Shown piece by piece: positions 1 through 64,000 of a DNA stretch of 64,000 nucleotides; positions within the stretch are counted from its first letter, which is position 1, and every line of letters begins with the position of its first letter. The position numbers and the translations under genes were made by a program. The notes under the pieces are model-generated. The model did no database searches. It worked only from the letters and a program-made list of their open reading frames with translations, and was not told the origin of the DNA. Source of the DNA: an uncultured bacterium. Lineage in GTDB: Bacteria > Patescibacteriota > Minisyncoccia > Phycocordibacterales > DATDWN01. The stretch is from NCBI GenBank assembly GCA_963727715.1, contig CAVSGX010000004.1, positions 8,455-72,454 of the forward strand, written 5' to 3'.

Positions 1-770
1 ATTGTTGGAGAATGTTGATGATGCTGTGGAGAAGAGACCGTTGAATCCGATGACTGTAGATGTGGAGTTGTAACCTGAATTAGAAGTGAATGGAAAGACT
101 TGACCTGACAGTGTTGAAGTGGAAATGGTTTGCACCAGTCCGTTTGATCCGAGGTAGTTAAATCCTTGTGAGAGATTGGAAAGGTAGAGATTGTTGGAGA
201 ATGTTGATGATGCTGTGGAGAAGAGACCGTTGAATCCGATGACTGTTGATGTGGAGTTGTAACCGGTGTTGACGGTGAATGGGAAAGCGAAAGATGATTT
301 GGAGTTGAGTATGGTTTGCAAATCATTTCCGTTCAGTGAGATTGTTCCGGCTAGGAGGTTAGTTGTGCTTGCTGTCAGGAAAGAAGAGTAAACAGTGGAT
401 GATGAGTAGTTAAAGTTCTGCAAGACTGTCCAGGTGTTGGTGTGATTTAGAGCAAGTCCCAAATCCGAAACTGAAGCTGAACCGTTGTATGATGTTCCTG
501 TCAAAGAAGTGTCGTGCGAGAGAGAGTAGAGACTTCCACCAAGTGAGACACCAGAGATGGTGGAGTTGGCTAGAGCGGAGTTAGGTAGATTCAAAGATGA
601 AGTGGCAATAGTCTGAACTAAACCATTTGAACCGAGGTAGCTAAAGCCTTGGGTAAGATTGGAGAGGTAGAGATTGTTGGAGAATGTTGATGATGCTGTG
701 GAGAAGAGACCGTTGAATCCGATGACGGTTGAGGTTGAGTTGTAACCGGTGTTGACGGTGAATGGGAATG
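1..770 (-). repeat. Intragenic nucleotide repeats of the surface protein, with copies starting at 1, 190 and 673
   Basis: attgttggagaatgttgatgatgctgtggagaagagaccgttgaatccgatgac recurs almost identically at 1, 190 and 673, with similar flanks (..gtggagttgtaacc..). Confidence 0.8.
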
Positions 771-2654
771 AAAAATTTTGATAGTCCGTGCCAAGTATGG
801 CCGGAATAACTGAACCGTTGGCATTTGTTTTGAGCAGAGAAGAAGTGATGTTGGTGATGGCTAGGTTTGTGGTGGTGGAATTATTCGCTGACAAATTTGT
901 GATGAAAGCATTTGTTGTTGTGGAATTGTTGACCGACAAATTCACGCTAAACAAATTTGTTGTGGTCGCGGTTGTGCCGGAAGCGGTTTGAAAATTAAGA
1001 TTTTGCACAGTTGTGGAACCTGTCACCAAAAGATCAGCCAGTGTAGTTGACCCAGTCACAGCAAAATTACCGCCGATTGTCTGACCGCTGGTAACAAGAG
1101 AACCAACAGTTAAAGATCCACTAACATTTGCATTGCCAACAACATCAAGCGCGTCTTGCGGTGTGGTTGTGCCAATACCGACATTGCCACCAAATGTTGC
1201 TCCACCACTAAATGTTCCAGAACTGGCGGAAAGGGTTACGACCGACAAGGAATTCGTGTCAATGCTTATCATGTCCTTTATCGAACCCCCGTTTATCGTC
1301 GGCGTATTGATTTGTGTACCAGTCAGCTGATCAATCCGTTGGGTGCCAGCAATTTCATTGTAGATATTGTTTACACTGCCACCACTGCCAGTGGATAATT
1401 GGGCGAACTGAGATGTGATTTTGTTTTCTAGTTCTTGCAGGCGTAAATTTAATTCATCACTTGATATGCCAACCACTGTTGGCTGTGAAATTTTTTCAAT
1501 AATGGTTGTGACTACTTGCTTTGATTGATTCGTTGATTTGGCAAAATTATTTTTCAAAACAATTGGTGTTTGAGATATTTGAGCAATAAACGGAGATTTG
1601 TTTGGTATGACAATGGTTGTAATCTTTGAATTAAATAATTCGGCCAGTGGATTATATATGCCAGAATAGAAAAGATTATTAAAATAATCATAAACATACA
1701 CTCCGGTCCGATCTACCGAGGTAAGAGCTTTGTGTTGTGTGGTTGGAGAAAATACATTGGCGGTCAATTCCTCGGTGCCATTAACCACATTTTTTGTTTC
1801 TGTATTGACAAATGACAATGTGCCGACAGAATTGGAAACAAAAGAAAAAGTTTTAAAATAGGCTAGACTCAACTGACTGCCGGAAAAAGATAAGCTGTTG
1901 TCAACTAAACTTCTTTCAGTTTTAGAAAAACCGATTATGTTATTGACAACATAGAGAGGAGGATTTTTAACAAAAATTTTAGCCCCATCGGTTAACGCTG
2001 AGCTAGAGTTTATAATAAAATCTCCGGCAAAAATAAGATTTTTTGATAATTTGTCAGAGTAAAAATTTGTCAGACCATTTAGACTTCTGTACAAAATAAA
2101 AGGCGAATCTGAAATATCCTTTGAAATTTCCGGATAATTTGCCAATAGATTACTTGATGCTTTTGAAACAACTCTGGCTACAGAGTTAGATATCTTGGAT
2201 GCATCGGAAGCAAGATTTGCAATTTGATTTTTTGTGGAAAAAGCCCCAATTATCAAAACCAAAAACAAAAAAGCGGTGATGATTTTGTTTGAAAGATTTA
2301 GATTGTAGGAGAATATTCTATTGTGAGATCTCTTGACATATTTTGGTAATCCAGATTTCCCGAATGAAGGTAAAACGGGTATGCTGGGTAATTTCTCAAT
2401 TATTTTCTTTTGGTAAGATACCGCTTTCCTGGGTTTTTTGGGAAGAATTTGCAATTCGGACAAGGATTCTGCGCCAAAATTTTTATAATTGATGATAGAT
2501 TCCTTGTTCACATACCATGTGTGACCAATCTTCTTAGCATCAATTTTATCTGACCTGCAAAGTTGCCCAATGTAGTCACTTGTGTACGAAGTGATTAGGG
2601 CTGCATCTTTTGCAGAAATGTATTTTTTATTTTCAAAAAATAATTCAGAACTCA
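1..2654 (-). CDS. Large repeat-rich envelope/surface protein, C-terminal part outside the window. It has an N-terminal MerR/excisionase-like HTH, one TM helix, then Ser/Thr/Asn/Gly-rich repeats.
   Basis: Hand-checked: triplets phased from position 1 show no minus-strand stop (tta/cta/tca) until tca at 2644-2646, giving 881 open codons. Translation starts ..ENKKYISAKDAALITSYTSDYIGQLCRSDKIDAKKIGHTWYV (HTH-like). It continues with IITAFLFLVLIIGAF (TM) and repeats such as FPFTVNTGYNSTSTVIGFNGLFSTASSTFSNNLYLSNL. The nearest ATG (2652-2654) is one frame off (see findings). The ORF is missing from the track because it runs off the window. Confidence 0.6.
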
Positions 2655-3173
2655 TCCACTAAATTATACAATTTTTTATCATCCGAGAATACAAAAAACT
2701 GTGGATAAATAAAGATATATCGGATAATCTCGGCAAAACGAGTTTATCAATTTTTTTATCAAATTTTATCTAAAATTTTTCCAAATTTTAACCTATTTTA
2801 CGAACCGACAAAAAGAGCCCTTTGGATCAACCTAAAATGATATTCTCGGATCTTCTCGGCATTCTAAATGACCCAAACCTTGTCAAGTTTTAGTCAAAAT
2901 TCTAATAGATTTATCAAATAAAGACATTTTTGTGGTCAAAAACCCTATAAACACTTGTTGATATTTGCCAATTGATATATAATTAATATGTAAAGGTTAT
3001 TTTGAGATGAAAAATGTCTGAATTATTTTTCAATTAACAAATAAAAAACTTTAAAAATGTTTTTAATCTAATTTTTACAGAGTTGTTAGATAAGAACATT
3101 TGTATTCTTTCTTATTATTTAATATCATGTATAATATAGTTTAGTAAGGTTTATAAATGTTAACAAATAGAAT

Positions 3174-3419
3174 ATGGCTAATTTATATATTACAATTAAA
3201 CAAGCTTCAAAAATTTTAGGTGTGTCAGCTATTACTCTTCGCAATTGGGATAAAAACGGTAAACTCAAGGCCCACCGCCACCCAATGAACAACTATAGGG
3301 TCTATAAGATTGAGGATCTAGAGAAGGTTATACAGGAAATTGAGACTAATGCCGGTTTGCGTAAAAGCACTAAACAACAAATCCATAAACTTATTGTCAA
3401 ACACCTGGAAGAAGAATGA
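3174..3419 (+). CDS. Small MerR/excisionase-type HTH DNA-binding protein
   Basis: 81 aa. ITIKQASKILGVSAITLRNWDKNGKLKAHRHP..YRVYKIEDL matches the helix-turn-helix pattern of MerR/Xis-like binders. It resembles the N-terminus of the divergent giant protein. Confidence 0.7.
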   Translation: MANLYITIKQASKILGVSAITLRNWDKNGKLKAHRHPMNNYRVYKIEDLEKVIQEIETNAGLRKSTKQQIHKLIVKHLEEE

Positions 3420-3445
3420 TGAATAACTGAGCCAACACATACAAA

Positions 3446-3470
3446 AAATACCGCCTAGGCGGTATTTTTT
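3446..3470. terminator. Bidirectional intrinsic terminator between the HTH gene and gatB
   Basis: aaaaaataccgcc tag gcggtatttttt: a perfect stem flanked by an A-run and a T-run. Confidence 0.7.
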
Positions 3471-3485
3471 GTTTTGTCATTTGTC

Positions 3486-4910
3486 TTACTTATTCAATAT
3501 TTCCAAGATGATCTTTTTCAAAATCTCCGGGTTAGCGCTACCTTTGCTTGCTTTCATCCCCTGCCCCACAAAAAACTGCAGAACCGATTCTTTACCGGAT
3601 TTATAATCGGCAACCACTTTTGGGTTTTCTAAAATTATTTCTTTTATTATTTTATTTAATTCTTCTGAATCATTTTTCTGAATTAAATTTTTCTCTTTGA
3701 CAATTTGTTCTGGCTTCCCACCAGATTCAAACATCATTTTCAAAATATCTTTGACCCCGCGAGAAGAAATATTTCCTTTCTTTTGCATTAAAATAAGTTG
3801 TTTAAAAGTAGTCGGAGTCACTTTACCGAAATCAAAATTACTTTCTCCAAAAGATTTTGAAAGACCCAATAAGTCGGATGTAATGTAGTTTGAAAAAGTT
3901 TGTAAAATATTTTTATCGGATATTCCTGTGGTTGCCTCTTCAAAAAACGTCGCTACTTTCGGGTTGTTGATGTAGACTTCCACATCTTCTTTTTTCAACC
4001 CTAAATCAGTCTCAAATCTTTTTCTTTTTTGCCATGGCAGTTCCGGCAATTCAGCTTTTAATTTTGCAATAGAAAATTCCGGTATTTCTGAAATGATTAA
4101 TTTTGGCAGATCCGGTTCCGGAAAATATCTGTAATCATGAGCAGATTCTTTTGATCGTTGGGAAAAAGTAATGCCTTTATTTTCATCAAAACCGCGAGTT
4201 TCTTGAACGACTTTTTCTCCCCTCTGAAGAAGAGATTTCTGTCTTTCAAATTCATATTCCACAGCCCGGCCTGCAGACCTAAAAGAGTTTATATTTTTAA
4301 CCTCTACTTTTGTGCCGAAAATATCAGAGTTTGAAATGGAAATATTTACTTCCACTCGCATTTCACCTTTTTCCATATTGGCGTCGGAAACTTGTAGGTA
4401 CTGTAGAAGCAATTGTAATTCTTGAGCAAACTTCATCACCTCTTCGGCTGAATGAATAACCGGTTCAGTTACCAGTTCTAGGAGTGGCACGCCGGCTCTG
4501 TTGTAGTCTACCAAACTGATATCCTTTGTATCGTGACTGGACCTGGCTGTATCTTCTTCAAGGTGGACGCGAGTCAACTTCACCCCGCATAGTCCCCCAC
4601 CGGAAACCAAAGGATATTTATACTGGCTGATTTGATAGCCTTTCGGTATATCCGGATAAAAATAATTCTTGCGATCAAACTCGGTAAAATCAGCCAAGTC
4701 GCTGCCGAGAGCTACGCCAACAAGCAAAACTTTTTTGACCGCCGATTTATTTATAACCGGCAAGGTGCCGGGATAACCCATACATATCGGACAAATATTT
4801 ATATTAGGTTCTTTCTCGTCCGGCACATTCAGACAACCACAAAACATCTTGGTTTTTGTCTTCAGTTCGGCGTGAATTTCCAGCCCAATAGTTATTTTGT
4901 AATCCTCCAT
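3486..4910 (-). CDS. gatB: Asp-tRNA(Asn)/Glu-tRNA(Gln) amidotransferase subunit B
   Basis: 474 aa. N-terminus YKITIGLEIHAELKTKTKMFCGC, then VDYNRAGVPLLELVTEP and a YqeY-like C-terminal tail, typical of GatB. Confidence 0.95.
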   Translation of the reverse strand: MEDYKITIGLEIHAELKTKTKMFCGCLNVPDEKEPNINICPICMGYPGTLPVINKSAVKKVLLVGVALGSDLADFTEFDRKNYFYPDIPKGYQISQYKYPLVSGGGLCGVKLTRVHLEEDTARSSHDTKDISLVDYNRAGVPLLELVTEPVIHSAEEVMKFAQELQLLLQYLQVSDANMEKGEMRVEVNISISNSDIFGTKVEVKNINSFRSAGRAVEYEFERQKSLLQRGEKVVQETRGFDENKGITFSQRSKESAHDYRYFPEPDLPKLIISEIPEFSIAKLKAELPELPWQKRKRFETDLGLKKEDVEVYINNPKVATFFEEATTGISDKNILQTFSNYITSDLLGLSKSFGESNFDFGKVTPTTFKQLILMQKKGNISSRGVKDILKMMFESGGKPEQIVKEKNLIQKNDSEELNKIIKEIILENPKVVADYKSGKESVLQFFVGQGMKASKGSANPEILKKIILEILNK

Positions 4911-4921
4911 ATGGAGTTATA

Positions 4922-5890
4922 TTACATTTTTTTCAAAATTTTTACCAGGTTTTCAGAAAGTTCTTTGACTGATTTATCGTCCAAAATAGAGACACCAAGA
5001 ACCGTCTTTTTTTGTTTTTCAAAAAGTTTCTGTCTAGCTTTAAGAGTCTTTTCGTCTATCAGATCTGTTTTGGTCAATAAAATGACCTCTGGTTTGTTCA
5101 AAAGCTCTTTATCATAAGCGTTTAATTCATCCTTTATCGTTTTATAAGCCGTTAAGGAGTCGTCAAATCCGCATGAAATGCAGTGTAGGAGCATCTTAGT
5201 GCGCGAAATATGTCTTAAAAACTTGTGGCCAAGCCCCTTTCCTTCCCCAGCACCTTCAATTAGACCCGGGATATCAGCAATAATATACCCATAAAGATTA
5301 CCGAGGTTTGGTGTGAGTGTGGTAAATTGATAACTGCCAACTTTGGCATTGGCATTTGTAATTGAATTGAGTAAACTGGACTTACCAGCATTTGGAAACC
5401 CTACTAAACCTATATCAACAATCATTTTTAACTCAATAAAGAATTGACCACTTTGACCATCTTTACCAAGGGTTCTTTCTTTAGGATTGATATTTTTTGA
5501 GCCCTTGAAATGAGCATTACCGTAACCACCATTGCCACCTTTCAAAAAGAATATTGGTTTTTCTGTCAACACCTCAATCTCGTCACCCATTTCGGTATTC
5601 TTTAAAACACTACCAAGCGGTAATTCCAGTATTAAATCATTCCCTGCCGCTCCATGCATACAATCACTTTTGCCGTTTTCACCATTTTCGGCCTTAAAAT
5701 CCTTTATGAAGCGATAGGCTGAGAGACGAGCAATATCTTGAACGCCCTTCAAATAAACATCACCGCCACGACCACCATCACCTCCACCCGGCCCGGCGTG
5801 ATCAATACCTTTGGTGTGCATCCAAGACACTACGCCGTCGCCACCGCGACCGGCAGATATATTAAGAGTTATCTCATCAATAAAAGCCAT
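4922..5890 (-). CDS. obg: GTPase Obg/CgtA
   Basis: FIDEITLNISAGRGGDGVVSW...GGGDGGRGGDVYL glycine-rich Obg fold, plus G-domain motifs GFPNAGKSSL and DIPGLIEGA. Confidence 0.95.
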   Translation of the reverse strand: MAFIDEITLNISAGRGGDGVVSWMHTKGIDHAGPGGGDGGRGGDVYLKGVQDIARLSAYRFIKDFKAENGENGKSDCMHGAAGNDLILELPLGSVLKNTEMGDEIEVLTEKPIFFLKGGNGGYGNAHFKGSKNINPKERTLGKDGQSGQFFIELKMIVDIGLVGFPNAGKSSLLNSITNANAKVGSYQFTTLTPNLGNLYGYIIADIPGLIEGAGEGKGLGHKFLRHISRTKMLLHCISCGFDDSLTAYKTIKDELNAYDKELLNKPEVILLTKTDLIDEKTLKARQKLFEKQKKTVLGVSILDDKSVKELSENLVKILKKM

Positions 5891-5916
5891 GGAAACACTC
5901 TAACAGAAAAACAGAC

Positions 5917-5941
5917 AAAAAGAAAACTCTTTTTAAGAGTT
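5917..5941 (-). terminator. Intrinsic terminator after the DsbB-like gene
   Basis: Stem aactctt/aagagtt (5925-5941), followed on the minus strand by a T-run (plus-strand aaaaagaaa, 5917-5924). Confidence 0.5.
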
Positions 5942-5966
5942 CATGGATTTTAAAAACGAAATAGAA

Positions 5967-6518
5967 TTAGTGACTGGTTTTTTTATCGTGTTTGTAATAA
6001 ATAAATTTCAGTGCAATTATATAAGCGAAAACAGTAAACGACATAAACGGTATGGTAATGTATGAATATTCCAAAACAAATACCTTGGCACAGGCGCTAC
6101 CTACCGCGGTGCAAGCGAAAAGCGAACCGCCAAAACCCCACTGGACAATTGATTGGTAGAGAGAAATAATCGCTCCGAGAATGGAGAGTGGTACAAGATA
6201 GTCAATTATCCCTTTATCTTTACGACGCATTGCCACAAAAAGTATGATGGCTTGAGGATACATAAAAATGCGTTGCCACCAGCAAAGATCACATGGCGGG
6301 AAGCCGATAATATTTGAATAAACTAAAGAGCCGACAACAGCAGATAACACAGCCCAAAAAAGAAGTTCCAAAATATATTTGTGAACGAAAGCCGAAAGAC
6401 GCACTCGTGTGCCGGCGTGAACAAGCATAGCGATCAAAACTCCGACAAAAATAATGTTTGAAAGTAAAGTTAAAAATCCGATAATCGGCGTGGCGTTTGT
6501 TTGGATAAATGTAATCAT
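5967..6518 (-). CDS. Disulfide bond formation protein B-like (DsbB/BdbC family) membrane protein
   Basis: 183 aa, multi-TM, with PPCDLCWWQRIFMYP (CxxC followed by the WQR motif). Confidence 0.8.
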   Translation of the reverse strand: MITFIQTNATPIIGFLTLLSNIIFVGVLIAMLVHAGTRVRLSAFVHKYILELLFWAVLSAVVGSLVYSNIIGFPPCDLCWWQRIFMYPQAIILFVAMRRKDKGIIDYLVPLSILGAIISLYQSIVQWGFGGSLFACTAVGSACAKVFVLEYSYITIPFMSFTVFAYIIALKFIYYKHDKKTSH

Positions 6519-6522
6519 ATTT

Positions 6523-6900
6523 TTATTGTGGCAATGGACACCCTGTTTTTTGAGTAAGATCGGAAAGTTGTTCTACACCTGGTGTTGTGCTGGTTGAGTT
6601 TGGAAATTGCCAAGTTGGGTATTCAACAATTCCTTTGTCCTTGCAAGCTTGGGTCTGACTCTGACCATCTGGAGTAGAACATTCTACGTAAGGAAGCAGG
6701 TGTACAGATGAACCAAACATAGCTTTCTGTTCCTGACAGTGTGGACACCAGAAAGCACCGTAAAAAACCGCCCCACTGTTTTTAATACAAGTGGCAAAGC
6801 TGTCATATTTCCCAACCGTCACCCTCGGCGGAGCAACAATAATATAGACAACACCAACCAAAACAACCAAACCAATTAAAATATAAAGAATTTTTTTCAT
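6523..6900 (-). CDS. Membrane-anchored thioredoxin-fold thiol-disulfide oxidoreductase
   Basis: N-terminal TM helix and FYGAFWCPHCQEQK (CPHC active site). Lies adjacent to the DsbB-like gene. Confidence 0.8.
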   Translation of the reverse strand: MKKILYILIGLVVLVGVVYIIVAPPRVTVGKYDSFATCIKNSGAVFYGAFWCPHCQEQKAMFGSSVHLLPYVECSTPDGQSQTQACKDKGIVEYPTWQFPNSTSTTPGVEQLSDLTQKTGCPLPQ

Positions 6901-6960
6901 ATAAATATATTATAATAACGTGCCATTTATAGTAGCACACCTAAAAATTATTTCCATTAT

Positions 6961-7599
6961 TTAAATGAGATTCCATTCTAAAATTAGACTGGTTTTTCTG
7001 CTGGACTCGGCTACCAAGTCTATTGAATCTACGGTGAACTTCTCCACACTAAGCATAAAAGATATTTTATCTATTATTTGGCCCATAGAGTTTTTCTTGT
7101 CCGGCAGAAAACCCAGAGTGATGTGGGGTTTGAAATCGGTTACATACGGATTGCCGTATTTTTTCAAACTTTCCACCTGCTTTTGATTAAGCTGAGAAAT
7201 TCTTTTTTCATAATCTGGATCAAGACGATCCCCTTTAAAAGGCTCTACGGCAGCCAAAATTTTCTTCTGCAACCTGTCCAAATCAGGATTGTTTTTTATT
7301 TCCACATATAAAAGCCCAAAAGAGAAAGATTTCATTTCGGAAATCTGACATTCAATTTTTGGCTGGCTAACTAAAATTTCGTCTAGAGCGATTTTGATTT
7401 TCTCCACATTGCCGGTCGGCACCGAAAGATCATAGAAATTAAGATGGGGTTTCAGATGGTCGGAGTAAGCCATGCCGGCCGACAGTTCACGAACTAGATA
7501 GTTGTTTATTTTCTTCAAATCAAAAAACAAAGCTGAATTTTCTTTAATCACAGCCGACACGCCAAGCCATTTGTAATTCGGGTCTATTTCATTTTTCAT
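6961..7599 (-). CDS. 2H-phosphoesterase / 2'-5' RNA ligase-like protein (tentative)
   Basis: Two H-x-[T/N]-x motifs (KPHLNFY and KPHITLGF) spaced as in LigT-like proteins. The first motif is degenerate. Confidence 0.4.
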   Translation of the reverse strand: MKNEIDPNYKWLGVSAVIKENSALFFDLKKINNYLVRELSAGMAYSDHLKPHLNFYDLSVPTGNVEKIKIALDEILVSQPKIECQISEMKSFSFGLLYVEIKNNPDLDRLQKKILAAVEPFKGDRLDPDYEKRISQLNQKQVESLKKYGNPYVTDFKPHITLGFLPDKKNSMGQIIDKISFMLSVEKFTVDSIDLVAESSRKTSLILEWNLI

Positions 7600-7605
7600 T
7601 TTGAA

Positions 7606-8277
7606 TCATTTTATGATTTCTATAATTTTATGACCTTTATGATAACCACCATTTTTGTCACCATCCAGTGTGTTGAAAATTTCAAACGGAGTCAAACCAA
7701 CAGACGGTTCTTCTTTTTTATTTTTATCGTCGTCGTGAAATAAAATTTCGTCAGACAATGGATATAATTTGTAGTCATATCTTGTTTTTTTAATTCTTAA
7801 TGTCTTTCCGTTATGAATCACAAAATAAATTGATCCGTTCTCTGTTCTGAAGACGTACAAAAATCTGTCCTTAACACCTATCAGCTTTTCAATGAATTTT
7901 TCGTATAACTTATGAGCATCTTCAAACATCTTGGCAGTTCCACTGAATTTATCCTCAATACGCTGTAAATCACTTTTAAAAACTTCAACCATTGACAACA
8001 ATTCCGATTCTTCCAAAAAATTTACTGCTTCAAATTTATTTCCTTCTTCAACTTCTTCCCAAAAATAATATGGCTCATCGGGCAGTTGGGAAGGCTCGTT
8101 AACATTATACTTTTCAAGAATTTTCCATCTGGAATCCCACCCCGGGCCAGGGCCTTTTTCCGGCGTGTGGTGCGAAAAAAACTGCCGTAAAGTATAGCCA
8201 CTAAAAACTTTGCGGTACTTTACACCATCAACAATTCTCTCCTCATTTCCTTGAATAAATTGTGGTTCTTTTTCCAT
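7606..8277 (-). CDS. Hypothetical protein
   Basis: The ORF track gives 7606..8382 from a TTG that overlaps secA. The ATG at 8277 (MEKEPQF..) sits just after the secA stop (8279-8281). No recognisable motifs. Confidence 0.5.
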   Translation of the reverse strand: MEKEPQFIQGNEERIVDGVKYRKVFSGYTLRQFFSHHTPEKGPGPGWDSRWKILEKYNVNEPSQLPDEPYYFWEEVEEGNKFEAVNFLEESELLSMVEVFKSDLQRIEDKFSGTAKMFEDAHKLYEKFIEKLIGVKDRFLYVFRTENGSIYFVIHNGKTLRIKKTRYDYKLYPLSDEILFHDDDKNKKEEPSVGLTPFEIFNTLDGDKNGGYHKGHKIIEIIK

Positions 8278-8278
8278 A

Positions 8279-10771
8279 TTATTCCCCATGGCAATGTTTG
8301 AACTTTTTACCGCTTCCGCACCAACACTTGTCATTCCTGCCAATTTTTTTACCATCCGGCGTGTTGCGACGAGTATCAACAACTTTGACCTCGCCCTGCC
8401 CCGCTAGAGTGCCGACCGGACCGCCGGCGTCTCGCGCTTCGGAAAGCTTGATTGGCTCCTCCAATCTAATCTGCTGTTGCCCGATTTGTGGAATGAGTTT
8501 GATAATTTCCAGCCCAATCGAAAACTCCATATCTTTGAAAAGTTTTAATCCTTCGCGTTTGTATTCCACCAACGGATCACGCTGGCCGTAAGCTCGCAGA
8601 TTAACCGAGGAGCGCATATAGTCCATCATCTCCAAGTGATCAATCCAGAACATATCAATGGTCGAGAGAATCAGTCGGCGGATATTTTGCAAGTATTCCG
8701 ATGATGCGCTTTCCAAAAGTTTTTCAACCGGCGCTCTTTCTTCATCGCTGACTGTCAGCAAAATTTCGGCCAGATAATTTTTGACTTCTTCATCTCCCCC
8801 GCGCAGAATGGCGTTGCGCCGAGCATACATTATTTTGCGCTGGAAATTCAAAACATCATCAAATTCCAAAATGTGTTTGCGGGCATCAAAGTTGAAACCT
8901 TCAATGCGTTCCTGGGCATTTTCCAAAGAGCGGGTAATCATTTTATTTTCAACTGGCTGATCATCACGAAGCCCCAGTTTGCTCAAAAGACCTTTAAAGT
9001 TTTCCCCGCCGAAAATTCGCATCAGATTGTCTTCTAGCGAAACGAAAAATTGCGTCTCGCCCGGATCGCCTTGGCGACCGCTACGGCCTCGCAGTTGGTT
9101 GTCTATGCGACGAGCATCGTGTCGTTCCGTGCCGAGCACAAAAAGCCCGCCAAGAGATTTGACCTTTTGATAATCCTGTTGGTTGCCCGGGTTGCCACCG
9201 AGTTTAACATCCACGCCTCGACCAGCCATGTTAGTGGCAATGGTTACTGCACTTGGTCTGCCAGCTTGAGCGATAATTTCTCCTTCTCGAGTGTGATTTT
9301 TGGCGTTCAAAATCTCATGGGGCACTCCTTCGGTCTTAAGATATTCGGAAAGTGTTTCGTTTTTTTCAATGGAAACCGTGCCGATCAGAACAGGCTGGCC
9401 GAGTTTGTGTCTTTCTTTGACTTCTTTGGCGATAGCCTTGAATTTACCAGCCTCTGTCTGAAAAATCAGATCATTTTTGTCTAATCGAATTGATTTTTGA
9501 TTTGTTGGAATAACTACCACTTCCAAACCGTAAACTTTGTAAAACTCCTCGCTGGATGTGACCGCTGTGCCGGTCATACCCGACAGTTTTTTGTAAAGTC
9601 TGAAATAATTTTGGAACGTTATTGAAGCGAAAGTTCGAGATTCCTTTTGGATTTTGACCCCTTCTTTGGCTTCAATGGCCTGATGCAGACCTTCCGACCA
9701 CCTTCGGCCGGGCTGAAGACGCCCGGTGAATTCATCCACGATAATCACTTCATTATCCTTGACCACGTATTCCTTGTCTTTGTGAAAAAGGGCTTCTGCC
9801 CGGACCGCCGTCTCCAAATGATGAACAAATTTGACTCCTTTTTCGGTGTAAATATTTTCTATCCCCAGAAGTTCCTCGGATCGGCTGATACCACTGTCGG
9901 TTAGAGAAATTGCTTTAAACTTCTCGTCCACTGTGTAATGCTCGTCTTTTTGGAGCTTGCTGGCGATTTGGGCAAAACGAATATAAAGCTCGTCGGAATC
10001 TCCAGCCGGCGCGGAAATAATAAGCGGAGTGCGGGCTTCATCAATCAAAATGGAATCAATTTCATCAACAATGGCATAATTAAACTCTCTTTGGCGCAAA
10101 CGAGCGACATCTTGTTCAATATTGTCTCGCAAATAATCAAAACCGAATTCATTATTGGTGCCGTAAGTGATATCGGCTTCATAGGCCTCGCGCCTAGTAG
10201 CTGGCCGCAAGAATTCGTTCACCACTTTGAAAGAACCAAGTTCATCGCGTTCTTTATCAAGCTCTCTGTGAGTCGGATCGTATAAAAATGATTCCTCATG
10301 GTTGATGACACCAACAGAAACACCAAGAAAATCATAAATTTGCCCCATCCACGTGGCATCTCTTTTAGACAAATAATCATTGACCGTGACAATGTGCACG
10401 CCGGCGCCGGATAAAGAATTAAGATAGGCCGGCAACGTGGCCACCAGCGTTTTTCCTTCACCAGTGCGCATCTCGGCTATGTTACCCTGATGCAAAACTA
10501 TGCCTCCCAAAAGCTGGACATCGAAATGTCTCTGTCCCAAAGTGCGCACAGAGGCCTCACGGACAACAGAAAAAGCTTCCGGCAAAATATCATCAAGAGA
10601 TTGGCCATCCTTAATTTTAGCCTTAAATTCTAGGGTTTTGGCCCGAAGAGCCTCGTCGGGTAGCGATTTAATCCCCGGCTCAAGCTGGTTGATTTTCTCC
10701 ACGACAGGCTTCAAATCTTTCAGCATTTTGCCCGATCTGTCACCCCCTAATTTATTCAAAAATGACAACAC
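8279..10771 (-). CDS. secA: Preprotein translocase ATPase SecA
   Basis: 830 aa. MRTGEGKTLVATLP Walker A, DEIDSILIDEARTPLIIS, and the C-terminal zinc motif CWCGSGKKFKHCHG. GTG start. Confidence 0.97.
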   Translation of the reverse strand: MLSFLNKLGGDRSGKMLKDLKPVVEKINQLEPGIKSLPDEALRAKTLEFKAKIKDGQSLDDILPEAFSVVREASVRTLGQRHFDVQLLGGIVLHQGNIAEMRTGEGKTLVATLPAYLNSLSGAGVHIVTVNDYLSKRDATWMGQIYDFLGVSVGVINHEESFLYDPTHRELDKERDELGSFKVVNEFLRPATRREAYEADITYGTNNEFGFDYLRDNIEQDVARLRQREFNYAIVDEIDSILIDEARTPLIISAPAGDSDELYIRFAQIASKLQKDEHYTVDEKFKAISLTDSGISRSEELLGIENIYTEKGVKFVHHLETAVRAEALFHKDKEYVVKDNEVIIVDEFTGRLQPGRRWSEGLHQAIEAKEGVKIQKESRTFASITFQNYFRLYKKLSGMTGTAVTSSEEFYKVYGLEVVVIPTNQKSIRLDKNDLIFQTEAGKFKAIAKEVKERHKLGQPVLIGTVSIEKNETLSEYLKTEGVPHEILNAKNHTREGEIIAQAGRPSAVTIATNMAGRGVDVKLGGNPGNQQDYQKVKSLGGLFVLGTERHDARRIDNQLRGRSGRQGDPGETQFFVSLEDNLMRIFGGENFKGLLSKLGLRDDQPVENKMITRSLENAQERIEGFNFDARKHILEFDDVLNFQRKIMYARRNAILRGGDEEVKNYLAEILLTVSDEERAPVEKLLESASSEYLQNIRRLILSTIDMFWIDHLEMMDYMRSSVNLRAYGQRDPLVEYKREGLKLFKDMEFSIGLEIIKLIPQIGQQQIRLEEPIKLSEARDAGGPVGTLAGQGEVKVVDTRRNTPDGKKIGRNDKCWCGSGKKFKHCHGE

Positions 10772-10824
10772 AACCGGTTAATGGTAACACAAAATTGATA
10801 CTTTCTCAAATTTTTAAATCACTA

Positions 10825-10855
10825 ACAAAAATCCGCACCGGATTATCGGAGCGGG
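10825..10855 (-). terminator. Terminator/attenuator-like hairpin about 55 nt upstream of secA
   Basis: Minus sense: ccgctccgataatccggtgcgg followed by attttt. Confidence 0.4.
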
Positions 10856-11113
10856 TTCTTGTAAGTAGGAAAGAAAAGAGCGATTATGCTCGTTTCTTCT
10901 TTGCAGCTTTTTTCTTCTTTGCCATAAAAGTGTATTTGAAACCAACCGGCTAGCCAATTGATTCCAGAAAAAAATTAATTTTTTTAAAGTTCGCAACGAA
11001 AATATTTTTTCGTTGTTCCGACCTGTCATAATTATAGTACAGAAAAAAATAAAAAAATATTTTTTTCAGACAAAAGTGTGGATAACTATTTTTCGAAAAA
11101 ATATTTGCAAAAC

Positions 11114-11321
11114 AAATTTTCAAAAAGTATTTTCTAGAGCACGAATATTTTTCTGCTGAAAAATTTCTCTCGCTCGCCACTCAAGAAAACAATCGTCCTC
11201 GATGACGGGACTTCCGGCGAACTCCTCGCTTCGCTCGTCAAACACCGCCTTCACCCTCTCCCATCTCGTCGTTGTTTTCTAAGTGGCTCCGCAGTCTCCA
11301 AAAAACACTTTTTGAAAATTT
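11114..11321. repeat. TIR-bounded intergenic element (family B, copy E4)
   Basis: aaattttcaaaaagt (11114-11128) is the reverse complement of actttttgaaaattt (11307-11321). The imperfect IR continues inward to ..ttttttggag. The core is GC-richer, with an A/T hairpin and a tcgcttcgctc motif, the same architecture as 61674-61843. Confidence 0.5.
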
Positions 11322-11351
11322 TTTTTGTGACATATTCTTGTCTCAGCGGGA

Positions 11352-11616
11352 TTGGAAAAACAAAAAAACACCGCGTGGTGTTTTTTGTCCCGCCGATGAG
11401 CGGCGGGCGGAGACGAACCTCCAACAAATGTCATTTTGTGAGTGTTATCCGCCTGCCACTCATCAGTAAGACAAATAAAGCATAGCAAATTGGCCAAAAT
11501 CAGGCAACCCACCAATTTACATAAACCACAAAGCCCGCCGTGAGGCGGGCTTTGTGTGACATTCGTTGAGAGGTTGTGCCTTATTGCCGAAGCAATCCTG
11601 CATTCCACTCACCCCC
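11352..11616 (-). ncRNA. Candidate structured ncRNA of unknown class
   Basis: Minus-strand promoter TTGCTT (11642-11647), 17-nt spacer, TATACT (11619-11624). The RNA would start GGGGGUGAGUGG. It contains AUUGC-UUCG-GCAAU, a perfect 13-bp hairpin (cacaaagcccgcc/ggcgggctttgtg) and a 16-bp stem (11395-11410 / 11449-11464). That stem pairs better in minus sense. A terminator lies at 11352-11382. Confidence 0.35.
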
Positions 11617-11699
11617 ACAGTATACTACAATTCGACAAATAAAGCAAATCAGAAAAAGTTGTTTGTTTTAGCCGTTTTTCAGCATAGGATATCCACAGA

Positions 11700-13901
11700 T
11701 TATTGATTCTCTATCTGCTGAATGTATTGTTCCCCTTGTGTTTTGAAATCAGGTTGTTGAGTTATTATTTGGTTTATGAGGTCAATAGCCTTCTGTTTCT
11801 GTCCTATCTGCAAATAAGCTGAGGCCAAAGACAATTTGTATTGCAAGTTGGTTGGATCACTTTGCAAACGAGTGGACAAAATGGAAATGACATCTTGATA
11901 ATCATGGACTGCGGCATAAGTTTCCAAAAATCTGTTGTCGGAAATAATGACTTTCGGATCAATTTTTGATTCCATTTCTTTCAAAACATCCGGCTTTTTA
12001 TCATAAATCGCGCCAACAGCATAAATTATCTTTCCATCGGGAGAATCGGGGGCCAAATCGTAACCAGTCTGGAAAGCTTGAAAACCAGAATCATAATCCC
12101 CGGCCCCGATATAAGCCTGACCAAGAGCAAAGTATATGGAAGGTTTGTTTGGTGATTCAGCAGCAGCTCGTTTCAGATAAATCAGGGCTGTACTATATTG
12201 TCCGAAATTTCCGTAAAACTCGCCGGCAAAAAGCAAATAACGAGCATCATGCGGAGTGTTGGCAATTTTAATTTTAATCTGCTCCGCCCCAAGATTGTAG
12301 AATTGCTGTTTCAAATCGCTCGGCACTTGCTGGGAAGATTCAACTTGAGCAGAAAAAGAGACCATCTGTTCCAGAGCTTCGCTTGTGCCAAAAGAATTGT
12401 AACTGAAAACTTTTTTAAAATTCTGCAAATTGTTTGAGAGATCAGTAAGAGATTTTGGCGGAGTGATAGCCGAGATAAGAGTGACATTAGCCAAAATAGC
12501 TGGAACATTTATAAAATAGATTCCAGCCACGACCAAAATGGTGATAAGCGGAGCAAAAATATAGTTTTCACTGTCTTTGGAAAAAGTTTTGCTGTAAAAC
12601 TGGCCGGATGGTTTTTCATCGGCTGTGCTTCTGGTATGGACATAACCCAAAATAGAAAAGAACAAAATGTAACTTATGAGGTTGTCAAAGACGAAGAGAT
12701 TATGAAATACATAAGCGGCAATCATCCCGGTCAGAAGACTTTTTTCCGTCACAGACATCTTGCTCCCCCTTCTCCATATATAATAGAGTAGAGCGACATA
12801 CATTGAGGCATAAGCCAGAAAACCGACAATGCCTCCGGCTATGAGCCAATCCAAAACTATGTCGTGAGTGCGGTCAAACCACTGCTCCTGATTCCACATC
12901 CGCGTATCGTAATATTTGTTAAAGACAAAATTGAAACTTTCCTGCCCCCAGCCGAAAATCGGTCGTTCAATGACGCCTTTGACGGCCATAGGCCAAACAT
13001 AATAACGGCCCTGACTTTGAAGTTCCCCCAGACCCATTGAGGCAAAACGCGACAGAACCGGACTTTTCTGGACGAAAGAAACATTGCGAAGACTGATAAA
13101 ACTGACAATCAAAATGACAATGCCGATAAGCACGCCGTAAGCGGTTTTGCGCAAAGTTTTATTTTCTTTTTCTTTCCAAGCAACAATGATGGAAGCCAAA
13201 ACGAGACCGCCGATAAGGCCAAGAATCGCTCCCCTGGTGGCTGTGAAATACAGAATCCACGCTTCAAACAAAACCACCAAACCATAAATCCATTTTTGCC
13301 ATTTTTTGGTATCTTCTCGGAAGAAAAAATAAAGTGACAGGAAAATATTGAAAACCAGATAAATGGCCAGATAGGAAGCATTGCCAAGTGTGGCATCAAG
13401 TCTGACACCGCCTTGGTTGATTGTCAGCAAACCCAGAAGTTGCAAAGTCCCGTAAATAGACATCAGGACACTGGCCCCGATAGAGATGTTGAAAAATTGA
13501 TACCACCTTTTGGCGCTTTGAAAAACTCCGGTAGCCACAATGTAATAAAGAACAAGATGAAAAATCAAAACAAAACCTTCCATTCTTTCGTAGTTGCTCC
13601 ACAAACTTTTGTAAACATTGGCGGAAAGCAGATCGGCCACAAGCATTGCTCCGGCAAAAATAAGGATTGATTTGGTGATCCAGGACATTTTCGGTCGATA
13701 TTCGGGCGATATGACGCACAACATGGCATAAAGCCCGAACAAAATTTCAACTAAGATGCGAAAAACAAAACCTTTGCCGGAAATAAATGGGAAAAACATA
13801 TTGACTGGAACAAAAAAAGCGATGAACGGAACAAGAAACAGGCCGATTGTTGTGGCCCACAAAAGTGCGTTTTTGGTTTTCATATGGAAAGAGTATAGCA
13901 A
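11700..13901 (-). CDS. O-antigen ligase/polymerase-like membrane protein with C-terminal TPR repeats
   Basis: 733 aa, more than 10 TM segments. FTATRGAILGLIGGLVL resembles Wzy_C/O-antigen ligase loops. The C-terminal 250 aa or so has a TPR-like A/Y/G pattern (ALGQAYIGAGDYDSG, LASAYLQIGQKQKA). Confidence 0.65.
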   Translation of the reverse strand: MLYSFHMKTKNALLWATTIGLFLVPFIAFFVPVNMFFPFISGKGFVFRILVEILFGLYAMLCVISPEYRPKMSWITKSILIFAGAMLVADLLSANVYKSLWSNYERMEGFVLIFHLVLYYIVATGVFQSAKRWYQFFNISIGASVLMSIYGTLQLLGLLTINQGGVRLDATLGNASYLAIYLVFNIFLSLYFFFREDTKKWQKWIYGLVVLFEAWILYFTATRGAILGLIGGLVLASIIVAWKEKENKTLRKTAYGVLIGIVILIVSFISLRNVSFVQKSPVLSRFASMGLGELQSQGRYYVWPMAVKGVIERPIFGWGQESFNFVFNKYYDTRMWNQEQWFDRTHDIVLDWLIAGGIVGFLAYASMYVALLYYIWRRGSKMSVTEKSLLTGMIAAYVFHNLFVFDNLISYILFFSILGYVHTRSTADEKPSGQFYSKTFSKDSENYIFAPLITILVVAGIYFINVPAILANVTLISAITPPKSLTDLSNNLQNFKKVFSYNSFGTSEALEQMVSFSAQVESSQQVPSDLKQQFYNLGAEQIKIKIANTPHDARYLLFAGEFYGNFGQYSTALIYLKRAAAESPNKPSIYFALGQAYIGAGDYDSGFQAFQTGYDLAPDSPDGKIIYAVGAIYDKKPDVLKEMESKIDPKVIISDNRFLETYAAVHDYQDVISILSTRLQSDPTNLQYKLSLASAYLQIGQKQKAIDLINQIITQQPDFKTQGEQYIQQIENQ

Positions 13902-13945
13902 ATAGATTTTCTAAGCGCTAGCAATAAGGCTTATAATAAAGTAAT

Positions 13946-15223
13946 ATGGAACCTATGAATAAATTGAAAGAGAAAGGAATCAGTTGGCTAAAGTGGTTGG
14001 AGAAATACACCAAAACCGATATGCTTTACCTGGCCAGAGGCGGTTTTTGGGGTCTAATAAGCCAAATAAGCCTCGTAATTATGACTTTTGGCCTAGCTAT
14101 AGCCTTTGCCCATCTAGTGCCAAAAGAGGTCTATGGTCAATATAAATACATTCTTTCCATCATCAGCTTACTTGGCACATTGACTTTGACCGGACTTGGC
14201 ACAGCCACATTGCAATCAATCAGCCGTGGCTATGAAGGGGCTCTTTCCTACGCTTTTTGGAAAAATATAAAATGGAGCGTATTATTTTTTCTCGGCGCCG
14301 GATTGATATCGGTTTACTATTTTATCCACGGCAATTTCACTTTGGCCGTCTCTATGCTCATTGCCGGATGTCTCTGGCCATTTTTTAACAGCACTAATTT
14401 TTATTCTTCCCTCCTGATAGCTAAAAAAGATTTTCGTCGGATAACTATTTATTTTGATATCATCGGCAACTTTGTTCCATATATTTGTTTATTCGTCACA
14501 ATGTTTTTGACCAAAAATCCTGTTTTCTTTGTGGCGGTTTATATTATCTCAAATACACTTATTGGTATCATATTATATAGACGTATCATTTCAATCTACA
14601 AACCGAACAACAAAGTTGACCCTGAGATGCTTACTTACAGCAAACATTTGAGTTTGATTGGAATATTGTCAGGTCTTTCCGATAATTTGGATCAGATACT
14701 GGTTTTCCATTATGTCGGCGCAGCCGAGCTGGCCGTCTACAATTTCGCCACGGCCATTCCGGACCAGATTAAAGGCCCGGTAAAAAATTTGGGTAATATG
14801 ATTTTCCCAAAATTCGCCGAGCGTGAAGACAAAGAGATAAAATCTGGGATGGGATTAAAAATGTTGATATTGCTGGCCGTTTGCCTCATTATGACTGTCG
14901 GGTATATTGCGTTGGCTCCGTATATATTCAAAATATTTTTCCCAAAATATCTTGATTCGGTTTTTTATTCGCAGATTTTCAGTCTTTCCTTGATTTCTTA
15001 CATAGCCATACCGGCGAACACATATCTAGTTGCCAAAAAAAAGATTCGAGAGCAATATATCACAAATGTCACAATGTCCATTTTTCAGATAATTATTCTT
15101 TTTGTGTCAGTGGTGGTTTGGGGGCTTATTGGTCTTGTAGTGGCCAGAGTGTTGGTCCGCACCCTTTCGGCCGTTATCAGCATTGTATTTTATAATGTTT
15201 CCATAAAAAGGGTTGGGACATAA
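13946..15223 (+). CDS. Wzx-like polysaccharide/oligosaccharide flippase (MOP superfamily)
   Basis: 425 aa, about 12 TM segments, located in a glycan cluster. Confidence 0.65.
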   Translation: MEPMNKLKEKGISWLKWLEKYTKTDMLYLARGGFWGLISQISLVIMTFGLAIAFAHLVPKEVYGQYKYILSIISLLGTLTLTGLGTATLQSISRGYEGALSYAFWKNIKWSVLFFLGAGLISVYYFIHGNFTLAVSMLIAGCLWPFFNSTNFYSSLLIAKKDFRRITIYFDIIGNFVPYICLFVTMFLTKNPVFFVAVYIISNTLIGIILYRRIISIYKPNNKVDPEMLTYSKHLSLIGILSGLSDNLDQILVFHYVGAAELAVYNFATAIPDQIKGPVKNLGNMIFPKFAEREDKEIKSGMGLKMLILLAVCLIMTVGYIALAPYIFKIFFPKYLDSVFYSQIFSLSLISYIAIPANTYLVAKKKIREQYITNVTMSIFQIIILFVSVVVWGLIGLVVARVLVRTLSAVISIVFYNVSIKRVGT

Positions 15224-15229
15224 AACATT

Positions 15230-15841
15230 ATGATTAAAGCTGTTTTATTCGATCTTGACGGAGTATTGGTTAATATGCCAGATGGGCACTATGAAGCTCT
15301 TAATAAAGCCCTGTCTCTTTTTGGCGCACGCATAGAAAGGGAGGAACATGACAATCATTTCAACGGATTGCCGACAAGAAAAAAGTTGGAGTTGTTGGAA
15401 AGGGAAAAAAGATTACCACCAGGATTGTCTGAATTTATAAATTCAATCAAACAAAAATATACCAAAGAAATTATACCGAAATATTGCACTCCTGATTATT
15501 CAAAAATCATCATGCTTGAACATTTGAAAAGCAGAGATTTGAAACTTGCTTGTTGTTCAAATTCAATAAAAGAAACACTAAATTTAATGCTCCAGTCCGC
15601 CAATATTTTTGACTTCTTCGATTTGATTATGGGCAACGATGAGGTTGTAAATCCAAAACCCCATCCGGAAATATATTTGAGAGCCTTTGAAGAATTGAGA
15701 GTTAAACCGCTCGAATGCATAATTGTGGAAGACGCTCCTCATGGCATCGCCGCGGCAAAGGCCTCCGGAGCCCGGGTCATAGAAGTCCGCGGAGTTGAAG
15801 ATGTGAACTTCTCTTTATTTGAGGGTATAATTTTTGATTAA
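15230..15841 (+). CDS. HAD-superfamily hydrolase/phosphatase
   Basis: AVLFDLDGVLV (DxDG motif I), CSNS (motif II) and VEDAPHG (motif IV). Confidence 0.85.
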   Translation: MIKAVLFDLDGVLVNMPDGHYEALNKALSLFGARIEREEHDNHFNGLPTRKKLELLEREKRLPPGLSEFINSIKQKYTKEIIPKYCTPDYSKIIMLEHLKSRDLKLACCSNSIKETLNLMLQSANIFDFFDLIMGNDEVVNPKPHPEIYLRAFEELRVKPLECIIVEDAPHGIAAAKASGARVIEVRGVEDVNFSLFEGIIFD

Positions 15842-16162
15842 ATGAAAATACAACGTTTGGAAAATTTCACTAAAGGATGGGTTGTCGGAGACTTTGACCC
15901 GTCAATCATCAAAACCAAAGATTTTGAGTTCATGGTTCGTTATTACAAAACTGGAGATACCGAGGCAAAACATGTCCATAAAATAGCTGAGGAAATTACT
16001 GTCATCGTTTCCGGAAAATTCAGAATGAATGATAAAATTGTCACGGCTGGAGATGCTGTTCATTTGATGCCTGGCGAAGCCACTGATTTTGAATGCATAG
16101 AAGACGGCTCAAACGCGGTTGTAAAAATCCCCTCGGTTCTAGGAGATAAATATATTGTTTAA
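15842..16162 (+). CDS. Small cupin-fold protein
   Basis: 106 aa. KHVHKIAEEITVIVSGKF..GDAVHLMPGE resembles cupin motifs. Confidence 0.45.
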   Translation: MKIQRLENFTKGWVVGDFDPSIIKTKDFEFMVRYYKTGDTEAKHVHKIAEEITVIVSGKFRMNDKIVTAGDAVHLMPGEATDFECIEDGSNAVVKIPSVLGDKYIV

Positions 16163-17002
16163 ATCTTTAACCAAATCGGGCCAATCTGTGCACACAGCAT
16201 CTGGTTTCAGATTGATTATTTCTTTTAATCGTTTGATTAAAATTTCCTTACTGCTGGCGTCTTGATGAGCTTCCCCCCCTAAAAGTCCAGGGGATGTGGC
16301 ATGAAGTTCTGGAGTAACCAGGGCGATTTTTATGTTATTTTTTCTTAACAAATCAAATGTCTGCTTTTCATAAAAAGTTTTTTCTCCTCCACCAAGCAGA
16401 GATTTATCCCATTCATCCAACCAAACCCAGTCGAACAAATTTTTATTTTTTATGGCTTCGTCCAAGGTTATGAGTGTTTTGCCCACCACTTGAGAATAAC
16501 GCTCAATATCGTAAACATGCGATACCGACGGAGCAAGATGAGTTTTTGGATTTTTTCTTTTCATGTAAGAGGCTGTTTTGACTGTAGCATCAAAAATAAT
16601 TAAACAGTCTAAATCAATTTTTTGAAGTTCGTGGGAAAGAAGATCCAAATATTCCGGGTTTTGCCAAAGATATTTCAAATGAAGAGCGGAAATTCGCGAC
16701 TCAAAAGACATTAATAAATTAAAAATTTTTGGTATTGTCATCAAGTGACAACCGGAAAAATCCATATTGAGAATTTCTTCGGCTGTTACTTCACTAATCA
16801 ATCTTTCATCTCTACCTTGAGTTATGCGTTTAAGATTTGAATCGTGAATAACAACCATTTGACGGTCTTTTGTAAATTGCAGATCAAATTCCAAGCCAAA
16901 TCCCCTACTAAGCTGATCGGTAAAGGCCTCTCTTGAACTTTCCGCGAAATAATGGTCGCGACCGCAGTCTATCCCACGATGGGTGATTATTTGCATATGC
17001 AA
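16139..17002 (-). CDS. Glycerophosphodiester phosphodiesterase family protein
   Basis: ITHRGI...GLEFDLQFTKDRQMVVIHD matches the GDPD catalytic His/Glu/Asp pattern. Confidence 0.7.
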   Translation of the reverse strand: MHMQIITHRGIDCGRDHYFAESSREAFTDQLSRGFGLEFDLQFTKDRQMVVIHDSNLKRITQGRDERLISEVTAEEILNMDFSGCHLMTIPKIFNLLMSFESRISALHLKYLWQNPEYLDLLSHELQKIDLDCLIIFDATVKTASYMKRKNPKTHLAPSVSHVYDIERYSQVVGKTLITLDEAIKNKNLFDWVWLDEWDKSLLGGGEKTFYEKQTFDLLRKNNIKIALVTPELHATSPGLLGGEAHQDASSKEILIKRLKEIINLKPDAVCTDWPDLVKDLNNIFIS

Positions 17003-17067
17003 ATAATATCACTTTAAAAATCACTTTAAAAATGCTAGGATTGCATATAACAAACTAATAAAAATCT

Positions 17068-17889
17068 ATGAAAAATAAAGGCAAAAAACAAGGAAATTTG
17101 TCAGCCAAAAAAATGACAAAAAGTGTTAAAGAAAAGGAAAAAACACTCAATATCGTCATCCCCATGGCCGGTAAGGGCTCGCGCTTTATAGAGGCCGGGT
17201 ATACTTTTCCTAAACCGCTTATATCCATAAAAAATAAAACTATGATTGAGGTGGTTATAAAAAACCTCAAACCAAAAATCAAACACCGTTTCATTTTCAT
17301 AGCCCAAAAAGAACACTGCGAAAAATACGATATATACAATGTCTTGAAAAAAACAACGGACAACAATTTTGAATTGATTCAAATAAATGGGGTGACCGAG
17401 GGCGCGGCATGCACAGTTTTATTGTCATCACAATACATAAACAACGACGACGATTTGCTTATCGCTAACTCAGATCAATATATAGACACAGACATAAACG
17501 ATTTTATAAAAAAATCCAGAAATCTGAAAATGGATGGAACGATTATGACCTTCGAAGCCAGCCATCCGAAGTGGAGTTACGCCAGAACGGATAATCTTGG
17601 TAGAATAATCGAGGTAGCCGAAAAAAAAGTCATTTCGCCCAATGCCACCGTGGGCATATATTATTTTTCAAAAGGTTCCAATTTCGTAAAAGCGGCATAG
17701 TCCATGATCCAAAAAAATATACGTCACAACAATGAATTCTATGTTTGTCCGGTATATAACGAGATGATTTTAATGGGGAAAAATTCTTATGTTTATAAAA
17801 TAGAACCGGAAGATATGCATGGGCTTGGCACACCGGAAGATCTTAACCTTTTTATGAAAAAACTGGACGAGGGAAAAGTTAAAATTTAA
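17068..17889 (+). pseudogene. Sugar-phosphate nucleotidyltransferase interrupted by a single in-frame TAG (17698-17700)
   Basis: NIVIPMAGKGSRF..FPKPL is the NTP-transferase signature. ORFs 17068..17700 and 17704..17889 are in the same frame (636 nt apart). Together they read ..NFVKAA*SMIQKNIRHNNEFYVCPVYNEMI..GLGTPEDL, as in full-length homologues. Confidence 0.6.
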
Positions 17890-17904
17890 CCATTAATCCT
17901 AAAC

Positions 17905-18729
17905 ATGACCAAACTATATTACAATTTCAAAAAAATGTGCATTTTGGTATTTAAATGGACAGGTTTGAGTGTATTGCTCCGCTATATTTCCGATGTTTAT
18001 GAGGTGAAATGCAACGCCCCCAAAGCAAACTTTGATGAACTAAAGAAAGGGTGGTCAATAATAGTCATAACCGATGGACACAATAAAGATTGTCTTGATA
18101 AATTAATACAGACGGCCGGTTTAGAATTGAAGGATTCTCCTTATGAGATAATAATAGTTGGCCCGCCGAATTTAGATATAAATTCATACAAAAATTATAA
18201 TGTTATACATTTCCCTTACAGAGAATTGTTGCTGTGGGGAGTGCCCGGTTTTATAAGCAGAAAAAAGAATGCCGGGGCAAAATTGGCCAAATATGACAAA
18301 TTGGCGGTAAGTCATGATTATGTATCTTTTTTGCCGGGTTGGAAAAAAGGATTTGATCAGTTTGGAGATTTTACAGTCGGCACAAATATTGTTTTGAATC
18401 AAAATGGAAAAAGGCATAGAGATTGGATAACATTTGACTACCCCGGTATCGGACAAGCGATGATACCATATGATAAATCCTGCAACAAATATCAATATCT
18501 CAACGGAACATATTTTGTGGTCAAAAGAAATTTTTTTCTGGAAAATCCGATTGATGAAAAACATAGATGGGGTGAAGGAGAAGATGTCTGGTGGTCAATG
18601 AAAATCAGAGAGAAGACAAATTTTTCAATGAATACACTTAGTTCCGTGATATATTCAAAACTGAAACCAAACCCTTCTGAACGTTGGCAAAGAAATTCAG
18701 AAAAATTAAAATTGGAATTGGAGAAATAA
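17905..18729 (+). CDS. Hypothetical protein, possibly a GT-A-like glycosyltransferase
   Basis: 274 aa in the glycan cluster. WGEGEDVWWS resembles the acidic motif of GT2-like enzymes. Weak call. Confidence 0.35.
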   Translation: MTKLYYNFKKMCILVFKWTGLSVLLRYISDVYEVKCNAPKANFDELKKGWSIIVITDGHNKDCLDKLIQTAGLELKDSPYEIIIVGPPNLDINSYKNYNVIHFPYRELLLWGVPGFISRKKNAGAKLAKYDKLAVSHDYVSFLPGWKKGFDQFGDFTVGTNIVLNQNGKRHRDWITFDYPGIGQAMIPYDKSCNKYQYLNGTYFVVKRNFFLENPIDEKHRWGEGEDVWWSMKIREKTNFSMNTLSSVIYSKLKPNPSERWQRNSEKLKLELEK

Positions 18730-18746
18730 TTGATAAAAATATTCAA

Positions 18747-19535
18747 ATGATTCATAAATTATTAAAAAGAATTAAAGGTATCAAGAGAACTCAAAAAATT
18801 TTTGGAAGACTTTTCAGATTTTCTTTGGCCGGGATGAATTATGGCAACGGCGATAACTTTACAGAAAGCGGAGAAATAAATACACTCAATTACATAAAAA
18901 ATAAAATCAAAAATGGAGAAAGGGCGGTAATTTTTGATGTGGGCGCAAATATAGGAAATTATTCATATCTCCTATCGGAAATGTTTGGCCCAGAATCAAT
19001 AGTCCATTCATTTGAACCATCAATAAAGACATTTGGGGTGTTCAAAGAAAATACAAAAAAGAAGGCGAATATTTTACCAAACAACTTTGGCATGAGTGAC
19101 TCAAAAAAAGAAGAGTTACTTTATACAAACGCTGAAGGCTCTGGAATAGCTTCCATGTACAAGAGAAACTTGGTTCACTTCGGAATAGTCTTGGATAAAA
19201 ATGAGAAAATAAAACTATCCACTGTGGATGATTATTGCGAAGAAAACAAAATCAAAAAAATAAACTTTCTTAAAATAGATGTGGAAAGGCATGAATTAAG
19301 TGTTCTTAAGGGTGCAGAAAAAATGATAGCTGGCGGAAAAATAGATTTCATACAGTTTGAATTTGGGGGTTGTAATATAGACTCCAGAACTTATTTTCAG
19401 GATTTTTTCTACAAATTAAAAGATAATTTCCGCATATACAGGATACTAAAAGATGGCCTCTTTGAAATACCTAGATACGACGAAACTTTGGAGATTTTCG
19501 TTACGACAAATTATTTAGCTGAAAAAATAAAATAA
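18747..19535 (+). CDS. FkbM-family methyltransferase
   Basis: VIFDVGANIGNYS..SFEPS..LKIDVERHELSVLKGA. Start moved to the ATG at 18747 to avoid overlap with the upstream gene. Confidence 0.8.
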   Translation: MIHKLLKRIKGIKRTQKIFGRLFRFSLAGMNYGNGDNFTESGEINTLNYIKNKIKNGERAVIFDVGANIGNYSYLLSEMFGPESIVHSFEPSIKTFGVFKENTKKKANILPNNFGMSDSKKEELLYTNAEGSGIASMYKRNLVHFGIVLDKNEKIKLSTVDDYCEENKIKKINFLKIDVERHELSVLKGAEKMIAGGKIDFIQFEFGGCNIDSRTYFQDFFYKLKDNFRIYRILKDGLFEIPRYDETLEIFVTTNYLAEKIK

Positions 19536-19538
19536 TCT

Positions 19539-20435
19539 ATGTCTCTAAAAAATGTAATAATCACTGAACTATCCGGTGGTTTAGGTAACCAGCTCTTTCA
19601 ATACTCTGCCGGAAAATCTTTGGCTAAAAAACTTGGCGTTCCTCTGATTTTAGATCTGGGAAATTACAAAGACAGTAAAAGGCCTTATGCTCTAGATATA
19701 TTTGATATCAATCCAAGAATCGCCACAATAGAAGAAATAGAACAAGCCAAAAGGGGAGAAATTTTCAGAAAAATAGCTCATAAAATTTCAGCGAGATTGG
19801 AAAATCCAGTTTCTTATATACTCTTATTGATAACCGGTTTTTATGTTTTTAAAGAGCCATATTCCCATTTTTATCCAGATTTTTTCAGATTGCCGAAAAA
19901 TTCTTTACTGCGCGGTAACTGGCAAAGTCAAAAATATTTTGAAAACATTATCGATGATTTACGTAATGAGCTTGTCTTTCGTTCCGATATAAAAGAAAAA
20001 TGTTTAGAAATGTTATCCCAAATATCTTCTATAAATTCCGTATCAATCCATGTAAGGCGAGAAGACTATTTGGACAAGCCCGAGAAATATCCTGTTTGCT
20101 CAATTGAATATTACAAAGAAGCAGTAAAAATTCTAGAGCAAAAAATATCTGAGCCGGTGTATTTTATTTTCTCCGATGACACAAAATGGTTTAAAGGAAA
20201 TATGGGTTTTATAAAAAATGCTATTTTCATATCTGATAAAACATACAGGGATTGCGATGAATTTTTTCTAATGAGCCTTTGCAAACACAATATTATTGCC
20301 AACTCATCATTTTCCTGGTGGGCGGCTAAACTCGGCAAAAACCGGGATAAACTGGTAATCGCACCTAAGATGTGGTTTGGTGGCCATATCAAAGACACTA
20401 TGGATATTGTACCGAGCTCGTGGATTAAAATATAA
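19539..20435 (+). CDS. Alpha-1,2-fucosyltransferase (GT11)
   Basis: GGLGNQLFQY N-terminal motif, HVRREDY, and SSFSWWAA near the C-terminus. Confidence 0.8.
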   Translation: MSLKNVIITELSGGLGNQLFQYSAGKSLAKKLGVPLILDLGNYKDSKRPYALDIFDINPRIATIEEIEQAKRGEIFRKIAHKISARLENPVSYILLLITGFYVFKEPYSHFYPDFFRLPKNSLLRGNWQSQKYFENIIDDLRNELVFRSDIKEKCLEMLSQISSINSVSIHVRREDYLDKPEKYPVCSIEYYKEAVKILEQKISEPVYFIFSDDTKWFKGNMGFIKNAIFISDKTYRDCDEFFLMSLCKHNIIANSSFSWWAAKLGKNRDKLVIAPKMWFGGHIKDTMDIVPSSWIKI

Positions 20436-20438
20436 ATC

Positions 20439-21455
20439 ATGAAATCACAGCCGAAAGTTACAGTTTTCATTTCCCTCTTTAACGCCGAGAAATATATCGG
20501 TATGACCATTGACAGTGTTTTGGTTCAAACTTTTTCTGATTTTCAGATTTTGATTGTGGATGACTGTTCAAAAGATAAAAGTGTGGAAGTGGTCAGGTCG
20601 TATAAAGACCCAAGAATCCGTCTAATCGTCAACGATAAAAACATCGGGTTATTGAAAAGCCGAAACATGGGGCTGGAAGAAGCAAAAACTGAATACGTAG
20701 CTATTATTGACTCGGACGACATTATGTACCCGACGCGTCTGGAAAAACAAGTTTCTTTTCTGGATTCACACCAAGATTTCTCCATGGTCGGGACGTGGAC
20801 AGAAATAATTGATTCCAATGGCAAAAAAACCGGTGTGGAGTGGAAAGACCCGATCCCGCCGGAAAAAATTCCCATGGTTCTATTATTTCATAATTGTTTC
20901 GCTCATTCGTCTGTTATGATAAGAATGAACGCGCTTCAAGGAGAAAGATACCAGACCGATGTGGTAGAAGACCGTGATTTGTGGATTCGACTGTCCAAAA
21001 AATCAAAAATCTGGAATATTCCAAAGATACTGACACAATATCGGGTTCACCAAACAAACAGAACGGTTGGTGTTATGGGAAAAGTGTCCTTCACAACCGA
21101 TAAAATTATCAGAAGAGAATTGAATTATTTGAATATAGATCCAACCGACGAGGAACTGGTGATACACAAAATAAGCTACGCATACAATAATGCCAATATA
21201 AAAGAATTTATAAAAAAGCGCCAAGACTGGCTTTTAAAACTGTTGGAAAAAAATACTCAAACCCATTACTTTCAGCAAAAAACATTTGAGGAAGTTTTGA
21301 AGGAAAGGTGGCTCATTAGTTGTAGCGCCAACGCGCAAGTTGGATTTTGGGTCTGGAAAACTTTTTGGAAATCTAGTTTGAGCAACAGGGCTTTATTTGC
21401 TCAACCAAAACAAGTGATAAAATTTTTTATTAAATGCTTGTTAAAGATTAGATGA
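20439..21455 (+). CDS. GT2 glycosyltransferase
   Basis: VTVFISLFNAEKYI..ILIVDDCSKD..IDSDD (DxD). Confidence 0.85.
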   Translation: MKSQPKVTVFISLFNAEKYIGMTIDSVLVQTFSDFQILIVDDCSKDKSVEVVRSYKDPRIRLIVNDKNIGLLKSRNMGLEEAKTEYVAIIDSDDIMYPTRLEKQVSFLDSHQDFSMVGTWTEIIDSNGKKTGVEWKDPIPPEKIPMVLLFHNCFAHSSVMIRMNALQGERYQTDVVEDRDLWIRLSKKSKIWNIPKILTQYRVHQTNRTVGVMGKVSFTTDKIIRRELNYLNIDPTDEELVIHKISYAYNNANIKEFIKKRQDWLLKLLEKNTQTHYFQQKTFEEVLKERWLISCSANAQVGFWVWKTFWKSSLSNRALFAQPKQVIKFFIKCLLKIR

Positions 21456-23169
21456 TTTTATAAATATAGATTCCTTTTGAAAAATACAGGATTTTATATG
21501 TTTTTGGTATGACCCAGTTTGGATTTTTGTTACTGTCCCAAACCAAATAATCCACTCTATAAGTTTTGATGATTTTGGCAAAATCAATTTTTTGCATTTG
21601 GACAGCGTCCGCCAAAACTTTGATGACTTGTTCTTGAGGAACCAAAGGACTATTATCCTGTGGCAATCCGAGAATTCTGCGAATCTTGTTTTTGCTTTGG
21701 TTGTGACCGTATTCGTCCGTGTAGTAACCGCCAAAAATCATTCTCTGATTTTGGACAATATGGGCCGGTGTAAAATTGTCAAAATAATGGTTGATAATAA
21801 ATCTCTCTTCTACTTCCCTGCCAGACATAAAAAACAATATTCCATAACCAGAATAATAAACATTTTGCGAAGTGTAGATGGGCAAAAAGAATCCGATATC
21901 ATCGTTGGTGTAAACCACCTCGTCCGGTTTGGCATTTTTAGATAGCCAATCAAATACCCCGGCATAATTTTGAGTGTAAATATCGTAAGAAGAATATGTC
22001 ATTTCAACTTTTATCATATTTGCCACACTGTATACAGACATAACACAAATCAAAAACATCATGATGTAAAAAAATATTTTCTTGAATTTCGACGACAATA
22101 TATTTTGCCATGAATAGATTACGTACGCACCGACAAAAACAAAGGTATACAAATTGCCCAAGAGATAATGGCTGGAAAATTCAAGATTCTTCCCTGTCAA
22201 TAAATGTTGATTGATAACTATGACCGCAGACAAAACAGCCGAGAAAAGAAAAATGGATAATTCACTGACAACAATTTTTTCCTTTTTGTAAGAATATAAA
22301 AACAGACAAATGATAATGACAGCCAAACCAACGCTCAAAAAACCGGACGGAAAGTGGGTGGCGATCATCCCAAGACGGCGGAGAGATTCATTGTAAACGG
22401 AAAGATTACTGCTTTGCCAGACAGAAACAAAATACGGTATGCCTATGACAAAAGCCCCCAAACATACGACAAGATATGTTTTATATGACATATCTTTTAC
22501 TTTCAGAACAAAAACCAGAACTAAAAAGACAGCAAACAAAACCACAAAAAATGTCCAGAAATACGGATAGAGATGAAATAAAAGACCAAACGAAAGAGCT
22601 GACAGAACAGCATACATTTTTTCTTTCTTTTTTATATAAAGCAGAAGAAATAGAAAAGTTAAGAGCCAGAAAACAAAATTGAAAGCCGGCGACGGCAGGC
22701 GCAAAAAAGTATTGGCTGAAAGAATAACATTGGCAAAAAACATACCCAAAATAGACCAGCTTTTTGAACCGGTTAAAACATATAAAATGACATACGATAG
22801 AACTGCAAGCAGAGCCGTCAAAATCCCCGTCCAAATAATAAACCCGACCGGCACGGAAAGACCGAGCCAGCCGATTGGTTTAGCCAAAATGTAATCAGGC
22901 AACCAAAATTGCATGGGGGAACCGTCTTTATGTTCGTAGATATACGGATTGGCTAAGTTTGGGTGACCGTCCAAAACATCACGGGCCCGAGCTTCATAAT
23001 ATATTTCGTCGTCAGTCACACCGTGATATATTCCCTGAAAATTCGGAGAATTTTTAGCGCCCATATATTGCGGAACGGAAGAAGCAACGCCTATCAAAAC
23101 GGCTAACAAAAGAATAACCCAATTATTCAACAAAAATTTAAATATTTTTTTCATCTTGTTTTTTGGCAA
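21448..23169 (-). CDS. Polytopic membrane protein, possibly a GT-C-type glycosyltransferase
   Basis: 573 aa, many TM helices followed by a soluble C-terminal domain. Located in the glycan cluster. Confidence 0.4.
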   Translation of the reverse strand: MPKNKMKKIFKFLLNNWVILLLAVLIGVASSVPQYMGAKNSPNFQGIYHGVTDDEIYYEARARDVLDGHPNLANPYIYEHKDGSPMQFWLPDYILAKPIGWLGLSVPVGFIIWTGILTALLAVLSYVILYVLTGSKSWSILGMFFANVILSANTFLRLPSPAFNFVFWLLTFLFLLLYIKKKEKMYAVLSALSFGLLFHLYPYFWTFFVVLFAVFLVLVFVLKVKDMSYKTYLVVCLGAFVIGIPYFVSVWQSSNLSVYNESLRRLGMIATHFPSGFLSVGLAVIIICLFLYSYKKEKIVVSELSIFLFSAVLSAVIVINQHLLTGKNLEFSSHYLLGNLYTFVFVGAYVIYSWQNILSSKFKKIFFYIMMFLICVMSVYSVANMIKVEMTYSSYDIYTQNYAGVFDWLSKNAKPDEVVYTNDDIGFFLPIYTSQNVYYSGYGILFFMSGREVEERFIINHYFDNFTPAHIVQNQRMIFGGYYTDEYGHNQSKNKIRRILGLPQDNSPLVPQEQVIKVLADAVQMQKIDFAKIIKTYRVDYLVWDSNKNPNWVIPKTYKILYFSKGIYIYKII

Positions 23170-24022
23170 TTAACAAAAAATTATCTTTTAGATTAATGGG
23201 AATGGACAACTTCGGATATTTTTTTGCAAAAAAATTGGCCAGATAATTCCACAGTGAAATTTTTTGCCATTTATGCAATGTTTTGAAAATGTAAGAGAAT
23301 GTGAATTTTTTGGAAACCGAACCGGTGTATAAAATTTCAAAACCGTTTTTGCCGAGGTACTCCGACAAATTTTGCGGACTGAAATAAAACAAGTGCTCCG
23401 GCGGGACGACTAGGTGCCACCGAGTTTTCATTATCTTTGAAAGCAAACTTTGGCCATTTGGCGTATTGATGACTAGCAGGCCACCGGATTTAAGAGTGAG
23501 ACGAGCCTCAAGCATTTCCCTAAATGGATTAGTCATATGTTCCAAAACATCAAACATAGTGACAACGTCAAAAAAATTCTCCGGTTTTTGGTTTGACAAA
23601 ATATCACCGACGGAAATATTCAAACCCTTTTTTCTGCCTATATTAGCGGCAAAAGCCGATATTTCCACACCAGAAACAGCAAAACCGCGCGATTTGGCAA
23701 TGGACATAAAAAAACCGGTGGCAGCGCCGATATCCAAAAGATTACCATTTTTTTTGCCAAATTTTTCGCATAAACCAAGATATTTCTCAAATGTAGGAAT
23801 CATCGGTTCTTTGTCCGAGTCATAATTAACGTAGCCGAAACCATCTTCGGCCCCGGAAAAATAATCCTCATTGTAAAGGGAAAATGAATTTGGAATCGGA
23901 TAGACAAAAATCAACTTGCAATGATCGCATCTGTATAAATCAAAATTATTCTTCCTCCCCCATTTTGAAGAAACAACACTCCCACAGAGAGGACATTTTA
24001 TTTTTTGAATCTTATTTTCCAT
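23138..24022 (-). CDS. Class I SAM-dependent methyltransferase with N-terminal zinc ribbon
   Basis: CPLCGS..CDHC, then LLDIGAATGFF (SAM motif I). Confidence 0.8.
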   Translation of the reverse strand: MENKIQKIKCPLCGSVVSSKWGRKNNFDLYRCDHCKLIFVYPIPNSFSLYNEDYFSGAEDGFGYVNYDSDKEPMIPTFEKYLGLCEKFGKKNGNLLDIGAATGFFMSIAKSRGFAVSGVEISAFAANIGRKKGLNISVGDILSNQKPENFFDVVTMFDVLEHMTNPFREMLEARLTLKSGGLLVINTPNGQSLLSKIMKTRWHLVVPPEHLFYFSPQNLSEYLGKNGFEILYTGSVSKKFTFSYIFKTLHKWQKISLWNYLANFFAKKYPKLSIPINLKDNFLLIAKKQDEKNI

Positions 24023-24702
24023 GGAGCTATTATACCTTCGCCAATAATATGATTTGATATTTTTGATTCGCCCCCGATTCGACTGCCGAAGATGATTGGT
24101 AATTCTTTGAATTTGGCTCCATTTTTCCGAAGCAGATTTTTAAATTCCATTTGAAAAGCGTATCCTGAAGAATCAATATCTTGCAAGTCAACCTTTTTCA
24201 GCACAGACATATCAATCATATAGAAACCGGCGGTTAAATCTCTGACTGGTATGCCGGTAATAATCCTGGCGTAAAGATTGCCAAAATACGACAGGGCTTT
24301 GCGCCAAGTTTCCCAGCCAATGGTATCACCGCCAGGGACATAGCGCGAACCGATGACAACCGAAAAACCTTTGTCAATCAATTTTTCCATTTCTTTCAAA
24401 TATTTCGGATGATGCGACATATCAGCATCCATCATGGCCACAATCTCCGGATCATATTTTTCAAAAATATGATTGAACGCGCCAATGTAAGCTTTACCAA
24501 GACCCTCTTTGCTTTTTCTAACCAAGAGGTGCACTTTGTTGTTTGTCAGTTTTAGATGTTTGACAATATCAGCTGTGCCGTCAGGTGAATTATCATCAAC
24601 TACCAGAATATGAGAGTGAGGGATACGCAAATTTATTTCATCAATGATTTTGACGATAGTGTCTTTTTCGTTATAAGTTGGAATGATGATAAGAAGCTTC
24701 AT
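23998..24702 (-). CDS. Polyprenol-phosphate mannosyl/glycosyltransferase (GT2, Dpm1-like)
   Basis: MKLLIIIPTYNEKDTI..VVDDNSPDGTA..DADMSHHP. Start taken at MKLL (24702). Confidence 0.8.
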   Translation of the reverse strand: MKLLIIIPTYNEKDTIVKIIDEINLRIPHSHILVVDDNSPDGTADIVKHLKLTNNKVHLLVRKSKEGLGKAYIGAFNHIFEKYDPEIVAMMDADMSHHPKYLKEMEKLIDKGFSVVIGSRYVPGGDTIGWETWRKALSYFGNLYARIITGIPVRDLTAGFYMIDMSVLKKVDLQDIDSSGYAFQMEFKNLLRKNGAKFKELPIIFGSRIGGESKISNHIIGEGIIAPWKIRFKK

Positions 24703-25823
24703 TTTGTTATGAATGAAATAATATTTTCTGCACGTTTCCCCCATGTATATTTTGATATCACATCCTCGTAAGCTTTCTGGCTTATTTTTTTTGCAACATC
24801 AGGATTTTCTTTCAAAAAAACAATCTTTTCGGCAAGAGCTTTCGGATCGTTCGGCGGAATAAGGATGGCATTTACTCCATCTGTAAGCACCTCTCGTATT
24901 GAAGGCAAATTTGTCGTTACAATCGGTTTGCCACTGGCCATATACTCAAAAATCTTCAGTGGTGACATAAAATAAGCATAATGTTCAATATTTGGAAACG
25001 GAGCGACCAAAACATCACAGAGCGACATATAGCTCGGGATTTCAGTGTGAGAAACTTTACCGACAAAAATAGCTCTGCCAGACAAACCCAAATGTTTAGT
25101 CATATTGGTATAATATTCTATATCGTCCTTCTCCCCACCAACAATCAATAGTTTAAAATTATTATTCAAGTATTTCAAAGCCAGTAAGCAATCAGATAAA
25201 CCTTTCTCTTTGCCCATTGTTTTCAGAGTGCCAATATACCCGAAAATAAAATCACTTTGTTCAATATTTTCAATTTTTTTAGCGGTAACATTTTTTCTAA
25301 AATTTTCCATATCAACTCCATCCGGAGCGATAAGTATTTTCTCTTTTTCAATTCCAAACTTTACCAATCTGTCTTTTATAAAAGAAGTCAAAACTATAAT
25401 TTTTGAAGAAAGATTGAAAAATATTTTCTGGGAGAATGACATTTTTTTCGGAAAAGAGTGTCTTTCCAAAACCACATTTGGGAAAAAAATTGCCGAGTAA
25501 GTGTCGCGAGAATACAAAATATCAAAATGATTCATCCAGACAAAAACTCTGGCCGACAGATAAAATGAGATGAACCTAAGCCAATATAAAACTATGCTTT
25601 GATTTCCCGGTATAATATCCAGACACCAAACTTTTTTGACAACAAAAGTTTTAGCCATGCCGTAGTGATCAAAAGGATCCACTCCCTGCAAAATTTTCCT
25701 TTTCGGCACAACCAAAATCACCTCTTCCCCTTTTTGAGCAAAGGCTTTGCACATACTCATAATCTGGATAGAATGCGCCCAATCGTCCGGAATATTAGCG
25801 TTGACTACATAAGCCAATTTCAT
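24699..25823 (-). CDS. GT4 glycosyltransferase
   Basis: C-terminal region has the GT4/GT-B family pattern (..SPLKIFEYMASGKPIV). Confidence 0.8.
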   Translation of the reverse strand: MKLAYVVNANIPDDWAHSIQIMSMCKAFAQKGEEVILVVPKRKILQGVDPFDHYGMAKTFVVKKVWCLDIIPGNQSIVLYWLRFISFYLSARVFVWMNHFDILYSRDTYSAIFFPNVVLERHSFPKKMSFSQKIFFNLSSKIIVLTSFIKDRLVKFGIEKEKILIAPDGVDMENFRKNVTAKKIENIEQSDFIFGYIGTLKTMGKEKGLSDCLLALKYLNNNFKLLIVGGEKDDIEYYTNMTKHLGLSGRAIFVGKVSHTEIPSYMSLCDVLVAPFPNIEHYAYFMSPLKIFEYMASGKPIVTTNLPSIREVLTDGVNAILIPPNDPKALAEKIVFLKENPDVAKKISQKAYEDVISKYTWGKRAENIISFITK

Positions 25824-26822
25824 TTATATGTGTTTTAGAAATTGCTGGGTATGGGCCATCGGATTTTTGTATTTTTCCAAGTCCGCCTCAACCATCATCT
25901 TAACCAGTTCCTTGAAAGATACTTTTGGTTTCCAGCCAAGTATTGTTTTTATTTTTGTCGGATCACCGAGAAGATAGTTGACATCAACAGGTCTGTAAAA
26001 TTGTTTATCAACTTTGACATAATTTTTGTAATCAAGACCGACGGTAGAAAACGCTTCTTGGCAAAATTCCCTGACGGAATGACTCTCTCCAGTTGCTACC
26101 ACATAATCATCCGGTTTGTTGTGTTGAAGCATCATCCACATGGCCTCGACATAATCCCCGGCAAAACCCCAGTCTCTTTTGGCATCCAAGTTGCCCAGGA
26201 AAATTTCTTTGTTATAACCCATTTTTATTCTGGCCACACCATCGGTAATTTTTTTGGTCACAAATTCTATCCCGCGTATTGGCGATTCGTGATTGAAAAG
26301 TATACCCGAGCAGGTGAACATGTTGTACCCATCCCTGTAATTTTTGTTGACCCAATGCCCATAAAGTTTGGCGACAGCATATGGACTAGCTGGCTCAAAA
26401 GGTGTTTTTTCACTTTGCGGATGCGGAGCATTGCCAAACATTTCCGAGGTTGATGCCTGATAGAATTTTATTTTTGGATTCACTATGCGTATTGAATCCA
26501 AAATTCTGGTAACACCGAGCCCGGATATTTCACCGGTTGTAATGGCTTGTTCAAAAGAGACCCCAACAAAACTTTGGGAGGCCAGATTGTATATTTCATC
26601 TGGTTCAGATTCTTTGATGGCATTTATAATGGATGTTTGATCCAGAAGATCGAACGGCAACAGTTTTATATCCTTTTTTACATCCAAATAATGCAAGCGC
26701 CAAAAATTCCTAGTGCTTGATCTTTTATACCCACCAAAGACTTCATACCCTTTGCTGACTAAAAACTTGGCCAAATACGGGCCATCTTGACCTGTGATGC
26801 CTGTGATAAGTGCTCTTTTCAT
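25824..26822 (-). CDS. gmd: GDP-mannose 4,6-dehydratase
   Basis: ALITGITGQDGPYLAKFL, then SEMFG and YAVAKLY (S/YxxxK catalytic pattern). Confidence 0.9.
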   Translation of the reverse strand: MKRALITGITGQDGPYLAKFLVSKGYEVFGGYKRSSTRNFWRLHYLDVKKDIKLLPFDLLDQTSIINAIKESEPDEIYNLASQSFVGVSFEQAITTGEISGLGVTRILDSIRIVNPKIKFYQASTSEMFGNAPHPQSEKTPFEPASPYAVAKLYGHWVNKNYRDGYNMFTCSGILFNHESPIRGIEFVTKKITDGVARIKMGYNKEIFLGNLDAKRDWGFAGDYVEAMWMMLQHNKPDDYVVATGESHSVREFCQEAFSTVGLDYKNYVKVDKQFYRPVDVNYLLGDPTKIKTILGWKPKVSFKELVKMMVEADLEKYKNPMAHTQQFLKHI

Positions 26823-26835
26823 AAAAAATAAATGA

Positions 26836-27975
26836 TTATTTCCTTTTAAAAATATTCTTTAAATTTTCCGCTATATATTTAATATCTTTGTCCAAAAGTT
26901 TTGAACTACTCGGTAAGGTCAAACCTTTTTTATGCAACATTTCGGCTACCGGAAATTTTTTACCTCTGGCAAATTCAGGATAAGCCTTTTGACTACTGAT
27001 GGTAGGAAAGAGAGGTCTTGTATCAATTCCTTTATCAGATAACAATTTTCTGATCTCATCTACACTACCATCAATTAATATATTGAAAAACCAGAAAGAT
27101 GGTACGGTACCAGAAGGAATAGGTTGAAAAGAAATCTCTGGAATACCTTTTAACAAACTTTTATACAAATGATCGTGCTCTTTTCTTTTTTTTATAAAAG
27201 CACCAATCCTTTCCAGCTGAGCAAGCCCTACTGCAGCCTGGATATTTGTCAGTCGATAATTATAACCTACAACTTCATTCAAATAGACTCCTGGTTGATT
27301 CATACCATGATGTTTTAACACCCTCATTTTTTCATACAATTTTTCGTCATTCATGAGACACATACCACCCTCTCCAGTCGTAATAATTTTATTTCCAAAA
27401 AAAGAAAAACAACTAACATCACCAAAACTTCCGACCATTTTGTTTTTGTATTTAGCACCATGAGCTTCTGCGGCATCCTCAATAAGAAATATTTTGTTTT
27501 TTTTACACCATTTTTCTATGTAGTCGTAATTGCAAGGCACACCATATATGTCGACAGATATAACGGCTTTGGTTTTTGAAGTTTTTAACTTATCAAGCTG
27601 ATTTTCATCAAGAGTCCAGTCATCTATTTTTGAGTCGATAAAAACAGGGGTGGCGCCAACATGCCTAACAACCGCTGCAGTGGAAACAAAAGTAAAAGTC
27701 GGAACTATCACTTCATCGCCTTTACCTACTCCTAAACCCAAGAGGGCCAGATGAAGGGCTGTAGTCCCATTACTGGTCGCCAGAGCATATTTTCTATTAC
27801 AAAAAGACGCAAAATCTTTTTTGAACTTATCTAAATACTTTCCGCTTGAAGAAACCCTCCCCTCGACCAAAACTGCATCTCTAAGATATTTCATTTCATT
27901 ACCACTCAAATCTGGCTCTGCAACTGGTATTTTTTTTATTTTTAAGCTCATGTGATTAGAATAGTATAGACCCAA
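26836..27975 (-). CDS. DegT/DnrJ/EryC1-family PLP aminotransferase (GDP-perosamine-synthase-like, given the adjacent gmd)
   Basis: Family pattern ..ALATSNGTTALHLAL.. and FSFFGNKIITTGEGG (PLP lysine). An alternative start is the ATG at 27951. Confidence 0.8.
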   Translation of the reverse strand: MGLYYSNHMSLKIKKIPVAEPDLSGNEMKYLRDAVLVEGRVSSSGKYLDKFKKDFASFCNRKYALATSNGTTALHLALLGLGVGKGDEVIVPTFTFVSTAAVVRHVGATPVFIDSKIDDWTLDENQLDKLKTSKTKAVISVDIYGVPCNYDYIEKWCKKNKIFLIEDAAEAHGAKYKNKMVGSFGDVSCFSFFGNKIITTGEGGMCLMNDEKLYEKMRVLKHHGMNQPGVYLNEVVGYNYRLTNIQAAVGLAQLERIGAFIKKRKEHDHLYKSLLKGIPEISFQPIPSGTVPSFWFFNILIDGSVDEIRKLLSDKGIDTRPLFPTISSQKAYPEFARGKKFPVAEMLHKKGLTLPSSSKLLDKDIKYIAENLKNIFKRK

Positions 27976-28017
27976 AAGGGTTTAAAATATACCCTTGACA
28001 TTTTACACAAAAAATTA

Positions 28018-28653
28018 TTATTTTTTAATTTCAAGTACGAGAGAAAGCCCACGAATTCCAAAAAATCTCTGAATCTTTGACACAGTGCTCGGAGTAATGT
28101 CCATAACCCTCATTATTTTCCCCAGACCAGGAAAACATCTAAAATCTTCACAGACTAGAATATTTTTAAACCCAGCATCGTAGGCAACCATACTCAGACT
28201 CTTTTTTGTAAACGGGTGTTTGTGTGTATAATCATCCCAAAATGCACGATTTAACATATAAGGACAGTTTGGTGTCAAAATTATTGCTTTGCCTTCAAAC
28301 TTCAAAATCCTATTAACCTCTTTAAAAAAAAGTAATGGATCGGAAAGATGTTCCACCACATGTTTAATATATATTCCTTCATATGCTTCATCTTTGAGGA
28401 TAGACATTGGCTTCCCCGGTTCAATTTTATCAACATTAAATCCCCTGCTCCTGGCAATAGCAATACTATCATCATCAATATCGACTCCAGATATTTGATT
28501 TGGGGCCAGAGCTATAAAATTACCGGTCGCACAACCAATATCTAGAATTTGACCTTTTGTGTCTTTAAACCAGCGATTAAAATATAGACGATCAAACCAT
28601 AATTCTTCTTGTGAATACTTAGGTCTGTATTCTTTATCTGAAAAGTAGCTCAT
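28018..28653 (-). CDS. Class I SAM-dependent methyltransferase
   Basis: ILDIGCATGNF motif I. Confidence 0.75.
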   Translation of the reverse strand: MSYFSDKEYRPKYSQEELWFDRLYFNRWFKDTKGQILDIGCATGNFIALAPNQISGVDIDDDSIAIARSRGFNVDKIEPGKPMSILKDEAYEGIYIKHVVEHLSDPLLFFKEVNRILKFEGKAIILTPNCPYMLNRAFWDDYTHKHPFTKKSLSMVAYDAGFKNILVCEDFRCFPGLGKIMRVMDITPSTVSKIQRFFGIRGLSLVLEIKK

Positions 28654-28655
28654 TT

Positions 28656-29939
28656 TTATTTTGTGACACTTAGTAATAAAGAAAACAACTCGACAGATGT
28701 TTTTTTTATATCAAACAAATCTTTTGCTTTTTTCGAGTTAAGTTCTCTGTAGTGTTTCTTTTGGTCTTCTGAAATTAAACTCATCTTGTATATAACATCG
28801 GCAAGCGCTTGTTTGTCTCCGGTCTTGACCAAAATACCATTGACATTATTTTCGACTGCCTCCTTTATACCACCGGTATCATAAGCAACCACCGGAAGGC
28901 CTACAGCCATAGCCTCTTTCATCGCCATACCCATACATTCACGTGGAGTTATCGATGGAAAACAAAAACAGTCGACAGCAGAATATAATTCAGCCAAATC
29001 TTGTTCTGAAAGAGCTTGAAAAATTTTTAGGTTTTCATCCGGAAAACCTATTTCTTCTGCCCTAGCTTTAAGTTCCAAAATATCCCCCATCCCACACAAT
29101 ACAACAGCCATAGAGTTTCGTACATTCACATCAAGTTTAAGTAAAGATTCAAATAACTGGTCGTGACCTTTTCTCATCTTAAGTGCTCCCACAGCCATAA
29201 TTAAATATTTATCTATCGGAAGATTAAATTTTATTCTTGCCTCTTTCTGATTTGAAAGCATCCTGCCATAAAAAACATCAAAACTTATTCCACTATATAC
29301 GACATGAATTTTTGAATGATCGTCTAAATATTTTTTAGGACCAATCGCACAGTGTTCGCTTGCCGGAACAACCATGTCAACTTGGTCTAAAATGTATTTC
29401 CATAGCTTTTCATATCTTGGCGCAATATTTATTCCATCGGCTTTTGCTTTAAATTGAATCTCTGCATAATTTTCAAAAACAATCGGTAATTTGTTATTTT
29501 TTGCTACCATGACCGCAACAAGAGTCTGCAAACTACCCGTTTCACTTACAATAATATTTGGTTTAATTTTTTTAATAGCATTATCAATAACAACCCCCCT
29601 TCCGGCACAATACAAAAAATATGTTAGATCAAAATTCGGAAATAATTTTACTTGTTTAGAAAATAGCCTTGCATATAAAACGGGACTGTTTAAAAAATTG
29701 CTCAGAATAAATAGTATTTTATCCATTCCATCCGGCTTTTTCTTGAAATCATATATACGACCAACACCAGAATCCAAATCATTTTCACCACCATGATAAT
29801 GGTGGGCATGCAAATATACTTCAGCATCAGCTTTTTTCCATTCTCGTGCATGTAATAAACACCTCTTCATAATTCCTCCGTACGGTGGAGGAATACATTC
29901 GCCATTGTCACCGGTAATTATAATTCTTAATTTATTCAT
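28656..29939 (-). CDS. GT4 glycosyltransferase
   Basis: GT-B C-terminal pattern (FCFPSITPRECMGMAMKEAMAVGLPVVAYDTGG). Confidence 0.8.
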   Translation of the reverse strand: MNKLRIIITGDNGECIPPPYGGIMKRCLLHAREWKKADAEVYLHAHHYHGGENDLDSGVGRIYDFKKKPDGMDKILFILSNFLNSPVLYARLFSKQVKLFPNFDLTYFLYCAGRGVVIDNAIKKIKPNIIVSETGSLQTLVAVMVAKNNKLPIVFENYAEIQFKAKADGINIAPRYEKLWKYILDQVDMVVPASEHCAIGPKKYLDDHSKIHVVYSGISFDVFYGRMLSNQKEARIKFNLPIDKYLIMAVGALKMRKGHDQLFESLLKLDVNVRNSMAVVLCGMGDILELKARAEEIGFPDENLKIFQALSEQDLAELYSAVDCFCFPSITPRECMGMAMKEAMAVGLPVVAYDTGGIKEAVENNVNGILVKTGDKQALADVIYKMSLISEDQKKHYRELNSKKAKDLFDIKKTSVELFSLLLSVTK

Positions 29940-29962
29940 ATGGATAATTCTACATTAAACAT

Positions 29963-31651
29963 CTATTTGTGCACATCCGGAGCGTGACTGCAGTCATACA
30001 CCTTGGCCGAGATGTAATGGTCGGTTTGGTTGTAGATTATTTTGCAGGAGTCCAGATATTTGCGGTAGACGCTGTTTGGATCAATGCGCGGAATATTTAT
30101 TTCCAAATAAATCTCTTTGTACTGATTAAGGGTAGCGATTTTTTCGTTTATGTCAAAAGCCGGATCGGTGTAAAGTCTTTTTCTGTATTTGCCTATCTGT
30201 TGTATTTCATATCCGCCATTGTCATTGTAAACCGTTACGTATTTTATGTCCGGGTCGTTTTTAATGAATCCCACGGCACCAGAAAGAAGTTTCGGCGCCG
30301 AGCCGTAAAGACCACCGAACAAATATTCCTCGGCGAAAAGTCCGTTGTAGACAAGCCCAAGAGGAATGAGTAAAAGCAAAGCCATGCGACGCAGATGTGG
30401 TTTCCAAATAGCCACGACAACCAAGACCAGAGAAAAAATCCAAGACAAACCCATAAACAAAAAAGAAATATAAAATCCAAGAGGTCCGGAACCACCGGAG
30501 AACGGGTAAAGAAAATTCCATTTGAAACTTAGAATGCGACCAATCCAGGCCGTCTTCGGATAAAGCGACGGCACACTGTGAGGCAATGTTGCCAAGAACA
30601 AAAACACCAAAGCAACAAAAGTTCCAAGAAGAAGATATTCCGTGTCTCTTTTTTCTCTTGATCTAAAACAAGAAACCAAAACAACAGCTGATAAGACACA
30701 TAGCGGAATTATTATAAACTGCATATATCTGTCCAAAGCGCCGAGAGAAAAATCAAAAAGAATCGTGTAAAAAATTATACCGAACAAAATGTAAAACAGA
30801 AACGGTCTGACTTTTTTGACAAGATGTTTGTCGAGAAGAAAAGGAACCAAAACCAAAAACGGAGAAGAATACAGGAGGGCTTTGAAAACTTGGATGCCTG
30901 TCTGCAACCAATTTCTGTGAATGTTGGCAAAATGCATCCAGTATTCAAAGGATGTTTTCAGATTGAAAAAAGAAAAGAAATATTGAGAAACAAATAAAAG
31001 TAGCCAGAGCAAAACAACACCGCCGAAAATAAAACCAGCGTATCGAGCCATATCTTTTTTAGTCAGAAAATTTTTCTTCTGCCAGAGGAAATCGGCCAGA
31101 AGCGCGCAGATAGCCAGAGCAAAACTGACTTTGACGAAAAAACCCATAATGCACGAGAGAGCGAGCACGGCGACCCAAACCATTTTTCTTTTGCCAAAAC
31201 TTTGCCAGATTTTGTCGTATGAAATGAGAGCAATCAGAAAAAAGAACGGCATTATTGCCCCGTCGGTGTCCACCATAAGAGAAGCCAGAATGGAAAAATA
31301 AGACAGAACAAAAATGACCGAGCCGACAGTCGCTGTTTTTTTATCAAACCTTTGCCTCAAAAAATAATACAGGAGGAGCAAATTCATCACACCGAAAAAT
31401 AACGGCACGAAACGAAAATGAACATCGAAGCCGACAATCTCGCCGGCCACGCGATATATAAACTCCGAAAGTGGCGGGTGAGGAATATCTGTCCCGAGAG
31501 CAGTGGCCGGGTTGGCTATTTGTGGCCACTTGTACTCATCCTGATGGAGAGGTGAAGAAACCCCAGGCAGACGCAGGGCCAAGAAAGCCAAAACCAAAAT
31601 CCCGACAACAACCCACTCGTTTTTTCTAAAAAATTGTTCTATTTTTCCCAT
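29963..31651 (-). CDS. GT-C family membrane glycosyltransferase (ArnT/PMT-like)
   Basis: 562 aa, about 12 TM segments, early-loop HQDEYKW motif, soluble C-terminus. Confidence 0.6.
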   Translation of the reverse strand: MGKIEQFFRKNEWVVVGILVLAFLALRLPGVSSPLHQDEYKWPQIANPATALGTDIPHPPLSEFIYRVAGEIVGFDVHFRFVPLFFGVMNLLLLYYFLRQRFDKKTATVGSVIFVLSYFSILASLMVDTDGAIMPFFFLIALISYDKIWQSFGKRKMVWVAVLALSCIMGFFVKVSFALAICALLADFLWQKKNFLTKKDMARYAGFIFGGVVLLWLLLFVSQYFFSFFNLKTSFEYWMHFANIHRNWLQTGIQVFKALLYSSPFLVLVPFLLDKHLVKKVRPFLFYILFGIIFYTILFDFSLGALDRYMQFIIIPLCVLSAVVLVSCFRSREKRDTEYLLLGTFVALVFLFLATLPHSVPSLYPKTAWIGRILSFKWNFLYPFSGGSGPLGFYISFLFMGLSWIFSLVLVVVAIWKPHLRRMALLLLIPLGLVYNGLFAEEYLFGGLYGSAPKLLSGAVGFIKNDPDIKYVTVYNDNGGYEIQQIGKYRKRLYTDPAFDINEKIATLNQYKEIYLEINIPRIDPNSVYRKYLDSCKIIYNQTDHYISAKVYDCSHAPDVHK

Positions 31652-31655
31652 ATTT

Positions 31656-32300
31656 CTATTTTTGTGCTACGAAAAGCATTTGGCCGGCGAAAGGTTTTAG
31701 TGGAGAGTGGATGTAAGCGCGGACAATGAAGGGCAGAAGAAAATCCGGGATGAGTGGAGAATTGGATCGCATAGAAAAAGGTAGAAAGCGTGGCATGGCG
31801 AGTAAGATATCGAAACTGTTTGAAATCAAAAAACTTTTAAGCGAAGCATCGCTCCAGATTTTCTTGTGAGTTGGATCGTCAAAATATTTTTTGGCCGACA
31901 GGCGGTAATTCGGTTGCATCAAAATAAGAATTCCTCTGGGTTTCAGTACACGCATTATCTCGGTGGTCGTCTTCTGGATCTCTTCGTCAGTGAAATGTTC
32001 CAAAAGATTGCTGGCAAAAACAACATCGGTCGACCGGCTTTTGATTAGAGATAGATTCCAAGCTGGAAATTTTATTTTTTTGACATCTTCTCCGGCAAAT
32101 TTGTCGATCTCCGTAGAAATATCAACCGCATATTTTTCTTCGGCCGAAGTATTGTTTATAAAATCGCAGTAGCCGGCGCCTAAGTCAACGACCACTTTTT
32201 TGTCACACAGAAAAGGTCGCAAAAATCGGACAATTTCTTTCCAGACGATCGTCCGTCTTTTGTCAAAAGTATATCGCGATGTGTAATATGGGTCTGTCAT
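31656..32300 (-). CDS. Class I SAM-dependent methyltransferase
   Basis: VVDLGAGYCDF motif I. Confidence 0.75.
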   Translation of the reverse strand: MTDPYYTSRYTFDKRRTIVWKEIVRFLRPFLCDKKVVVDLGAGYCDFINNTSAEEKYAVDISTEIDKFAGEDVKKIKFPAWNLSLIKSRSTDVVFASNLLEHFTDEEIQKTTTEIMRVLKPRGILILMQPNYRLSAKKYFDDPTHKKIWSDASLKSFLISNSFDILLAMPRFLPFSMRSNSPLIPDFLLPFIVRAYIHSPLKPFAGQMLFVAQK

Positions 32301-33010
32301 AGCGTTTTGAATCGATATTTAACAATCATCGGTAACATTTTAAAACCAAGTTTTGTGGCGCGCCAAATACTGCCGGTGTAGCCGGAGAGACCGACACGCG
32401 GTTTGTACATTATCGGAATTTCAATAACCATTTTTTCTTTCCTGACGAGCCAGATCATAAGTTCCGGAGAAAATTTCCCGTCGCCGTCGGAATATTTGAA
32501 ATATTTTTTTATGTCTTCCAGTGAAGCGCGGTTTAGAAGTTTGTATGTGCAACCGACATCGGTCAGAGTCGGACCGTTGTGCAAAACTTCCAAAACTTTT
32601 GCCACAGCCCAGTTGCCCAGACGCACCGGAAAAGGCATAAAAGCGCCGGACCAAATAGCTGCCCGAGAAGTGCGTGTGCCGAAAACCACCGGGAAATTAT
32701 CGCTGTACAAAAGAAACTTGGCAATATCAGCCGGCTCAAATGTCCCATCCGCCTCAACCATAACAGTCAAATCCCCTGTCGATTCCATAAGCCCGCGCAT
32801 CAAGGCATAACCATAGCCCTGCTTTTTTTCTACCACCAATCTAGCCTTTGTTTTGGCCACTTCTTCTTTAGTTTTACCCAAAGCATTATTATCCACCACG
32901 ATAATTTCATCAACAAAACCAGTGGCAAAAAAACCGTTTATAACAAATTTGATTGTTTTGTCCTCGTTGTACGTTGGTATGATAACCGTTACTTTTTTTG
33001 ATTTATACAT
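32297..33010 (-). CDS. GT2 glycosyltransferase (polyprenol-phosphate sugar transferase-like)
   Basis: VTVIIPTYNEDKTI..VVDNN..EADG. Confidence 0.8.
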   Translation of the reverse strand: MYKSKKVTVIIPTYNEDKTIKFVINGFFATGFVDEIIVVDNNALGKTKEEVAKTKARLVVEKKQGYGYALMRGLMESTGDLTVMVEADGTFEPADIAKFLLYSDNFPVVFGTRTSRAAIWSGAFMPFPVRLGNWAVAKVLEVLHNGPTLTDVGCTYKLLNRASLEDIKKYFKYSDGDGKFSPELMIWLVRKEKMVIEIPIMYKPRVGLSGYTGSIWRATKLGFKMLPMIVKYRFKTL

Positions 33011-34023
33011 AAAAACAAATTGTCCATTAAAGTCTTTAGACTTTGGGACAAGACTGCTTTCTCAGCCAGATTACCATACTCCAAATATTGATCTTGGTCA
33101 AAGGAGAGCAAATTTAGAGCTCCTTTCAAAATATCTTCCTTGTTGTTTGAAACACATGACGACGGTGGCAATATTTTTTTGAATGATTGATTAGTAATTA
33201 AAACCAAAAGGCCACAAGCCAAAGCTTCAATGACGGTCTTGTCAAAACTGCCGGTGTCAGTGAAATTTAAAAAAATTTGATATCCTTGATAAACTCGCGG
33301 AGTATTTTCAAAAGAAACTCCTGGGGAGAGAAATACTTGTGACCGAAGTTTTTTCTCCGAGACAAGACTTTTCAAATTCTCAAAATATCTCTTATCTTTT
33401 GGAAGGACATCACCAACTATGGAAAGTCTTGGTTGAAGACCTTTATCAACCAAGTTGGAAATGAGATTTATGCCGGTTTCAATGTTTTTTATTTTGGCTA
33501 TGCGACCAAGCATCAAAAAAGAACATGGTTTGGTTGTGACACCAGTTTTCTTGAACATATCGGTATCAATACCGGCTGGCATTATTTTAGTCTTCTTAAA
33601 ACGAGCGGTGTAAGAACTCTCGGATGTGGCAAAGACGGTGTCTGAAAACCAGACGGCGAGGCCAGTCAGAAAATTGCCGTAGCGGTGATTGCGCCAGAAG
33701 AAAATTTTCTTGCCGAGCGATTTCCAAATCAATCCGCCTAAAAGAATGTACTCCTGATTCATATGGACAAAGACCAAGTCATATTCCTTGTGGTATTTCC
33801 AAATATATGAAAAAAATCTGGCCAAATATTTCATTTTGGAAACGCCATCTTCTTTGCCCAGAGAATAAACGGAAATATTTTTCGGCAAATCATATTCTCC
33901 TTTGGACAAACAAATAACAACAATCTTGTCGCATCTTTTGGCCATCTCCAAAAGCCAACCGTGAAAAAAACCAAGAGTTTTGTCTTTTTTATCAACCGTC
34001 TGTGTGATGACAAGCAATTTCAT
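32989..34023 (-). CDS. GT4/GT1-type glycosyltransferase
   Basis: GT-B architecture with the C-terminal E-x7-E-like region (GSFDKTVIEALACGLLV). Confidence 0.7.
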   Translation of the reverse strand: MKLLVITQTVDKKDKTLGFFHGWLLEMAKRCDKIVVICLSKGEYDLPKNISVYSLGKEDGVSKMKYLARFFSYIWKYHKEYDLVFVHMNQEYILLGGLIWKSLGKKIFFWRNHRYGNFLTGLAVWFSDTVFATSESSYTARFKKTKIMPAGIDTDMFKKTGVTTKPCSFLMLGRIAKIKNIETGINLISNLVDKGLQPRLSIVGDVLPKDKRYFENLKSLVSEKKLRSQVFLSPGVSFENTPRVYQGYQIFLNFTDTGSFDKTVIEALACGLLVLITNQSFKKILPPSSCVSNNKEDILKGALNLLSFDQDQYLEYGNLAEKAVLSQSLKTLMDNLFLCINQKK

Positions 34024-34457
34024 AATTTGAATTCTGTTTCAATTTTAATGTTATTGTCTTCTTCGCGTATTTTGAAGACAAAATGTTTTGATAAGAAAAA
34101 AGTGCAACAAGCCGTGACTATACCGGCGGTTATTTGGCCGGCCAGAGCGTAGAATTTGAAATATTCAACGGAGACATACAAAACAAAAGTATTGATCAAA
34201 AGACCTAATAAAGAGGTTAGTAAATATTTTCCGATCTGATGATGAAATCTGTCCATCGAATGATCACGAAATGTCCAGAATTTTTGCAAAATCAGACTGA
34301 TCAAAAAAGCTACTGTGAAAGCTACAACCGAGGAGGTAATATAGTAAACGTGGTAGATATGATGCAACAAAAAAAATAAAGACAGGTTGACCGCCGCGCT
34401 GGTGCCACCGGAGATAATATATCTGATCAACAAATGTTTAGTTAAATATTTAATCAT
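34020..34457 (-). CDS. GtrA-family membrane protein
   Basis: 145 aa, 4 TM segments. IRYIISGGTSAAVNL is the GtrA N-terminal signature. Confidence 0.8.
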   Translation of the reverse strand: MIKYLTKHLLIRYIISGGTSAAVNLSLFFLLHHIYHVYYITSSVVAFTVAFLISLILQKFWTFRDHSMDRFHHQIGKYLLTSLLGLLINTFVLYVSVEYFKFYALAGQITAGIVTACCTFFLSKHFVFKIREEDNNIKIETEFKL

Positions 34458-35626
34458 TTTGAATTAATTCCCGGGTTGTCGTGAGTCGCTTCTTTCAAGA
34501 GAGCTGTGTACGATTCGACATATTCCTCTCTTGTGCCGATTCTGGATTCAATATCTTCCAAAAGGACCTGGGCCATCATATAACGCAAGGAGTTGTTACC
34601 AATCAATGTTTTTATACCTTCGGATATGCAAGCTATGTCGCCAACCGGACAGATGTAGGAATTTTTGAGATGAACTAAAATCTCGCCGGAAACACCAACA
34701 TCGGTAGACAAAACCGGCAAGTGAGCCAAGCCGGCTTCAATCAACGACATTCCGTATCCTTCGTATTCGGAAACGGACAAGAACATATTGGCTGATTTCA
34801 TTAGAGAAAAAATATCTTCCCGGAAACCCAGAAGAACGACTTTGTCAGAGAGTCCGAGTTTTTCAATTTTTTTCAAAAGTTTTTGGCGAAAAGGACCGTC
34901 GCCGGCGATAACAAGTCCGGCGTGAGGATAACTTTTGACCACATCAAAAAAAGCCGAGAGCGCGTCACTAAAACATTTTTCTTCGGTCAAACGACCGGCC
35001 GAGAGGATTATAAACTTGAATTGCGGAAACATTTTTTTCAGATCAGAATTTTCGTTTTTAGGATTTTGTGAAATGATAGATTCAACATCAATGCGTATGG
35101 GCAATATGCGGGCCGGATGTTTTAATTTTATCCCAGCTTCTTTTAAAGATTCGGCAATGCGCAAGGAAACAACCCTGACAAAATCAGCTCGAGGAATTAA
35201 AAATCTCGCTGTAAAAACCCTGAGACTTTGAAGAAAAGAATTTTTAAAATATGGGCTTAGAAAATCAGTATGTATTTGCAAATGGAGCGATAGGCGGAAA
35301 TATCTGGCCAGACGCCAACCGACAAACCCGCACTCAAAAGGATCTTGGCAGGTGATGACGGAATCCCCGCGGACAAATTTGTTTTCTTTTATTATTTTTT
35401 TGCCAAGTGAAATGGCATCAAAAATAAAAAACCAGCGCGAAGAAGAGTTGGTGGAATAAACAATTACATTTTCACTTATTGCGGTTTTCATCAGATTCTG
35501 TTTTTTTGTGGAAAAAACTATGATATGGAGAGAGTCCATCAATTTTCCATAATCCAAAGTACGCATAGCCACGGCGCTATTTTTTTCAAATAATTTTCTG
35601 TCTGTGCCTATGGATAAAACTTTCAT
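34454..35626 (-). CDS. GT4 glycosyltransferase
   Basis: SVSEYEGYGMSLIEAGLAHLPVLSTDVG (GT4 EX7E region). Confidence 0.8.
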   Translation of the reverse strand: MKVLSIGTDRKLFEKNSAVAMRTLDYGKLMDSLHIIVFSTKKQNLMKTAISENVIVYSTNSSSRWFFIFDAISLGKKIIKENKFVRGDSVITCQDPFECGFVGWRLARYFRLSLHLQIHTDFLSPYFKNSFLQSLRVFTARFLIPRADFVRVVSLRIAESLKEAGIKLKHPARILPIRIDVESIISQNPKNENSDLKKMFPQFKFIILSAGRLTEEKCFSDALSAFFDVVKSYPHAGLVIAGDGPFRQKLLKKIEKLGLSDKVVLLGFREDIFSLMKSANMFLSVSEYEGYGMSLIEAGLAHLPVLSTDVGVSGEILVHLKNSYICPVGDIACISEGIKTLIGNNSLRYMMAQVLLEDIESRIGTREEYVESYTALLKEATHDNPGINSK

Positions 35627-36645
35627 ATTTGCGAGTAAATATCTACGAATTGTTGGGCGATTTCATCCCAAGAATGACCGTGGGAACTCAAGAGAATATT
35701 TCTTTTATAATTTTGATATATTTCCGGCTCAAGTAAAATCTCCACATTACGGACCAAATCATCAACCGAAAAAGGATTGGTAAATACTACCATACCTTTC
35801 AGTTTTTCAAACATACCATTATCGGAAGTCAAAATGACTGGCAAATCAAAACGAATGGCATCACAAACCAAATTCGGGCTAACTTCCGAAAAAGAATTGA
35901 TAATAATGGCGTAAGATTTGGAAATTTTTTCCAAAAGAACTTCGTGGGAAACTTGATTTGTGTCCAAGATCAGATCTGGATGTTTCTGTTTGATTCTGCG
36001 GAAAGCTTCCGCCAATCTTTTTTTATTTTTTATAACAATGTCGCGAGACGGAGATAGAAATATTTTCTGCTCGATATTCTGGGCGACGGGCATTTCCGGC
36101 ATAGGAAAAAAATTCTCTATAATTTTTGTTTTGTTTAAATTCAAGTTGTACGACTCTTTCATAATATTTCTTTGCCATTCGGTACTGAAAATAACCATGT
36201 CAGCCGAGTGTAAAACAAACTTGGTGGTATTGAAAATAATCTTCTCTTTCAAAGAAAACTCGCGAGGAGTTTGATAGAAATGTGAAAGTAAAATTTCTTT
36301 TTTGGTTCTCTCAACAAAAGATTCCCATAAAAAATCTCCACCCACTCTTAAAACCATTTTTTTGCCAAGCAATTTGCTAAAAATGAGTGTCGGTAAACCA
36401 ACACTAAAAGAGTCCAGAGCAATGATATAGTCGGCAAAAAGAGCATCAAAAAATAGTTTGACAAAATAAAAAAAATGGCGAACTCCTGTGGGAAATTTTT
36501 TCAATTCACCATAAGTGACAACCGAGACATTATATTTTTGGATTAAAAATGAATTAAAAAGCTCCTTGGCATATCCCGCCGGACCGCCTATTTCCGGAGG
36601 GTAAATACCTGTTGCTATGACAATATTTTCCGGTATTTTGTTCAT
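35623..36645 (-). CDS. GT-B-type glycosyltransferase (GT4-like)
   Basis: N-terminal GIYPPEIGGPAGY and cluster context. Confidence 0.65.
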   Translation of the reverse strand: MNKIPENIVIATGIYPPEIGGPAGYAKELFNSFLIQKYNVSVVTYGELKKFPTGVRHFFYFVKLFFDALFADYIIALDSFSVGLPTLIFSKLLGKKMVLRVGGDFLWESFVERTKKEILLSHFYQTPREFSLKEKIIFNTTKFVLHSADMVIFSTEWQRNIMKESYNLNLNKTKIIENFFPMPEMPVAQNIEQKIFLSPSRDIVIKNKKRLAEAFRRIKQKHPDLILDTNQVSHEVLLEKISKSYAIIINSFSEVSPNLVCDAIRFDLPVILTSDNGMFEKLKGMVVFTNPFSVDDLVRNVEILLEPEIYQNYKRNILLSSHGHSWDEIAQQFVDIYSQI

Positions 36646-36654
36646 ATCCCATAA

Positions 36655-38508
36655 TCAATGCTGTTCAGGTTTATTTTTATCAATTGTGTCGTCCACATTA
36701 AGCACTTTACGCAAAACCTCTTCCGGCACTTCTTTCCCCGACGCTGGCGCGGCTGGGGTTTGGACGATTTCTTTTTTAATTCCGGGTTTTATTTCCGTTT
36801 TTATTTCCGGTTTATTCATAACTTGAGACAGAGCATTTTTCAAACTGGAAATATTTTCCACTGTCGGATTTTTTTTATTTTCACTTGAATTCAGAGTAGA
36901 TAATGAAGCTGTTTGCGCAGTTGGAGGATTCTTATTTGAATCTACTGGTTTTCTCTGCGAAAAAGATTTGTTGCGCAAATCTTCGGTGGCTTTTATAAAA
37001 GCCAACTTATTAGGATCAGGGGTTGCAATTGTTGGAGTATTGTTCTGGTTGTTATATTTCTCTTTCTCACTGAAAGGCTTGTTAAAAATCGGACGATTGT
37101 CGACGCTTCGCTGAGGAGATGCCGGCGCAGATAAGGGCATAGGCGAAAAGCTGGAACGTCCTGTTCCTATATTTCCGTCGCCTTGCCCACCACCAGCCAT
37201 TTTGTCTCTTTGGGCCGATGTCCCCTCTTCATGCCATTTTTTTATTTCTGCCTCGACTTCGCCCCGTGGTCGGGTAAACTGTTTCCACGAGCTTTCCATA
37301 ACTTCTTTTTTGAATGAGACATCCGGCCTAGTAATCGGTGGCATAGTGACAGCTGAAAACGGCGCTGAAGAAACTTCATCGATCATCAATTTCAAATAAA
37401 TTTGGTATTTGCCAAGATTGACCAAATCTTCGGCGGTGAAAGTTGGAGCGAATTCTTTTTCCAAAACTTCAGCATCAAAAGCGCCGACTCGAAATGTGAC
37501 CATGGTGCCAACGTTGCCGAAAACGGCGTCGCGCACTTCCTCTTCCATTTGCTCAATGTACTGATGTGTGATGTTTAAACCTAATTTGTACTTGCGGGCT
37601 TCGGACAAAATGTCGGCAAAAGATTTGTTGGCGAAAGATTGAAACTCGTCCACATACAAATAAAAATTCGGCAGTTTGGCTAATTGCTCTTTGTTTTTGT
37701 CCGCTCGAGACATGGCCGCCAAGTATATTTTTGTGATAAGCATTGAACCAATGAGGTTGGCATTGCCCTCACCAACAAGCCCTTTGGACAAGTTGATGAG
37801 CAATATCTTTTTCTCATCCATAAAATCGCGAATGTCAAAAGATGATTTCGGCTGGCCGATTAAATTTCGGACAAGCGGGTTTGATGTGAATTGTCCGACT
37901 TTGTTTTGAATAGCCGGTGTGGCTTCGGCTGCGTATTTGTCGGTGTATTTGGCAAATTCCTCCGTCCAAAAAGTTTTGACCGATGGATCTTTGATGTTCT
38001 CCACCACTTTTTTGCGATACTCTTTGTCAGCTAACATTCGATTAACACCAAGAAGTGTGGCACCCGGATATTCCAAGAGCGCCAAAAGAGTGTTGTTTAA
38101 AATGTAAGCCATGCGAGCTGACCAAGCATCCACCCAGATTTTCTCAAACGTGGACATGAGGCCGTTGACCACCAGATGTCTTTTGTCCACACCAATATCT
38201 TCCAAGACATTGAAAGAAACTGGATGTTCCAAATCAAATGGCGCGAAATAAAGCACATCTTTGATGCGATTTTCCGGGATGTAATCCAGCAGTTTTTCGG
38301 CCATTGAACCGTGCGGATCTATGACGGCGATACCGTTGCCATTTTGAATATCCTGGATGGCCATATTTTCCAAAAGATTGGACTTGCCAACGCCGGTTTT
38401 GCCGATAACATAAACATGACGCAAGCGATCGCTTTCTTTGATACCAAAACGGATTTTTTTGTTGCGAGCGTCCGTTTCGGCAAAATATGTGATGGGGTTT
38501 GGGTCCAT
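36655..38508 (-). CDS. VirD4/TraD/TraG-like (FtsK/HerA-superfamily) P-loop ATPase with a low-complexity C-terminus
   Basis: HVYVIGKTGVGKSN Walker A, LYVDEFQSF Walker B, and the LGLNITHQY pattern of type IV coupling-protein-like ATPases. Confidence 0.6.
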   Translation of the reverse strand: MDPNPITYFAETDARNKKIRFGIKESDRLRHVYVIGKTGVGKSNLLENMAIQDIQNGNGIAVIDPHGSMAEKLLDYIPENRIKDVLYFAPFDLEHPVSFNVLEDIGVDKRHLVVNGLMSTFEKIWVDAWSARMAYILNNTLLALLEYPGATLLGVNRMLADKEYRKKVVENIKDPSVKTFWTEEFAKYTDKYAAEATPAIQNKVGQFTSNPLVRNLIGQPKSSFDIRDFMDEKKILLINLSKGLVGEGNANLIGSMLITKIYLAAMSRADKNKEQLAKLPNFYLYVDEFQSFANKSFADILSEARKYKLGLNITHQYIEQMEEEVRDAVFGNVGTMVTFRVGAFDAEVLEKEFAPTFTAEDLVNLGKYQIYLKLMIDEVSSAPFSAVTMPPITRPDVSFKKEVMESSWKQFTRPRGEVEAEIKKWHEEGTSAQRDKMAGGGQGDGNIGTGRSSFSPMPLSAPASPQRSVDNRPIFNKPFSEKEKYNNQNNTPTIATPDPNKLAFIKATEDLRNKSFSQRKPVDSNKNPPTAQTASLSTLNSSENKKNPTVENISSLKNALSQVMNKPEIKTEIKPGIKKEIVQTPAAPASGKEVPEEVLRKVLNVDDTIDKNKPEQH

Positions 38509-38594
38509 AATCGTTTATTATTATATCACAGATGATTAAAATCCAAACCACTAAAAGCTCGCCTGATTTTGCTCCGCAAAATCAGAAAGTAAAG

Positions 38595-38660
38595 AAAAAT
38601 TCAAAATTCAAAAACAAAAGAAAAAACAAATCGACAAGAGACAAGCTACCTTTTTGGAAA
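38595..38660 (-). promoter_or_regulatory. Conserved 3' flank of a DGR variable repeat (copy A)
   Basis: aaaaattcaaaattcaaaaacaaaagaaaaaacaaatcgacaagagacaagctacctttttggaaa is identical to 40605-40670 and 43419-43484. Confidence 0.6.
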
Positions 38661-39650
38661 TCACAAGAACGAGCGGGAGAGGCGACCACCCAGAGGCGGA
38701 TGGGAACTGGACGGAGCATCGGCACGGACACCGAGCCGGGAACCGGCGGGGTTCCAATAGGCGCAGACGACACGAAAGGAAGATGGGGCGGTTTTGTCAG
38801 GGTTTGGCACTTTAGACCCGGGCAAAGCGGTCCAGTAGTATAGACCATCTTTCTCGTTTTTGGTGTCTATGTGCTTGCCTGTTTGTTCAAAGATTTTTCT
38901 TTGCAGGATGAGATAATCGGACAGAGTTAGAGATTGGTTCGGAGGCAAGGAGAGAAAGGTTTCAATCTTTTTGTTCAGAGTTTGTTTAAGCTCTGATTGT
39001 TGCCAGAGTTCTTGACTGTGGACTAGAACGATTCTTCTTTTTTTGTCTTCTATTACTCCTTCAAACCCGCCACCCGAGTTGAAATTGCTTCCGGTGTATG
39101 TTTCGTTGTATCCTTCCGACATTTTAGCGTTTAGGTCTGTCAGGTTTGGCAGAGTTTCCGGAATGAGCAGGATTGTGTCAAAACCGTGTTTTTCTATTTC
39201 TTCTCTGATTTGGTCAATGTTTCTTTCCCAGATGTTTTTCATCGTCTCGGAGAAGTCTTTCGGTCTGTCTATGGAGTGGGTTGTGTAAAAGGAAGTAAAG
39301 TATTCTATTTCTTTTTCAATATCTATGGTTATGGTTTCTTTCTTTTCTTCAGTGGTTGTTTTGCCGGTTTTTTCGTCTTTTGTCTCTTCGATATGTTTGT
39401 ATTCCACTTCTAGAGTTGTTGAGGATTTGCCTTCTATCTTTCTTTTGAGAGAACGGCATTGGGAGAGTGTTTCTTTGATTTTCAGGCTTAGTTCTTTCTG
39501 TTTCTCTGTATCTCCGCTCTCAATGGCTTTTAGGAGTTTATCTTTCATTTCTTCGGCCTGAGAGAGCAGGCCTTCCATTACGGTCAAGTCGGCCAGAGCT
39601 TGTTCTTTGGTTGGTGGAGAGTTTGGGATTTTGGGAGATTCGTGGGACAT
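38661..39650 (-). CDS. DGR target protein 1 (cytoplasmic, coiled-coil N-terminus, C-terminal variable CLec-like region)
   Basis: 329 aa. Identical to the 40671..41660 product except for the last 32 aa or so (VVCAYWNPAGSRLGVRADAPSSSHPPLGGRLSRSFL), which overlie the VR. Confidence 0.85.
   Translation of the reverse strand: MSHESPKIPNSPPTKEQALADLTVMEGLLSQAEEMKDKLLKAIESGDTEKQKELSLKIKETLSQCRSLKRKIEGKSSTTLEVEYKHIEETKDEKTGKTTTEEKKETITIDIEKEIEYFTSFYTTHSIDRPKDFSETMKNIWERNIDQIREEIEKHGFDTILLIPETLPNLTDLNAKMSEGYNETYTGSNFNSGGGFEGVIEDKKRRIVLVHSQELWQQSELKQTLNKKIETFLSLPPNQSLTLSDYLILQRKIFEQTGKHIDTKNEKDGLYYWTALPGSKVPNPDKTAPSSFRVVCAYWNPAGSRLGVRADAPSSSHPPLGGRLSRSFL
38664..38771 (-). repeat. DGR variable repeat VR-A
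   Basis: Aligns to the TR (43071-43177). By hand count it differs at 15 TR-adenine positions plus one non-A position (tgt>ggt). Confidence 0.85.
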
Positions 39651-39666
39651 AATGGATGGATGATAA

Positions 39667-40347
39667 TCAGTCTAATTTTATTAATTTCTTTGTCAGAACA
39701 GGAATTTCTTTTTGAAAAAAAGTTTTGACCGAATTCCAATCAGCGTCAAAAAAGATGACCGGCTCTGGATCGCTTTCGGCATCGTCAAAATAAACCATAC
39801 TTTTCAAGATATGGTGATAGTCGTGAGCCACAGACGGATACTGTCCCGGCAATCGTCTGATAATATTTTCCAGCGGTTCCACATTTTTGGCGCACCAGTA
39901 CAAATCAAAGAAATCTCTTTTTCTGCCTCTTTGCGAGCTGGCGATTATTTTCATCACGGCCACATCCGTTTTATTCAAAATTTTGACAAAACCGTATTCC
40001 AAAAATTTTTGTTTTGGAATAAAAAACGGATAAGCGATAAAACTGATTTTGGTGTCATACAATACGCCATATAAAGTGTTTGGTTCATCAATATCCGTGC
40101 TCCAATTTTCATTGCTTGCAAAACGAGATAACAGTTTCTTTGTTATAAAACTTTTTTCTGTGGTAAAAAAATCCAAATCAACAGATTTGCGATTGCCGGC
40201 CTGCAAAGCTAAGGCGGTGCCACCGGCCAGATACCAGCCTGATTCACTCAGCCATTCTTGGGTTGATAAAAAATCCAGAGCTGTTTTGGTTGATTTGGGT
40301 AAACATGAAAAGTTGATGATATTTAATTTTGAAGTGTCAGTGTCCAT
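39667..40347 (-). CDS. Nucleotidyltransferase AbiEii/AbiGii-like toxin family protein
   Basis: WYLAGGTALALQAGNRKSVDLDFFT is the family N-terminal signature. Confidence 0.65.
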   Translation of the reverse strand: MDTDTSKLNIINFSCLPKSTKTALDFLSTQEWLSESGWYLAGGTALALQAGNRKSVDLDFFTTEKSFITKKLLSRFASNENWSTDIDEPNTLYGVLYDTKISFIAYPFFIPKQKFLEYGFVKILNKTDVAVMKIIASSQRGRKRDFFDLYWCAKNVEPLENIIRRLPGQYPSVAHDYHHILKSMVYFDDAESDPEPVIFFDADWNSVKTFFQKEIPVLTKKLIKLD

Positions 40348-40547
40348 AATGCTTTTGTTCTTGGTCTCAAAGACCGTGATGCAGAAACAACTTTTCTCAA
40401 CAATGCCTTGTCATAAAAATTCCAAAGCCAGCGAACCTCATTATCCCTGCCAAAATCTAAAATTCTCTCAATTATATATTGAGCGTTTTTTTCAGTGTCA
40501 ATTCTGCTGACATCGGTGTCCCAAAACAAAGATTGTCTAAATGGCAT
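40323..40547 (-). CDS. Small partner protein of the AbiEii-like NTase (putative antitoxin-like)
   Basis: 74 aa. LFWDTDVSRIDTEKNAQYIIERILDFG pattern. Overlaps the NTase start by 25 nt, which suggests translational coupling. Confidence 0.5.
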   Translation of the reverse strand: MPFRQSLFWDTDVSRIDTEKNAQYIIERILDFGRDNEVRWLWNFYDKALLRKVVSASRSLRPRTKALWTLTLQN

Positions 40548-40670
40548 ACCTTCATTATATCAAATTTTGAGACAATATTCAACAAAAATCAAAATGCAAA
40601 AATAAAAAATTCAAAATTCAAAAACAAAAGAAAAAACAAATCGACAAGAGACAAGCTACCTTTTTGGAAA

Positions 40671-41660
40671 TCACAAGAACGAGCGGGAGAGGCGACCACC
40701 CAGAGGCGGATTGGAAATGGACGGATCATTGGCAACGACATTGAGCTGGGAACCGTCGGGGTACCAATGGGCGCAGACGACACGAAAGGAAGATGGGGCG
40801 GTTTTGTCAGGGTTTGGCACTTTAGACCCGGGCAAAGCGGTCCAGTAGTATAGACCATCTTTCTCGTTTTTGGTGTCTATGTGCTTGCCTGTTTGTTCAA
40901 AGATTTTTCTTTGCAGGATGAGATAATCGGACAGAGTTAGAGATTGGTTCGGAGGCAAGGAGAGAAAGGTTTCAATCTTTTTGTTCAGAGTTTGTTTAAG
41001 CTCTGATTGTTGCCAGAGTTCTTGACTGTGGACTAGAACGATTCTTCTTTTTTTGTCTTCTATTACTCCTTCAAACCCGCCACCCGAGTTGAAATTGCTT
41101 CCGGTGTATGTTTCGTTGTATCCTTCCGACATTTTAGCGTTTAGGTCTGTCAGGTTTGGCAGAGTTTCCGGAATGAGCAGGATTGTGTCAAAACCGTGTT
41201 TTTCTATTTCTTCTCTGATTTGGTCAATGTTTCTTTCCCAGATGTTTTTCATCGTCTCGGAGAAGTCTTTCGGTCTGTCTATGGAGTGGGTTGTGTAAAA
41301 GGAAGTAAAGTATTCTATTTCTTTTTCAATATCTATGGTTATGGTTTCTTTCTTTTCTTCAGTGGTTGTTTTGCCGGTTTTTTCGTCTTTTGTCTCTTCG
41401 ATATGTTTGTATTCCACTTCTAGAGTTGTTGAGGATTTGCCTTCTATCTTTCTTTTGAGAGAACGGCATTGGGAGAGTGTTTCTTTGATTTTCAGGCTTA
41501 GTTCTTTCTGTTTCTCTGTATCTCCGCTCTCAATGGCTTTTAGGAGTTTATCTTTCATTTCTTCGGCCTGAGAGAGCAGGCCTTCCATTACGGTCAAGTC
41601 GGCCAGAGCTTGTTCTTTGGTTGGTGGAGAGTTTGGGATTTTGGGAGATTCGTGGGACAT
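40671..41660 (-). CDS. DGR target protein 2 (paralog of target 1)
   Basis: 329 aa. C-terminus VVCAHWYPDGSQLNVVANDPSISNPPLGGRLSRSFL. Confidence 0.85.
   Translation of the reverse strand: MSHESPKIPNSPPTKEQALADLTVMEGLLSQAEEMKDKLLKAIESGDTEKQKELSLKIKETLSQCRSLKRKIEGKSSTTLEVEYKHIEETKDEKTGKTTTEEKKETITIDIEKEIEYFTSFYTTHSIDRPKDFSETMKNIWERNIDQIREEIEKHGFDTILLIPETLPNLTDLNAKMSEGYNETYTGSNFNSGGGFEGVIEDKKRRIVLVHSQELWQQSELKQTLNKKIETFLSLPPNQSLTLSDYLILQRKIFEQTGKHIDTKNEKDGLYYWTALPGSKVPNPDKTAPSSFRVVCAHWYPDGSQLNVVANDPSISNPPLGGRLSRSFL
40674..40781 (-). repeat. DGR variable repeat VR-B
   Basis: Differs from the TR at 9 adenine positions (hand count) plus the same tgt>ggt change. Confidence 0.85.
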
Positions 41661-41672
41661 GGAAGTATTCTA

Positions 41673-42700
41673 TCATGTTATAACAATATCATTCAATATT
41701 GAAGTCAGTTTGTTTTTTAATCCAAATGAATCGCAGTGTTTCAGTAAAGCAAAATAAGACTGAAAATTATTCTTGTTCATTCTTTCAAAAATTTTTTGCT
41801 TGGTTTTATCTCTCAATAAAAGACAATCTGGCAAAGTCAGAGATCCTAGAAAATCTACTCCCCATTTTAATTTTCTGATTGAGATTTTATCATCCGGGAT
41901 TTGCAGAAACAGTTTTGCCATAAATTTTTTAATTTCAACCAAACAAAACCCCAATCTTTTTTTATTTTTATTTACCAAAATAAAATCGTCGTTGTATCTT
42001 ATATAAAATCTGGCGTTTAATTTTTTCTTCACAAAATGGTCAAAATCGTTCAAATAAATGTTGGCGAAAATCTGGCTGGTGATGTTGCCGAGCGGGATGC
42101 TTTTGTCAGAGCCATGAAGCGAGCAAAAACTTTCTACTATTTTCCCCACTTCCAAAAAAATATTTTCATTTTTCACTTTTCTTTTGATAAATTTCAGCAG
42201 TAGGCGGTGGTTGACACTTTCAAAGTATTTTTTGACATCGCATTTTAAAATAAAAACATCCCCATTTTTTCTTTTCGCCAATCCATTGAAATATTGGAGA
42301 GTTTTGACGGCTTTATGCGTTCCTTTTCCGTCTCTGGATGAATAACGGCTTTATGCGTTCCTTTTCCGTCTCTGGATGAATATGAGTCGGCAATAAATGC
42401 CGGCTCAAATAGATTTTTCAAATAATCGGATATTATTTGATGAATAATTCTATCTTTAACTTCAGCTTTGTGAATATTTCTTTTCTTGTTGTCAGTAACA
42501 ATAAAATGCGAATACCCGCCATGGCGGTAAGTTTTGTTTTTCAGATCTCTGTGCAAATCAAAAATATTGTCTTCCAAATGTCTTTCAAAAATCATTACAT
42601 CCATCTTGGAGGACTTTCCCCGCCGAAATTTCCGCCAAGCTGAAAATATATTATCAAGACTGAATAATTCGTTATAATTTTTATGGAACAAGACGCTCAT
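41673..42700 (-). pseudogene. DGR reverse transcriptase, frame broken by a 38-bp tandem duplication
   Basis: Motifs SYSSRDGKGTHKAV, FILKCDVKKYFESVNH, IPLGNITSQIFANIYLN (DGR-type GxxxSQ) and YIRYNDDFILV (YxDD). Deleting one copy of 42307-42344 restores a 329-codon ORF. Confidence 0.85.
42307..42382. repeat. Perfect 38-bp tandem duplication inside the RT gene
   Basis: acggctttatgcgttccttttccgtctctggatgaata occurs twice in a row (42307-42344 and 42345-42382). Confidence 0.9.
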
Positions 42701-42718
42701 AAAATTGAAAAATTGGAA

Positions 42719-43057
42719 ATGCCTATTATGGCCAAACTCTTTATCATTTACGAACTGACGCACAAGCTTATTTTCAAATTGCCGAAATTTGAAAGATACA
42801 CTTTGGGTGAAAAAATTGAAAATATCATCTTGGAAACGATTGAAATAATTGTCATCGCCAATGGGACGAACAAATACGAAAAAGAAAAATATTTGCTCAA
42901 AGCCAATGCCAAAGTGGAAATGCTTAAGTTGCTTTTTCGCATCGTTTTGAACTGCCAAATCATTGATTTCAAAAAATATTTGGAGGCGGAAGGGTTGCTT
43001 CAAGAAATCGGCAAAATGGCGCAAGGTTGGATAAAATACACCAGAAACGCAAAATAG
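42719..43057 (+). CDS. avd: DGR accessory variability determinant (four-helix-bundle, 23S rRNA-IVS-protein family)
   Basis: MPIMAKLFIIYELTHKLIFKLPKFERYTLGEKIENIILETIEIIVIA...LLQEIGKMAQGWIKY matches the Avd/four-helix-bundle pattern. It is on the opposite strand to the RT, TR and targets. The start could be 42683, 42719 or 42728. Confidence 0.7.
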   Translation: MPIMAKLFIIYELTHKLIFKLPKFERYTLGEKIENIILETIEIIVIANGTNKYEKEKYLLKANAKVEMLKLLFRIVLNCQIIDFKKYLEAEGLLQEIGKMAQGWIKYTRNAK

Positions 43058-43070
43058 CTTTTGTATAAAG

Positions 43071-43177
43071 CAAGAACGGCGGGAGAGGCGACAACCCAGA
43101 TTCGGATTGGAATTGGACGGATCATTGGCATTGACATTGAGCTGGGAATTGTCGGGGTTCCAATTGGCGCAGACGAC
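43071..43177 (-). repeat. DGR template repeat (TR)
   Basis: Sense (minus) strand: gtcgtctgcgcc AAT tgg AAC ccc gAc AAT tcc cAg ctc AAT gtc AAT gcc AAT gAt ccg tcc AAT tcc AAT ccg AAT ctgggttgtcgcctctcccgc. It holds 21 adenines, mostly in AAT codons. All three VRs vary at these positions. Confidence 0.9.
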
Positions 43178-43409
43178 TGCGGTCGCCCCTCGATTAGCTT
43201 TGCGTCGTCATTTCCGTTTGGAAACAAGACTCTATTTATTAGGGGCTACTTCCCCCTGACGCAAAACTGCTGTTCTTGTGTTTTATTTCCACAAATCAAC
43301 GACTATTTGGTTTCTAAAATTCAGAAACCATCTTTCGCCGTCAATTAGCGCTTCGGCAAACCAACTCATCACTGATGGCTTACGAGCCGAAGCGGGCGAT
43401 TTTTGCTTC
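43178..43409 (-). other. Structured non-coding spacer between target 3 and the TR (candidate 5' part of the TR RNA)
   Basis: Nested stems: ttgcgtc..gacgcaa, gggg/cccc, tttcc/ggaaa, ggtttct/agaaacc and gcgcttcggc/gccgaagcg. A minus-strand TTGACG-17-AATTTT promoter-like signal is present. Confidence 0.4.
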
Positions 43410-43484
43410 GCAAAAATAAAAAATTCAAAATTCAAAAACAAAAGAAAAAACAAATCGACAAGAGACAAGCTACCTTTTTGGAAA

Positions 43485-45512
43485 TCACAAGAACGAGCGG
43501 GAGAGGCGACAACCCAGATTCGGATAGGAATAGGACGGATCATCGGCACCGACAACGAGCTGGGAATAGCCGGGGTCCCAATGGGCGCAGACGACGCGGA
43601 AACCGCCGGATGGATTTTTGACTGTTGAGCCGGGTAGCCATGTCCAACCGTCTTCATCCAAATGTTTGCCTGTTTGTTCAAAATATTGCTTTTGATACAA
43701 CAAATAATCTGTCAGAGACATTTTTTCACCTTGCGATATAAACTCCTCGGCTTTTTTATTCAGAGTTTTCTTCAGTTCCGAATGGTCTTTCAGATTTTGA
43801 GCGCTGTTTTTATGAATCAAAACGATTCTTCTTTTTTTGTCTTCTATTACTCCTTCAAACCCGCCACCCGAGTCGAAATTGCTTCCGGTGTATGTTTCGT
43901 TGTATCCTTCTGACATTTTTTTATGTATATCGGTTATGGTCAATCCTCCGGGCACAAGCAAAATCTCATCAAAACCATATTTTTCTACTTCTTGTTTTAT
44001 CTCGTCATAATTGTTCACCCATATATCCGCCATTTCTTCCGCAAATGATTCCGTCAATTCAATTTCGTGAGCTTTATAAAAAAGAAGAGAATCCTCAAGT
44101 TTTTTGTCAAAATTTATTTCTATTTTCTCTTTCTTTTCTTTGCCTTTCTCGTCCACGATTTTGTGTTCGGCAGAAACCACCGGTTCAAACGAACTGCCGG
44201 TCAATTCTCTTCTTTTACTTCTGAAAAATTTCTCCAAATCGGCTATTTCATTTTCAATCTTCTCTATCCCGTCCGCCGGACTTTCGGTTTTACCACCTTC
44301 AGGAATTGCCTCAGCAGACGCTTCTTTTTCTTCTTCGTTATTTTTCTTTTTTCTTTTCGTTCCTTTGCGTTTGGAATCTTTGGTTTCTATTTTGACTTCA
44401 ACCAATCGGATGATTTCTTCCAATTTTGTTCTGTCTTCGGCGCTTTCCAGTCTGTTGACATAATAATATTTCAGGGCTTTTTGAAAAGTTTCGCTGATGT
44501 CGCCATTGTAAAAACGCAAAACAAAATTTCTGACCCGCCTCGGCTCTTCGCGGTCGTCATAGGTGAAAACTTGTGGTTGATCTTCGGCGATTTGCCTGTT
44601 TTTCAAAAGTTCTTTGGCGGTTTTGTGAAATTCCTTGTATTTTTCCAAAATTTCGGCAATGCCTGGAATTTCCGAAAGTTGTTCCTGCGTCAAACCACCG
44701 GCGCCGGATAAAAACATATCATCAGGCAATTCGGCGGTTTTCTTTTCCAAACCGTTCTCTAAACCAAACAATGCACCAGTCGCTTGCTTAAAGGTCTCTT
44801 CCGGTAATTCATTTGGCATTTTTTTATAAACCCATCTGCGAAGCTGAGCTGGATCAAGTGGCTTTCTATCCAAATAACCGGCTCCCGGAGGATTCATAAA
44901 AGCGATGATTTTGGTTTTTTGTTTAGAAACTTTAACTGTTTCCGAAGCGTCTTCTGACAAAATGACATCGCTATCACGCTCCAGAGAATCCAAAACTTCA
45001 TGCAAACGAATCAAAATGTTCGGCGCCGATGAGTTGAATTCGTCCAAAACAATAATTTTGACTTTACCGTCTTCCTGTCGTAAACCGCTAGTTACTTTTC
45101 CGTCGGCGAAAATGTATTCCGGGTCTTCCGCATTATTTTTACGAGGATTTGGTATATATCGGCCCATCAAATCCTCCACATCCGTGGCACCGTTTAAGTT
45201 TATGTAATGAACTTCGTAGCCGAGCTCACTGGCCATTTTTCGCACCGTGGTGGTCTTACCAAAAGATGTTCCGCTTTCCACGGCAATAGGGTCGCCCATG
45301 GAAAACGACACGGCGATGTCACGTTGCAGTGGCAGAGCCACTTCGGTATCATTGGTGTAGTCCTTGTAATTTTCTCTTCTTGGCACAAATTGGCCATTTC
45401 TGTTTTTAGCTTTTTCCAGAGTAACACCCATATAAGAAACACTCCCGTCAGTTTCCATTATCGGCTCCAGTTTTGCTTCCGGATTGTTAAATTGTCCTTC
45501 TGGTGTTTTCAT
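43485..45512 (-). CDS. DGR target protein 3: AAA+ (MoxR/AAA_5-like) ATPase fused to the target C-terminal module
   Basis: 675 aa. GTSFGKTTTV Walker A, IIVLDEFNS Walker B. The C-terminal 230 aa or so is homologous to targets 1/2 (KMSEGYNETYTGSNF.SGGGFEGVIEDKKRRIVL). It ends VVCAHWDPGYSQLVVGADDPSYSYPNLGCRLSRSFL. Confidence 0.85.
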   Translation of the reverse strand: MKTPEGQFNNPEAKLEPIMETDGSVSYMGVTLEKAKNRNGQFVPRRENYKDYTNDTEVALPLQRDIAVSFSMGDPIAVESGTSFGKTTTVRKMASELGYEVHYINLNGATDVEDLMGRYIPNPRKNNAEDPEYIFADGKVTSGLRQEDGKVKIIVLDEFNSSAPNILIRLHEVLDSLERDSDVILSEDASETVKVSKQKTKIIAFMNPPGAGYLDRKPLDPAQLRRWVYKKMPNELPEETFKQATGALFGLENGLEKKTAELPDDMFLSGAGGLTQEQLSEIPGIAEILEKYKEFHKTAKELLKNRQIAEDQPQVFTYDDREEPRRVRNFVLRFYNGDISETFQKALKYYYVNRLESAEDRTKLEEIIRLVEVKIETKDSKRKGTKRKKKNNEEEKEASAEAIPEGGKTESPADGIEKIENEIADLEKFFRSKRRELTGSSFEPVVSAEHKIVDEKGKEKKEKIEINFDKKLEDSLLFYKAHEIELTESFAEEMADIWVNNYDEIKQEVEKYGFDEILLVPGGLTITDIHKKMSEGYNETYTGSNFDSGGGFEGVIEDKKRRIVLIHKNSAQNLKDHSELKKTLNKKAEEFISQGEKMSLTDYLLYQKQYFEQTGKHLDEDGWTWLPGSTVKNPSGGFRVVCAHWDPGYSQLVVGADDPSYSYPNLGCRLSRSFL
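43488..43595 (-). repeat. DGR variable repeat VR-C
   Basis: Differs from the TR at 11 positions, all TR adenines (hand count). Confidence 0.9.
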
Positions 45513-45515
45513 ATT

Positions 45516-45917
45516 TTATGAACGATAAACCGGCCCAACTTTGTCTATAATTTCAAAACTTCTTTCTTTCAATTTCGCCAAAACGCTTTCCGTAGCGACC
45601 AAAACCAAAACCTGACTTTGATAATCAGGTGAAAAAACTTTTGATTCATTTTTTTCTTTATCAAAAATCTCAACTTGACCTGTCGGATACTGCGCGACAA
45701 AATCATATAAGTCCTTCGGTAGATTTTCGTCCAAAACCAGATACATTTTTTGAAAACCAAAAAAATCAAAAACATTTTTTGATGTTTGAAATCCACTATC
45801 TTCAAAAAACTTGATAAAACCACCCATCTCGCTTTCATCCCGCGCCAAAACAAGTCCGACATCTTTTTGTCCTTTCAAGATATCCAGAAACTCATGCAGA
45901 CCTTCGTTTTTGTTCAT
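45516..45917 (-). CDS. Hypothetical protein between the vWA and AAA genes
   Basis: 133 aa, no recognisable motif. Tight spacing (stop at 45516, next start at 45512) suggests an operon. Confidence 0.5.
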   Translation of the reverse strand: MNKNEGLHEFLDILKGQKDVGLVLARDESEMGGFIKFFEDSGFQTSKNVFDFFGFQKMYLVLDENLPKDLYDFVAQYPTGQVEIFDKEKNESKVFSPDYQSQVLVLVATESVLAKLKERSFEIIDKVGPVYRS

Positions 45918-45956
45918 AGTTGTATTCTAACACTAACCGGAAAATTATCAAATTTT

Positions 45957-48242
45957 TCAACCAACAACTTCTTTCTCAAGTATTTCTGATATATCTTTTA
46001 TTATTTTGTCCACTTTTATATTATCGGATTTTAGCGGGTAATAAATAAGCTTTACACCGCCGGCTTTTTCGATTTTGCCTTTAATTTTTTGAAAATCATA
46101 TTTTGAGCCGGGATGTTTAGTGGATTCAGCTGGTCTGTCATCCGAAAAAACAATCATTATTTTGTTGTCTGTTTTTTGTTTTGCAAGTCTTGCCGAAGCG
46201 GTTTCCATAGCCCAACCAATGTCGGTTTCATTATGCTCATTTCCGCAATTTTTGCAACAACTATCTTCAACCTCTTTAAACATTCCTCCCATGTGTTCCC
46301 TGATTTTTTTTGACATTGGCTCTCCAAATTTTTGATACTCGTATATATCATCATTAAAACCGTTAATTTCAACGTTCAATCCTAGTTTGTTTAATGCTTC
46401 AGCCAGCACAACTTTTGCTTTGAAATCTTCTTCAATTTTTTTACGCATAGAACCAGATAAATCGTTTAGAATGGAAATTGAATATTCTTTTTCATCTGGT
46501 TTTTCTCTTTTTTGCCAAGCGTTGCTTTCTATTGGCGAAATGCGTCTGGCTTTTTCCTGAATCCTTGTTTTTATATCAATTCTTTTGCCTATTCTAAAGC
46601 CCTTTTTCCATCTTGTGGTTTGGGTGTCAACAAATATCTGTCTTAGTTTATTTTCCAATTCATCAATCAGCGACGAAACTTCTCGTCGGTGCTTTTCATA
46701 AATATTTTCGTCTTTATTGACTTCTCTTTTTAATCTTTCTTTGTATATTCTCAATCCTTCCAAATCAAGAGGTTCTTTTCTTAAAGTTCCGGTTCTGACC
46801 GGAGCGCCGCCTTGATTTTGATTGTTTATTTCAACCCCTGGCAAATTTTCCGGCGGTTCTGGATTTTTTCTTTCTGCTTTTTCCTCCGGATTTTCAGTCA
46901 ATTTGCCTTCCATTTCTTCGTTTAGTTTGTCTTCAAATTCCTTCAGCGCTTTTTCGGCTCTGTCGGCCAGCTCTTTTTTCACATCTTCCGGAAGCGAGTC
47001 GACATAATCCCTTATTTTTTGTTTTATTTCGTCGGAAAGGTCGTTCAGGTTTATTGTCCTCGCACCGATATCGTCTAGCGTCTGTGGTTGTTCATTGCCG
47101 GTGTTGTCTTCGTGTGGAGTCGGCTTGTTTGTGATTTTATCTTCTCCCTGCCCACCTGTTGACATTGGTTTGATTTTTTCTTTCTCTTTTTTTGCTTCAT
47201 CAATAGCTTTGTCAATAGCATTTTCCAACGTTTTCTTTTCTTCTTCGGTTAATTTGTCTTCCAAATCTTTTGGCAGTTTTGATTTTTTTTCATTTTTTTT
47301 ATCTTCACTTTCTCCTTCCTGATTTCCGTTATCTTTTTGTCCATCACCACCTTCCTTCCCATTTTCTCTTTCTTGCTCTTTTTTCATTTCTTCCATCATC
47401 TTTTTCATCACATCTTTCAACACTTCTTCCATTTTCTCATCCTCTTTATCTGCTTCAACCAGTTTTTTAAATTCTGGCCAAATTTCTTCCAGATTTATTT
47501 CATACGACACTTTGGCGTATTCTTTTATTTTTTCTTCACTTTCATCCGCTTCCTCTCGCGACGGATATCGCCACCAAGAATCCTGAGCTGATTTCAGTGT
47601 GGCTAAAACAACAGCTTTGACTTCTTCGGGCAAATCTTCCGAAATTTCAAAATTCTGTCCCTGTTTTTCACGAAACCATTGTCTAATATATTCATACCCC
47701 GCTTGCACAAAACGCGGTTGGAAACCCAGTTTTTCGGTAGCTTCTTTCTTTTCTTTTTCTCTTTTGGCAAAAAAATCATCCCAAGCAAATTTTATATTTT
47801 CATCGTATTTCGGATAACTCTCGGAAACAAAGTTGTCGTTTCTGGGATCTTCAATGAAATTCATCATAGCTGAAAAGCCCGGTTGTCGCCATGTTTCAAT
47901 CGGAATAAAATCTGTTCTGGAAACTCGTCTATGTCCTCCTTCGTGACAAATTAAATATCTCAATAATTCAATTGGCTCCGTCAGCAGAGTTTTCGGGTCA
48001 ACTCTGATGACATTTTTTTGAAAATCCCAATGCCAGCCAGCGCCTGGTTGGTTTAGTTCTATCGGCATCTCAAAATCTTTGCCAATAAAATAAGCCAGAG
48101 ATGACAAAATATTTTTCTTGCGCAGAATTTCTTTTTGTTCTTCTTCGTTAAATCGCTTCAAGATTTCCTCTTCTGGATTTTGCCGGAGAGAATCGTAGGT
48201 TTGTTCGTTTTGATTGAATTTTGGTCCTTCCATAATTTGCAA
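45957..48242 (-). CDS. vWA-domain protein with N-terminal HExxH metallopeptidase-like domain (DUF2201-like MoxR partner)
   Basis: 761 aa. LICHEGGHRR (HExxH), a long E/K-rich linker, and a C-terminal vWA with MIDAS LNDLSGSM and ..IMIVFSDD. Confidence 0.7.
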   Translation of the reverse strand: MQIMEGPKFNQNEQTYDSLRQNPEEEILKRFNEEEQKEILRKKNILSSLAYFIGKDFEMPIELNQPGAGWHWDFQKNVIRVDPKTLLTEPIELLRYLICHEGGHRRVSRTDFIPIETWRQPGFSAMMNFIEDPRNDNFVSESYPKYDENIKFAWDDFFAKREKEKKEATEKLGFQPRFVQAGYEYIRQWFREKQGQNFEISEDLPEEVKAVVLATLKSAQDSWWRYPSREEADESEEKIKEYAKVSYEINLEEIWPEFKKLVEADKEDEKMEEVLKDVMKKMMEEMKKEQERENGKEGGDGQKDNGNQEGESEDKKNEKKSKLPKDLEDKLTEEEKKTLENAIDKAIDEAKKEKEKIKPMSTGGQGEDKITNKPTPHEDNTGNEQPQTLDDIGARTINLNDLSDEIKQKIRDYVDSLPEDVKKELADRAEKALKEFEDKLNEEMEGKLTENPEEKAERKNPEPPENLPGVEINNQNQGGAPVRTGTLRKEPLDLEGLRIYKERLKREVNKDENIYEKHRREVSSLIDELENKLRQIFVDTQTTRWKKGFRIGKRIDIKTRIQEKARRISPIESNAWQKREKPDEKEYSISILNDLSGSMRKKIEEDFKAKVVLAEALNKLGLNVEINGFNDDIYEYQKFGEPMSKKIREHMGGMFKEVEDSCCKNCGNEHNETDIGWAMETASARLAKQKTDNKIMIVFSDDRPAESTKHPGSKYDFQKIKGKIEKAGGVKLIYYPLKSDNIKVDKIIKDISEILEKEVVG

Positions 48243-48263
48243 GATTATAGCAAATTTTTGGAA

Positions 48264-49526
48264 TTATTTCGCTTCAAGGGCCCCGGCGGTGTATTTATTG
48301 GACGCTGACCAAAGAAGCCACGAGGAAAGGCCCGAGTCGTTCACTGCTTTGATCTCAGCCGAAACTTCGGTCGGACCGTAATCCATAGTTAAACCGAAAT
48401 CTTGTAACCAAGGGCGCAACTTCTCGGCTGTGCTGGCAAAATCACTGGTGGAACTGGCTAGATTTTTTTCACGAGCAACGGCTGATTGCATAGCGTAAGA
48501 AACGATTTGATACGGATACTGTTCCGGATTTTTGAAACCGTCAAAGTTTTTAGAGTAATGGGATGGATAAACCATAGGCGAGACATAATCAAAATACGGC
48601 AAGGCATTGATTAAAACCTGCCCGATACCCATATCGTCATTGGCTGTCGTGGTTTCCCCGAAAAGATCGGCTGAAATTTTCAGAGCCGACGCTTTGGTCG
48701 GCTCCCCGACCTTCGATTTTGCAATCAAAGCGTCGGGGACGCCATCTTTTTGTGGCGTGCCGTCATTTTCGGCCAGACGGTCGCGCAAATAGCTGAAAAA
48801 ATTTTTCAAAATTTCAGTTTTCGGGGTGCTCGTGCTGAACGGATAGGAAATGTCTTGCATATTTCCATCGGATGGAAAACGAATATAATCAAAATTAACC
48901 TCATCAAAACCAATGGCTCGCGCTTGTCTGGCCAGCGAAACAATGTAATCCCAATACTCTGGCGCGCCCGGATCAATCCAAGAAATACCTTTGTTATCTT
49001 TCCAAACAGCCGTACCAGCTAAATTTTTGACAGCTAGGTCAGGACGAACTTTAACGAAGTAAGCGTCTTGAAAAACAGCAATGCGGGCAATGGCGTAGAT
49101 GCCGTTTTGGTGGAGCTCCGCCACAAAATTTTGCATATCCGGCACGCGATCATCCTCGGAACCGTAAGCTTTCAATTTTGGATCGCTGATCGGAAAAAAT
49201 ATTTTGCCGGAATAATCCTTGATATCAATAACCAAAGTATTGAGTTCAGTATCGTCAATCAACTTAACCAACGGCTCTCGCAAACTTTTGTCCGAAGCTG
49301 TCCAGCTAGTCATATAAATTCCCTTGACCGGATCCGGTGTCGGCACATATGACGGCAGAAAAATTTTAGCTGGCGCTTGGACAACTGAAGTGGAGGAAGT
49401 GGTGACGCCAATAGAATTAAAAACAAAATGTCGGCTAAAAATCTGCGGAAGATAAAAACAAAAAACAACCAAAAAAAGGACGACACAAAATATGATTACC
49501 TGCCTGTGTCGCGATAAAAAGTTCAT
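48264..49526 (-). CDS. Putative glycoside hydrolase-like TIM-barrel protein (DUF4015-like), membrane-anchored
   Basis: N-terminal TM helix. VKGIYMTSWTA..LNTLVIDIKDYSG..FDEVNFDYIRFP matches the pattern. Confidence 0.55.
   Translation of the reverse strand: MNFLSRHRQVIIFCVVLFLVVFCFYLPQIFSRHFVFNSIGVTTSSTSVVQAPAKIFLPSYVPTPDPVKGIYMTSWTASDKSLREPLVKLIDDTELNTLVIDIKDYSGKIFFPISDPKLKAYGSEDDRVPDMQNFVAELHQNGIYAIARIAVFQDAYFVKVRPDLAVKNLAGTAVWKDNKGISWIDPGAPEYWDYIVSLARQARAIGFDEVNFDYIRFPSDGNMQDISYPFSTSTPKTEILKNFFSYLRDRLAENDGTPQKDGVPDALIAKSKVGEPTKASALKISADLFGETTTANDDMGIGQVLINALPYFDYVSPMVYPSHYSKNFDGFKNPEQYPYQIVSYAMQSAVAREKNLASSTSDFASTAEKLRPWLQDFGLTMDYGPTEVSAEIKAVNDSGLSSWLLWSASNKYTAGALEAK
48685..48738 (+). repeat. 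Double-hairpin repeat, copy A (inside a CDS)
   Basis: gccgacgctttggtcggctccccgacc..gtcgggg. Its first 27 nt match 54826-54852 at 26 of 27 positions. Confidence 0.7.
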
Positions 49527-49543
49527 ATTATTTTCAAAAAATT

Positions 49544-49849
49544 TTAGAGTTGTTTGTCCTGGTTAGAAATTTCAGTGATCGTTTCAACTGTATCAGGTTT
49601 CGGTTCGGGTTTAGGTAAAATCTCCTCTCTCATCTCCGGTGCGCTTTCGCTCCAAATTGGAGTGATTTTTTCTCGGCGACGGCGAGGAATATTGTGACGG
49701 GGCAGAGAAAATTTAACCGAGAGTAAAATCAAACAGAGGCCGGAGATAACAGCCAAAAAAGTTCGGCCGGATGACGGCAAACCGAAAAAAGGAATGAGAA
49801 AAATAAATATCCCCAGAAAAAATGTTTTGTTGTTTTTTATCATATACAA
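49544..49849 (-). CDS. Small membrane protein, hypothetical
   Basis: 101 aa, two TM helices, then an RRRR stretch and a P/E-rich tail. Confidence 0.45.
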   Translation of the reverse strand: MYMIKNNKTFFLGIFIFLIPFFGLPSSGRTFLAVISGLCLILLSVKFSLPRHNIPRRRREKITPIWSESAPEMREEILPKPEPKPDTVETITEISNQDKQL

Positions 49850-49890
49850 ATCTTAATATAAAAATGTGAAAATGAAAAGCTGATAGATAT

Positions 49891-49923
49891 AAAAAGAAAG
49901 GCCCGGCGCTTGCGCACCAGGCC
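49891..49923 (-). terminator. Intrinsic terminator of the high-GC gene
   Basis: Minus sense: GGCCUGGUGC-GCAA-GCGCCGGGCC (10 bp with two G-U pairs), then UUUCUUUUU. Confidence 0.7.
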
Positions 49924-49971
49924 AGGATTCTTCGGGTCCCAACCGCCTCTCGTGAGAGAGGAAAGAACGAA

Positions 49972-50763
49972 CTAGACCGCGGCCGGCTCCTCAACTTCGG
50001 CGTCGTCGCCCGTCCAGCCGGCTCTCTCCAGGGCCGTTGCCATGATGGCAGTGCCATTGGGACCCGCTGGGTAACTCGCGTCTTCCTGGGCGACCGCCCC
50101 CGGCGAAGTGAATTTGCTGTCCGGGAATGGCTTCTTGTGACCGCCGCCACGTTGGTTGCTGGACGAATTCGGCAGGTGGTATTTGCCCTTGTTGTGAACG
50201 CTGTCCACCAGGCCCCACAGACTGTCGTCCGATTCCATCCGGTCGGCGTAAGCCAACTTGAGGAAACCGGCGATGTTCTTGAATTCATCTTCGCCGGCGC
50301 CGAGACCGAGAAGAGCGGCCAGAAGTCCCTGAACGGCGTAGAAGAAGTCTTCCGTGTCGCCGTGCGCCTTGGTCCATTCCGGCGCCTGCCAGGTCGGTTT
50401 CGCGAAGTCGTCCGAGAGTAGTCGATGGAGATAGATATCTCCGATTTCCTGGCGGTCGGTCAGCCTGATGAACTCCGGAATCGCCCCGACCCACAAACGG
50501 TTCGGGAACTTCGTGACGAATCTCACGGCAGCATCGACGCCCGCCGGGCACTCGATGGCCGCGAAGATCGTCTCAGTGCTCGTCATCACATCGGCCAACC
50601 TGACTGTGCCGGCGACGAGCCGGTCAAGGATAGAAACAGCCTCGACCGAGCGCCTCTCCCGATGTCGGAGGCTAGTAGCCTCCAAGGTCTCCTTGACAGC
50701 TTCATTTGGAGGCGGCATGACAGTGGCAGCCGCCTTAATCCTGCGGAGCAAATTCAATCCCAT
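49972..50763 (-). CDS. Hypothetical protein encoded in a high-GC segment
   Basis: 263 aa. Upstream SD ggaggagaagagg. One 60-nt line (50041-50100) hand-counts 40 G+C, against roughly 40 percent elsewhere. Several overlapping shadow ORFs are typical of high GC. Confidence 0.6.
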   Translation of the reverse strand: MGLNLLRRIKAAATVMPPPNEAVKETLEATSLRHRERRSVEAVSILDRLVAGTVRLADVMTSTETIFAAIECPAGVDAAVRFVTKFPNRLWVGAIPEFIRLTDRQEIGDIYLHRLLSDDFAKPTWQAPEWTKAHGDTEDFFYAVQGLLAALLGLGAGEDEFKNIAGFLKLAYADRMESDDSLWGLVDSVHNKGKYHLPNSSSNQRGGGHKKPFPDSKFTSPGAVAQEDASYPAGPNGTAIMATALERAGWTGDDAEVEEPAAV

Positions 50764-50943
50764 AAAAACCTCTTCTCCTCCATTTAGCCTAGGAGGTCGG
50801 CATTTTTCGAGGATCGTGCCTTTGGTTTAAACCTCCAGCATTCCGCAGATAAGTATACACCTTTTAATAATTTTGTCAAGCACATTTTTGGCCATATTTT
50901 AAGCCACTTTTTTAAGCATAAAAAATTACCTATTTATTTTTCC

Positions 50944-50977
50944 AAAAAAAATCCTGTGGCGTGTGGCCAGCAGGATT
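50944..50977 (-). terminator. Intrinsic terminator after the 175-aa gene
   Basis: Minus sense: aatcctgctggccacacgccacaggatt followed by ttttttt. Confidence 0.65.
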
Positions 50978-50985
50978 ATCAAGAA

Positions 50986-51513
50986 CTATTGCTTTTTATA
51001 CAACTTTTCCTTCACATGACTGTAGACTTCATCGCTCAATCGAAACTCTCCCATAAGATACGAGGCGATTTCCTTGGCGAATCTGACCATGGCCGGCCGC
51101 TCGAGATCCCAATCTGTGAAGGTGTGACAATTTGGATTTCTCTTACCGTCAGCGTCAAGAGTAACATCAACGAATGCTACATTTCTACAGAGAGAAAAAA
51201 TGAAATCGGTGCCGTAGAAATAATCCATCGGCGTACCGAAGGCAGTCAAAAGCCTGAGATGACGACGCAGTCTTTTTGGCAAATGCTGTTTGACTTCGAC
51301 AAACACTTGCCAGAAGAAAGCGTTGTTTTCTTTCAAAGCATTCTGATCGGCATTGCGAGCTAGGACTAAATTAATTGTCTCCACCATAGCGGTGGGGAAA
51401 TCAAAACGTTGGCTGTCTGGCCCATATGCCACCCAGCCGGTATCTACGGAAGAAAAACCCCCACAAAACCTTTCAAAATCATATCCGGTTCGAAATGACT
51501 GTCTCGTTTGCAC
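50986..51513 (-). CDS. Hypothetical protein (second gene of the compositionally atypical island)
   Basis: 175 aa, intermediate GC, no recognisable motif. Confidence 0.5.
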   Translation of the reverse strand: MQTRQSFRTGYDFERFCGGFSSVDTGWVAYGPDSQRFDFPTAMVETINLVLARNADQNALKENNAFFWQVFVEVKQHLPKRLRRHLRLLTAFGTPMDYFYGTDFIFSLCRNVAFVDVTLDADGKRNPNCHTFTDWDLERPAMVRFAKEIASYLMGEFRLSDEVYSHVKEKLYKKQ

Positions 51514-51558
51514 ATTTGGACTCCTCTGCTACTATATAAGCATAAAGCAAAAATAAAG

Positions 51559-52596
51559 TCAACTGATTTGCAAGTTTGGCAAAAGTTCCCTGTCTCGCTC
51601 CGTTTCTTCAATAATTTTTGCCATATCTGCCACTACTTCCAAGGGGTACTTGCCAACGGCCGTTTCTTCGGAGAGCATGACTGCTTCAGCGCCATCCAAA
51701 ACGGCATTGGCCACATCAGAAACTTCGGCCCGAGTCGGTCTTTCGTTTTCCACCATTGATTCCATCATTTGAGTGGCGATGATTGTCGGTTTACTGACCT
51801 CGTTGCATTTTCCGGTGATCATTTTTTGAACGAACGGCACTTTTTCAAAAGGAATCTCCACGGCCAAGTCTCCGCGAGCCACCATTATGGAGTCCGAAGC
51901 GGAAATAATTTCGTCTATGTTCTCCACAGCTTGTGGTGTTTCTATTTTGGCGATGATTTTAGCTTGGCACCCGCGCTCTTCTAGAATTTTCCGTAATCCT
52001 AAAATATCCGAAGCTCTGCGAACAAAAGATACGGCCACAAAATCAACTTTGTTTTTTATACCGAACTCCAAACTGGCCAAATCTTTTTCGGTCAGAGCAT
52101 TAACCGAAAGTTCCGAGCCAGGCAGGTTGAGCCCCTTTCTGCTTTTGACTTCCCCGCCGATTAAAACTTTGCAGACGACATCATTGTCTTTGATTCCCGA
52201 GACTTCCAATTTTATTCTGCCATCGTCAATATAAATAAAATCGCCCGGAGAAACTTCTTTCGGCAAGAATGGGTAATTGACCGAAACACGGTTTTGGTCG
52301 CCTTGGCACTGGTCCGTGGTCAGAGTAAACATTTTTCCTTCTTTCAAACAAACAGTGTCGGATCCGAAATTGCCGATGCGGATTTTTGGCCCGGGCAAAT
52401 CCTGAATGACCCCGGCGACAATGCCGGTGTTTTTTACAGCTGTTTGAATATTGTCAAAGCGTTTTTGTTGCTCATCTATATCGGCTTGAGAAAAGTTGAG
52501 ACGAAAAATATTAGCTCCAGCTTTGAGCAATTCTTCAAGCATCTCCACATCTCTGGTTGATGGACCAATGGTGACAATAATTTTAGTTTTTCTCAT
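51559..52596 (-). CDS. pyk: Pyruvate kinase lacking the C-terminal (allosteric) domain
   Basis: [19 protein letters not shown], the PGPKIRIG B-domain hinge, [10 protein letters not shown] and [12 protein letters not shown]. The protein ends about 25 aa after this motif. Start taken at the ATG at 52596. Confidence 0.85.
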
Positions 52597-52672
52597 TACA
52601 AATATAATACAGGAAAACGGGAAGAAAGAGAAATGGAAATAATCTGTTTTACACAAAACAAAAGCCAGTTGT

Positions 52673-53281
52673 TTAGAGCAACTGGCAAATTTTTGGGGTT
52701 CTTTGTTTTTGCGTCATTCGGTACGCATCGACAATAAAACCCAAAGAAATTATTTGTTGAACGAAAAGCCATGGGTAGTTTTCTATATACATCAGCCACC
52801 CACAAGCAACGTGCATAAGAACATACCAGAGATATCCGCCAGACCGCTCTTTGGCAAGCATGTATGTGCCTATAAGAAAACCTGACACAAGCCCAACCTC
52901 CAGCCATTGATTAACAGTTTTGAGCCCACCGAAATCATATAGACTGTAAGTGAACCCAAGTGCAATGCAAATGACAGCAAGGTGATCAAGCCAACGTGGT
53001 GGTTTTTTAGTTATGCCACGAATAGCAATCACTAAACCCAGCACCATTGCTGGAGCTCCACTTGTTTCTACTGAAGCGGCGATCCAGTTTCGCTCCTTCA
53101 CAAAAATAATCACCCATGGAGGTAAACCAATAAGATACACTGCCCATGAGGCGATTTTCCAATTCCGCTTTTTCCCTATATCACCCCGATTGTGGGCATG
53201 TTCCGAAAATGAGAAAAAAATCTTATTGAGAAGATAAAATATCCCCCCAAGGTACTGTAACAGCAAAACACCCCTAGCCAC
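52673..53281 (-). CDS. Integral membrane protein, hypothetical; the 5' end abuts the IS30 element
   Basis: 202 aa, about 6 TM segments. The assigned GTG start (53279-53281) sits exactly at the IS left end. Confidence 0.45.
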
Positions 53282-54296
53282 CTTTGAAGTAGGACAGTTA
53301 GAATTAATGCATTAGTCGAAAATTAATTTTAATTGTCATATGAAAAACAAATATCATCATTTGTCTTTTGAAGAGAGGTTTTGTATTGAAAAGATGTATT
53401 GCGCCGGTTCGGCCATTCGCAAAATTGCCGAATTTCTCGGTCGGAGTGTCAACACTGTGAGCAGAGAAATACAAAAACACAGTGTTAATGGGGTGTATGA
53501 AGCGGAAAAAGCCAAGCAGAAAGTTTCAATGAAAAGATGGCGAGCCAAACAGCAGTGTCTGAAAGTGGCGCTTGACCCGTTTCTCTGTCGATTCGTGGTG
53601 GAACGATTAACCAAGCCGTATCATTGGTCGCCGAAGCAGATTAGCGGGTATCTTGAATGTGAAATGGGTATCATCTGCTCGGCCAAAGCCATATACAAAT
53701 TTGCCGAGTCGAGAGGTCTAAACCACCTGCTTTTTTGGGGTTGGAACAATCACAAGGGTGGGAGAAAACGAAATCATTGGAAGCACATTCAGGATGGCAG
53801 GAAGTATATTGATGTCAGACCGGAGAGAAAAGGTCTAGGACACATTGAGCTCGATTTCATCGTTTCCAAAGACAGTTCGTGGGTACTTTTGGTTGCTGTG
53901 GATTGGCAAGCCAAAAGAACATGGGTCAGGAAACTGCCCAACAGAAAACGCGACACTATTCGTGCCGCGCTTTCCCGTCTGTTCCATGGTGTTGAATTGA
54001 AGAGCATCACCACAGACAACGATATTGCATTCACCTGTTGGAAAGAGTTGGAAACTCTCCTGCAAGTGCCAATCTATTTTACACATCCATACCATTCTTG
54101 GGAAAAAGGTCTGGTGGAAAACACCAACAGATGGATCAGATGTTTTGTGCCTAAACGAAGAGATATTGAGTCAGTCACTGAGGAAGAATTGCAAGAAATA
54201 CATTCCTTCCTAAACAACCGACCGAGAGAAGTGATTGGCTTCCGCGCGCCAATGAGTTATTATTCAAACATTAGTTCTGTCCTACTTGAGGGGTAA
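53281..54296 (+). mobile_element. IS30-family insertion sequence
   Basis: Transposase ORF plus imperfect terminal inverted repeats. Left: ..gaagtaggacagttagaattaatg (53286 onward). Right reverse complement: ..caagtaggacagaactaatg (ending about 54293). Confidence 0.75.
53340..54296 (+). CDS. IS30-family transposase
   Basis: 318 aa. N-terminal HTH (HLSFEERFCIEKMYCAGSAIRKIAEFLGRSVNTVSREI) and a DDE core (..ELDFIV..TTDNDIAF..PYHSWEKGLVENTN). Confidence 0.9.
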   Translation: MKNKYHHLSFEERFCIEKMYCAGSAIRKIAEFLGRSVNTVSREIQKHSVNGVYEAEKAKQKVSMKRWRAKQQCLKVALDPFLCRFVVERLTKPYHWSPKQISGYLECEMGIICSAKAIYKFAESRGLNHLLFWGWNNHKGGRKRNHWKHIQDGRKYIDVRPERKGLGHIELDFIVSKDSSWVLLVAVDWQAKRTWVRKLPNRKRDTIRAALSRLFHGVELKSITTDNDIAFTCWKELETLLQVPIYFTHPYHSWEKGLVENTNRWIRCFVPKRRDIESVTEEELQEIHSFLNNRPREVIGFRAPMSYYSNISSVLLEG

Positions 54297-54353
54297 TTGG
54301 AGGACACACCTCCATTAAATAAAATATCACAATAAAATAATAAAGTCAAATTG

Positions 54354-54427
54354 TGCGCGTGCCAGGACTCGAACCTGGGACCTCGTCATTATCAGTGACG
54401 TGCTCTAGCCACCTGAGCTACACGCGC
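54354..54427 (-). tRNA. tRNA-Ile (anticodon GAU), CCA not encoded
   Basis: Minus sense: GCGCGTG TAGCTCAGGTGGCTAGAGCA CGTCA CTGATAA TGACG AGGTC CCAGG TTCGAGT CCTGG CACGCGC A. All four arms pair. Confidence 0.9.
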
Positions 54428-54439
54428 GTATTTCAGAAA

Positions 54440-54468
54440 AATATAACAAAAAAAACGTTTTTAAGCAA
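54440..54468 (-). promoter_or_regulatory. Promoter of tRNA-Ile
   Basis: Minus sense: TTGCTT, 17 nt, TATATT, ending about 12 nt before the tRNA 5' end. Confidence 0.5.
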
Positions 54469-54470
54469 AC

Positions 54471-54498
54471 AAAAAAGGTCAGAGGGGACAAGCCCTCT
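54471..54498 (-). terminator. Intrinsic terminator after the small membrane-protein gene
   Basis: agaggg/ccctct stem (54481-54498), then a T-run on the minus strand. Confidence 0.55.
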
Positions 54499-54721
54499 AA
54501 CCCCGAGAATAAGGATGATTTTCCTTTTTCAAAATCTTGTATTCTAAAAAACCATAACCAAAAAGCAAAATGAGACAAACAATGAAAAAGATAAGCGACC
54601 GAAGTGGCTCCTTGGGATCGATGGGTTCCAATTTGTTTGGGAATCCTATACAAACCACAACACAAATCGCCACCGCTAGTAAAATCGGTATTCTGATTTT
54701 TTTTAGTGTACTAAGACTCAT
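54497..54721 (-). CDS. Small two-TM membrane protein between 16S and tRNA-Ile
   Basis: 74 aa from the ATG at 54721, preceded by GGAGG (54729-54733). MSLSTLKKIRIPILLAVAICVVVCIGF..LIFFIVCLILLFGYGF. Confidence 0.5.
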   Translation of the reverse strand: MSLSTLKKIRIPILLAVAICVVVCIGFPNKLEPIDPKEPLRSLIFFIVCLILLFGYGFLEYKILKKENHPYSRG

Positions 54722-54740
54722 AGGTGAACCTCCACATAGA

Positions 54741-54770
54741 ACTATATCATACTTTGTCCACAAAAGTCAA
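54741..54770 (-). promoter_or_regulatory. Promoter of the small membrane-protein gene
   Basis: Minus sense: TTGACT, 18 nt, TATAGT (with a TGn-like extension). Confidence 0.45.
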
Positions 54771-54787
54771 GTATAAATTTTTATACG

Positions 54788-54815
54788 AAAAAACCACTTT
54801 GTTTAGCGGTTTTTT
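54788..54815 (-). terminator. Probable terminator of the 16S transcription unit
   Basis: Minus sense: AACCGC-UAAACAAA-GUGGUU, then UUUU. Confidence 0.45.
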
Positions 54816-54825
54816 CGAGCTATAA

Positions 54826-54864
54826 GCCGACGCTTCGGTCGGCTCCCCGACCGCAACGTCGGGG
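54826..54864 (+). repeat. Double-hairpin repeat, copy B (3' of 16S)
   Basis: gccgac gcttcg gtcggc tccccgac cgcaac gtcgggg. Confidence 0.7.
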
Positions 54865-54867
54865 TTG

Positions 54868-54887
54868 TCCTTTATTTTGTTCCGTTC
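54868..54887 (-). promoter_or_regulatory. 3' strand of the 16S precursor processing stem
   Basis: tcctttattttgttccgttc is the perfect reverse complement of 58617-58636. Confidence 0.7.
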
Positions 54888-55380
54888 ACCCGAGTCTTTC
54901 CTCGGTGTCAAACTGTTTTAGGACGCACAGTCATCGTCCATTGTCTGCTCAATTGAGGCAGGCAATATCGACTCAATCGTTCGACACATTCTAGGAACGC
55001 GCCGGACTTCTCGATCAGAGACCGAGAGTTTTTCAAATTGAATTATTCCACGACCAGCTTCCGCTAGCCGTGCCTTGTTACGACTTAGTCTTTGTCATTG
55101 AGCTTACCTTGGTGCCGCAAAAACGACGCTTCGGGTATTCCCAACTCCCCTGACTTGACGGGCGGATTTCGATAACTTTCGTTTCAGGTTCCCTGAAGTT
55201 TTTAACTTCACCATATCGCTTCCCGTTATTCACGACTTTGGACGTAGCGAGCGGATTTCCCGCACTACGCGAGTTCGATAGTTTCTAGAACTAACGATTT
55301 TGTCCTTCATTTTGTTTTTCAACAAAACTACTACGACGCAGCTGACTTCCAGCACTAATTTTTGGAGTCAAGATTTTCAC

Positions 55381-55407
55381 TTGACAAACACATTTTTTTC
55401 TTATTAT
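55381..55407 (+). promoter_or_regulatory. Promoter-like signal in E1
   Basis: TTGACA (55381-55386) within the hairpin gtcaag..cttgac, followed by TATTAT 15 nt downstream. Confidence 0.35.
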
Positions 55408-55426
55408 TTCATAGGAGGTACTTCGT

Positions 55427-55534
55427 ATGCACATATTTGAGGTTTTTGTATGTGTTGTTTTGGCAATCATGTTTCTTCCTTTGCCAATTTTCTTTTTGCG
55501 TTTTATTGCTTGTATAATAACTGATGCTGATTAA
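55427..55534 (+). CDS. 35-aa hydrophobic peptide (type-I-toxin-like), candidate
   Basis: AGGAGG (55413-55418), 8 nt, then ATG. MHIFEVFVCVVLAIMFLPLPIFFLRFIACIITDAD, TAA stop. Too short for the ORF track. Confidence 0.4.
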   Translation: MHIFEVFVCVVLAIMFLPLPIFFLRFIACIITDAD

Positions 55535-55558
55535 ATCTAATCAGTTATTAGTCGACTT

Positions 55559-55590
55559 GAGTGATTTTGTCAAATCACTCTTTTCTTTTT
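55559..55590 (+). terminator. Intrinsic terminator of the E1 cassette
   Basis: gagtgattt-tgtc-aaatcactc (9-bp stem), then ttttcttttt. Confidence 0.55.
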
Positions 55591-56087
55591 CCAAAAATTA
55601 GTGCTGGATCTCCCAGGGTCATTTATATTTCTGTTCCAAACATCCGAATCGAGATTTTCGATAAGATTTATCGTGTGCTTCCTTCTGACTCACCGCAGAA
55701 GTCGCACATCTCTTTTTTTTGATTCGGCTGCTCTTTGCTACTAGGATCCTTCAGTCCAGTCATTGCTGATTGTGGACCTACCCGTTCGCTATTTTCACAC
55801 TCCTGTGAAAAGTTGGATTTGAACCAACTAGATATATAAACTGCCTGGCGCATTTTATTCTGAGTACAAGACTTGAGAACGTATTCACCGCGGTATGTCT
55901 GACCCGCGATTACTAGCAATTCCAACTTCATGGGGTCGAGTTTCAGCCCCCAATCTGAACTGGGGCGACTTTTCTAAGGATTGGCTCAGGGTTACCCCGT
56001 CGCAACCTGTTGTAGTCGCCATTGTATTATGTGTGTAGCCCAAGGTATCAAAGGGACATGCTGATCTGGCGTCATCCTCGCCTTCCT

Positions 56088-56197
56088 CCCAGCTCCAGTT
56101 GCGCAAGATGAACGAACTCGGTTAAGACCGAATACGGACATCGATGTTTGCACAGAGAGACATCTACTTATGATGTTCTTGTGCAACTGGAGCTGGG
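56088..56197 (-). other. Expanded helix-40 hairpin of 16S (about 110 nt)
   Basis: cccagctccagttgcgcaaga (56088-56108) pairs with tcttgtgcaactggagctggg (56177-56197). This replaces the short CCAGU-GAUA-AACUGG helix of E. coli. Confidence 0.65.
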
Positions 56198-56425
56198 CAG
56201 TCTCGCCTGATACTTATAACAGACAACGAGGGTTGCGTTCGTTACCCCACTTAAGGGAACAATTCAAATCACGAACTGACGACGACCATGCATCACCTGC
56301 CTAACTGTCCTTGTGGGACCGCAAACGTTTCTGCTTGCATTCAGTTAGGTTTCAAACCTTGGTAAGATTCTTCGTTTATCATCGAATTAAACCACATAAT
56401 CCACTGCTTGTGCAAGTCCCCGTCT

Positions 56426-56457
<32 letters not shown>

Positions 56458-56641
56458 ACCCAGGCGCTTGACTTAACGCGTTAGCTACGCCACGCAGAGG
56501 GTCGATACTCCGCATAGCTAGTCAAGATCGTTTAGGGCGTGGACTACTGGGGTCTTAATGTTACTTCAAAATTTTGGGAAATTTTGAGGCACAACATTTC
56601 TGTTGTACTCTGCATGTTGCCATGCAGTTCGGACTATATCT

Positions 56642-57403
56642 TTATCTGTATGTATTCCACTTAGCTTTTTTCTTTTCATATTCTGCTATTATGACAGATT
56701 CTGAAAAATTACTAAGAGAAACCATTTCAGATATCCAGCGTTCTTGAAATTGAGAGTTTTTATATAGAAGAATTGCTTTGGATAACATGCTCGATACTGG
56801 TATGTATGGCAGTATGATACGCAAGAATTTTTTTAATTCTTCTTGTGACCTAATCCATAACCGCCAGTATTGTTCTTGCTTCCCATCTTGCTTACGCCCG
56901 ACGGGGGCAACAATGGCACGAACATCCCAAACAACTTTAAGATAGCGAGCTAGCATTTCGACTGATTGTTTTGAAAAACCATCAGTACAAAACACACCTT
57001 TTCTGGCGCCGTAACCAATAAGCGAACCGTCATCACACCACCAAACGGCGAGTGATAACGCTGTCATTTGATTAAGCCACCTACGCTCTATAAGCAATTT
57101 ATTTTGTTTGTGAGTTAAATGATGAAGTTCTGTAAGAGATGAAGTTCGCCTACTGGCAAATCTCCATTTTTTGTTCTTACTGTATCCATCAGGTTCCTGC
57201 ACAAACACACTGCTATCTCCTGCTATCTCTTTGAGAGCTTGCGCTTTCCATAAGAGATAATCTTTCTGCATTTCCGAATGACGAATTTGTAAATTCGCAT
57301 TGAAATAATTTTTTTGGATTTTTAGCGAGCCGTCTCCAAGGATTGAACCGAAGATAATAGCTTTCGCTTCATCCGACAAAGGCACATATTTCGTATCATG
57401 CAT
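56642..57403 (-). CDS. LAGLIDADG homing endonuclease (double-motif)
   Basis: 253 aa. IIFGSILGDGSL and LAVWWCDDGSL motifs. Confidence 0.85.
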   Translation of the reverse strand: MHDTKYVPLSDEAKAIIFGSILGDGSLKIQKNYFNANLQIRHSEMQKDYLLWKAQALKEIAGDSSVFVQEPDGYSKNKKWRFASRRTSSLTELHHLTHKQNKLLIERRWLNQMTALSLAVWWCDDGSLIGYGARKGVFCTDGFSKQSVEMLARYLKVVWDVRAIVAPVGRKQDGKQEQYWRLWIRSQEELKKFLRIILPYIPVSSMLSKAILLYKNSQFQERWISEMVSLSNFSESVIIAEYEKKKAKWNTYR

Positions 57404-57509
57404 ATAATTTTAAGTTAATTGCACGACGACAGAATAGCACCAACTATCTTACTCAATTTCATAGTCTCTACGGGGTTTCTAGCACTAATTTTTGGAGTCA
57501 AGCTTTGAC

Positions 57510-57538
57510 TTGACAAGATTCATTTTATGATTTAACAT
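57510..57538 (+). promoter_or_regulatory. Promoter-like signal in E2
   Basis: TTGACA (57510-57515), 17 nt, TAACAT (57533-57538). The -35 box overlaps the hairpin gtcaag..cttgac. Confidence 0.4.
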
Positions 57539-57559
57539 CAATTCCAGGAGATTAACTCG

Positions 57560-57679
57560 ATGGAATTTATTATGATATTGATCTGTTTAGGAGTTTTTTG
57601 TTTGATCACAGATATGATGATAACTGTTGCTATTGATATCTGTGAATGGATCGATCATTACCTGCACCGGCTTTTATAG
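57560..57679 (+). CDS. 39-aa hydrophobic peptide (type-I-toxin-like), candidate
   Basis: AGGAG (57546-57550), 9 nt, then ATG. MEFIMILICLGVFCLITDMMITVAIDICEWIDHYLHRLL, TAG stop. Confidence 0.4.
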   Translation: MEFIMILICLGVFCLITDMMITVAIDICEWIDHYLHRLL

Positions 57680-57697
57680 CGGTGCAGTTTTCTTTTT
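57662..57697 (+). terminator. Intrinsic terminator of the E2 cassette
   Basis: ctgcaccg..cggtgcag stem overlapping the stop codon, then ttttcttttt. Confidence 0.55.
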
Positions 57698-58616
57698 CCA
57701 AAAATTAGTGCTAGAAACTTCCCTCGGGGTTGTCCATACGAAATCAGTAAATTTCATATTGTATGGAGTTTCCCCGATATAGCTAGATTACAATTCTATG
57801 TCACCATAGAAAAGAGACACCTTCGTCCTATATTTTATTAGCGGGACTGGATTATCTAATCCCATTCGCTACCCACGCTTTCGTGTTTCAGTGTCAGGAG
57901 TGGCCCAATGTGCTGCCTTCGCTTTCGGTGTTCCCCATGATATCAACGGATTTCACCCCTACTCCATGAGTTCCACACATCCCTGCCATCCTCTAGTCGT
58001 GCCGTTTCGCTCGCACTTCCGGGGTTAAGCCCCGGGTTTTAACAAGCGACTAACACAACCACCTACACACCCTTTACGCCCAATAATTCCGGATAACGCT
58101 CGGGGCACTCGTATTACCGCTGCTGCTGGCACGAGTTTAGCAACCCCTTATTCTTGAGGTACTATCAATAAACTTTCTCCCTCACAAAAGATGTTTACGA
58201 CCCAGAGGGTCTTCATCCATCACGCGGCGTCGCTCGATCAGGCTTTCGCCCATTGTCGAATATTCTCGGCTGCTGCCACCCGTAGGTGTATGGACCGTCT
58301 CTCAGTTCCATCGGTGGGGGCCAAGCTCTCACTCCCCCTACGCGTCATAGCCTTGGTAGGCCGTTACCCTACCAACTAGCTGATACGACGCAGACTTTTC
58401 CTTTAGCGATAAATCTTTCCTCCGAAGAGAATATCAAGTATTACCTAATCTTTCGACTAGCTATTCCTGACTAAAGGGTAAATCTCTGCGCATTATTACC
58501 TCGTTCGCCACTGTCCTTGCGGACCGTTTGACTTGCATGCCTTATCCACGCCGCCAGCGTTCATCCTGAGCTAGGATCAAACTCTTAATAAAGATTTATT
58601 AAGATCTATCTTTTAA

Positions 58617-58636
58617 GAACGGAACAAAATAAAGGA
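58617..58636 (-). promoter_or_regulatory. 5' strand of the 16S precursor processing stem
   Basis: gaacggaacaaaataaagga is complementary to 54868-54887. Confidence 0.7.
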
Positions 58637-58831
58637 AAATACTTTTGGTATCGCGATTATTTTATTTTTCTTTGATGAACACTGATTGTGTTTTTGGTTG
58701 ATTGTTATTGATGTTGTGAATTTTGCTGAATTCACTTTCCGGAATTATTTTAAAAGAATATTTTGCATCCGACTGTTTTTGACAAAACAGCCGAACTGTA
58801 AAACTTGCACGTTTTACATTCTCTAAATAAA

Positions 58832-58872
58832 GCCGACGTTTTCAGTCGGCTCCCCGACCTAATGCGTCGGGG
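58832..58872 (+). repeat. Double-hairpin repeat, copy C (5' of 16S)
   Basis: gccgac gttttca gtcggc tccccgac ctaatgc gtcgggg. Confidence 0.7.
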
Positions 58873-58971
58873 TTCATTTTGATTGTCAACGAACTATCCA
58901 GTAAAGAAAATGCCTTTTGAGGCACCTAGATAGTATAGCCACGCCAAAGAAAAAGTCAAGTCAATCAGCGG

Positions 58972-59307
58972 TCAATTTTGCAAAAAAGAAACCTGGGAGG
59001 ATGACCCAGGTTTTGTTTGCCTTTTCCCTTGTTCTTTCAGCAAAGGCTTAATCTTTTTAGGAACTTCTTTTATTTTATTTTTTGCTTTTCTTACATCTTT
59101 TATATCTCCTTTATTCTGCAAACAACCAGAATAAAAATAAAAGAGATTGTCTTCAATGAGCAACGTCTGAGAAATTATTCCATCAAAATTTCCTTTGGCC
59201 ATGGCCTTTTCAAGATCAGCGATCGACTGTTTCAAATTGTGATTGCTTTGACAAAAACAAAAAATAGAAAAGGCAAAAAACAGAACAATGAGTTTTGTTA
59301 GCTTCAT
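58972..59307 (-). CDS. Small secreted/lipoprotein-like hypothetical protein
   Basis: 111 aa. N-terminal signal-like MKLTKLIVLFFAFSIFCFC. Confidence 0.45.
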   Translation of the reverse strand: MKLTKLIVLFFAFSIFCFCQSNHNLKQSIADLEKAMAKGNFDGIISQTLLIEDNLFYFYSGCLQNKGDIKDVRKAKNKIKEVPKKIKPLLKEQGKRQTKPGSSSQVSFLQN

Positions 59308-59364
59308 CGTTCGATCTCCACCAATAATATTACACCAAAACAGATTTTTGTAAAGTTGAGAAAA

Positions 59365-60267
59365 TTACTTCTTTTGCAATTTTTCCAATGTCACTAGAAG
59401 TGGCGAGGCAATGAAAATTGACGAGTATGTGCCGGCGATGATGCCGATGATGAGGGTCAGAGCGAAATCGCGAGTGGTTTGTCCGCCGATGAGGTACAAC
59501 GCCAGAAGAGCCAGAAAAATTGTCAGAGATGTGTTGATGGAACGACCAAATGTTTCGGAAACGGATTTGCCGACAGTTTCGGTGAATGTCTCTTTGGTTT
59601 TTGTTGTTTGATTGACGCGCAGATGTTCGCGGACACGATCAAAAACGACGATGGTGTCGTGAACCGAATAACCGAGAATGGCCAGAAGTGCCGTGACAAA
59701 AAGCAAGTCAATTTCTCCACCGTGAAAATGGGTGTAAGCCACATAAAATCCAGCCGGCAAGAGCACGTCGTGAGCCAAGGCGACGATAGTGGCAAAACCG
59801 TATTTCCACGATGAGACCGGGTAGGAAACCTTGCGGAAAGCAAAAGTGATGAACAGAACGATACAGATGATGACCATCAAAATGGCGTACATGGCTTTGC
59901 TTTTCATTTCATTGCCGACAGACGGGCCTATTGTGTTGGAGAGTTGTTCTACAGCAGGATTGTTTTGATCAACAGTGAAAGCCGAAAGAACCGCGGTGTT
60001 TTCAGGTTGCGACAGCTCGCGCGATTTTAAAATAAAACTATCCGCGCCGGATGGTGTTAAAACATATTCACCGAGATTTAATTTATCCAAATTAGCTTTG
60101 ACGGGAGCCAGTTCTGGTCGTGCCGACTGATAGTTAACTTCAGTGATTGATCCTCCTTTGAAATCAATGCCAAGATTAAAACCGAAAGCGAAAAAAGAAC
60201 AAATCGCGGCCAGAACCAGAATAGCTGACAAAGTGAAAAATATTTTTCTGTGGTTTACGATAAACAT
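59365..60267 (-). CDS. secF: Protein translocase subunit SecF
   Basis: 300 aa. GIDFKGGS, six TM segments, and the HDTIVVFDRVRE motif. Confidence 0.92.
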   Translation of the reverse strand: MFIVNHRKIFFTLSAILVLAAICSFFAFGFNLGIDFKGGSITEVNYQSARPELAPVKANLDKLNLGEYVLTPSGADSFILKSRELSQPENTAVLSAFTVDQNNPAVEQLSNTIGPSVGNEMKSKAMYAILMVIICIVLFITFAFRKVSYPVSSWKYGFATIVALAHDVLLPAGFYVAYTHFHGGEIDLLFVTALLAILGYSVHDTIVVFDRVREHLRVNQTTKTKETFTETVGKSVSETFGRSINTSLTIFLALLALYLIGGQTTRDFALTLIIGIIAGTYSSIFIASPLLVTLEKLQKK

Positions 60268-60275
60268 AAAGGTTT

Positions 60276-61619
60276 TTAAAAATGAAGACCGTTGCTAAAA
60301 AGAAATTTCTTAAATCGACTTTGGGTTTTCGGCGCGATGGCGAAAAGGAATGTGCGCGAAACAGAAATAGCGGTGAACATTGAGACGAGCACACCAAGAC
60401 CGAGTGTCAGAGCGAAACCTTTGATGGCGCTTGTGCCGAGCCAGAAAAGAACGACAGCCGTGATGATTGAGGAAATGTTCGAGTCGCGGATGGAAAGCCA
60501 GGCTCGAGTGAATCCTTCGTGCAAAGCTTCGTAAATGGTTTTACCTCTTTTCAATTCTTCTTTCATTCTTTCAAAAATCAAAATGTTGGCGTCCACAGCC
60601 ATACCGATGGACAGAATAAACCCGGCGATGCCGGCCGCGGAAAGCGTCACCGGAATCAATTTGAAAACAGAGAGAGACAAAACAATGTACATTGAAAGTG
60701 AAATGGAAGCCAAAAGTCCCGGCAAGCGATACCAAAGGATTAGGAAAATAACGATGAGCAGAAAGCCGATAGCCCCGGCTTTAACACCTTGCGTCTTGGC
60801 ATCCTGGCCGAGCGACGCGCCGATGGTTTGGTTTGAAACCAGAGTGATCGGTACAGGCAGAGCGCCGTAATTTAGATTTTGCACCAGCGATTTGGCATCT
60901 GCGGCAGTAAATTTACCGGAAATGACCGCCTGTCCATTTGTAATGGCATCTTGAATGACCGGGGCGGAAATAATTTGACCATCCAGTACAATGGCTAAAA
61001 TTTCACCTTTGTGCTGCGTGGTGATTTTAGAAAATAGAGTGGTGCCTTGATCATTGAAATTTAGAGCGACAAGCGGTTGGCCGGCAATCTGCCCACTACC
61101 GGTAGTGGTAAACTGCAAAGAAGCGTTGCTCAAATATTGCCCAGTCAACCCGGTTGATTCATAGACTTGATCAAGTGTCGCTGTCTTGAGTTGATCGGCT
61201 GTAAAGTTTTTGGCCTCTGGCCGTTGTAACATAAATTCAAGTTGCGGAGTTTGGCCGATCATGGCGATGGCCTGATCGATTCTTGTCACGCCCGGCAAGT
61301 CCACGATCAAACGATAATCTTTTTGTCCGGAAACCAATCCAGCTTCTTCTGTTTGCACCACCGGCTCCGAGACGCCAAAAATGTTTACTCGTCTTTCAAT
61401 GACAGAGCGTAGAGAATCCATAGCTGCCGAAATATCTCCGCCAATAACTTTGGAAACATCGGCACGGTATGTCAGCTCGGTTCCACCGTTTAGGTCCAGA
61501 CCAAGCTTGAATGCATATTGCTGAAAATGTCCGCCGACTTTTTGCGATTGGTAAACAAAGTAGCCGAGAAAGACAAGGACAACTAGTAAAAGCAGTGACA
61601 GAAATCTATGTTTGGTCAT
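60276..61619 (-). CDS. secD: Protein translocase subunit SecD
   Basis: 447 aa. LGLDLNGG, periplasmic domain, then GIAGFILSIGMAVDANILIFERMKEE. Confidence 0.92.
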   Translation of the reverse strand: MTKHRFLSLLLLVVLVFLGYFVYQSQKVGGHFQQYAFKLGLDLNGGTELTYRADVSKVIGGDISAAMDSLRSVIERRVNIFGVSEPVVQTEEAGLVSGQKDYRLIVDLPGVTRIDQAIAMIGQTPQLEFMLQRPEAKNFTADQLKTATLDQVYESTGLTGQYLSNASLQFTTTGSGQIAGQPLVALNFNDQGTTLFSKITTQHKGEILAIVLDGQIISAPVIQDAITNGQAVISGKFTAADAKSLVQNLNYGALPVPITLVSNQTIGASLGQDAKTQGVKAGAIGFLLIVIFLILWYRLPGLLASISLSMYIVLSLSVFKLIPVTLSAAGIAGFILSIGMAVDANILIFERMKEELKRGKTIYEALHEGFTRAWLSIRDSNISSIITAVVLFWLGTSAIKGFALTLGLGVLVSMFTAISVSRTFLFAIAPKTQSRFKKFLFSNGLHF

Positions 61620-61673
61620 ATGGCGTATAGTATAGCGATTTCGGAAGAAAAGACAAGTGAAGATTTCGAGGGC

Positions 61674-61843
61674 ACAAATCCGACTGGCATAATAAATTTT
61701 TGGAGATGTAAACTTTTCCAGCGAAAAGTTTACTCGGTCCTCGGCTCGGATTTGTCAAGAGCCTTCGCTTTGCTCAGGTCATTGACAAAACCAGCTCCTC
61801 GCCTGCGTATGCTCCAAAAATTTATTATGCCAGTCGGATTTGT
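61674..61843. repeat. TIR-bounded intergenic element (family B, copy E3)
   Basis: Perfect 32-bp terminal inverted repeats: acaaatccgactggcataataaatttttggag (61674-61705) and its reverse complement (61812-61843). The core has the hairpin gtaaactttt..aaaagtttac and the motif ccttcgctttgctc. Confidence 0.6.
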
Positions 61844-61928
61844 TCAGTGATGATTTCCCACTTTGCTTTTCTTCCAAAATCTAGTGGGAATGGAAAAAAG
61901 AAAAGCGCCGGTTGCCCGGACACTTTAT

Positions 61929-62231
61929 TTACTGTTGATGATGCCTATTGTGAGACCATTCCCAAACCGCCATGGTGGCGGGCAAGACAGAGAGTGGACC
62001 CAAAAGAAATGAGAGCAGGAGTGATGTTATTTTATAATCCATCATCCAATACTCTCTACCTGTTGGGTAGTTTCCCGCTTTCCTGTCAGCAAAAAACATA
62101 ATACCCCAACTCAACAGAGCCAAAGAAAACAAAACAGAGAGCTTTGTAAAAACATACTTATGATTAATACCAAACACAAACATGTAATTCAAAAACCCTA
62201 AATAGAACCAAAGGATTGCCTTTGTGAGCAT
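61929..62231 (-). CDS. Small membrane protein, hypothetical
   Basis: 100 aa, three TM-like segments. Confidence 0.4.
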   Translation of the reverse strand: MLTKAILWFYLGFLNYMFVFGINHKYVFTKLSVLFSLALLSWGIMFFADRKAGNYPTGREYWMMDYKITSLLLSFLLGPLSVLPATMAVWEWSHNRHHQQ

Positions 62232-62272
62232 AGAGTCTCCGTTTTATAGGTTATCATTAAAACAAAATTTTG

Positions 62273-63622
62273 TCAAACTCCCCTTCTTGAAACAAGTTCA
62301 CGAATGGTTTTCAAAGCGATTTTGATATCCAACCAGAATGAGCGATTTTTGATGTAGAAAAGATCGTAGGAAAGTTTGGTTTTGGTTTGAATATAATCGG
62401 TGGCAAATTTCGGCGGAGTTTTTTGATAGAGTTGAGCCCAACCGGAAAGCCCCGGCTTGATCAAATGACGAACATTGTAGAAACTGATTTCTTTTTCGTA
62501 GAGTTCCACTAGCTTCGGCAATTCCGGACGCGGGCCGATAAGTGAAATGTCCCCGCGCAAAACGTTCCAGAGTTGGGGCAGTTCATCAATACGCGAGGCG
62601 CGCAGAAATTTCCCAACATGAGTGATTTTTTGCTCCCTGCCGACGCGTCCGTCTCCGGAGTCATCCACGGACATTGTGCGAAATTTTAAAATGCTCACGG
62701 TGTGGTTGTTCTGGCCGACTCGCTCTTGGCGAATGAAAATTTTCCCACCATCATCAAGTTTTATGAGGAACCAAACAAACAGATACAAAACAAGAGAGAT
62801 GACGCCAAGGAAAAAAGAAATAACAACATCCATAATTCTTTTCAAAAAATCGTAAGTAAACTTCGGCGAGACGGAAATATTTTCCAGAAACCAACTGTAT
62901 GTGACGAGTGAAAGTGGGATGCGGTCAAAAATATCTTCGTAGATGCGATGCGAATCAATAAAGCTCACTTTAGAAAAAATCAGATTATAAAGATGGGGCA
63001 AAAGCGGACCGACCCCGCGGTGAGAAAAATCCACCGCCACTATTTTTATGTTGTTCTCGTAAATCGGAGTGATGACTTCGTTTTGGATATCAATGCCGGA
63101 AATATCCGAAACATCCAAAGAAGAAATAAAATTTATGCCATAGCGACTGTTGCCGTTAACTTCTTCCAGAAGTTCTTTCATTTCCTCGCCAGAACCGATG
63201 AGAAGAGCCGGCTCGCGTGTTCTGACGCCCAGAAGTCCGACGCCGTACGTCCTCCACAAGACGCTCAAAACAAAAGAAATAATGAGGTAGATGAAAAGAA
63301 TTGTCTTCGGGGTGATGCCGAAAAACGGAATGATGTAGAAAAAGACAATGGCAAAAATACTGTTGACCACTTGAGCACTCCAAATGATACTCGGCAACTT
63401 GCCTTTCAGAATTAAAGTGTGTTTTTCATAAAGACCGGCGATAAAATAAATCAAAAACCAGATGACAAAAAGAAAAGAGAAAGGCACGAGGTGCGTTTGA
63501 AACCTTTGCCAAGACGGCACTTCGCCAAAACGAATATAAAGGGAAAGCCAAAGAGAAAAGGCAAAGAAAAAGATGTCGCCTAAAAATAGAATTATGGCTT
63601 CTTTTTTACCGAGGCTTTTCAT
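62273..63622 (-). CDS. Polyprenyl-phosphate glycosyl-1-phosphate transferase (bacterial sugar transferase, WbaP-like)
   Basis: 449 aa. N-terminal TM block and a C-terminal catalytic domain (KRIMDVV.., ILKFRTM, DELPQLWNVLRGDISLIGPRP). Confidence 0.88.
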   Translation of the reverse strand: MKSLGKKEAIILFLGDIFFFAFSLWLSLYIRFGEVPSWQRFQTHLVPFSFLFVIWFLIYFIAGLYEKHTLILKGKLPSIIWSAQVVNSIFAIVFFYIIPFFGITPKTILFIYLIISFVLSVLWRTYGVGLLGVRTREPALLIGSGEEMKELLEEVNGNSRYGINFISSLDVSDISGIDIQNEVITPIYENNIKIVAVDFSHRGVGPLLPHLYNLIFSKVSFIDSHRIYEDIFDRIPLSLVTYSWFLENISVSPKFTYDFLKRIMDVVISFFLGVISLVLYLFVWFLIKLDDGGKIFIRQERVGQNNHTVSILKFRTMSVDDSGDGRVGREQKITHVGKFLRASRIDELPQLWNVLRGDISLIGPRPELPKLVELYEKEISFYNVRHLIKPGLSGWAQLYQKTPPKFATDYIQTKTKLSYDLFYIKNRSFWLDIKIALKTIRELVSRRGV

Positions 63623-63658
63623 AGATTATTGACGTATTTTATGCTAAAATCCTGAAAT

Positions 63659-64000
63659 ATGCAAGGGAACGAACAAAAAATCAAGCCAAGAATAAAAGTG
63701 ATGTTCTGTATCACAAAAGGCAAACCGTTTGGCGGCGCTCAAAAATATGTATTCGATTTGGCGGTGAATCTGCCGAAAAATAATTTTGATGTTTCGGTCG
63801 TTCACGGTTTTGGCGATATTTTGGCTACAAAACTTTCGGAATATTCCGTGCCGACTTTTTATATCAAAGATATGGGCCGGGACATAAATTTTTTGAAAGA
63901 TATAAAATCTTTTTTTGATCTACTTTTGATTTTCAGAAAAAATAAACCGGATATCGTTCATCTGAACAGTTCAAAAATCGGTGGCATCGGAGCTTTGGCC
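63659..64000 (+). CDS. GT4-type glycosyltransferase, N-terminal fragment (runs off the window)
   Basis: ATG at 63659, then 114 open codons. KVMFCITKGKPFGGAQKYVFDLAVNL..DIVHLNSSKIGGIGALA. Confidence 0.6.
   Translation, partial: MQGNEQKIKPRIKVMFCITKGKPFGGAQKYVFDLAVNLPKNNFDVSVVHGFGDILATKLSEYSVPTFYIKDMGRDINFLKDIKSFFDLLLIFRKNKPDIVHLNSSKIGGIGALA

Follow-up and report, generated by a model that had tools for sequence, protein, structure and literature searches.

Group I introns with LAGLIDADG genes were reportedly found in the 16S rRNA genes of CPR/Patescibacteria by Brown et al. in 2015, and Salman et al. in 2012 are said to have found group I introns in the 16S of Thiomargarita, one near position 795 and some with LAGLIDADG genes, together with heterogeneity in 16S length. 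The group-I-like LAGLIDADG introns of CPR 16S rRNA genes are a published class (PMC11270868), in agreement with the statement in the original prediction that such introns are known from these genes. Most LAGLIDADG enzymes in CPR rRNA inserts are homodimeric with a single domain, I-ShaI, another CPR enzyme, cleaves the intron-less 16S site, and a group-II-like insert near position 1400 of the same gene has been described (PMC11270868). That work annotated only ORFs with Pfam domains, and the terms nested and antisense are absent from it. The intron examined here resembles the published CPR introns in host group, gene, group-I-like fold, LAGLIDADG_2 ORF and placement in a conserved rRNA site; it also carries a nested antisense cassette, here termed E2. 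We found no nested or antisense cassettes in CPR introns in the literature searched, in keeping with the earlier view that the cassette is the novel part.

We put at about 80% the probability that the locus comprises two nested selfish elements in an essential gene, namely an intron with its endonuclease and E2 as the inner cassette. The window, which is the whole 64,000-nucleotide stretch of DNA analysed, has its 16S gene on the minus strand, with Rfam SSU matches at 58592-57762 and 56668-55812. Examination of the exon junction in rRNA sense revealed an insert of 1300 nt (57853..56554) flanked by the exon sequences GGAUUAGAU and ACCCCAGUAGUCC, reproducing exactly the interval 56554-57853 first proposed. 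Exon 1 ends at 57854 (...GGGAUUAGAU in rRNA sense), and exon 2 begins at 56553 with ACCCCAGUAGUCC. The boundary is ambiguous by one base because A is the first base of both the insert and exon 2, and it was placed to give a 5' exon with U as its last base and an intron closing with G (56554), the sole choice fitting group I chemistry; both bases were read at the junction, as anticipated. We take the site to be approximately U793/A794 in the "790" loop of helix 24, by numbering from the 785F/806R primer sites. The features of the intron are as follows, all on the minus strand.

56554..57853: group I intron of 1300 nt in the 16S rRNA gene (junction read directly, Rfam, covariation)
57854..57857: P1 5' strand, AGAU, the last four exon bases; predicted to pair with GUCU and to form a U.G wobble there
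57815..57821: putative internal guide sequence, GGU (P10 part, for exon 2 ACC) followed by GUCU (P1 part, for exon 1 AGAU)
57794..57811: P2 hairpin UUCUAUG-GUGA-CAUAGAA with GNRA loop; covaries in relatives
57779..57786: P3 5' strand CUAGCUAU; partner AUAGUUGG at 57447..57440
57724..57777: P4-P5-P5a-P4' (UCGGGG AAA ... CCCCGA), Rfam model positions 60-144; P5 covaries
57472..57723: P6 (GGG/CCC), which together with the host P6a stem (GUUUCU/AGAAAC) and the arms of E2 encloses the cassette
57461..57466: P7 5' strand GACUAU, after J6/7 GUAGA; partner AUAGUC at 56637..56632
57433..57429: P8 UCUGU, with ACAGA at 56649..56645; endonuclease ORF in the loop
56642..57403: LAGLIDADG_2 homing endonuclease gene, 253 aa, rRNA sense, in the P8 loop (Pfam)
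56567..56643: J8/7 AAAGAUA, P7 3' strand, P9 (GCAA loop), P9.1 (GAAA loop) and P9.2 (Rfam alignment)
56554: terminal G (omega G), read directly

Searches with Rfam at gathering thresholds found no intron in the window, and two half-matches to Intron_gpI (RF00028) were obtained only in E-value mode, one at 57777-57680 (P4-P6; 33.3 bits, E 2e-6) and the other at 56758-56610 (P8, J8/7 AAGAUAUAGUCC and P9; 32.3 bits, E 4e-6). Both lie on the rRNA strand, in the correct order and on either side of the insertions. Neither reached the gathering score of 50 bits because the model is broken by about 1 kb of insertions (a 244-nt cassette and a 762-nt ORF); unsplit introns at a related locus (L041) scored 74.5 and 61.6 bits.

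A P1-P9.2 structure was built by hand and tested on 15 homologous introns. Across these introns 80.1% of cells were paired, versus 40-48% in controls with slid partners, 36 pairs had changes on both sides, and the covariation score was reached by none of 500 shuffles. One- and two-sided changes occur in P3, P4, P5, P6 and P9; in P3, where G.U changed to G-C and A-U, 94% of cells were paired, and in P9, where five of seven pairs were altered on both sides, 99% were. The counterparts of P2 in relatives include CUCAAUG-GCGA-CAUUGAG and CCCGAAG-GCGA-CUUUGGG. P7 is invariant in all 15 sequences, and J8/7-P7 was aligned by Rfam. The P1 helix of 3-4 bp has three of its four pairs invariant (15 of 15 sequences), the guide sequence is kept as GG(G)UGUC in all relatives, and both are without covariation. 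A conserved hairpin spanning the 5' splice site, GGAUU-AGAU-AAUCC, may compete with P1.

Three candidate elements were rejected during construction of the structure. These were GUAAUCUAG as guide sequence, no register of which yields a U.G pair; GUCUC/GAGAC as P3, which competes with the invariant P7, is not adjacent to P4 and is mismatched in L002; and AUCUGU within the ORF as P8 5' strand, which is missing from L002.

A group I core was found both by the Rfam half-matches and by covariation among the 15 relatives. Judged by its sequence, the insert is a real group I intron, a further member of the already published class, and the family is widespread in Parcubacteria (CPR). The terminal G that the original prediction took as typical of group I introns is present at 56554, but it does not hold for the family as a whole, since, among the 18 members whose 3' end is readable, only 6 finish with G and the other 12 with A. 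These 12 relatives, the shortness of P1 and the unligated intervening sequences known in bacterial rRNA (PMC11270868) would suit an intervening sequence of 1.3 kb that is removed without ligation by an RNase III-type activity, leaving a fragmented 16S and a relic group I core. We regard this as most improbable: the core has been kept in distant lineages, with compensatory changes, the window has the terminal G and a sequence that fits the U.G pair and the P10 pairing, the insert lies in the 790 loop, which is critical to function, and a self-splicing intron without the terminal G is reported in Coxiella, according to a title cited in PMC11270868.

On the reading we prefer, the group I intron would splice and ligate its exons. 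The guide would pair through GUCU with exon 1 AGAU, forming the U.G wobble at the splice site, and through GGU with exon 2 ACC. The core (P3-P8, J8/7 AAGAUAUAG, P7 GACUAU/AUAGUC) and the terminal G would then perform the two transesterifications, restoring the 790 loop with a predicted spliced junction of ...GGAUUAGAU joined to ACCCCAGUAG.

The 253-aa double-motif LAGLIDADG ORF proposed in rRNA sense is intact; both motifs were read in the translation (..SILGDGSL.. and ..WWCDDGSL..) and contain acidic residues, as in monomeric enzymes, and the stop codon lies inside J8/7. The subfamily, which the original prediction had left for an HMM to assign, is Pfam LAGLIDADG_2 (E 5.3e-32, 111.5 bits against a cut-off of 25, residues 15-184). 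We found 702 homologues of the endonuclease, the best being 90% identical and of equal length, and its length matches homologues of 253-256 aa. Homologues occur in Doudna-, Taylor-, Nomura-, Lipton-, Wolfe- and Campbellbacteria, and the intron-encoded endonuclease of PDB 6x1j matches with E 1e-5. The closest relative of the intron itself is that at L006. The two-motif enzyme is predicted to cut intron-less 16S alleles at GGGATTAGATACCCCAGTAGTCC, and homing would thereby spread the intron.

The original prediction placed the cassette between the 5' splice site and the endonuclease ORF. That order stands, and it can be made more exact, since the ORF is in the loop of P8 and E2 lies precisely within the terminal loop of P6. 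The features of E2 are all on the plus strand, opposite to the 16S gene.

57481..57712: cassette E2, the apparently exchangeable unit, 232 nt, with 16-nt arms AGCACTAATTTTTGGA / TCCAAAAATTAGTGCT
57497..57538: constant palindrome GTCAAGnnnnnCTTGACA with -35 box at 57510-57515, then -10 box TAACAT at 57533-57538 (promoter scan)
57546..57679: Shine-Dalgarno AGGAG at 57546-57550 and 39-codon ORF at 57560-57679, MEFIMILICLGVFCLITDMMITVAIDICEWIDHYLHRLL
57662..57697: predicted intrinsic terminator CUGCACCG-loop-CGGUGCAG then UUUUCUUUUU, overlapping the final ORF codons

The cassette is nested and antisense, as had been claimed: perfect 22-nt inverted repeats (57475-57496 / 57697-57718), composed of the 16-nt arms and the host stem, enclose a promoter, an ORF and a terminator opposite the rRNA strand. 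Exact matches to AGCACTAATTTTTGGA in the window number four, which are the arms of E2 and of a sister cassette, E1; with up to three mismatches there are seven, a total reached by no shuffle. In the sense RNA, the minimum free energy fold of 57726..57468 is closed by 3 + 22 bp (-88.5 kcal/mol, z = -11.2). Pairing of the 16-nt arms and the 6 bp host stem in the intron RNA would extrude some 200 nt as an extension of P6 and leave the ribozyme core untouched.

On the opposite DNA strand, E2 would constitute a complete transcription unit of promoter, ribosome-binding site, 39-residue single-helix membrane peptide and terminator. The predicted promoter, TTGACA-17-TAACAT, has 10 of 12 matches, and the predicted mRNA fold partly sequesters the ribosome-binding site and start codon in a 5' hairpin. 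The maximum Kyte-Doolittle value of the peptide is 2.55 (17-residue window), consistent with one membrane helix. The peptide, queried with one upstream codon, matched nothing but itself in a set of 5.8e9 proteins, was likewise its own sole match by full HMMER against 1.84e9 representatives, and had no Pfam or PHROG match. The cassette itself matched no Rfam family.

The claim that the intron was invaded by the cassette is upheld by relatives with an empty site and by exchange of cargo among near-identical introns. In 10 distinct family members, a plain hairpin of 16-45 nt occupies the spot of E2; in L002, P6 is capped by UCGUC. Compared with the intron at L040, the window is 100% identical over the 141 nt upstream of the cassette and 95.7% over the 927 nt downstream, whereas the cassette interiors, at 48%, are unrelated; compared with L006, the values are 100% upstream, 92.8% downstream and 45.5% in the interior. 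The flanks of E2 are complementary (TTTCT on one side, AGAAA on the other) and not direct repeats. The same P6 loop in relatives holds sense-oriented cassettes of other families, which makes the antisense orientation a property of the E family and not of the site.

The sister cassette, E1, lies in the same 16S gene within a kind of intron other than the host of E2.

55166..55860, minus strand: group-II-like insert of 695 nt that harbours E1, near position 1398 of 16S, with a domain-5-like hairpin
55351..55605, plus strand: cassette E1, 255 nt, with arms and -35 region as in E2
55427-55534, plus strand: E1 ORF, a 35-codon predicted membrane peptide, which differs from the E2 ORF; the terminator differs too

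The host is called group-II-like, as in the literature, because of the domain-5-like hairpin and matches to group II D1-D4 that are sub-threshold (32.8 vs 35 bits). The E1 peptide has a Kyte-Doolittle value of 2.86, and the flanks of E1 are again complementary (TCC and GGA), not direct repeats. At the site of E1, the relatives L016, L012 and L021 have a short hairpin, and these are empty sites.

A metagenome scan with the arm pattern returned 19 loci, each with a complete cassette of the same grammar and all in rRNA-gene or intron-like contexts. Every cassette with a readable rRNA strand is antisense, and at least five sites are represented. In the 299 kb of fetched DNA, each occurrence of the arm belongs to a cassette pair, and the arms are sequence-identical in nearly all copies; the left arm was set by the search pattern, and the diversity of arms is thus under-sampled. 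The same scan of viral contigs gave no match. The ordered grammar is present in all 18 distinct cassettes although the interiors are unrelated: the -35 box keeps the same offset (29-30 nt in 17 of the 18), the -10 box follows 16-18 nt further on, and each cassette has a GC-rich terminator hairpin of its own followed by an identical T-run. In 14 of 18, a ribosome-binding site precedes an ATG by 5-12 nt and the ORF stops just before or inside the terminator, and two of the remaining four hold a structured RNA with compensatory changes. Among the 18 distinct cargos, 17 are mutually unrelated, and one related pair is found in different hosts, 23S and 16S. Ten cargo proteins searched against Pfam and PHROGs gave nothing above threshold save a weak match to a PHROG of unknown function; the L033 cargo had no relatives, and the RNA cargo of L034/L037 matched no Rfam family. 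The E cassettes thus appear to be an undescribed family with constant ends and exchangeable cargo. The constant ends would comprise the arm and -35 palindrome on one side and the T-run and arm on the other, and the exchangeable cargo would span from the -10 box to the terminator hairpin.

The recurrence of this grammar in 18 of 18 cassettes with unrelated interiors bears on whether E2 might be a structural extension of P6, or a dead miniature inverted-repeat element, with a fortuitous promoter, ORF and terminator. Peripheral group I loops tolerate arbitrary insertions, the E2 peptide is without a homologue, and AT-rich DNA yields promoter-like matches (10 found in the region, 7.4 expected), all of which would agree with a dead element. 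Against the ordered grammar, and against the ribosome-binding site, ATG and terminator-ended ORF of the 14 cassettes together with the compensatory changes in the two RNA-bearing ones, we consider it very unlikely.

The identity of the arms in nearly all copies, beyond mere complementarity, suggests recognition by a protein. The arms could be half-sites of a palindrome (AGCACTAATTTTTGGA followed by TCCAAAAATTAGTGCT) for a homodimeric homing endonuclease or site-specific recombinase encoded elsewhere, with cassettes inserted or exchanged at the centre of the site, as a minimal integron-like or free-standing homing cassette. Turnover of cargo far faster than divergence of the flanks, and the predominance of single-domain homodimeric LAGLIDADG enzymes in CPR rRNA inserts (PMC11270868), would accord with such a scheme. 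We nonetheless judge it quite unlikely, as no empty palindrome was seen in the DNA examined, no cassette was seen with an endonuclease or recombinase gene, and the left arm had been preset in the search.

About half of the protein cargos, E2 and E1 included, are peptides of 34-73 aa with one strongly hydrophobic helix, all E cassettes with readable context are antisense to highly transcribed rRNA, and the ribosome-binding site and start codon of E2 are partly sequestered. These properties would be expected of an addiction or growth-coupling module like a type I toxin-antitoxin system, in which the peptide is a membrane toxin, the pre-rRNA or excised intron is the antitoxin RNA, and peptide is made only when rRNA transcription drops or the intron RNA is lost. 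Soluble proteins make up about half of the cargos, one further cargo is a structured non-coding RNA, similarity to known toxin families was not found with Pfam, and avoiding a sense-strand terminator would account for the orientation bias equally well. We view a toxin-antitoxin role as unlikely.

We favor instead the nested selfish elements, with the antisense orientation presumably kept because a terminator in the sense strand would abort rRNA transcription. The E loci read showed neither a target-site duplication nor any transposase, recombinase or autonomous partner, and mobility of the cassettes is for that reason deduced from their distribution. E2 would most likely have spread by hitch-hiking on homing of the intron and by recombination between the constant ends of copies. 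A broader proposal, which we advance tentatively and with considerable doubt, is that the E cassettes are a new class of exchangeable gene cassette for which the peripheral hairpin loops of CPR rRNA introns serve as insulated landing pads. A dedicated endonuclease or recombinase would recognise the identical 16-nt arms as its half-sites, genome-reduced cells would draw on the cargos as a hypervariable pool, shared horizontally, of small proteins and RNAs, and antisense pairing over the full length would tie their expression inversely to rRNA transcription.

In the nested arrangement, a second layer of mobile DNA would find shelter in the ribozyme loops of an rRNA gene that is both essential and single-copy. 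A family with fixed ends whose cargo, orphan membrane peptides and a structured RNA among it, is almost never repeated raises testable questions about the capture, exchange or birth of small genes in very small genomes, and its strict antisense placement opposite one of the cell's most heavily transcribed genes provides a natural experiment on how transcription conflicts and antisense control work. For ribozyme engineering, the arms are useful as markers of positions at which group I and group-II-like introns accept some 200-350 nt while the core apparently stays intact. With such inserts, 16S genes grow by kilobases and gain small genes that are never called by annotation pipelines for rRNA regions.

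In comparison with known systems, the Thiomargarita introns are from a different phylum and are not known to hold a nested cassette. Phage morons, like E2, are self-contained transcription units that ride as passengers in a mobile element, with diverse, often small cargo of unknown function; unlike E2, they are without inverted repeats or constant ends, are not placed in RNA structures and occur in either orientation. The Correia, ERIC and Rickettsia palindromic elements resemble the E cassettes in their size of 200-370 bp, perfect terminal inverted repeats and formation of a hairpin when transcribed, and they too can carry promoters and sit harmlessly inside RNA or protein genes. Those elements are near-identical non-coding copies with target-site duplications, whereas the E interiors are unrelated and encode genes; of the hallmarks of MITEs, the E cassettes have terminal inverted repeats and neither target-site duplications nor near-identical non-coding copies.

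Integron cassettes share with the E cassettes small, mostly orphan ORFs, swappable cargo and high environmental diversity. An integron cassette has no promoter, bears a single attC and depends on an integrase and attI, whereas the E cassettes, with a promoter and terminator of their own, lie in intron loops; no attC, integrase or attI was seen in the E loci read, a survey that was not exhaustive. The type I toxin-antitoxin loci hok/sok, tisB/istR and fst likewise have a gene for a hydrophobic peptide of 30-60 aa overlapped by an abundant antisense RNA. E2 and E1 both have a small hydrophobic ORF, but neither belongs to a known toxin family by Pfam, there is no homology, the E cargo is not always hydrophobic or coding, and the antitoxin would have to be the rRNA precursor. 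Didymium Dir.S956-2, one of the nuclear rDNA group I introns with an antisense endonuclease gene, is eukaryotic, its gene is the endonuclease, and it has no exchangeable cassette bounded by inverted repeats, yet it shares with E2 a gene opposite the rRNA strand in a peripheral loop of a group I intron.

Examination of the bacterial 16S rRNA gene, which lies on the minus strand with tRNA-Ile downstream, revealed that it is split and that its inserts harbor small cassettes on the opposite strand. The relevant features are as follows.

58592-57762 and 56668-55812, minus strand: the two parts of the 16S rRNA gene matched by Rfam
57853-56554, minus strand: insert of 1300 nt
57403-56642, minus strand: endonuclease open reading frame (ORF), 253 aa, in the rRNA sense
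57481-57712, plus strand: cassette E2, within the 1300-nt insert
55166-55860, minus strand: group-II-like insert of 695 nt, near position 1398 of the same 16S gene
55351-55605, plus strand: cassette E1, sister of E2, within the 695-nt insert

The junctions of the larger insert were read directly. In the rRNA sense, exon 1 ends with GGGAUUAGAU at 57854 and exon 2 begins with ACCCCAGUAGUCC at 56553, exactly the 1.3-kb interval of the original prediction, which had also placed U as the last base of the 5' exon and G as the last base of the insert, as we read them. Using the standard numbering of the 785F/806R primer site, we take the insertion point to be 16S position 793/794.

Two matches to the Rfam Intron_gpI model were obtained at permissive thresholds, in the correct order on the rRNA strand. 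The first (57777-57680, model positions 60-144, 33.3 bits, E 2e-6) covers P4, P5, and P6; the second (56758-56610, 32.3 bits, E 4e-6) covers P8, J8/7 AAGAUAUAGUCC, P7', and P9. Both fall below the Rfam gathering score of 50, as expected because the 244-nt cassette and the 762-nt ORF interrupt the model. Relatives were subsequently gathered through 702 endonuclease homologues, from loci L001-L005, 19 genome loci, and two metagenome loci; 15 distinct introns were aligned after the ORF and long P6 inserts were trimmed, and a hand-derived structure was scored. Standard pairs filled 80.1% of cells, compared to 40-48% after partners were shifted by 1-3 columns; changes on both sides occurred in 36 of 85 pairs, and none of 500 shuffles reached the observed covariation score. 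Covariation was strong in P1a, P5, P6/P6a, and P9; P3 (CUAGCUAU/AUAGUUGG) and P4 showed one-sided changes via G.U intermediates, and P7 (GACUAU/AUAGUC) did not vary. A guide sequence at 57821-57815, GGU followed by GUCU, is complementary to AGAU of exon 1 and ACC of exon 2 and puts a U.G wobble at the splice site; such pairing fits group I logic, but P1, at only 3-4 bp and invariant, is an inference. P2 and P9 are capped by GNRA loops and P5abc is absent, an architecture presumably resembling that of small bacterial introns of the IC3 type. Judged from its sequence, the 1300-nt insert is a group I intron, and the original reading of it as such is borne out by both the ordered matches and the covariation.

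Among the 18 family members whose 3' end could be read, 12 have A in place of the terminal G (L001, L002, L004, L009-L012, L014, and L016-L019, finishing in UCA before ACCCC). The canonical G is present in the window's copy and in L006, L040, L021, L022, and L037. P7, the guanosine-binding helix, is invariant despite the A-ending relatives. A Coxiella intron without a terminal G is on record, going by a title cited in PMC11270868.

The endonuclease ORF occupies the P8 loop (UCUGU 57433-57429 / ACAGA 56649-56645), and its stop codon falls within J8/7. The double-motif LAGLIDADG protein foreseen here was found, with acidic residues in both motifs and a match that assigns it to Pfam LAGLIDADG_2 (111.5 bits). 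It is the same length as its homologues, of which the best among 702 is 90% identical, and the intron-encoded endonuclease of PDB 6x1j is a weak relative.

Further complementarities were observed within the intron. Near the 3' end, a conserved AGUAAC (56560-56565, minus strand) and the likewise conserved P5a loop UUACU(G) (~57744-57749, minus strand) are complementary, and L037 lacks both; the pairing is a possible tertiary contact positioning the 3' splice site, with no covariation there by which to judge it. Between P7 and P3', GAAAUUGAG (~57452-57460, minus strand) is the perfect complement of CUCAAUUUC (~56745-56753, minus strand) in the 3' part of the ORF in all four family members inspected, and may form a long-range helix that closes the ORF domain, unless the match is a coincidence arising from coding constraint.

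Cassette E2 lies between the P6 strands GGG (57723-57721) and CCC (57474-57472) and is closed by perfect 22-nt inverted repeats (57718-57697 / 57496-57475). A 25-bp stem closes the fold of the sense RNA (-88.5 kcal/mol, z = -11), and pairing of the arms insulates the cassette. Its coding strand is antisense to the rRNA, so that the nested antisense arrangement originally described stands, now placed in the P6 loop. The plus strand reads in this order.

First, the arm, then the palindrome GTCAAGCTTTGACTTGACA, which contains a -35 box
Second, a 17-nt spacing, then TAACAT, then AGGAG
Third, 9 nt past AGGAG, the ATG of an ORF of 39 codons that encodes one hydrophobic helix
Fourth, a GC-rich hairpin and T-run, then the closing arm

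E1 has the same ends as E2, with another ORF, of 35 codons, and another terminator. It is held in a peripheral hairpin of its host insert, which has no ORF of its own, carries a domain-5-like hairpin (GCGUAGUGCGGGAAAUCCGCUCGCUACGU), and gave a sub-threshold match to Rfam group-II-D1D4-1 (32.8 versus 35 bits). Both cassettes also contain, within their constant left end and on the rRNA-sense strand, a weak outward-facing site resembling a promoter (TTGTCA-17/18-AAAAAT, 9 of 12 matches; minus strand, 57488-57516 in E2 and 55358-55387 in E1); that of E2 faces the endonuclease ORF, 85 nt downstream.

Presence of the cassette is polymorphic. Ten distinct intron family members have a mere 16-45 nt hairpin at the P6 site (in L002, GGGAAGUUGCCUCGUCGGCAACCCC), and a short hairpin replaces the cassette at the E1 site in L016, L012, and L021. 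Cargo also turns over: the almost identical introns of the window, L040, and L006 bear unrelated cargo. Compared to the window, the 141 nt upstream of the cassette are 100% identical in both, the 927 nt downstream are 95.7% (L040) and 92.8% (L006) identical, and the cassette interiors are 48% and 45.5% identical, which is chance level. A scan of metagenomes with the left end returned 19 loci, all complete cassettes of 210-371 nt, and every arm within 299 kb of fetched DNA belonged to a cassette pair. On one side the left arm and -35 palindrome are constant, on the other the right arm and the T-run before it; what varies is the -10 box, the leader, an ORF of 25-73 aa, and the terminator hairpin. 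Of 18 distinct cargos, 17 are mutually unrelated. The related pair, in L034 (~13286-13534) and L037 (920-1166), is 84% identical and has a structured RNA of ~135 nt in place of the ORF, with four double compensatory changes and no Rfam match; one host is the 5' region of a 23S gene, the other a 16S P6 loop. A 16S or 23S gene is close to the cassette in nine loci, and the cassettes of the remaining loci, judged by their flanks, sit either in the 1400-site insert or in group I intron loops resembling P6. At least five insertion sites are represented among the E cassettes with an identifiable rRNA strand, and all of these cassettes are antisense. We hold the anatomy of intron and cassette with high confidence, and have good confidence in the view of the cassette as an inserted element whose cargo can be swapped.

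We propose that the intron would splice and home, that the cassette would be transcribed from its own promoter and its peptide translated, and that cassettes would spread by co-conversion during homing together with recombination between the constant 35-nt and 22-nt ends. Antisense orientation may be enforced because a terminator on the sense strand would abort rRNA synthesis. Our confidence regarding function is low. The idea we favor most is that pairing with the abundant intron RNA would dampen cargo expression. Next comes a toxin peptide in a type-I-like arrangement, against which about half of the cargos are non-hydrophobic. We give least credence to the arms as half-sites of a palindromic target for a putative enzyme. 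A search of 5.8e9 clustered and 1.84e9 representative proteins returned no match to the E2 peptide except itself; no cargo matched Pfam, and the sole PHROG match, for one cargo, was weak and to a PHROG of unknown function.

The same P6 loop hosts other cassette families (in L009, L010, and L016, and in L004/L005 and L013), which are sense-oriented and promoterless, each with its own inverted-repeat arms. One encodes a basic protein of 59-65 aa (~33% identity, three lineages), the third codon position being clearly more variable than the first two in one of three pairwise comparisons; another encodes membrane peptides of 37-60 aa.

Other repeats were observed in the window. A 23-nt inverted repeat (96% complementary, 54865-54887 / 58617-58639) brackets the entire 16S and tRNA-Ile unit and is probably a precursor processing stem. 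A ~99-nt long-hairpin insert in the 16S gene (~56095-56193, minus strand, near Rfam model position 1157, a 99-nt gap in the Rfam alignment) probably represents either an expansion segment or an intervening sequence of the RNase III type. The hairpin motif AGCCGACG..CGGCUCCCCGACC, one copy of which scores as terminator-like, recurs at 48684-48711, 54825-54852, and ~58831-58872, flanking the rRNA unit and also elsewhere. Intergenic long-inverted-repeat elements at 61674-61843 (32 nt, perfect) and 11108-11327 (32 nt, 88% complementary) have inner ends (...TTTTTGGAG / CTCCAAAAA...) that recall the E arms, and may be related hairpin elements outside rRNA. Three tandem repeats of ~2-2.8 kb each (38595-43919; identity 65-96% over 300 nt, some sub-blocks being 100% identical) suggest paralogous genes.

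The original prediction held that such introns are known in CPR 16S genes and that the nested antisense cassette is the novel part. No description of E-type cassettes was found in the literature searched, whose limited coverage keeps this absence from being proof of novelty. The first point agrees with Tsurumaki et al. (PMC11270868), who reported inserts in 48% of CPR 16S genes, 35% of these inserts being group I by Rfam, with LAGLIDADG_2/_3 genes occupying particular 16S sites and group-II-like inserts at position 1400. The outer intron is therefore a new member of a published class, and this known class carries a family of exchangeable minigene cassettes that apparently has not been described before.

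Follow-up and report, generated by a model that had tools for sequence, protein, structure and literature searches.

The 244-base element E2, nested in a group I intron of a 16S rRNA gene, is probably, judging from its sequence and those of its relatives, a copy of a family of small, non-autonomous, and self-insulated transcription units that carry exchangeable cargo and occur only in structured-RNA genes of CPR bacteria. Each cassette has two standard ends: a left end, in which an arm is followed by a short hairpin and a -35 box, and a right end, made up of a T-run and the other arm. The payload between these ends is exchangeable and brings its own -10 box, leader, cargo, and terminator stem. 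[quoted passage not shown]

Anatomy of the E2 cassette

The features of E2 are given below by their positions in the window, i.e., the whole stretch of 64,000 nucleotides that was analysed.

57475..57718, + strand: E2 cassette, arm to arm; 244 bases with a perfect 22-bp inverted repeat; the same ends in 21 further copies (genomes and metagenomes)
57475..57496, strand (.): E2 left arm GTTTCTAGCACTAATTTTTGGA; in the rRNA-sense RNA, the 3' strand of the 22-bp helix that extends P6
57497..57514, + strand: conserved hairpin GTCAAG-loop-CTTGAC; stems 57497-57502 and 57509-57514; overlaps the -35 box
57510..57538, + strand: sigma-70-like promoter TTGACA-17-TAACAT; -35 box 57510-57515, 17-nt spacer, -10 box 57533-57538
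57517..57687, + strand: exchangeable payload, variable between copies; covers the -10 box, leader, ORF, and terminator stem; unalignable with L023 and L004
57546..57550, + strand: AGGAG, Shine-Dalgarno-like; ATG 9 nt downstream at 57560
57560..57679, + strand: ORF of 39 codons, MEFIMILICLGVFCLITDMMITVAIDICEWIDHYLHRLL; predicted single membrane helix with a polar C-terminal tail
57662..57697, + strand: intrinsic terminator; 8-bp GC-rich stem, then TTTTCTTTTT at 57688-57697; -14.8 kcal/mol
57697..57718, strand (.): E2 right arm; inverted-repeat match to the left arm

The arms are separated by 200 nt and form a perfect inverted repeat, as an earlier note on this DNA had stated, although the repeat measures 22 bp (57475-57496 and 57697-57718) rather than the 20 bp given there. 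The remaining signals that the note had read in E2 were all found at their places, namely, the pairing of GTCAAG with CTTGAC, the TTGACA-17-TAACAT promoter, the AGGAG with an ATG 9 nt further on, the hydrophobic 39-amino-acid ORF, and a terminator that overlaps the stop codon. The promoter matches the consensus at 10 of 12 positions and shares the top score in the 2.8-kb region scanned; its -35 box lies within the conserved arm, and its -10 box lies within the variable payload. The Kyte-Doolittle mean of the peptide over 17 residues peaks at 2.55. In the terminator stem, CTGCACCG (57662-57669) pairs with CGGTGCAG (57680-57687), with the TAG stop codon inside the 10-nt loop, and the T-run that follows is part of the conserved right arm; our hairpin scan has a loop limit of 8 nt and thus leaves this terminator unlisted. 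A weak minus-strand promoter-like site, TTCACA-18-TATCAT, is also located inside E2.

Neither chance nor misassembly accounts for E2. Within the 64 kb, the 17-mer core of the arms has only four matches at up to 3 mismatches, all of which are arms of E2 and of a sister cassette, E1, whereas 0.57 matches are expected by chance. The rRNA-sense strand of the E2 region folds at -88.5 kcal/mol (z = -10.7 versus shuffled sequences), and a contig assembled independently from the read set is 100% identical across E2.

The host gene and the P6 loop

E2 and E1 are located in one 16S rRNA gene, the elements of which are as follows.

55050..58592, - strand: 16S rRNA gene hosting E1 and E2; three exons and two introns; Rfam RF00177, 672 and 491 bits; 3' end approximate
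56554..57852, - strand: group I intron hosting E2, 1299 nt, at about E. coli 16S position 790; borders from the intron-less 16S allele in L009
56642..57403, - strand: LAGLIDADG_2 homing endonuclease gene (PF03161); sense-oriented and separate from E2
55348..55608, + strand: E1, sister cassette in the same 16S gene; in the second intron (55166-55860), at 16S position ~1400; borders from L003, which is without that intron

The 3' exon was identified by visual inspection and by alignment with other loci. Rfam Intron_gpI gives partial matches at 57777-57680 (P4-P6) and 56758-56610 (P7-P9), which place E2 in L6, the loop of P6, and the homing endonuclease gene in L8, the loop of P8. In P6, GGG at 57723-57721 is paired with CCC at 57474-57472, and the arms of E2 continue this helix. 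The cmscan alignment folds the right arm locally as P6a and misses its true partner 200 nt away, and this fold was rejected as an artefact. No known RNA family was found by Rfam over E2 or over the RNA payloads of the family, with only sub-threshold noise (GcvB, Hrs1, and snoRNA). The endonuclease has 673 homologues, and those with named hosts belong to Parcubacteria lineages. An origin from a chloroplast or a giant sulfur bacterium was rejected, because the set of genes is typical of a bacterial chromosome and because the 16S tail, the secD-secF-16S gene order of the neighbourhood, and the relatives of the LAGLIDADG protein indicate Parcubacteria.

The empty-site comparison proposed in the earlier note was carried out. 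In homologous LAGLIDADG introns without a cassette (records of Doudnabacteria, Campbellbacteria, and Wolfebacteria, and L047), the P6 loop holds only a hairpin of 18-47 nt between GGGAAG and CCCCGTAG; the LAGLIDADG proteins of these empty-loop introns are 70-77% identical (L028/29, L034/35, L036/37, and L047). Other homologous introns (L030-33 and L046) carry unrelated inserts at the same spot, which in L030-33 belong to a different cassette family that is sense-oriented and lacks a terminator. Homologous introns thus exist without the insert, and the same arms are found outside this intron, as the note had argued against an intron-specific structure; E2 shows neither the conserved presence nor the confinement of an intrinsic P6 extension.

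Distribution of the cassette family

Exact 20-mer matches were sought over 185,579 species genomes and 241 million metagenome records, giving 26 loci: 14 with cassettes, all in rRNA genes, 1 element nested in a tRNA gene, and 11 with a single arm. Seven further cassette copies were reached through close relatives of the LAGLIDADG protein. The family comprises 22 copies with ends of the E2 type, 21 of them complete and 1 truncated by the end of its locus, with 15 payload types and a size of about 235-320 bp, in CPR (Parcubacteria-type) bacteria; the requirement for a perfect 20-mer biases this sample toward recent or well-kept copies. Every one of the 22 copies lies within an rRNA gene, in antisense to the host rRNA; the copies occupy four sites, and their orientation may represent only four independent events, one per site. 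The genomes in the scans have one locus each, always in an rRNA gene, and the 64-kb window has two, both in the 16S gene.

Arms of the E2 type also bound inserts at 16S position ~1400, where they are found in a second and a third type of intron, and in a 23S helix; in L002 and L019, the cassettes sit directly in the domain I helix of the 23S rRNA, in the region between GGGGAAACCC and GGGAAGUAAAACAU. The E1 site is occupied by different payloads in L006, L014, and L027. The tRNA-nested element (L016) has the same arms and is located in the anticodon loop with CAAG on either side. The single-arm loci (L005, L007, L008, L010, L011, L012, L015, L017, L018, L020, L022, and L026) were set aside as chance matches, mostly in coding DNA, such as membrane segments reading ...PALIFG...; one is in the hairpin of a cobalamin riboswitch. 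No cassette turned up in two scans of viral contigs, which gave only one chance match in a coding region. A full-text literature search with the arm sequence and descriptive terms found no prior description of the cassettes. The family thus appears to be previously undescribed and, in the collections scanned, confined to RNA genes of CPR bacteria.

Conserved ends

The arms are perfect inverted repeats of 19-22 bp in all complete copies. Across copies, paired positions vary together (C/T with G/A, as in TCTAG/CTAGA versus TCCAG/CTGGA), and each of the three arm mismatches found is a G-U pair when read in the rRNA-sense RNA and an A-C mismatch in the opposite strand. The short hairpin is conserved in 15 of 15 payload types, with stems compensated or replaced in some (L014, L024, and L042). 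E1 and E2 share their ends, as the earlier note had observed, with 93% identity over 30 nt on the left and 96% over 28 nt on the right. In L021, identity is 93% in the arms but only 69% in the surrounding intron. Constant ends around a divergent payload, recurring at other intron types and in a 23S helix, bear out the proposal of a mobile cassette family made in that note.

Payload exchange and coding signals

Comparison of related loci demonstrates, at the level of sequence, that payloads are swapped within a site and shared across sites. Between the window and L023, the two flanks are 95.6% and 98.2% identical, whereas the payload is unalignable, and the same is true of L004; the swaps have their breakpoints at the -35 box and at the T-run. 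Introns whose endonucleases share at least 90% identity carry four or more payloads among them. In an all-against-all comparison, the payload types are mutually unrelated except for those of L019 (23S helix) and L021 (P6 loop of a 16S intron), which carry one structured-RNA payload with 84% identity and compensatory changes. Where one payload was recovered more than once, its copies have the same sequence.

The payloads are enriched in gene signals. A -10 box at 16-18 nt was found in 10 of 15 payloads (2.2 expected; 0 of 5,000 shuffles as high), and a distinct hairpin of -8.6 to -19.4 kcal/mol abuts the same T-run in all 15 types. An ORF of 30 or more codons beginning with ATG is present in ten of the 14 payloads tested, compared with 2.6 expected (0 of 2,000 shuffles), and nine of the 14 encode a membrane-helix-like peptide, compared with 0.07 expected and with no shuffle as high; the reverse strand of the payloads gives one ORF and no membrane-helix-like segment. 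Across the family, the statistics of ORF length, hydrophobic segment, -10 box, and terminator favour the reading of E2 as a mini-gene that was put forward in the earlier note. Three of the payloads are ORF-less structured RNAs, and the ORF of L003 has no stop codon ahead of the terminator.

The peptides themselves are orphans. A phmmer search of 1.84 billion representatives with the E2 peptide returned only the peptide itself, and word-indexed searches with two other payload peptides gave self-matches or none. None of the payload peptides scanned matched Pfam or PADLOC, all-against-all BLASTP gave self-matches only, and none of the ten payload peptides scanned, that of E2 included, has the 23S_rRNA_IVP domain.

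The translation signals present a paradox. AGGAG or GGAGG is found at the matching place in 8 of 12 coding payloads, and three payloads have no clear ribosome-binding motif. The host 16S rRNA ends in ...GUGGAAUAAUUCAAUUUGAAA, without CCUCC, as does that of every cassette host for which the 16S tail is in hand, and among 53 host ORFs only 3 have a Shine-Dalgarno-like motif, a frequency equal to background. Because the host tail lacks CCUCC, the AGGAG of E2 is unable to act in the textbook manner. If the proposal set out below is true, the cassettes would sharpen the question of the role of a Shine-Dalgarno-like motif in lineages whose ribosomes have no matching tail.

Comparison with known systems

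Integron cassettes generally lack a promoter, terminate in attC sites, and depend on an integrase and an attI platform, and many carry small orphan ORFs. The E2 family resembles them in having modular, exchangeable cargo between standard recombination ends but differs in that its members have their own promoter and terminator, halves of which reside in the ends, and occur as single copies in RNA genes. A scan of 30 ORFs of the window showed no IntI-type tyrosine integrase, and its one rve-domain match was weak and was located in an IS30-like transposase.

Excision by RNase III with no rejoining of the ends, which leaves the rRNA in fragments, is characteristic of rRNA intervening sequences. 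As described in PMC4990558 and PMC11270868, the intervening sequences of rRNA genes are optional and patchy inserts whose ends pair into a long helix in the precursor; some bear ORFs, and they are thought to spread horizontally. The cassettes resemble the intervening sequences of Coxiella and Leptospira (S23p/23S_rRNA_IVP type) as optional inserts with pairing ends, and those of L002 and L019 lie directly in a 23S helix. E2, on the other hand, is nested in an intron loop rather than an rRNA helix, although its ends do form a 22-bp stem; the cassettes have standard ends across sites, their own promoter and terminator, a constant antisense orientation, and exchangeable cargo. Group I introns in the nuclear rDNA of protists and fungi carry antisense homing endonuclease genes, with spliceosomal introns, in a peripheral loop (PMC9548176). 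These are likewise protein genes opposite the rRNA strand in a peripheral group I loop, whereas E2 reads as a bacterial mini-gene, complete from promoter to terminator, that has no relation to endonucleases.

Alternative explanations

If the insert were an expansion of the P6 arm with a role in RNA only (in 23S, an ordinary intervening sequence) and its gene signals were accidental, the extension of P6 by the arms, the fold of the rRNA-sense strand (z = -10.7), the three arm mismatches that are G-U in that strand, and the three ORF-less structured-RNA payloads would all be expected, and the orphan nature of the peptides and the absence of an anti-Shine-Dalgarno tail in the host would fit as well. 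We consider this explanation quite unlikely: a hairpin of 18-47 nt suffices in homologous introns, the 15 payloads have a correctly spaced -10 box more often than by chance and a hairpin at the T-run, and the ATG ORFs (10 of 14) and membrane-helix-like peptides (9 of 14) are found on the cassette strand only, at levels that shuffled sequences never match. In addition, an RNA stem is symmetric, and the strict antisense orientation is thus left unaccounted for. An ordinary MITE, i.e., a deletion derivative of a transposon moved in trans, with the cargo as a passenger and the rRNA genes as the sites where copies survive, is unlikely. The Correia elements of Neisseria are small non-autonomous MITEs with terminal inverted repeats, which can carry promoter elements and, when co-transcribed, form hairpins that are sensitive to RNase III; such MITEs have hundreds of dispersed intergenic copies, target-site duplications, and uniform interiors. 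The cassettes share the small size, the terminal inverted repeats, the absence of an enzyme of their own, and the presence at several sites, and the CAAG flanks of L016 could be a 4-bp target duplication. They are found only in RNA genes, however, with no copy elsewhere in the genome or metagenome collection; no target-site duplication was found at any of the four rRNA sites (A-D), and the interior differs in almost every copy. No longer element with the same ends appeared in the genome, metagenome, or viral scans, which cover exact 20-mers, and the conserved ends are asymmetric and functional, with half a promoter on one side and half a terminator on the other, around payloads that are replaced as units and enriched in coding signals. 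An IS30-like transposase gene (53340-54296), 1 kb from the rRNA gene, would suit a MITE, but its inverted repeats bear no relation to those of the cassettes, and it was rejected as the mobiliser; no enzyme for movement of the cassettes and no transposase partner was identified.

It is more doubtful still that the cassettes are domesticated small genes, i.e., membrane proteins or RNAs that benefit the host, are parked in rRNA introns, and are kept by host selection. The expression signals are strong and consistent, as such genes would have, and regulatory roles are common among small membrane proteins. The spacer between the 16S gene and trnI also holds a free-standing ORF for a small two-helix protein with a promoter, GGAGG, and a terminator, which would be in keeping with domestication. 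Presence is patchy among near-identical introns, however, the cargo is replaced by unrelated sequence, and no payload family is conserved, a combination that fits dispensable, fast-turnover elements better than host functions.

Proposed mechanism

For a self-insulated transcription unit with exchangeable cargo, we propose the following course of events. In the pre-rRNA, the arms would pair into a helix of 19-22 bp that seals off the insert, so that E2 would merely lengthen P6. Because the cassette is always antisense, its terminator reads in the rRNA direction as an A-run and a hairpin, and rRNA synthesis would not be stopped. On the opposite strand, the terminator would end the transcript of the cassette before it enters the 16S exon in antisense. 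The helix, the antisense orientation, and the terminator together would make the insert harmless to the host gene. The cassette promoter is predicted to give an RNA of ~150 nt and, in the case of E2, a 39-amino-acid membrane peptide with a single helix. The cassettes probably spread by hitch-hiking on intron homing and by recombination through the conserved rRNA flanks, and their cargo probably changes by recombination in the conserved arms of ~40 bp and ~30 bp.

The products of type I toxin loci (Fst, Ldr, Ibs/Sib, TisB, and Hok) are membrane peptides of one helix with a polar or charged tail, opposed by an antisense transcript, and such loci are often repeated in a genome. The predicted payload peptides are similar in form, with 34-59 amino acids, one helix, a polar or charged tail, a strong predicted promoter, and a compact predicted mRNA; the E2 peptide, with 39 amino acids and a hydrophobic mean of 2.55, is below the size criterion of ~60 amino acids. 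By geometry, the rRNA precursor with its intron is fully complementary to the cassette transcript. On the other hand, the cassettes have no dedicated antitoxin gene and no sequence relation to known toxin families (Pfam and PADLOC), and some payloads are RNAs. From its size and hydrophobicity, we tentatively suggest that the E2 peptide might act like a type I toxin, a reading to which we give somewhat less than even weight. Heavy convergent transcription of the rRNA would then supply both a fully complementary antisense RNA and promoter occlusion, and the peptide would be made only when rRNA synthesis drops.

A broader and equally tentative possibility is that the cassettes represent an unrecognised class of modular mobile elements for the loops of structured RNAs (rRNA helices, loops of group I and group-II-like introns, and the tRNA anticodon loop). 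The ends of such elements would have three roles at once: clamping the RNA so that the insert is hidden from the host RNA, supplying one half of a promoter and one half of a terminator, and acting as arms for recombination; orphan membrane peptides and small RNAs would be shuffled across sites and distant CPR lineages, and rRNA transcription would act as an antisense brake.

Implications

At least some of the uncharacterised inserts in CPR rRNA genes would then be organised, exchangeable expression cassettes nested in introns and helices. Inserts of this kind alter the lengths of 16S and 23S rRNA genes and may mislead amplicon and annotation pipelines. If the proposal is true, even the most conserved genes known would bear a further level of nested mobile DNA, and the cassettes would form a pool of orphan membrane peptides and small RNAs, with fast turnover, in organisms whose genomes are tiny; they would also offer a natural design for placing an independent gene inside an RNA gene without harm.

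Structure of E2 and its host introns

The window is a gene-dense segment of a bacterial chromosome (gatB, obg, secA, secDF, pyruvate kinase, and glycosyltransferases), and both cassettes reside in its minus-strand 16S rRNA gene. The borders of the two introns of this gene were set by alignment to intron-free 16S genes. Intron A is a group I intron, with P4-P6 and P7-P9 aligned by Rfam at 57777-57680 and 56758-56610, respectively. All of the elements that the earlier note had claimed for E2 are present in its sequence, and the inverted repeat is perfect as claimed but measures 22 bp, not 20 bp.

Features of the 16S rRNA gene introns and of E2
57852-56554 (-): intron A, contains E2
57403-56642 (-): LAGLIDADG_2 gene of intron A, occupies L8
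55860-55166 (-): intron B, contains E1
55348-55608 (+): E1, the sister cassette, at approximately 16S position 1400
57475-57718 (+): E2
57475-57496 / 57697-57718: perfect 22-bp inverted repeat of E2, arms 200 nt apart
57497-57514 (+): hairpin GTCAAG/CTTGAC, inside the inverted repeat
57510-57538 (+): promoter-like TTGACA-17-TAACAT, 10/12 consensus positions matched
57546-57550 (+): AGGAG, with an ATG 9 nt downstream
57560-57679 (+): ORF of 39 codons
End of the ORF (+): terminator-like 8-bp GC-rich stem with the stop codon within its loop, then TTTTCTTTTT continuing into the right arm

In P6 of the rRNA-sense intron A RNA, GGG (57723-57721) is paired with CCC (57474-57472), and the 22-bp repeat prolongs this helix beyond an AA bulge; thus, E2 forms the terminal loop of P6 and has its gene in the antisense orientation relative to the rRNA. 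The predicted fold of the rRNA-sense strand of the E2 region has an energy of -88.5 kcal/mol (z = -10.7 against shuffles). An independent assembly of a public read set contains a contig that agrees with the window at every position of a 1446-nt stretch that includes E2. With up to 3 mismatches allowed, the 17-mer core of the arms has no match in the 64 kb other than the two arms of E1 and the two of E2. E1 shares the arms, hairpin, and TTGACA of E2, followed by AGGAGG, a 35-aa hydrophobic ORF (55427-55534), and a terminator. Group-II-like insertions at approximately 16S position 1400 are reported in a published survey (PMC11270868), and the Rfam group II match in the window is sub-threshold only.

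The left arm is palindromic and, at 57488-57516 (-), doubles as an outward rRNA-sense promoter-like TTGTCA-17-AAAAAT that points toward the LAGLIDADG gene, which starts approximately 85 nt downstream; E1 has the same site. Exon 2 of the 16S gene contains a hairpin insertion of approximately 96 nt (56095-56190; 21-nt arms, 56088-56108 / 56177-56197) that L003, L014, and L025 lack in their 16S genes. A 23-nt pair (58617-58639 / 54865-54887, 96% complementary) brackets the whole 16S gene, as expected of a leader-trailer processing stem.

Optional insertion and payload exchange

In homologous introns of four other lineages, the stretch from GGGAAG to CCCCGUAG contains just a hairpin of 18-47 nt, and the same arms occur at four sites with unrelated payloads, which bears out the earlier proposal of a mobile cassette family with conserved ends and divergent payload. 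In the comparison of the window with the locus L023, the flanks are 95.6% and 98.2% identical, homology breaks off at the TTGACA end and restarts at the T-run, and no similarity was detected across 57517-57687. At least four unrelated payloads occur among introns with endonuclease identities of 90% or more: those of E2, L004, the L023 type (five contigs), and the L042 type (three contigs). The E1 site carries three other payloads (L006, L014, and L027).

Only one pair of the 15 payload types is related, namely, the structured RNAs of L019 (23S) and L021 (16S intron), which lie at two different sites and are 84% identical with compensatory changes. The arms are still 93% identical where the identity of the surrounding intron is only 69%. 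The structured-RNA payloads (L019 13286-13534, L021 920-1166, and L002 331-586) are approximately 130-140 nt, are not ORFs, have very stable predicted folds of -71 to -76 kcal/mol, and gave no Rfam match.

Two other inverted-repeat families, TTTTGTGAATTTCAT... and GTTTGTAAGTTTYAAATAGGA..., were observed in the same P6 loop of related introns (L030-L033, approximately 2650-2950; L046, 681-924). Both have a GGAGG-like motif within or beside the arm and no terminator; the ORFs are in the sense orientation (a 60-aa two-helix and a 62-aa basic product in L030-L033; 30 aa in L046, identified by eye only). The interval from secD to a sugar transferase gene in the window contains a perfect 32-bp inverted repeat (61674-61843). 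The inner end (AAATTTTTGGAG) of this repeat is similar to the cassette arm, and the 106 nt between its arms include a TTGTCAAG...TTGACAA palindrome but lack an ORF; this repeat may be a distant cassette relative without cargo.

Distribution of the family

Exact matches to TCYAGCACTAATTTTTGGAR were sought in a single genome for each of 185,579 species and in 241 million metagenome records. The 26 loci comprised 13 with complete cassettes, L013 (a cassette truncated by the locus end), L016, and 11 single matches, which were rejected as due to chance; most of these fall within protein-coding sequence, and one falls within a riboswitch hairpin. Seven further copies came from contigs encoding close relatives of the intron A endonuclease. 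The family totals 22 copies, including E1 and E2, and the flanks define four insertion sites:

Site A: P6 loop of the intron A type
Site B: intron B
Site C: another, group-II-like intron at the same 16S position as site B (RF01998, 47-48 bits)
Site D: 23S domain I, directly within the rRNA

In all 22 copies, the orientation is antisense to the host rRNA, and no copy was found outside RNA genes in the genome and metagenome scans. In L016 (1404-1515; metagenome contig Ga0182027_10066841), the same arms (TCCAGCACTAATTTTTG / CAAAAATTAGTGCTGGA) surround a complete tRNA-Gly(CCC), and this element, which has neither promoter nor terminator, interrupts another tRNA-Gly(CCC) in its anticodon loop, where CAAG is present on each side. 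Two tRNA-like matches were observed at 1767-1978 of L002, in the region covered by a 23S rRNA gene; the same gene has a cassette and two group I introns. An IS30-like transposase gene adjoining tRNA-Ile (53340-54296 (+); HTH_38 and a weak rve match) was rejected as a partner; its own inverted repeats (53280-53297 / 54277-54294) are unrelated to the cassette arms.

Signals and predicted products of the payloads

A -10 box 16-18 nt from TTGACA occurs in 10/15 payloads (2.2 expected from shuffles; 0/5,000 shuffles reach this count), and a distinct stable hairpin adjoins the conserved T-run in 15/15. On the cassette strand, 10/14 payloads have an ATG ORF of at least 30 codons (2.6 expected; 0/2,000 shuffles) and 9/14 a hydrophobic helix-like segment (0.07 expected), compared with one and zero, respectively, on the opposite strand. 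These sequence signals suggest that the payloads are transcription units, mostly for predicted membrane peptides. In each predicted peptide (34-59 aa), an N-terminal helix is accompanied by a tail that is polar or charged; the peptides showed no kinship in an all-versus-all comparison and no Pfam or PADLOC family match, and the E2 peptide matched only itself among 1.84 billion representatives.

AGGAG or GGAGG lies 6-10 nt upstream of the ATG in 8 of the 12 coding payloads. The host 16S 3' end (...GUGGAAUAAUUCAAUUUGAAA; 55050-55100) has no CCUCC anti-Shine-Dalgarno motif, and the same holds for every cassette host whose tail sequence is available; according to a published survey, the motif is missing in approximately half of Parcubacteria (PMC9297842). 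Shine-Dalgarno-like motifs precede 3/53 host ORFs in the window, which is the background rate. The cassette motifs, set against the CCUCC-free tail, do not fit the picture proposed below. A strong motif, an ATG start, and a hydrophobic product occur together in only three ORFs of the whole window: those of E1, E2, and a free 74-aa two-helix ORF (54497-54721 (-)). The latter lies in the 16S-trnI spacer in the rRNA sense, not within cassette arms, with promoter-like TTGACT/TGATATAGT, GGAGG 7 nt upstream of the ATG, and a terminator.

Relation to known elements and proposed function

The nearest known elements are rRNA intervening sequences (IVS), some of which bear ORFs; MITEs (small non-autonomous elements with terminal inverted repeats) that carry signals of their own; type I toxin loci present in repeated copies; antisense endonuclease genes of eukaryotic rDNA introns; and integron cassettes. 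Each shares some features with the cassettes but appears to differ from them in defining ones. Full-text literature searches, the arm sequence included, found no prior description, and the terms inverted repeat, promoter, antisense, palindrome, and small ORF are absent from the survey of rRNA insertions in CPR (Parcubacteria-type ultra-small bacteria; PMC11270868). Judged by sequence, the cassettes are probably akin to known IVS-like or MITE-like nested elements; that they merit a class of their own is a tentative proposition that we consider less likely than not.

The architecture, optional insertion, cargo exchange, strict orientation, and restriction to RNA genes are established. We propose that the arms clamp the insert within the precursor RNA, which would allow the ribozyme or rRNA helix to fold normally. 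Only the antisense orientation would be tolerated, since a terminator that acts on rRNA synthesis would be lethal, a reading supported by the sense-oriented family in the same loop (L030-L033), which has no terminator; the terminator would also keep the cassette transcript from entering the exon antisense. Cassettes may spread by intron homing and by recombination via conserved rRNA flanks, and cargo could be exchanged via the conserved arms, such as those that E1 and E2 provide in one genome. At the weakest step, a putative type-I-toxin-like peptide would be held back by the abundant complementary rRNA precursor and convergent transcription. The window also encodes a LigT-like 2',5' RNA ligase / 2H phosphoesterase (6961-7599 (-)), which may be of interest given the many rRNA inserts in this genome.
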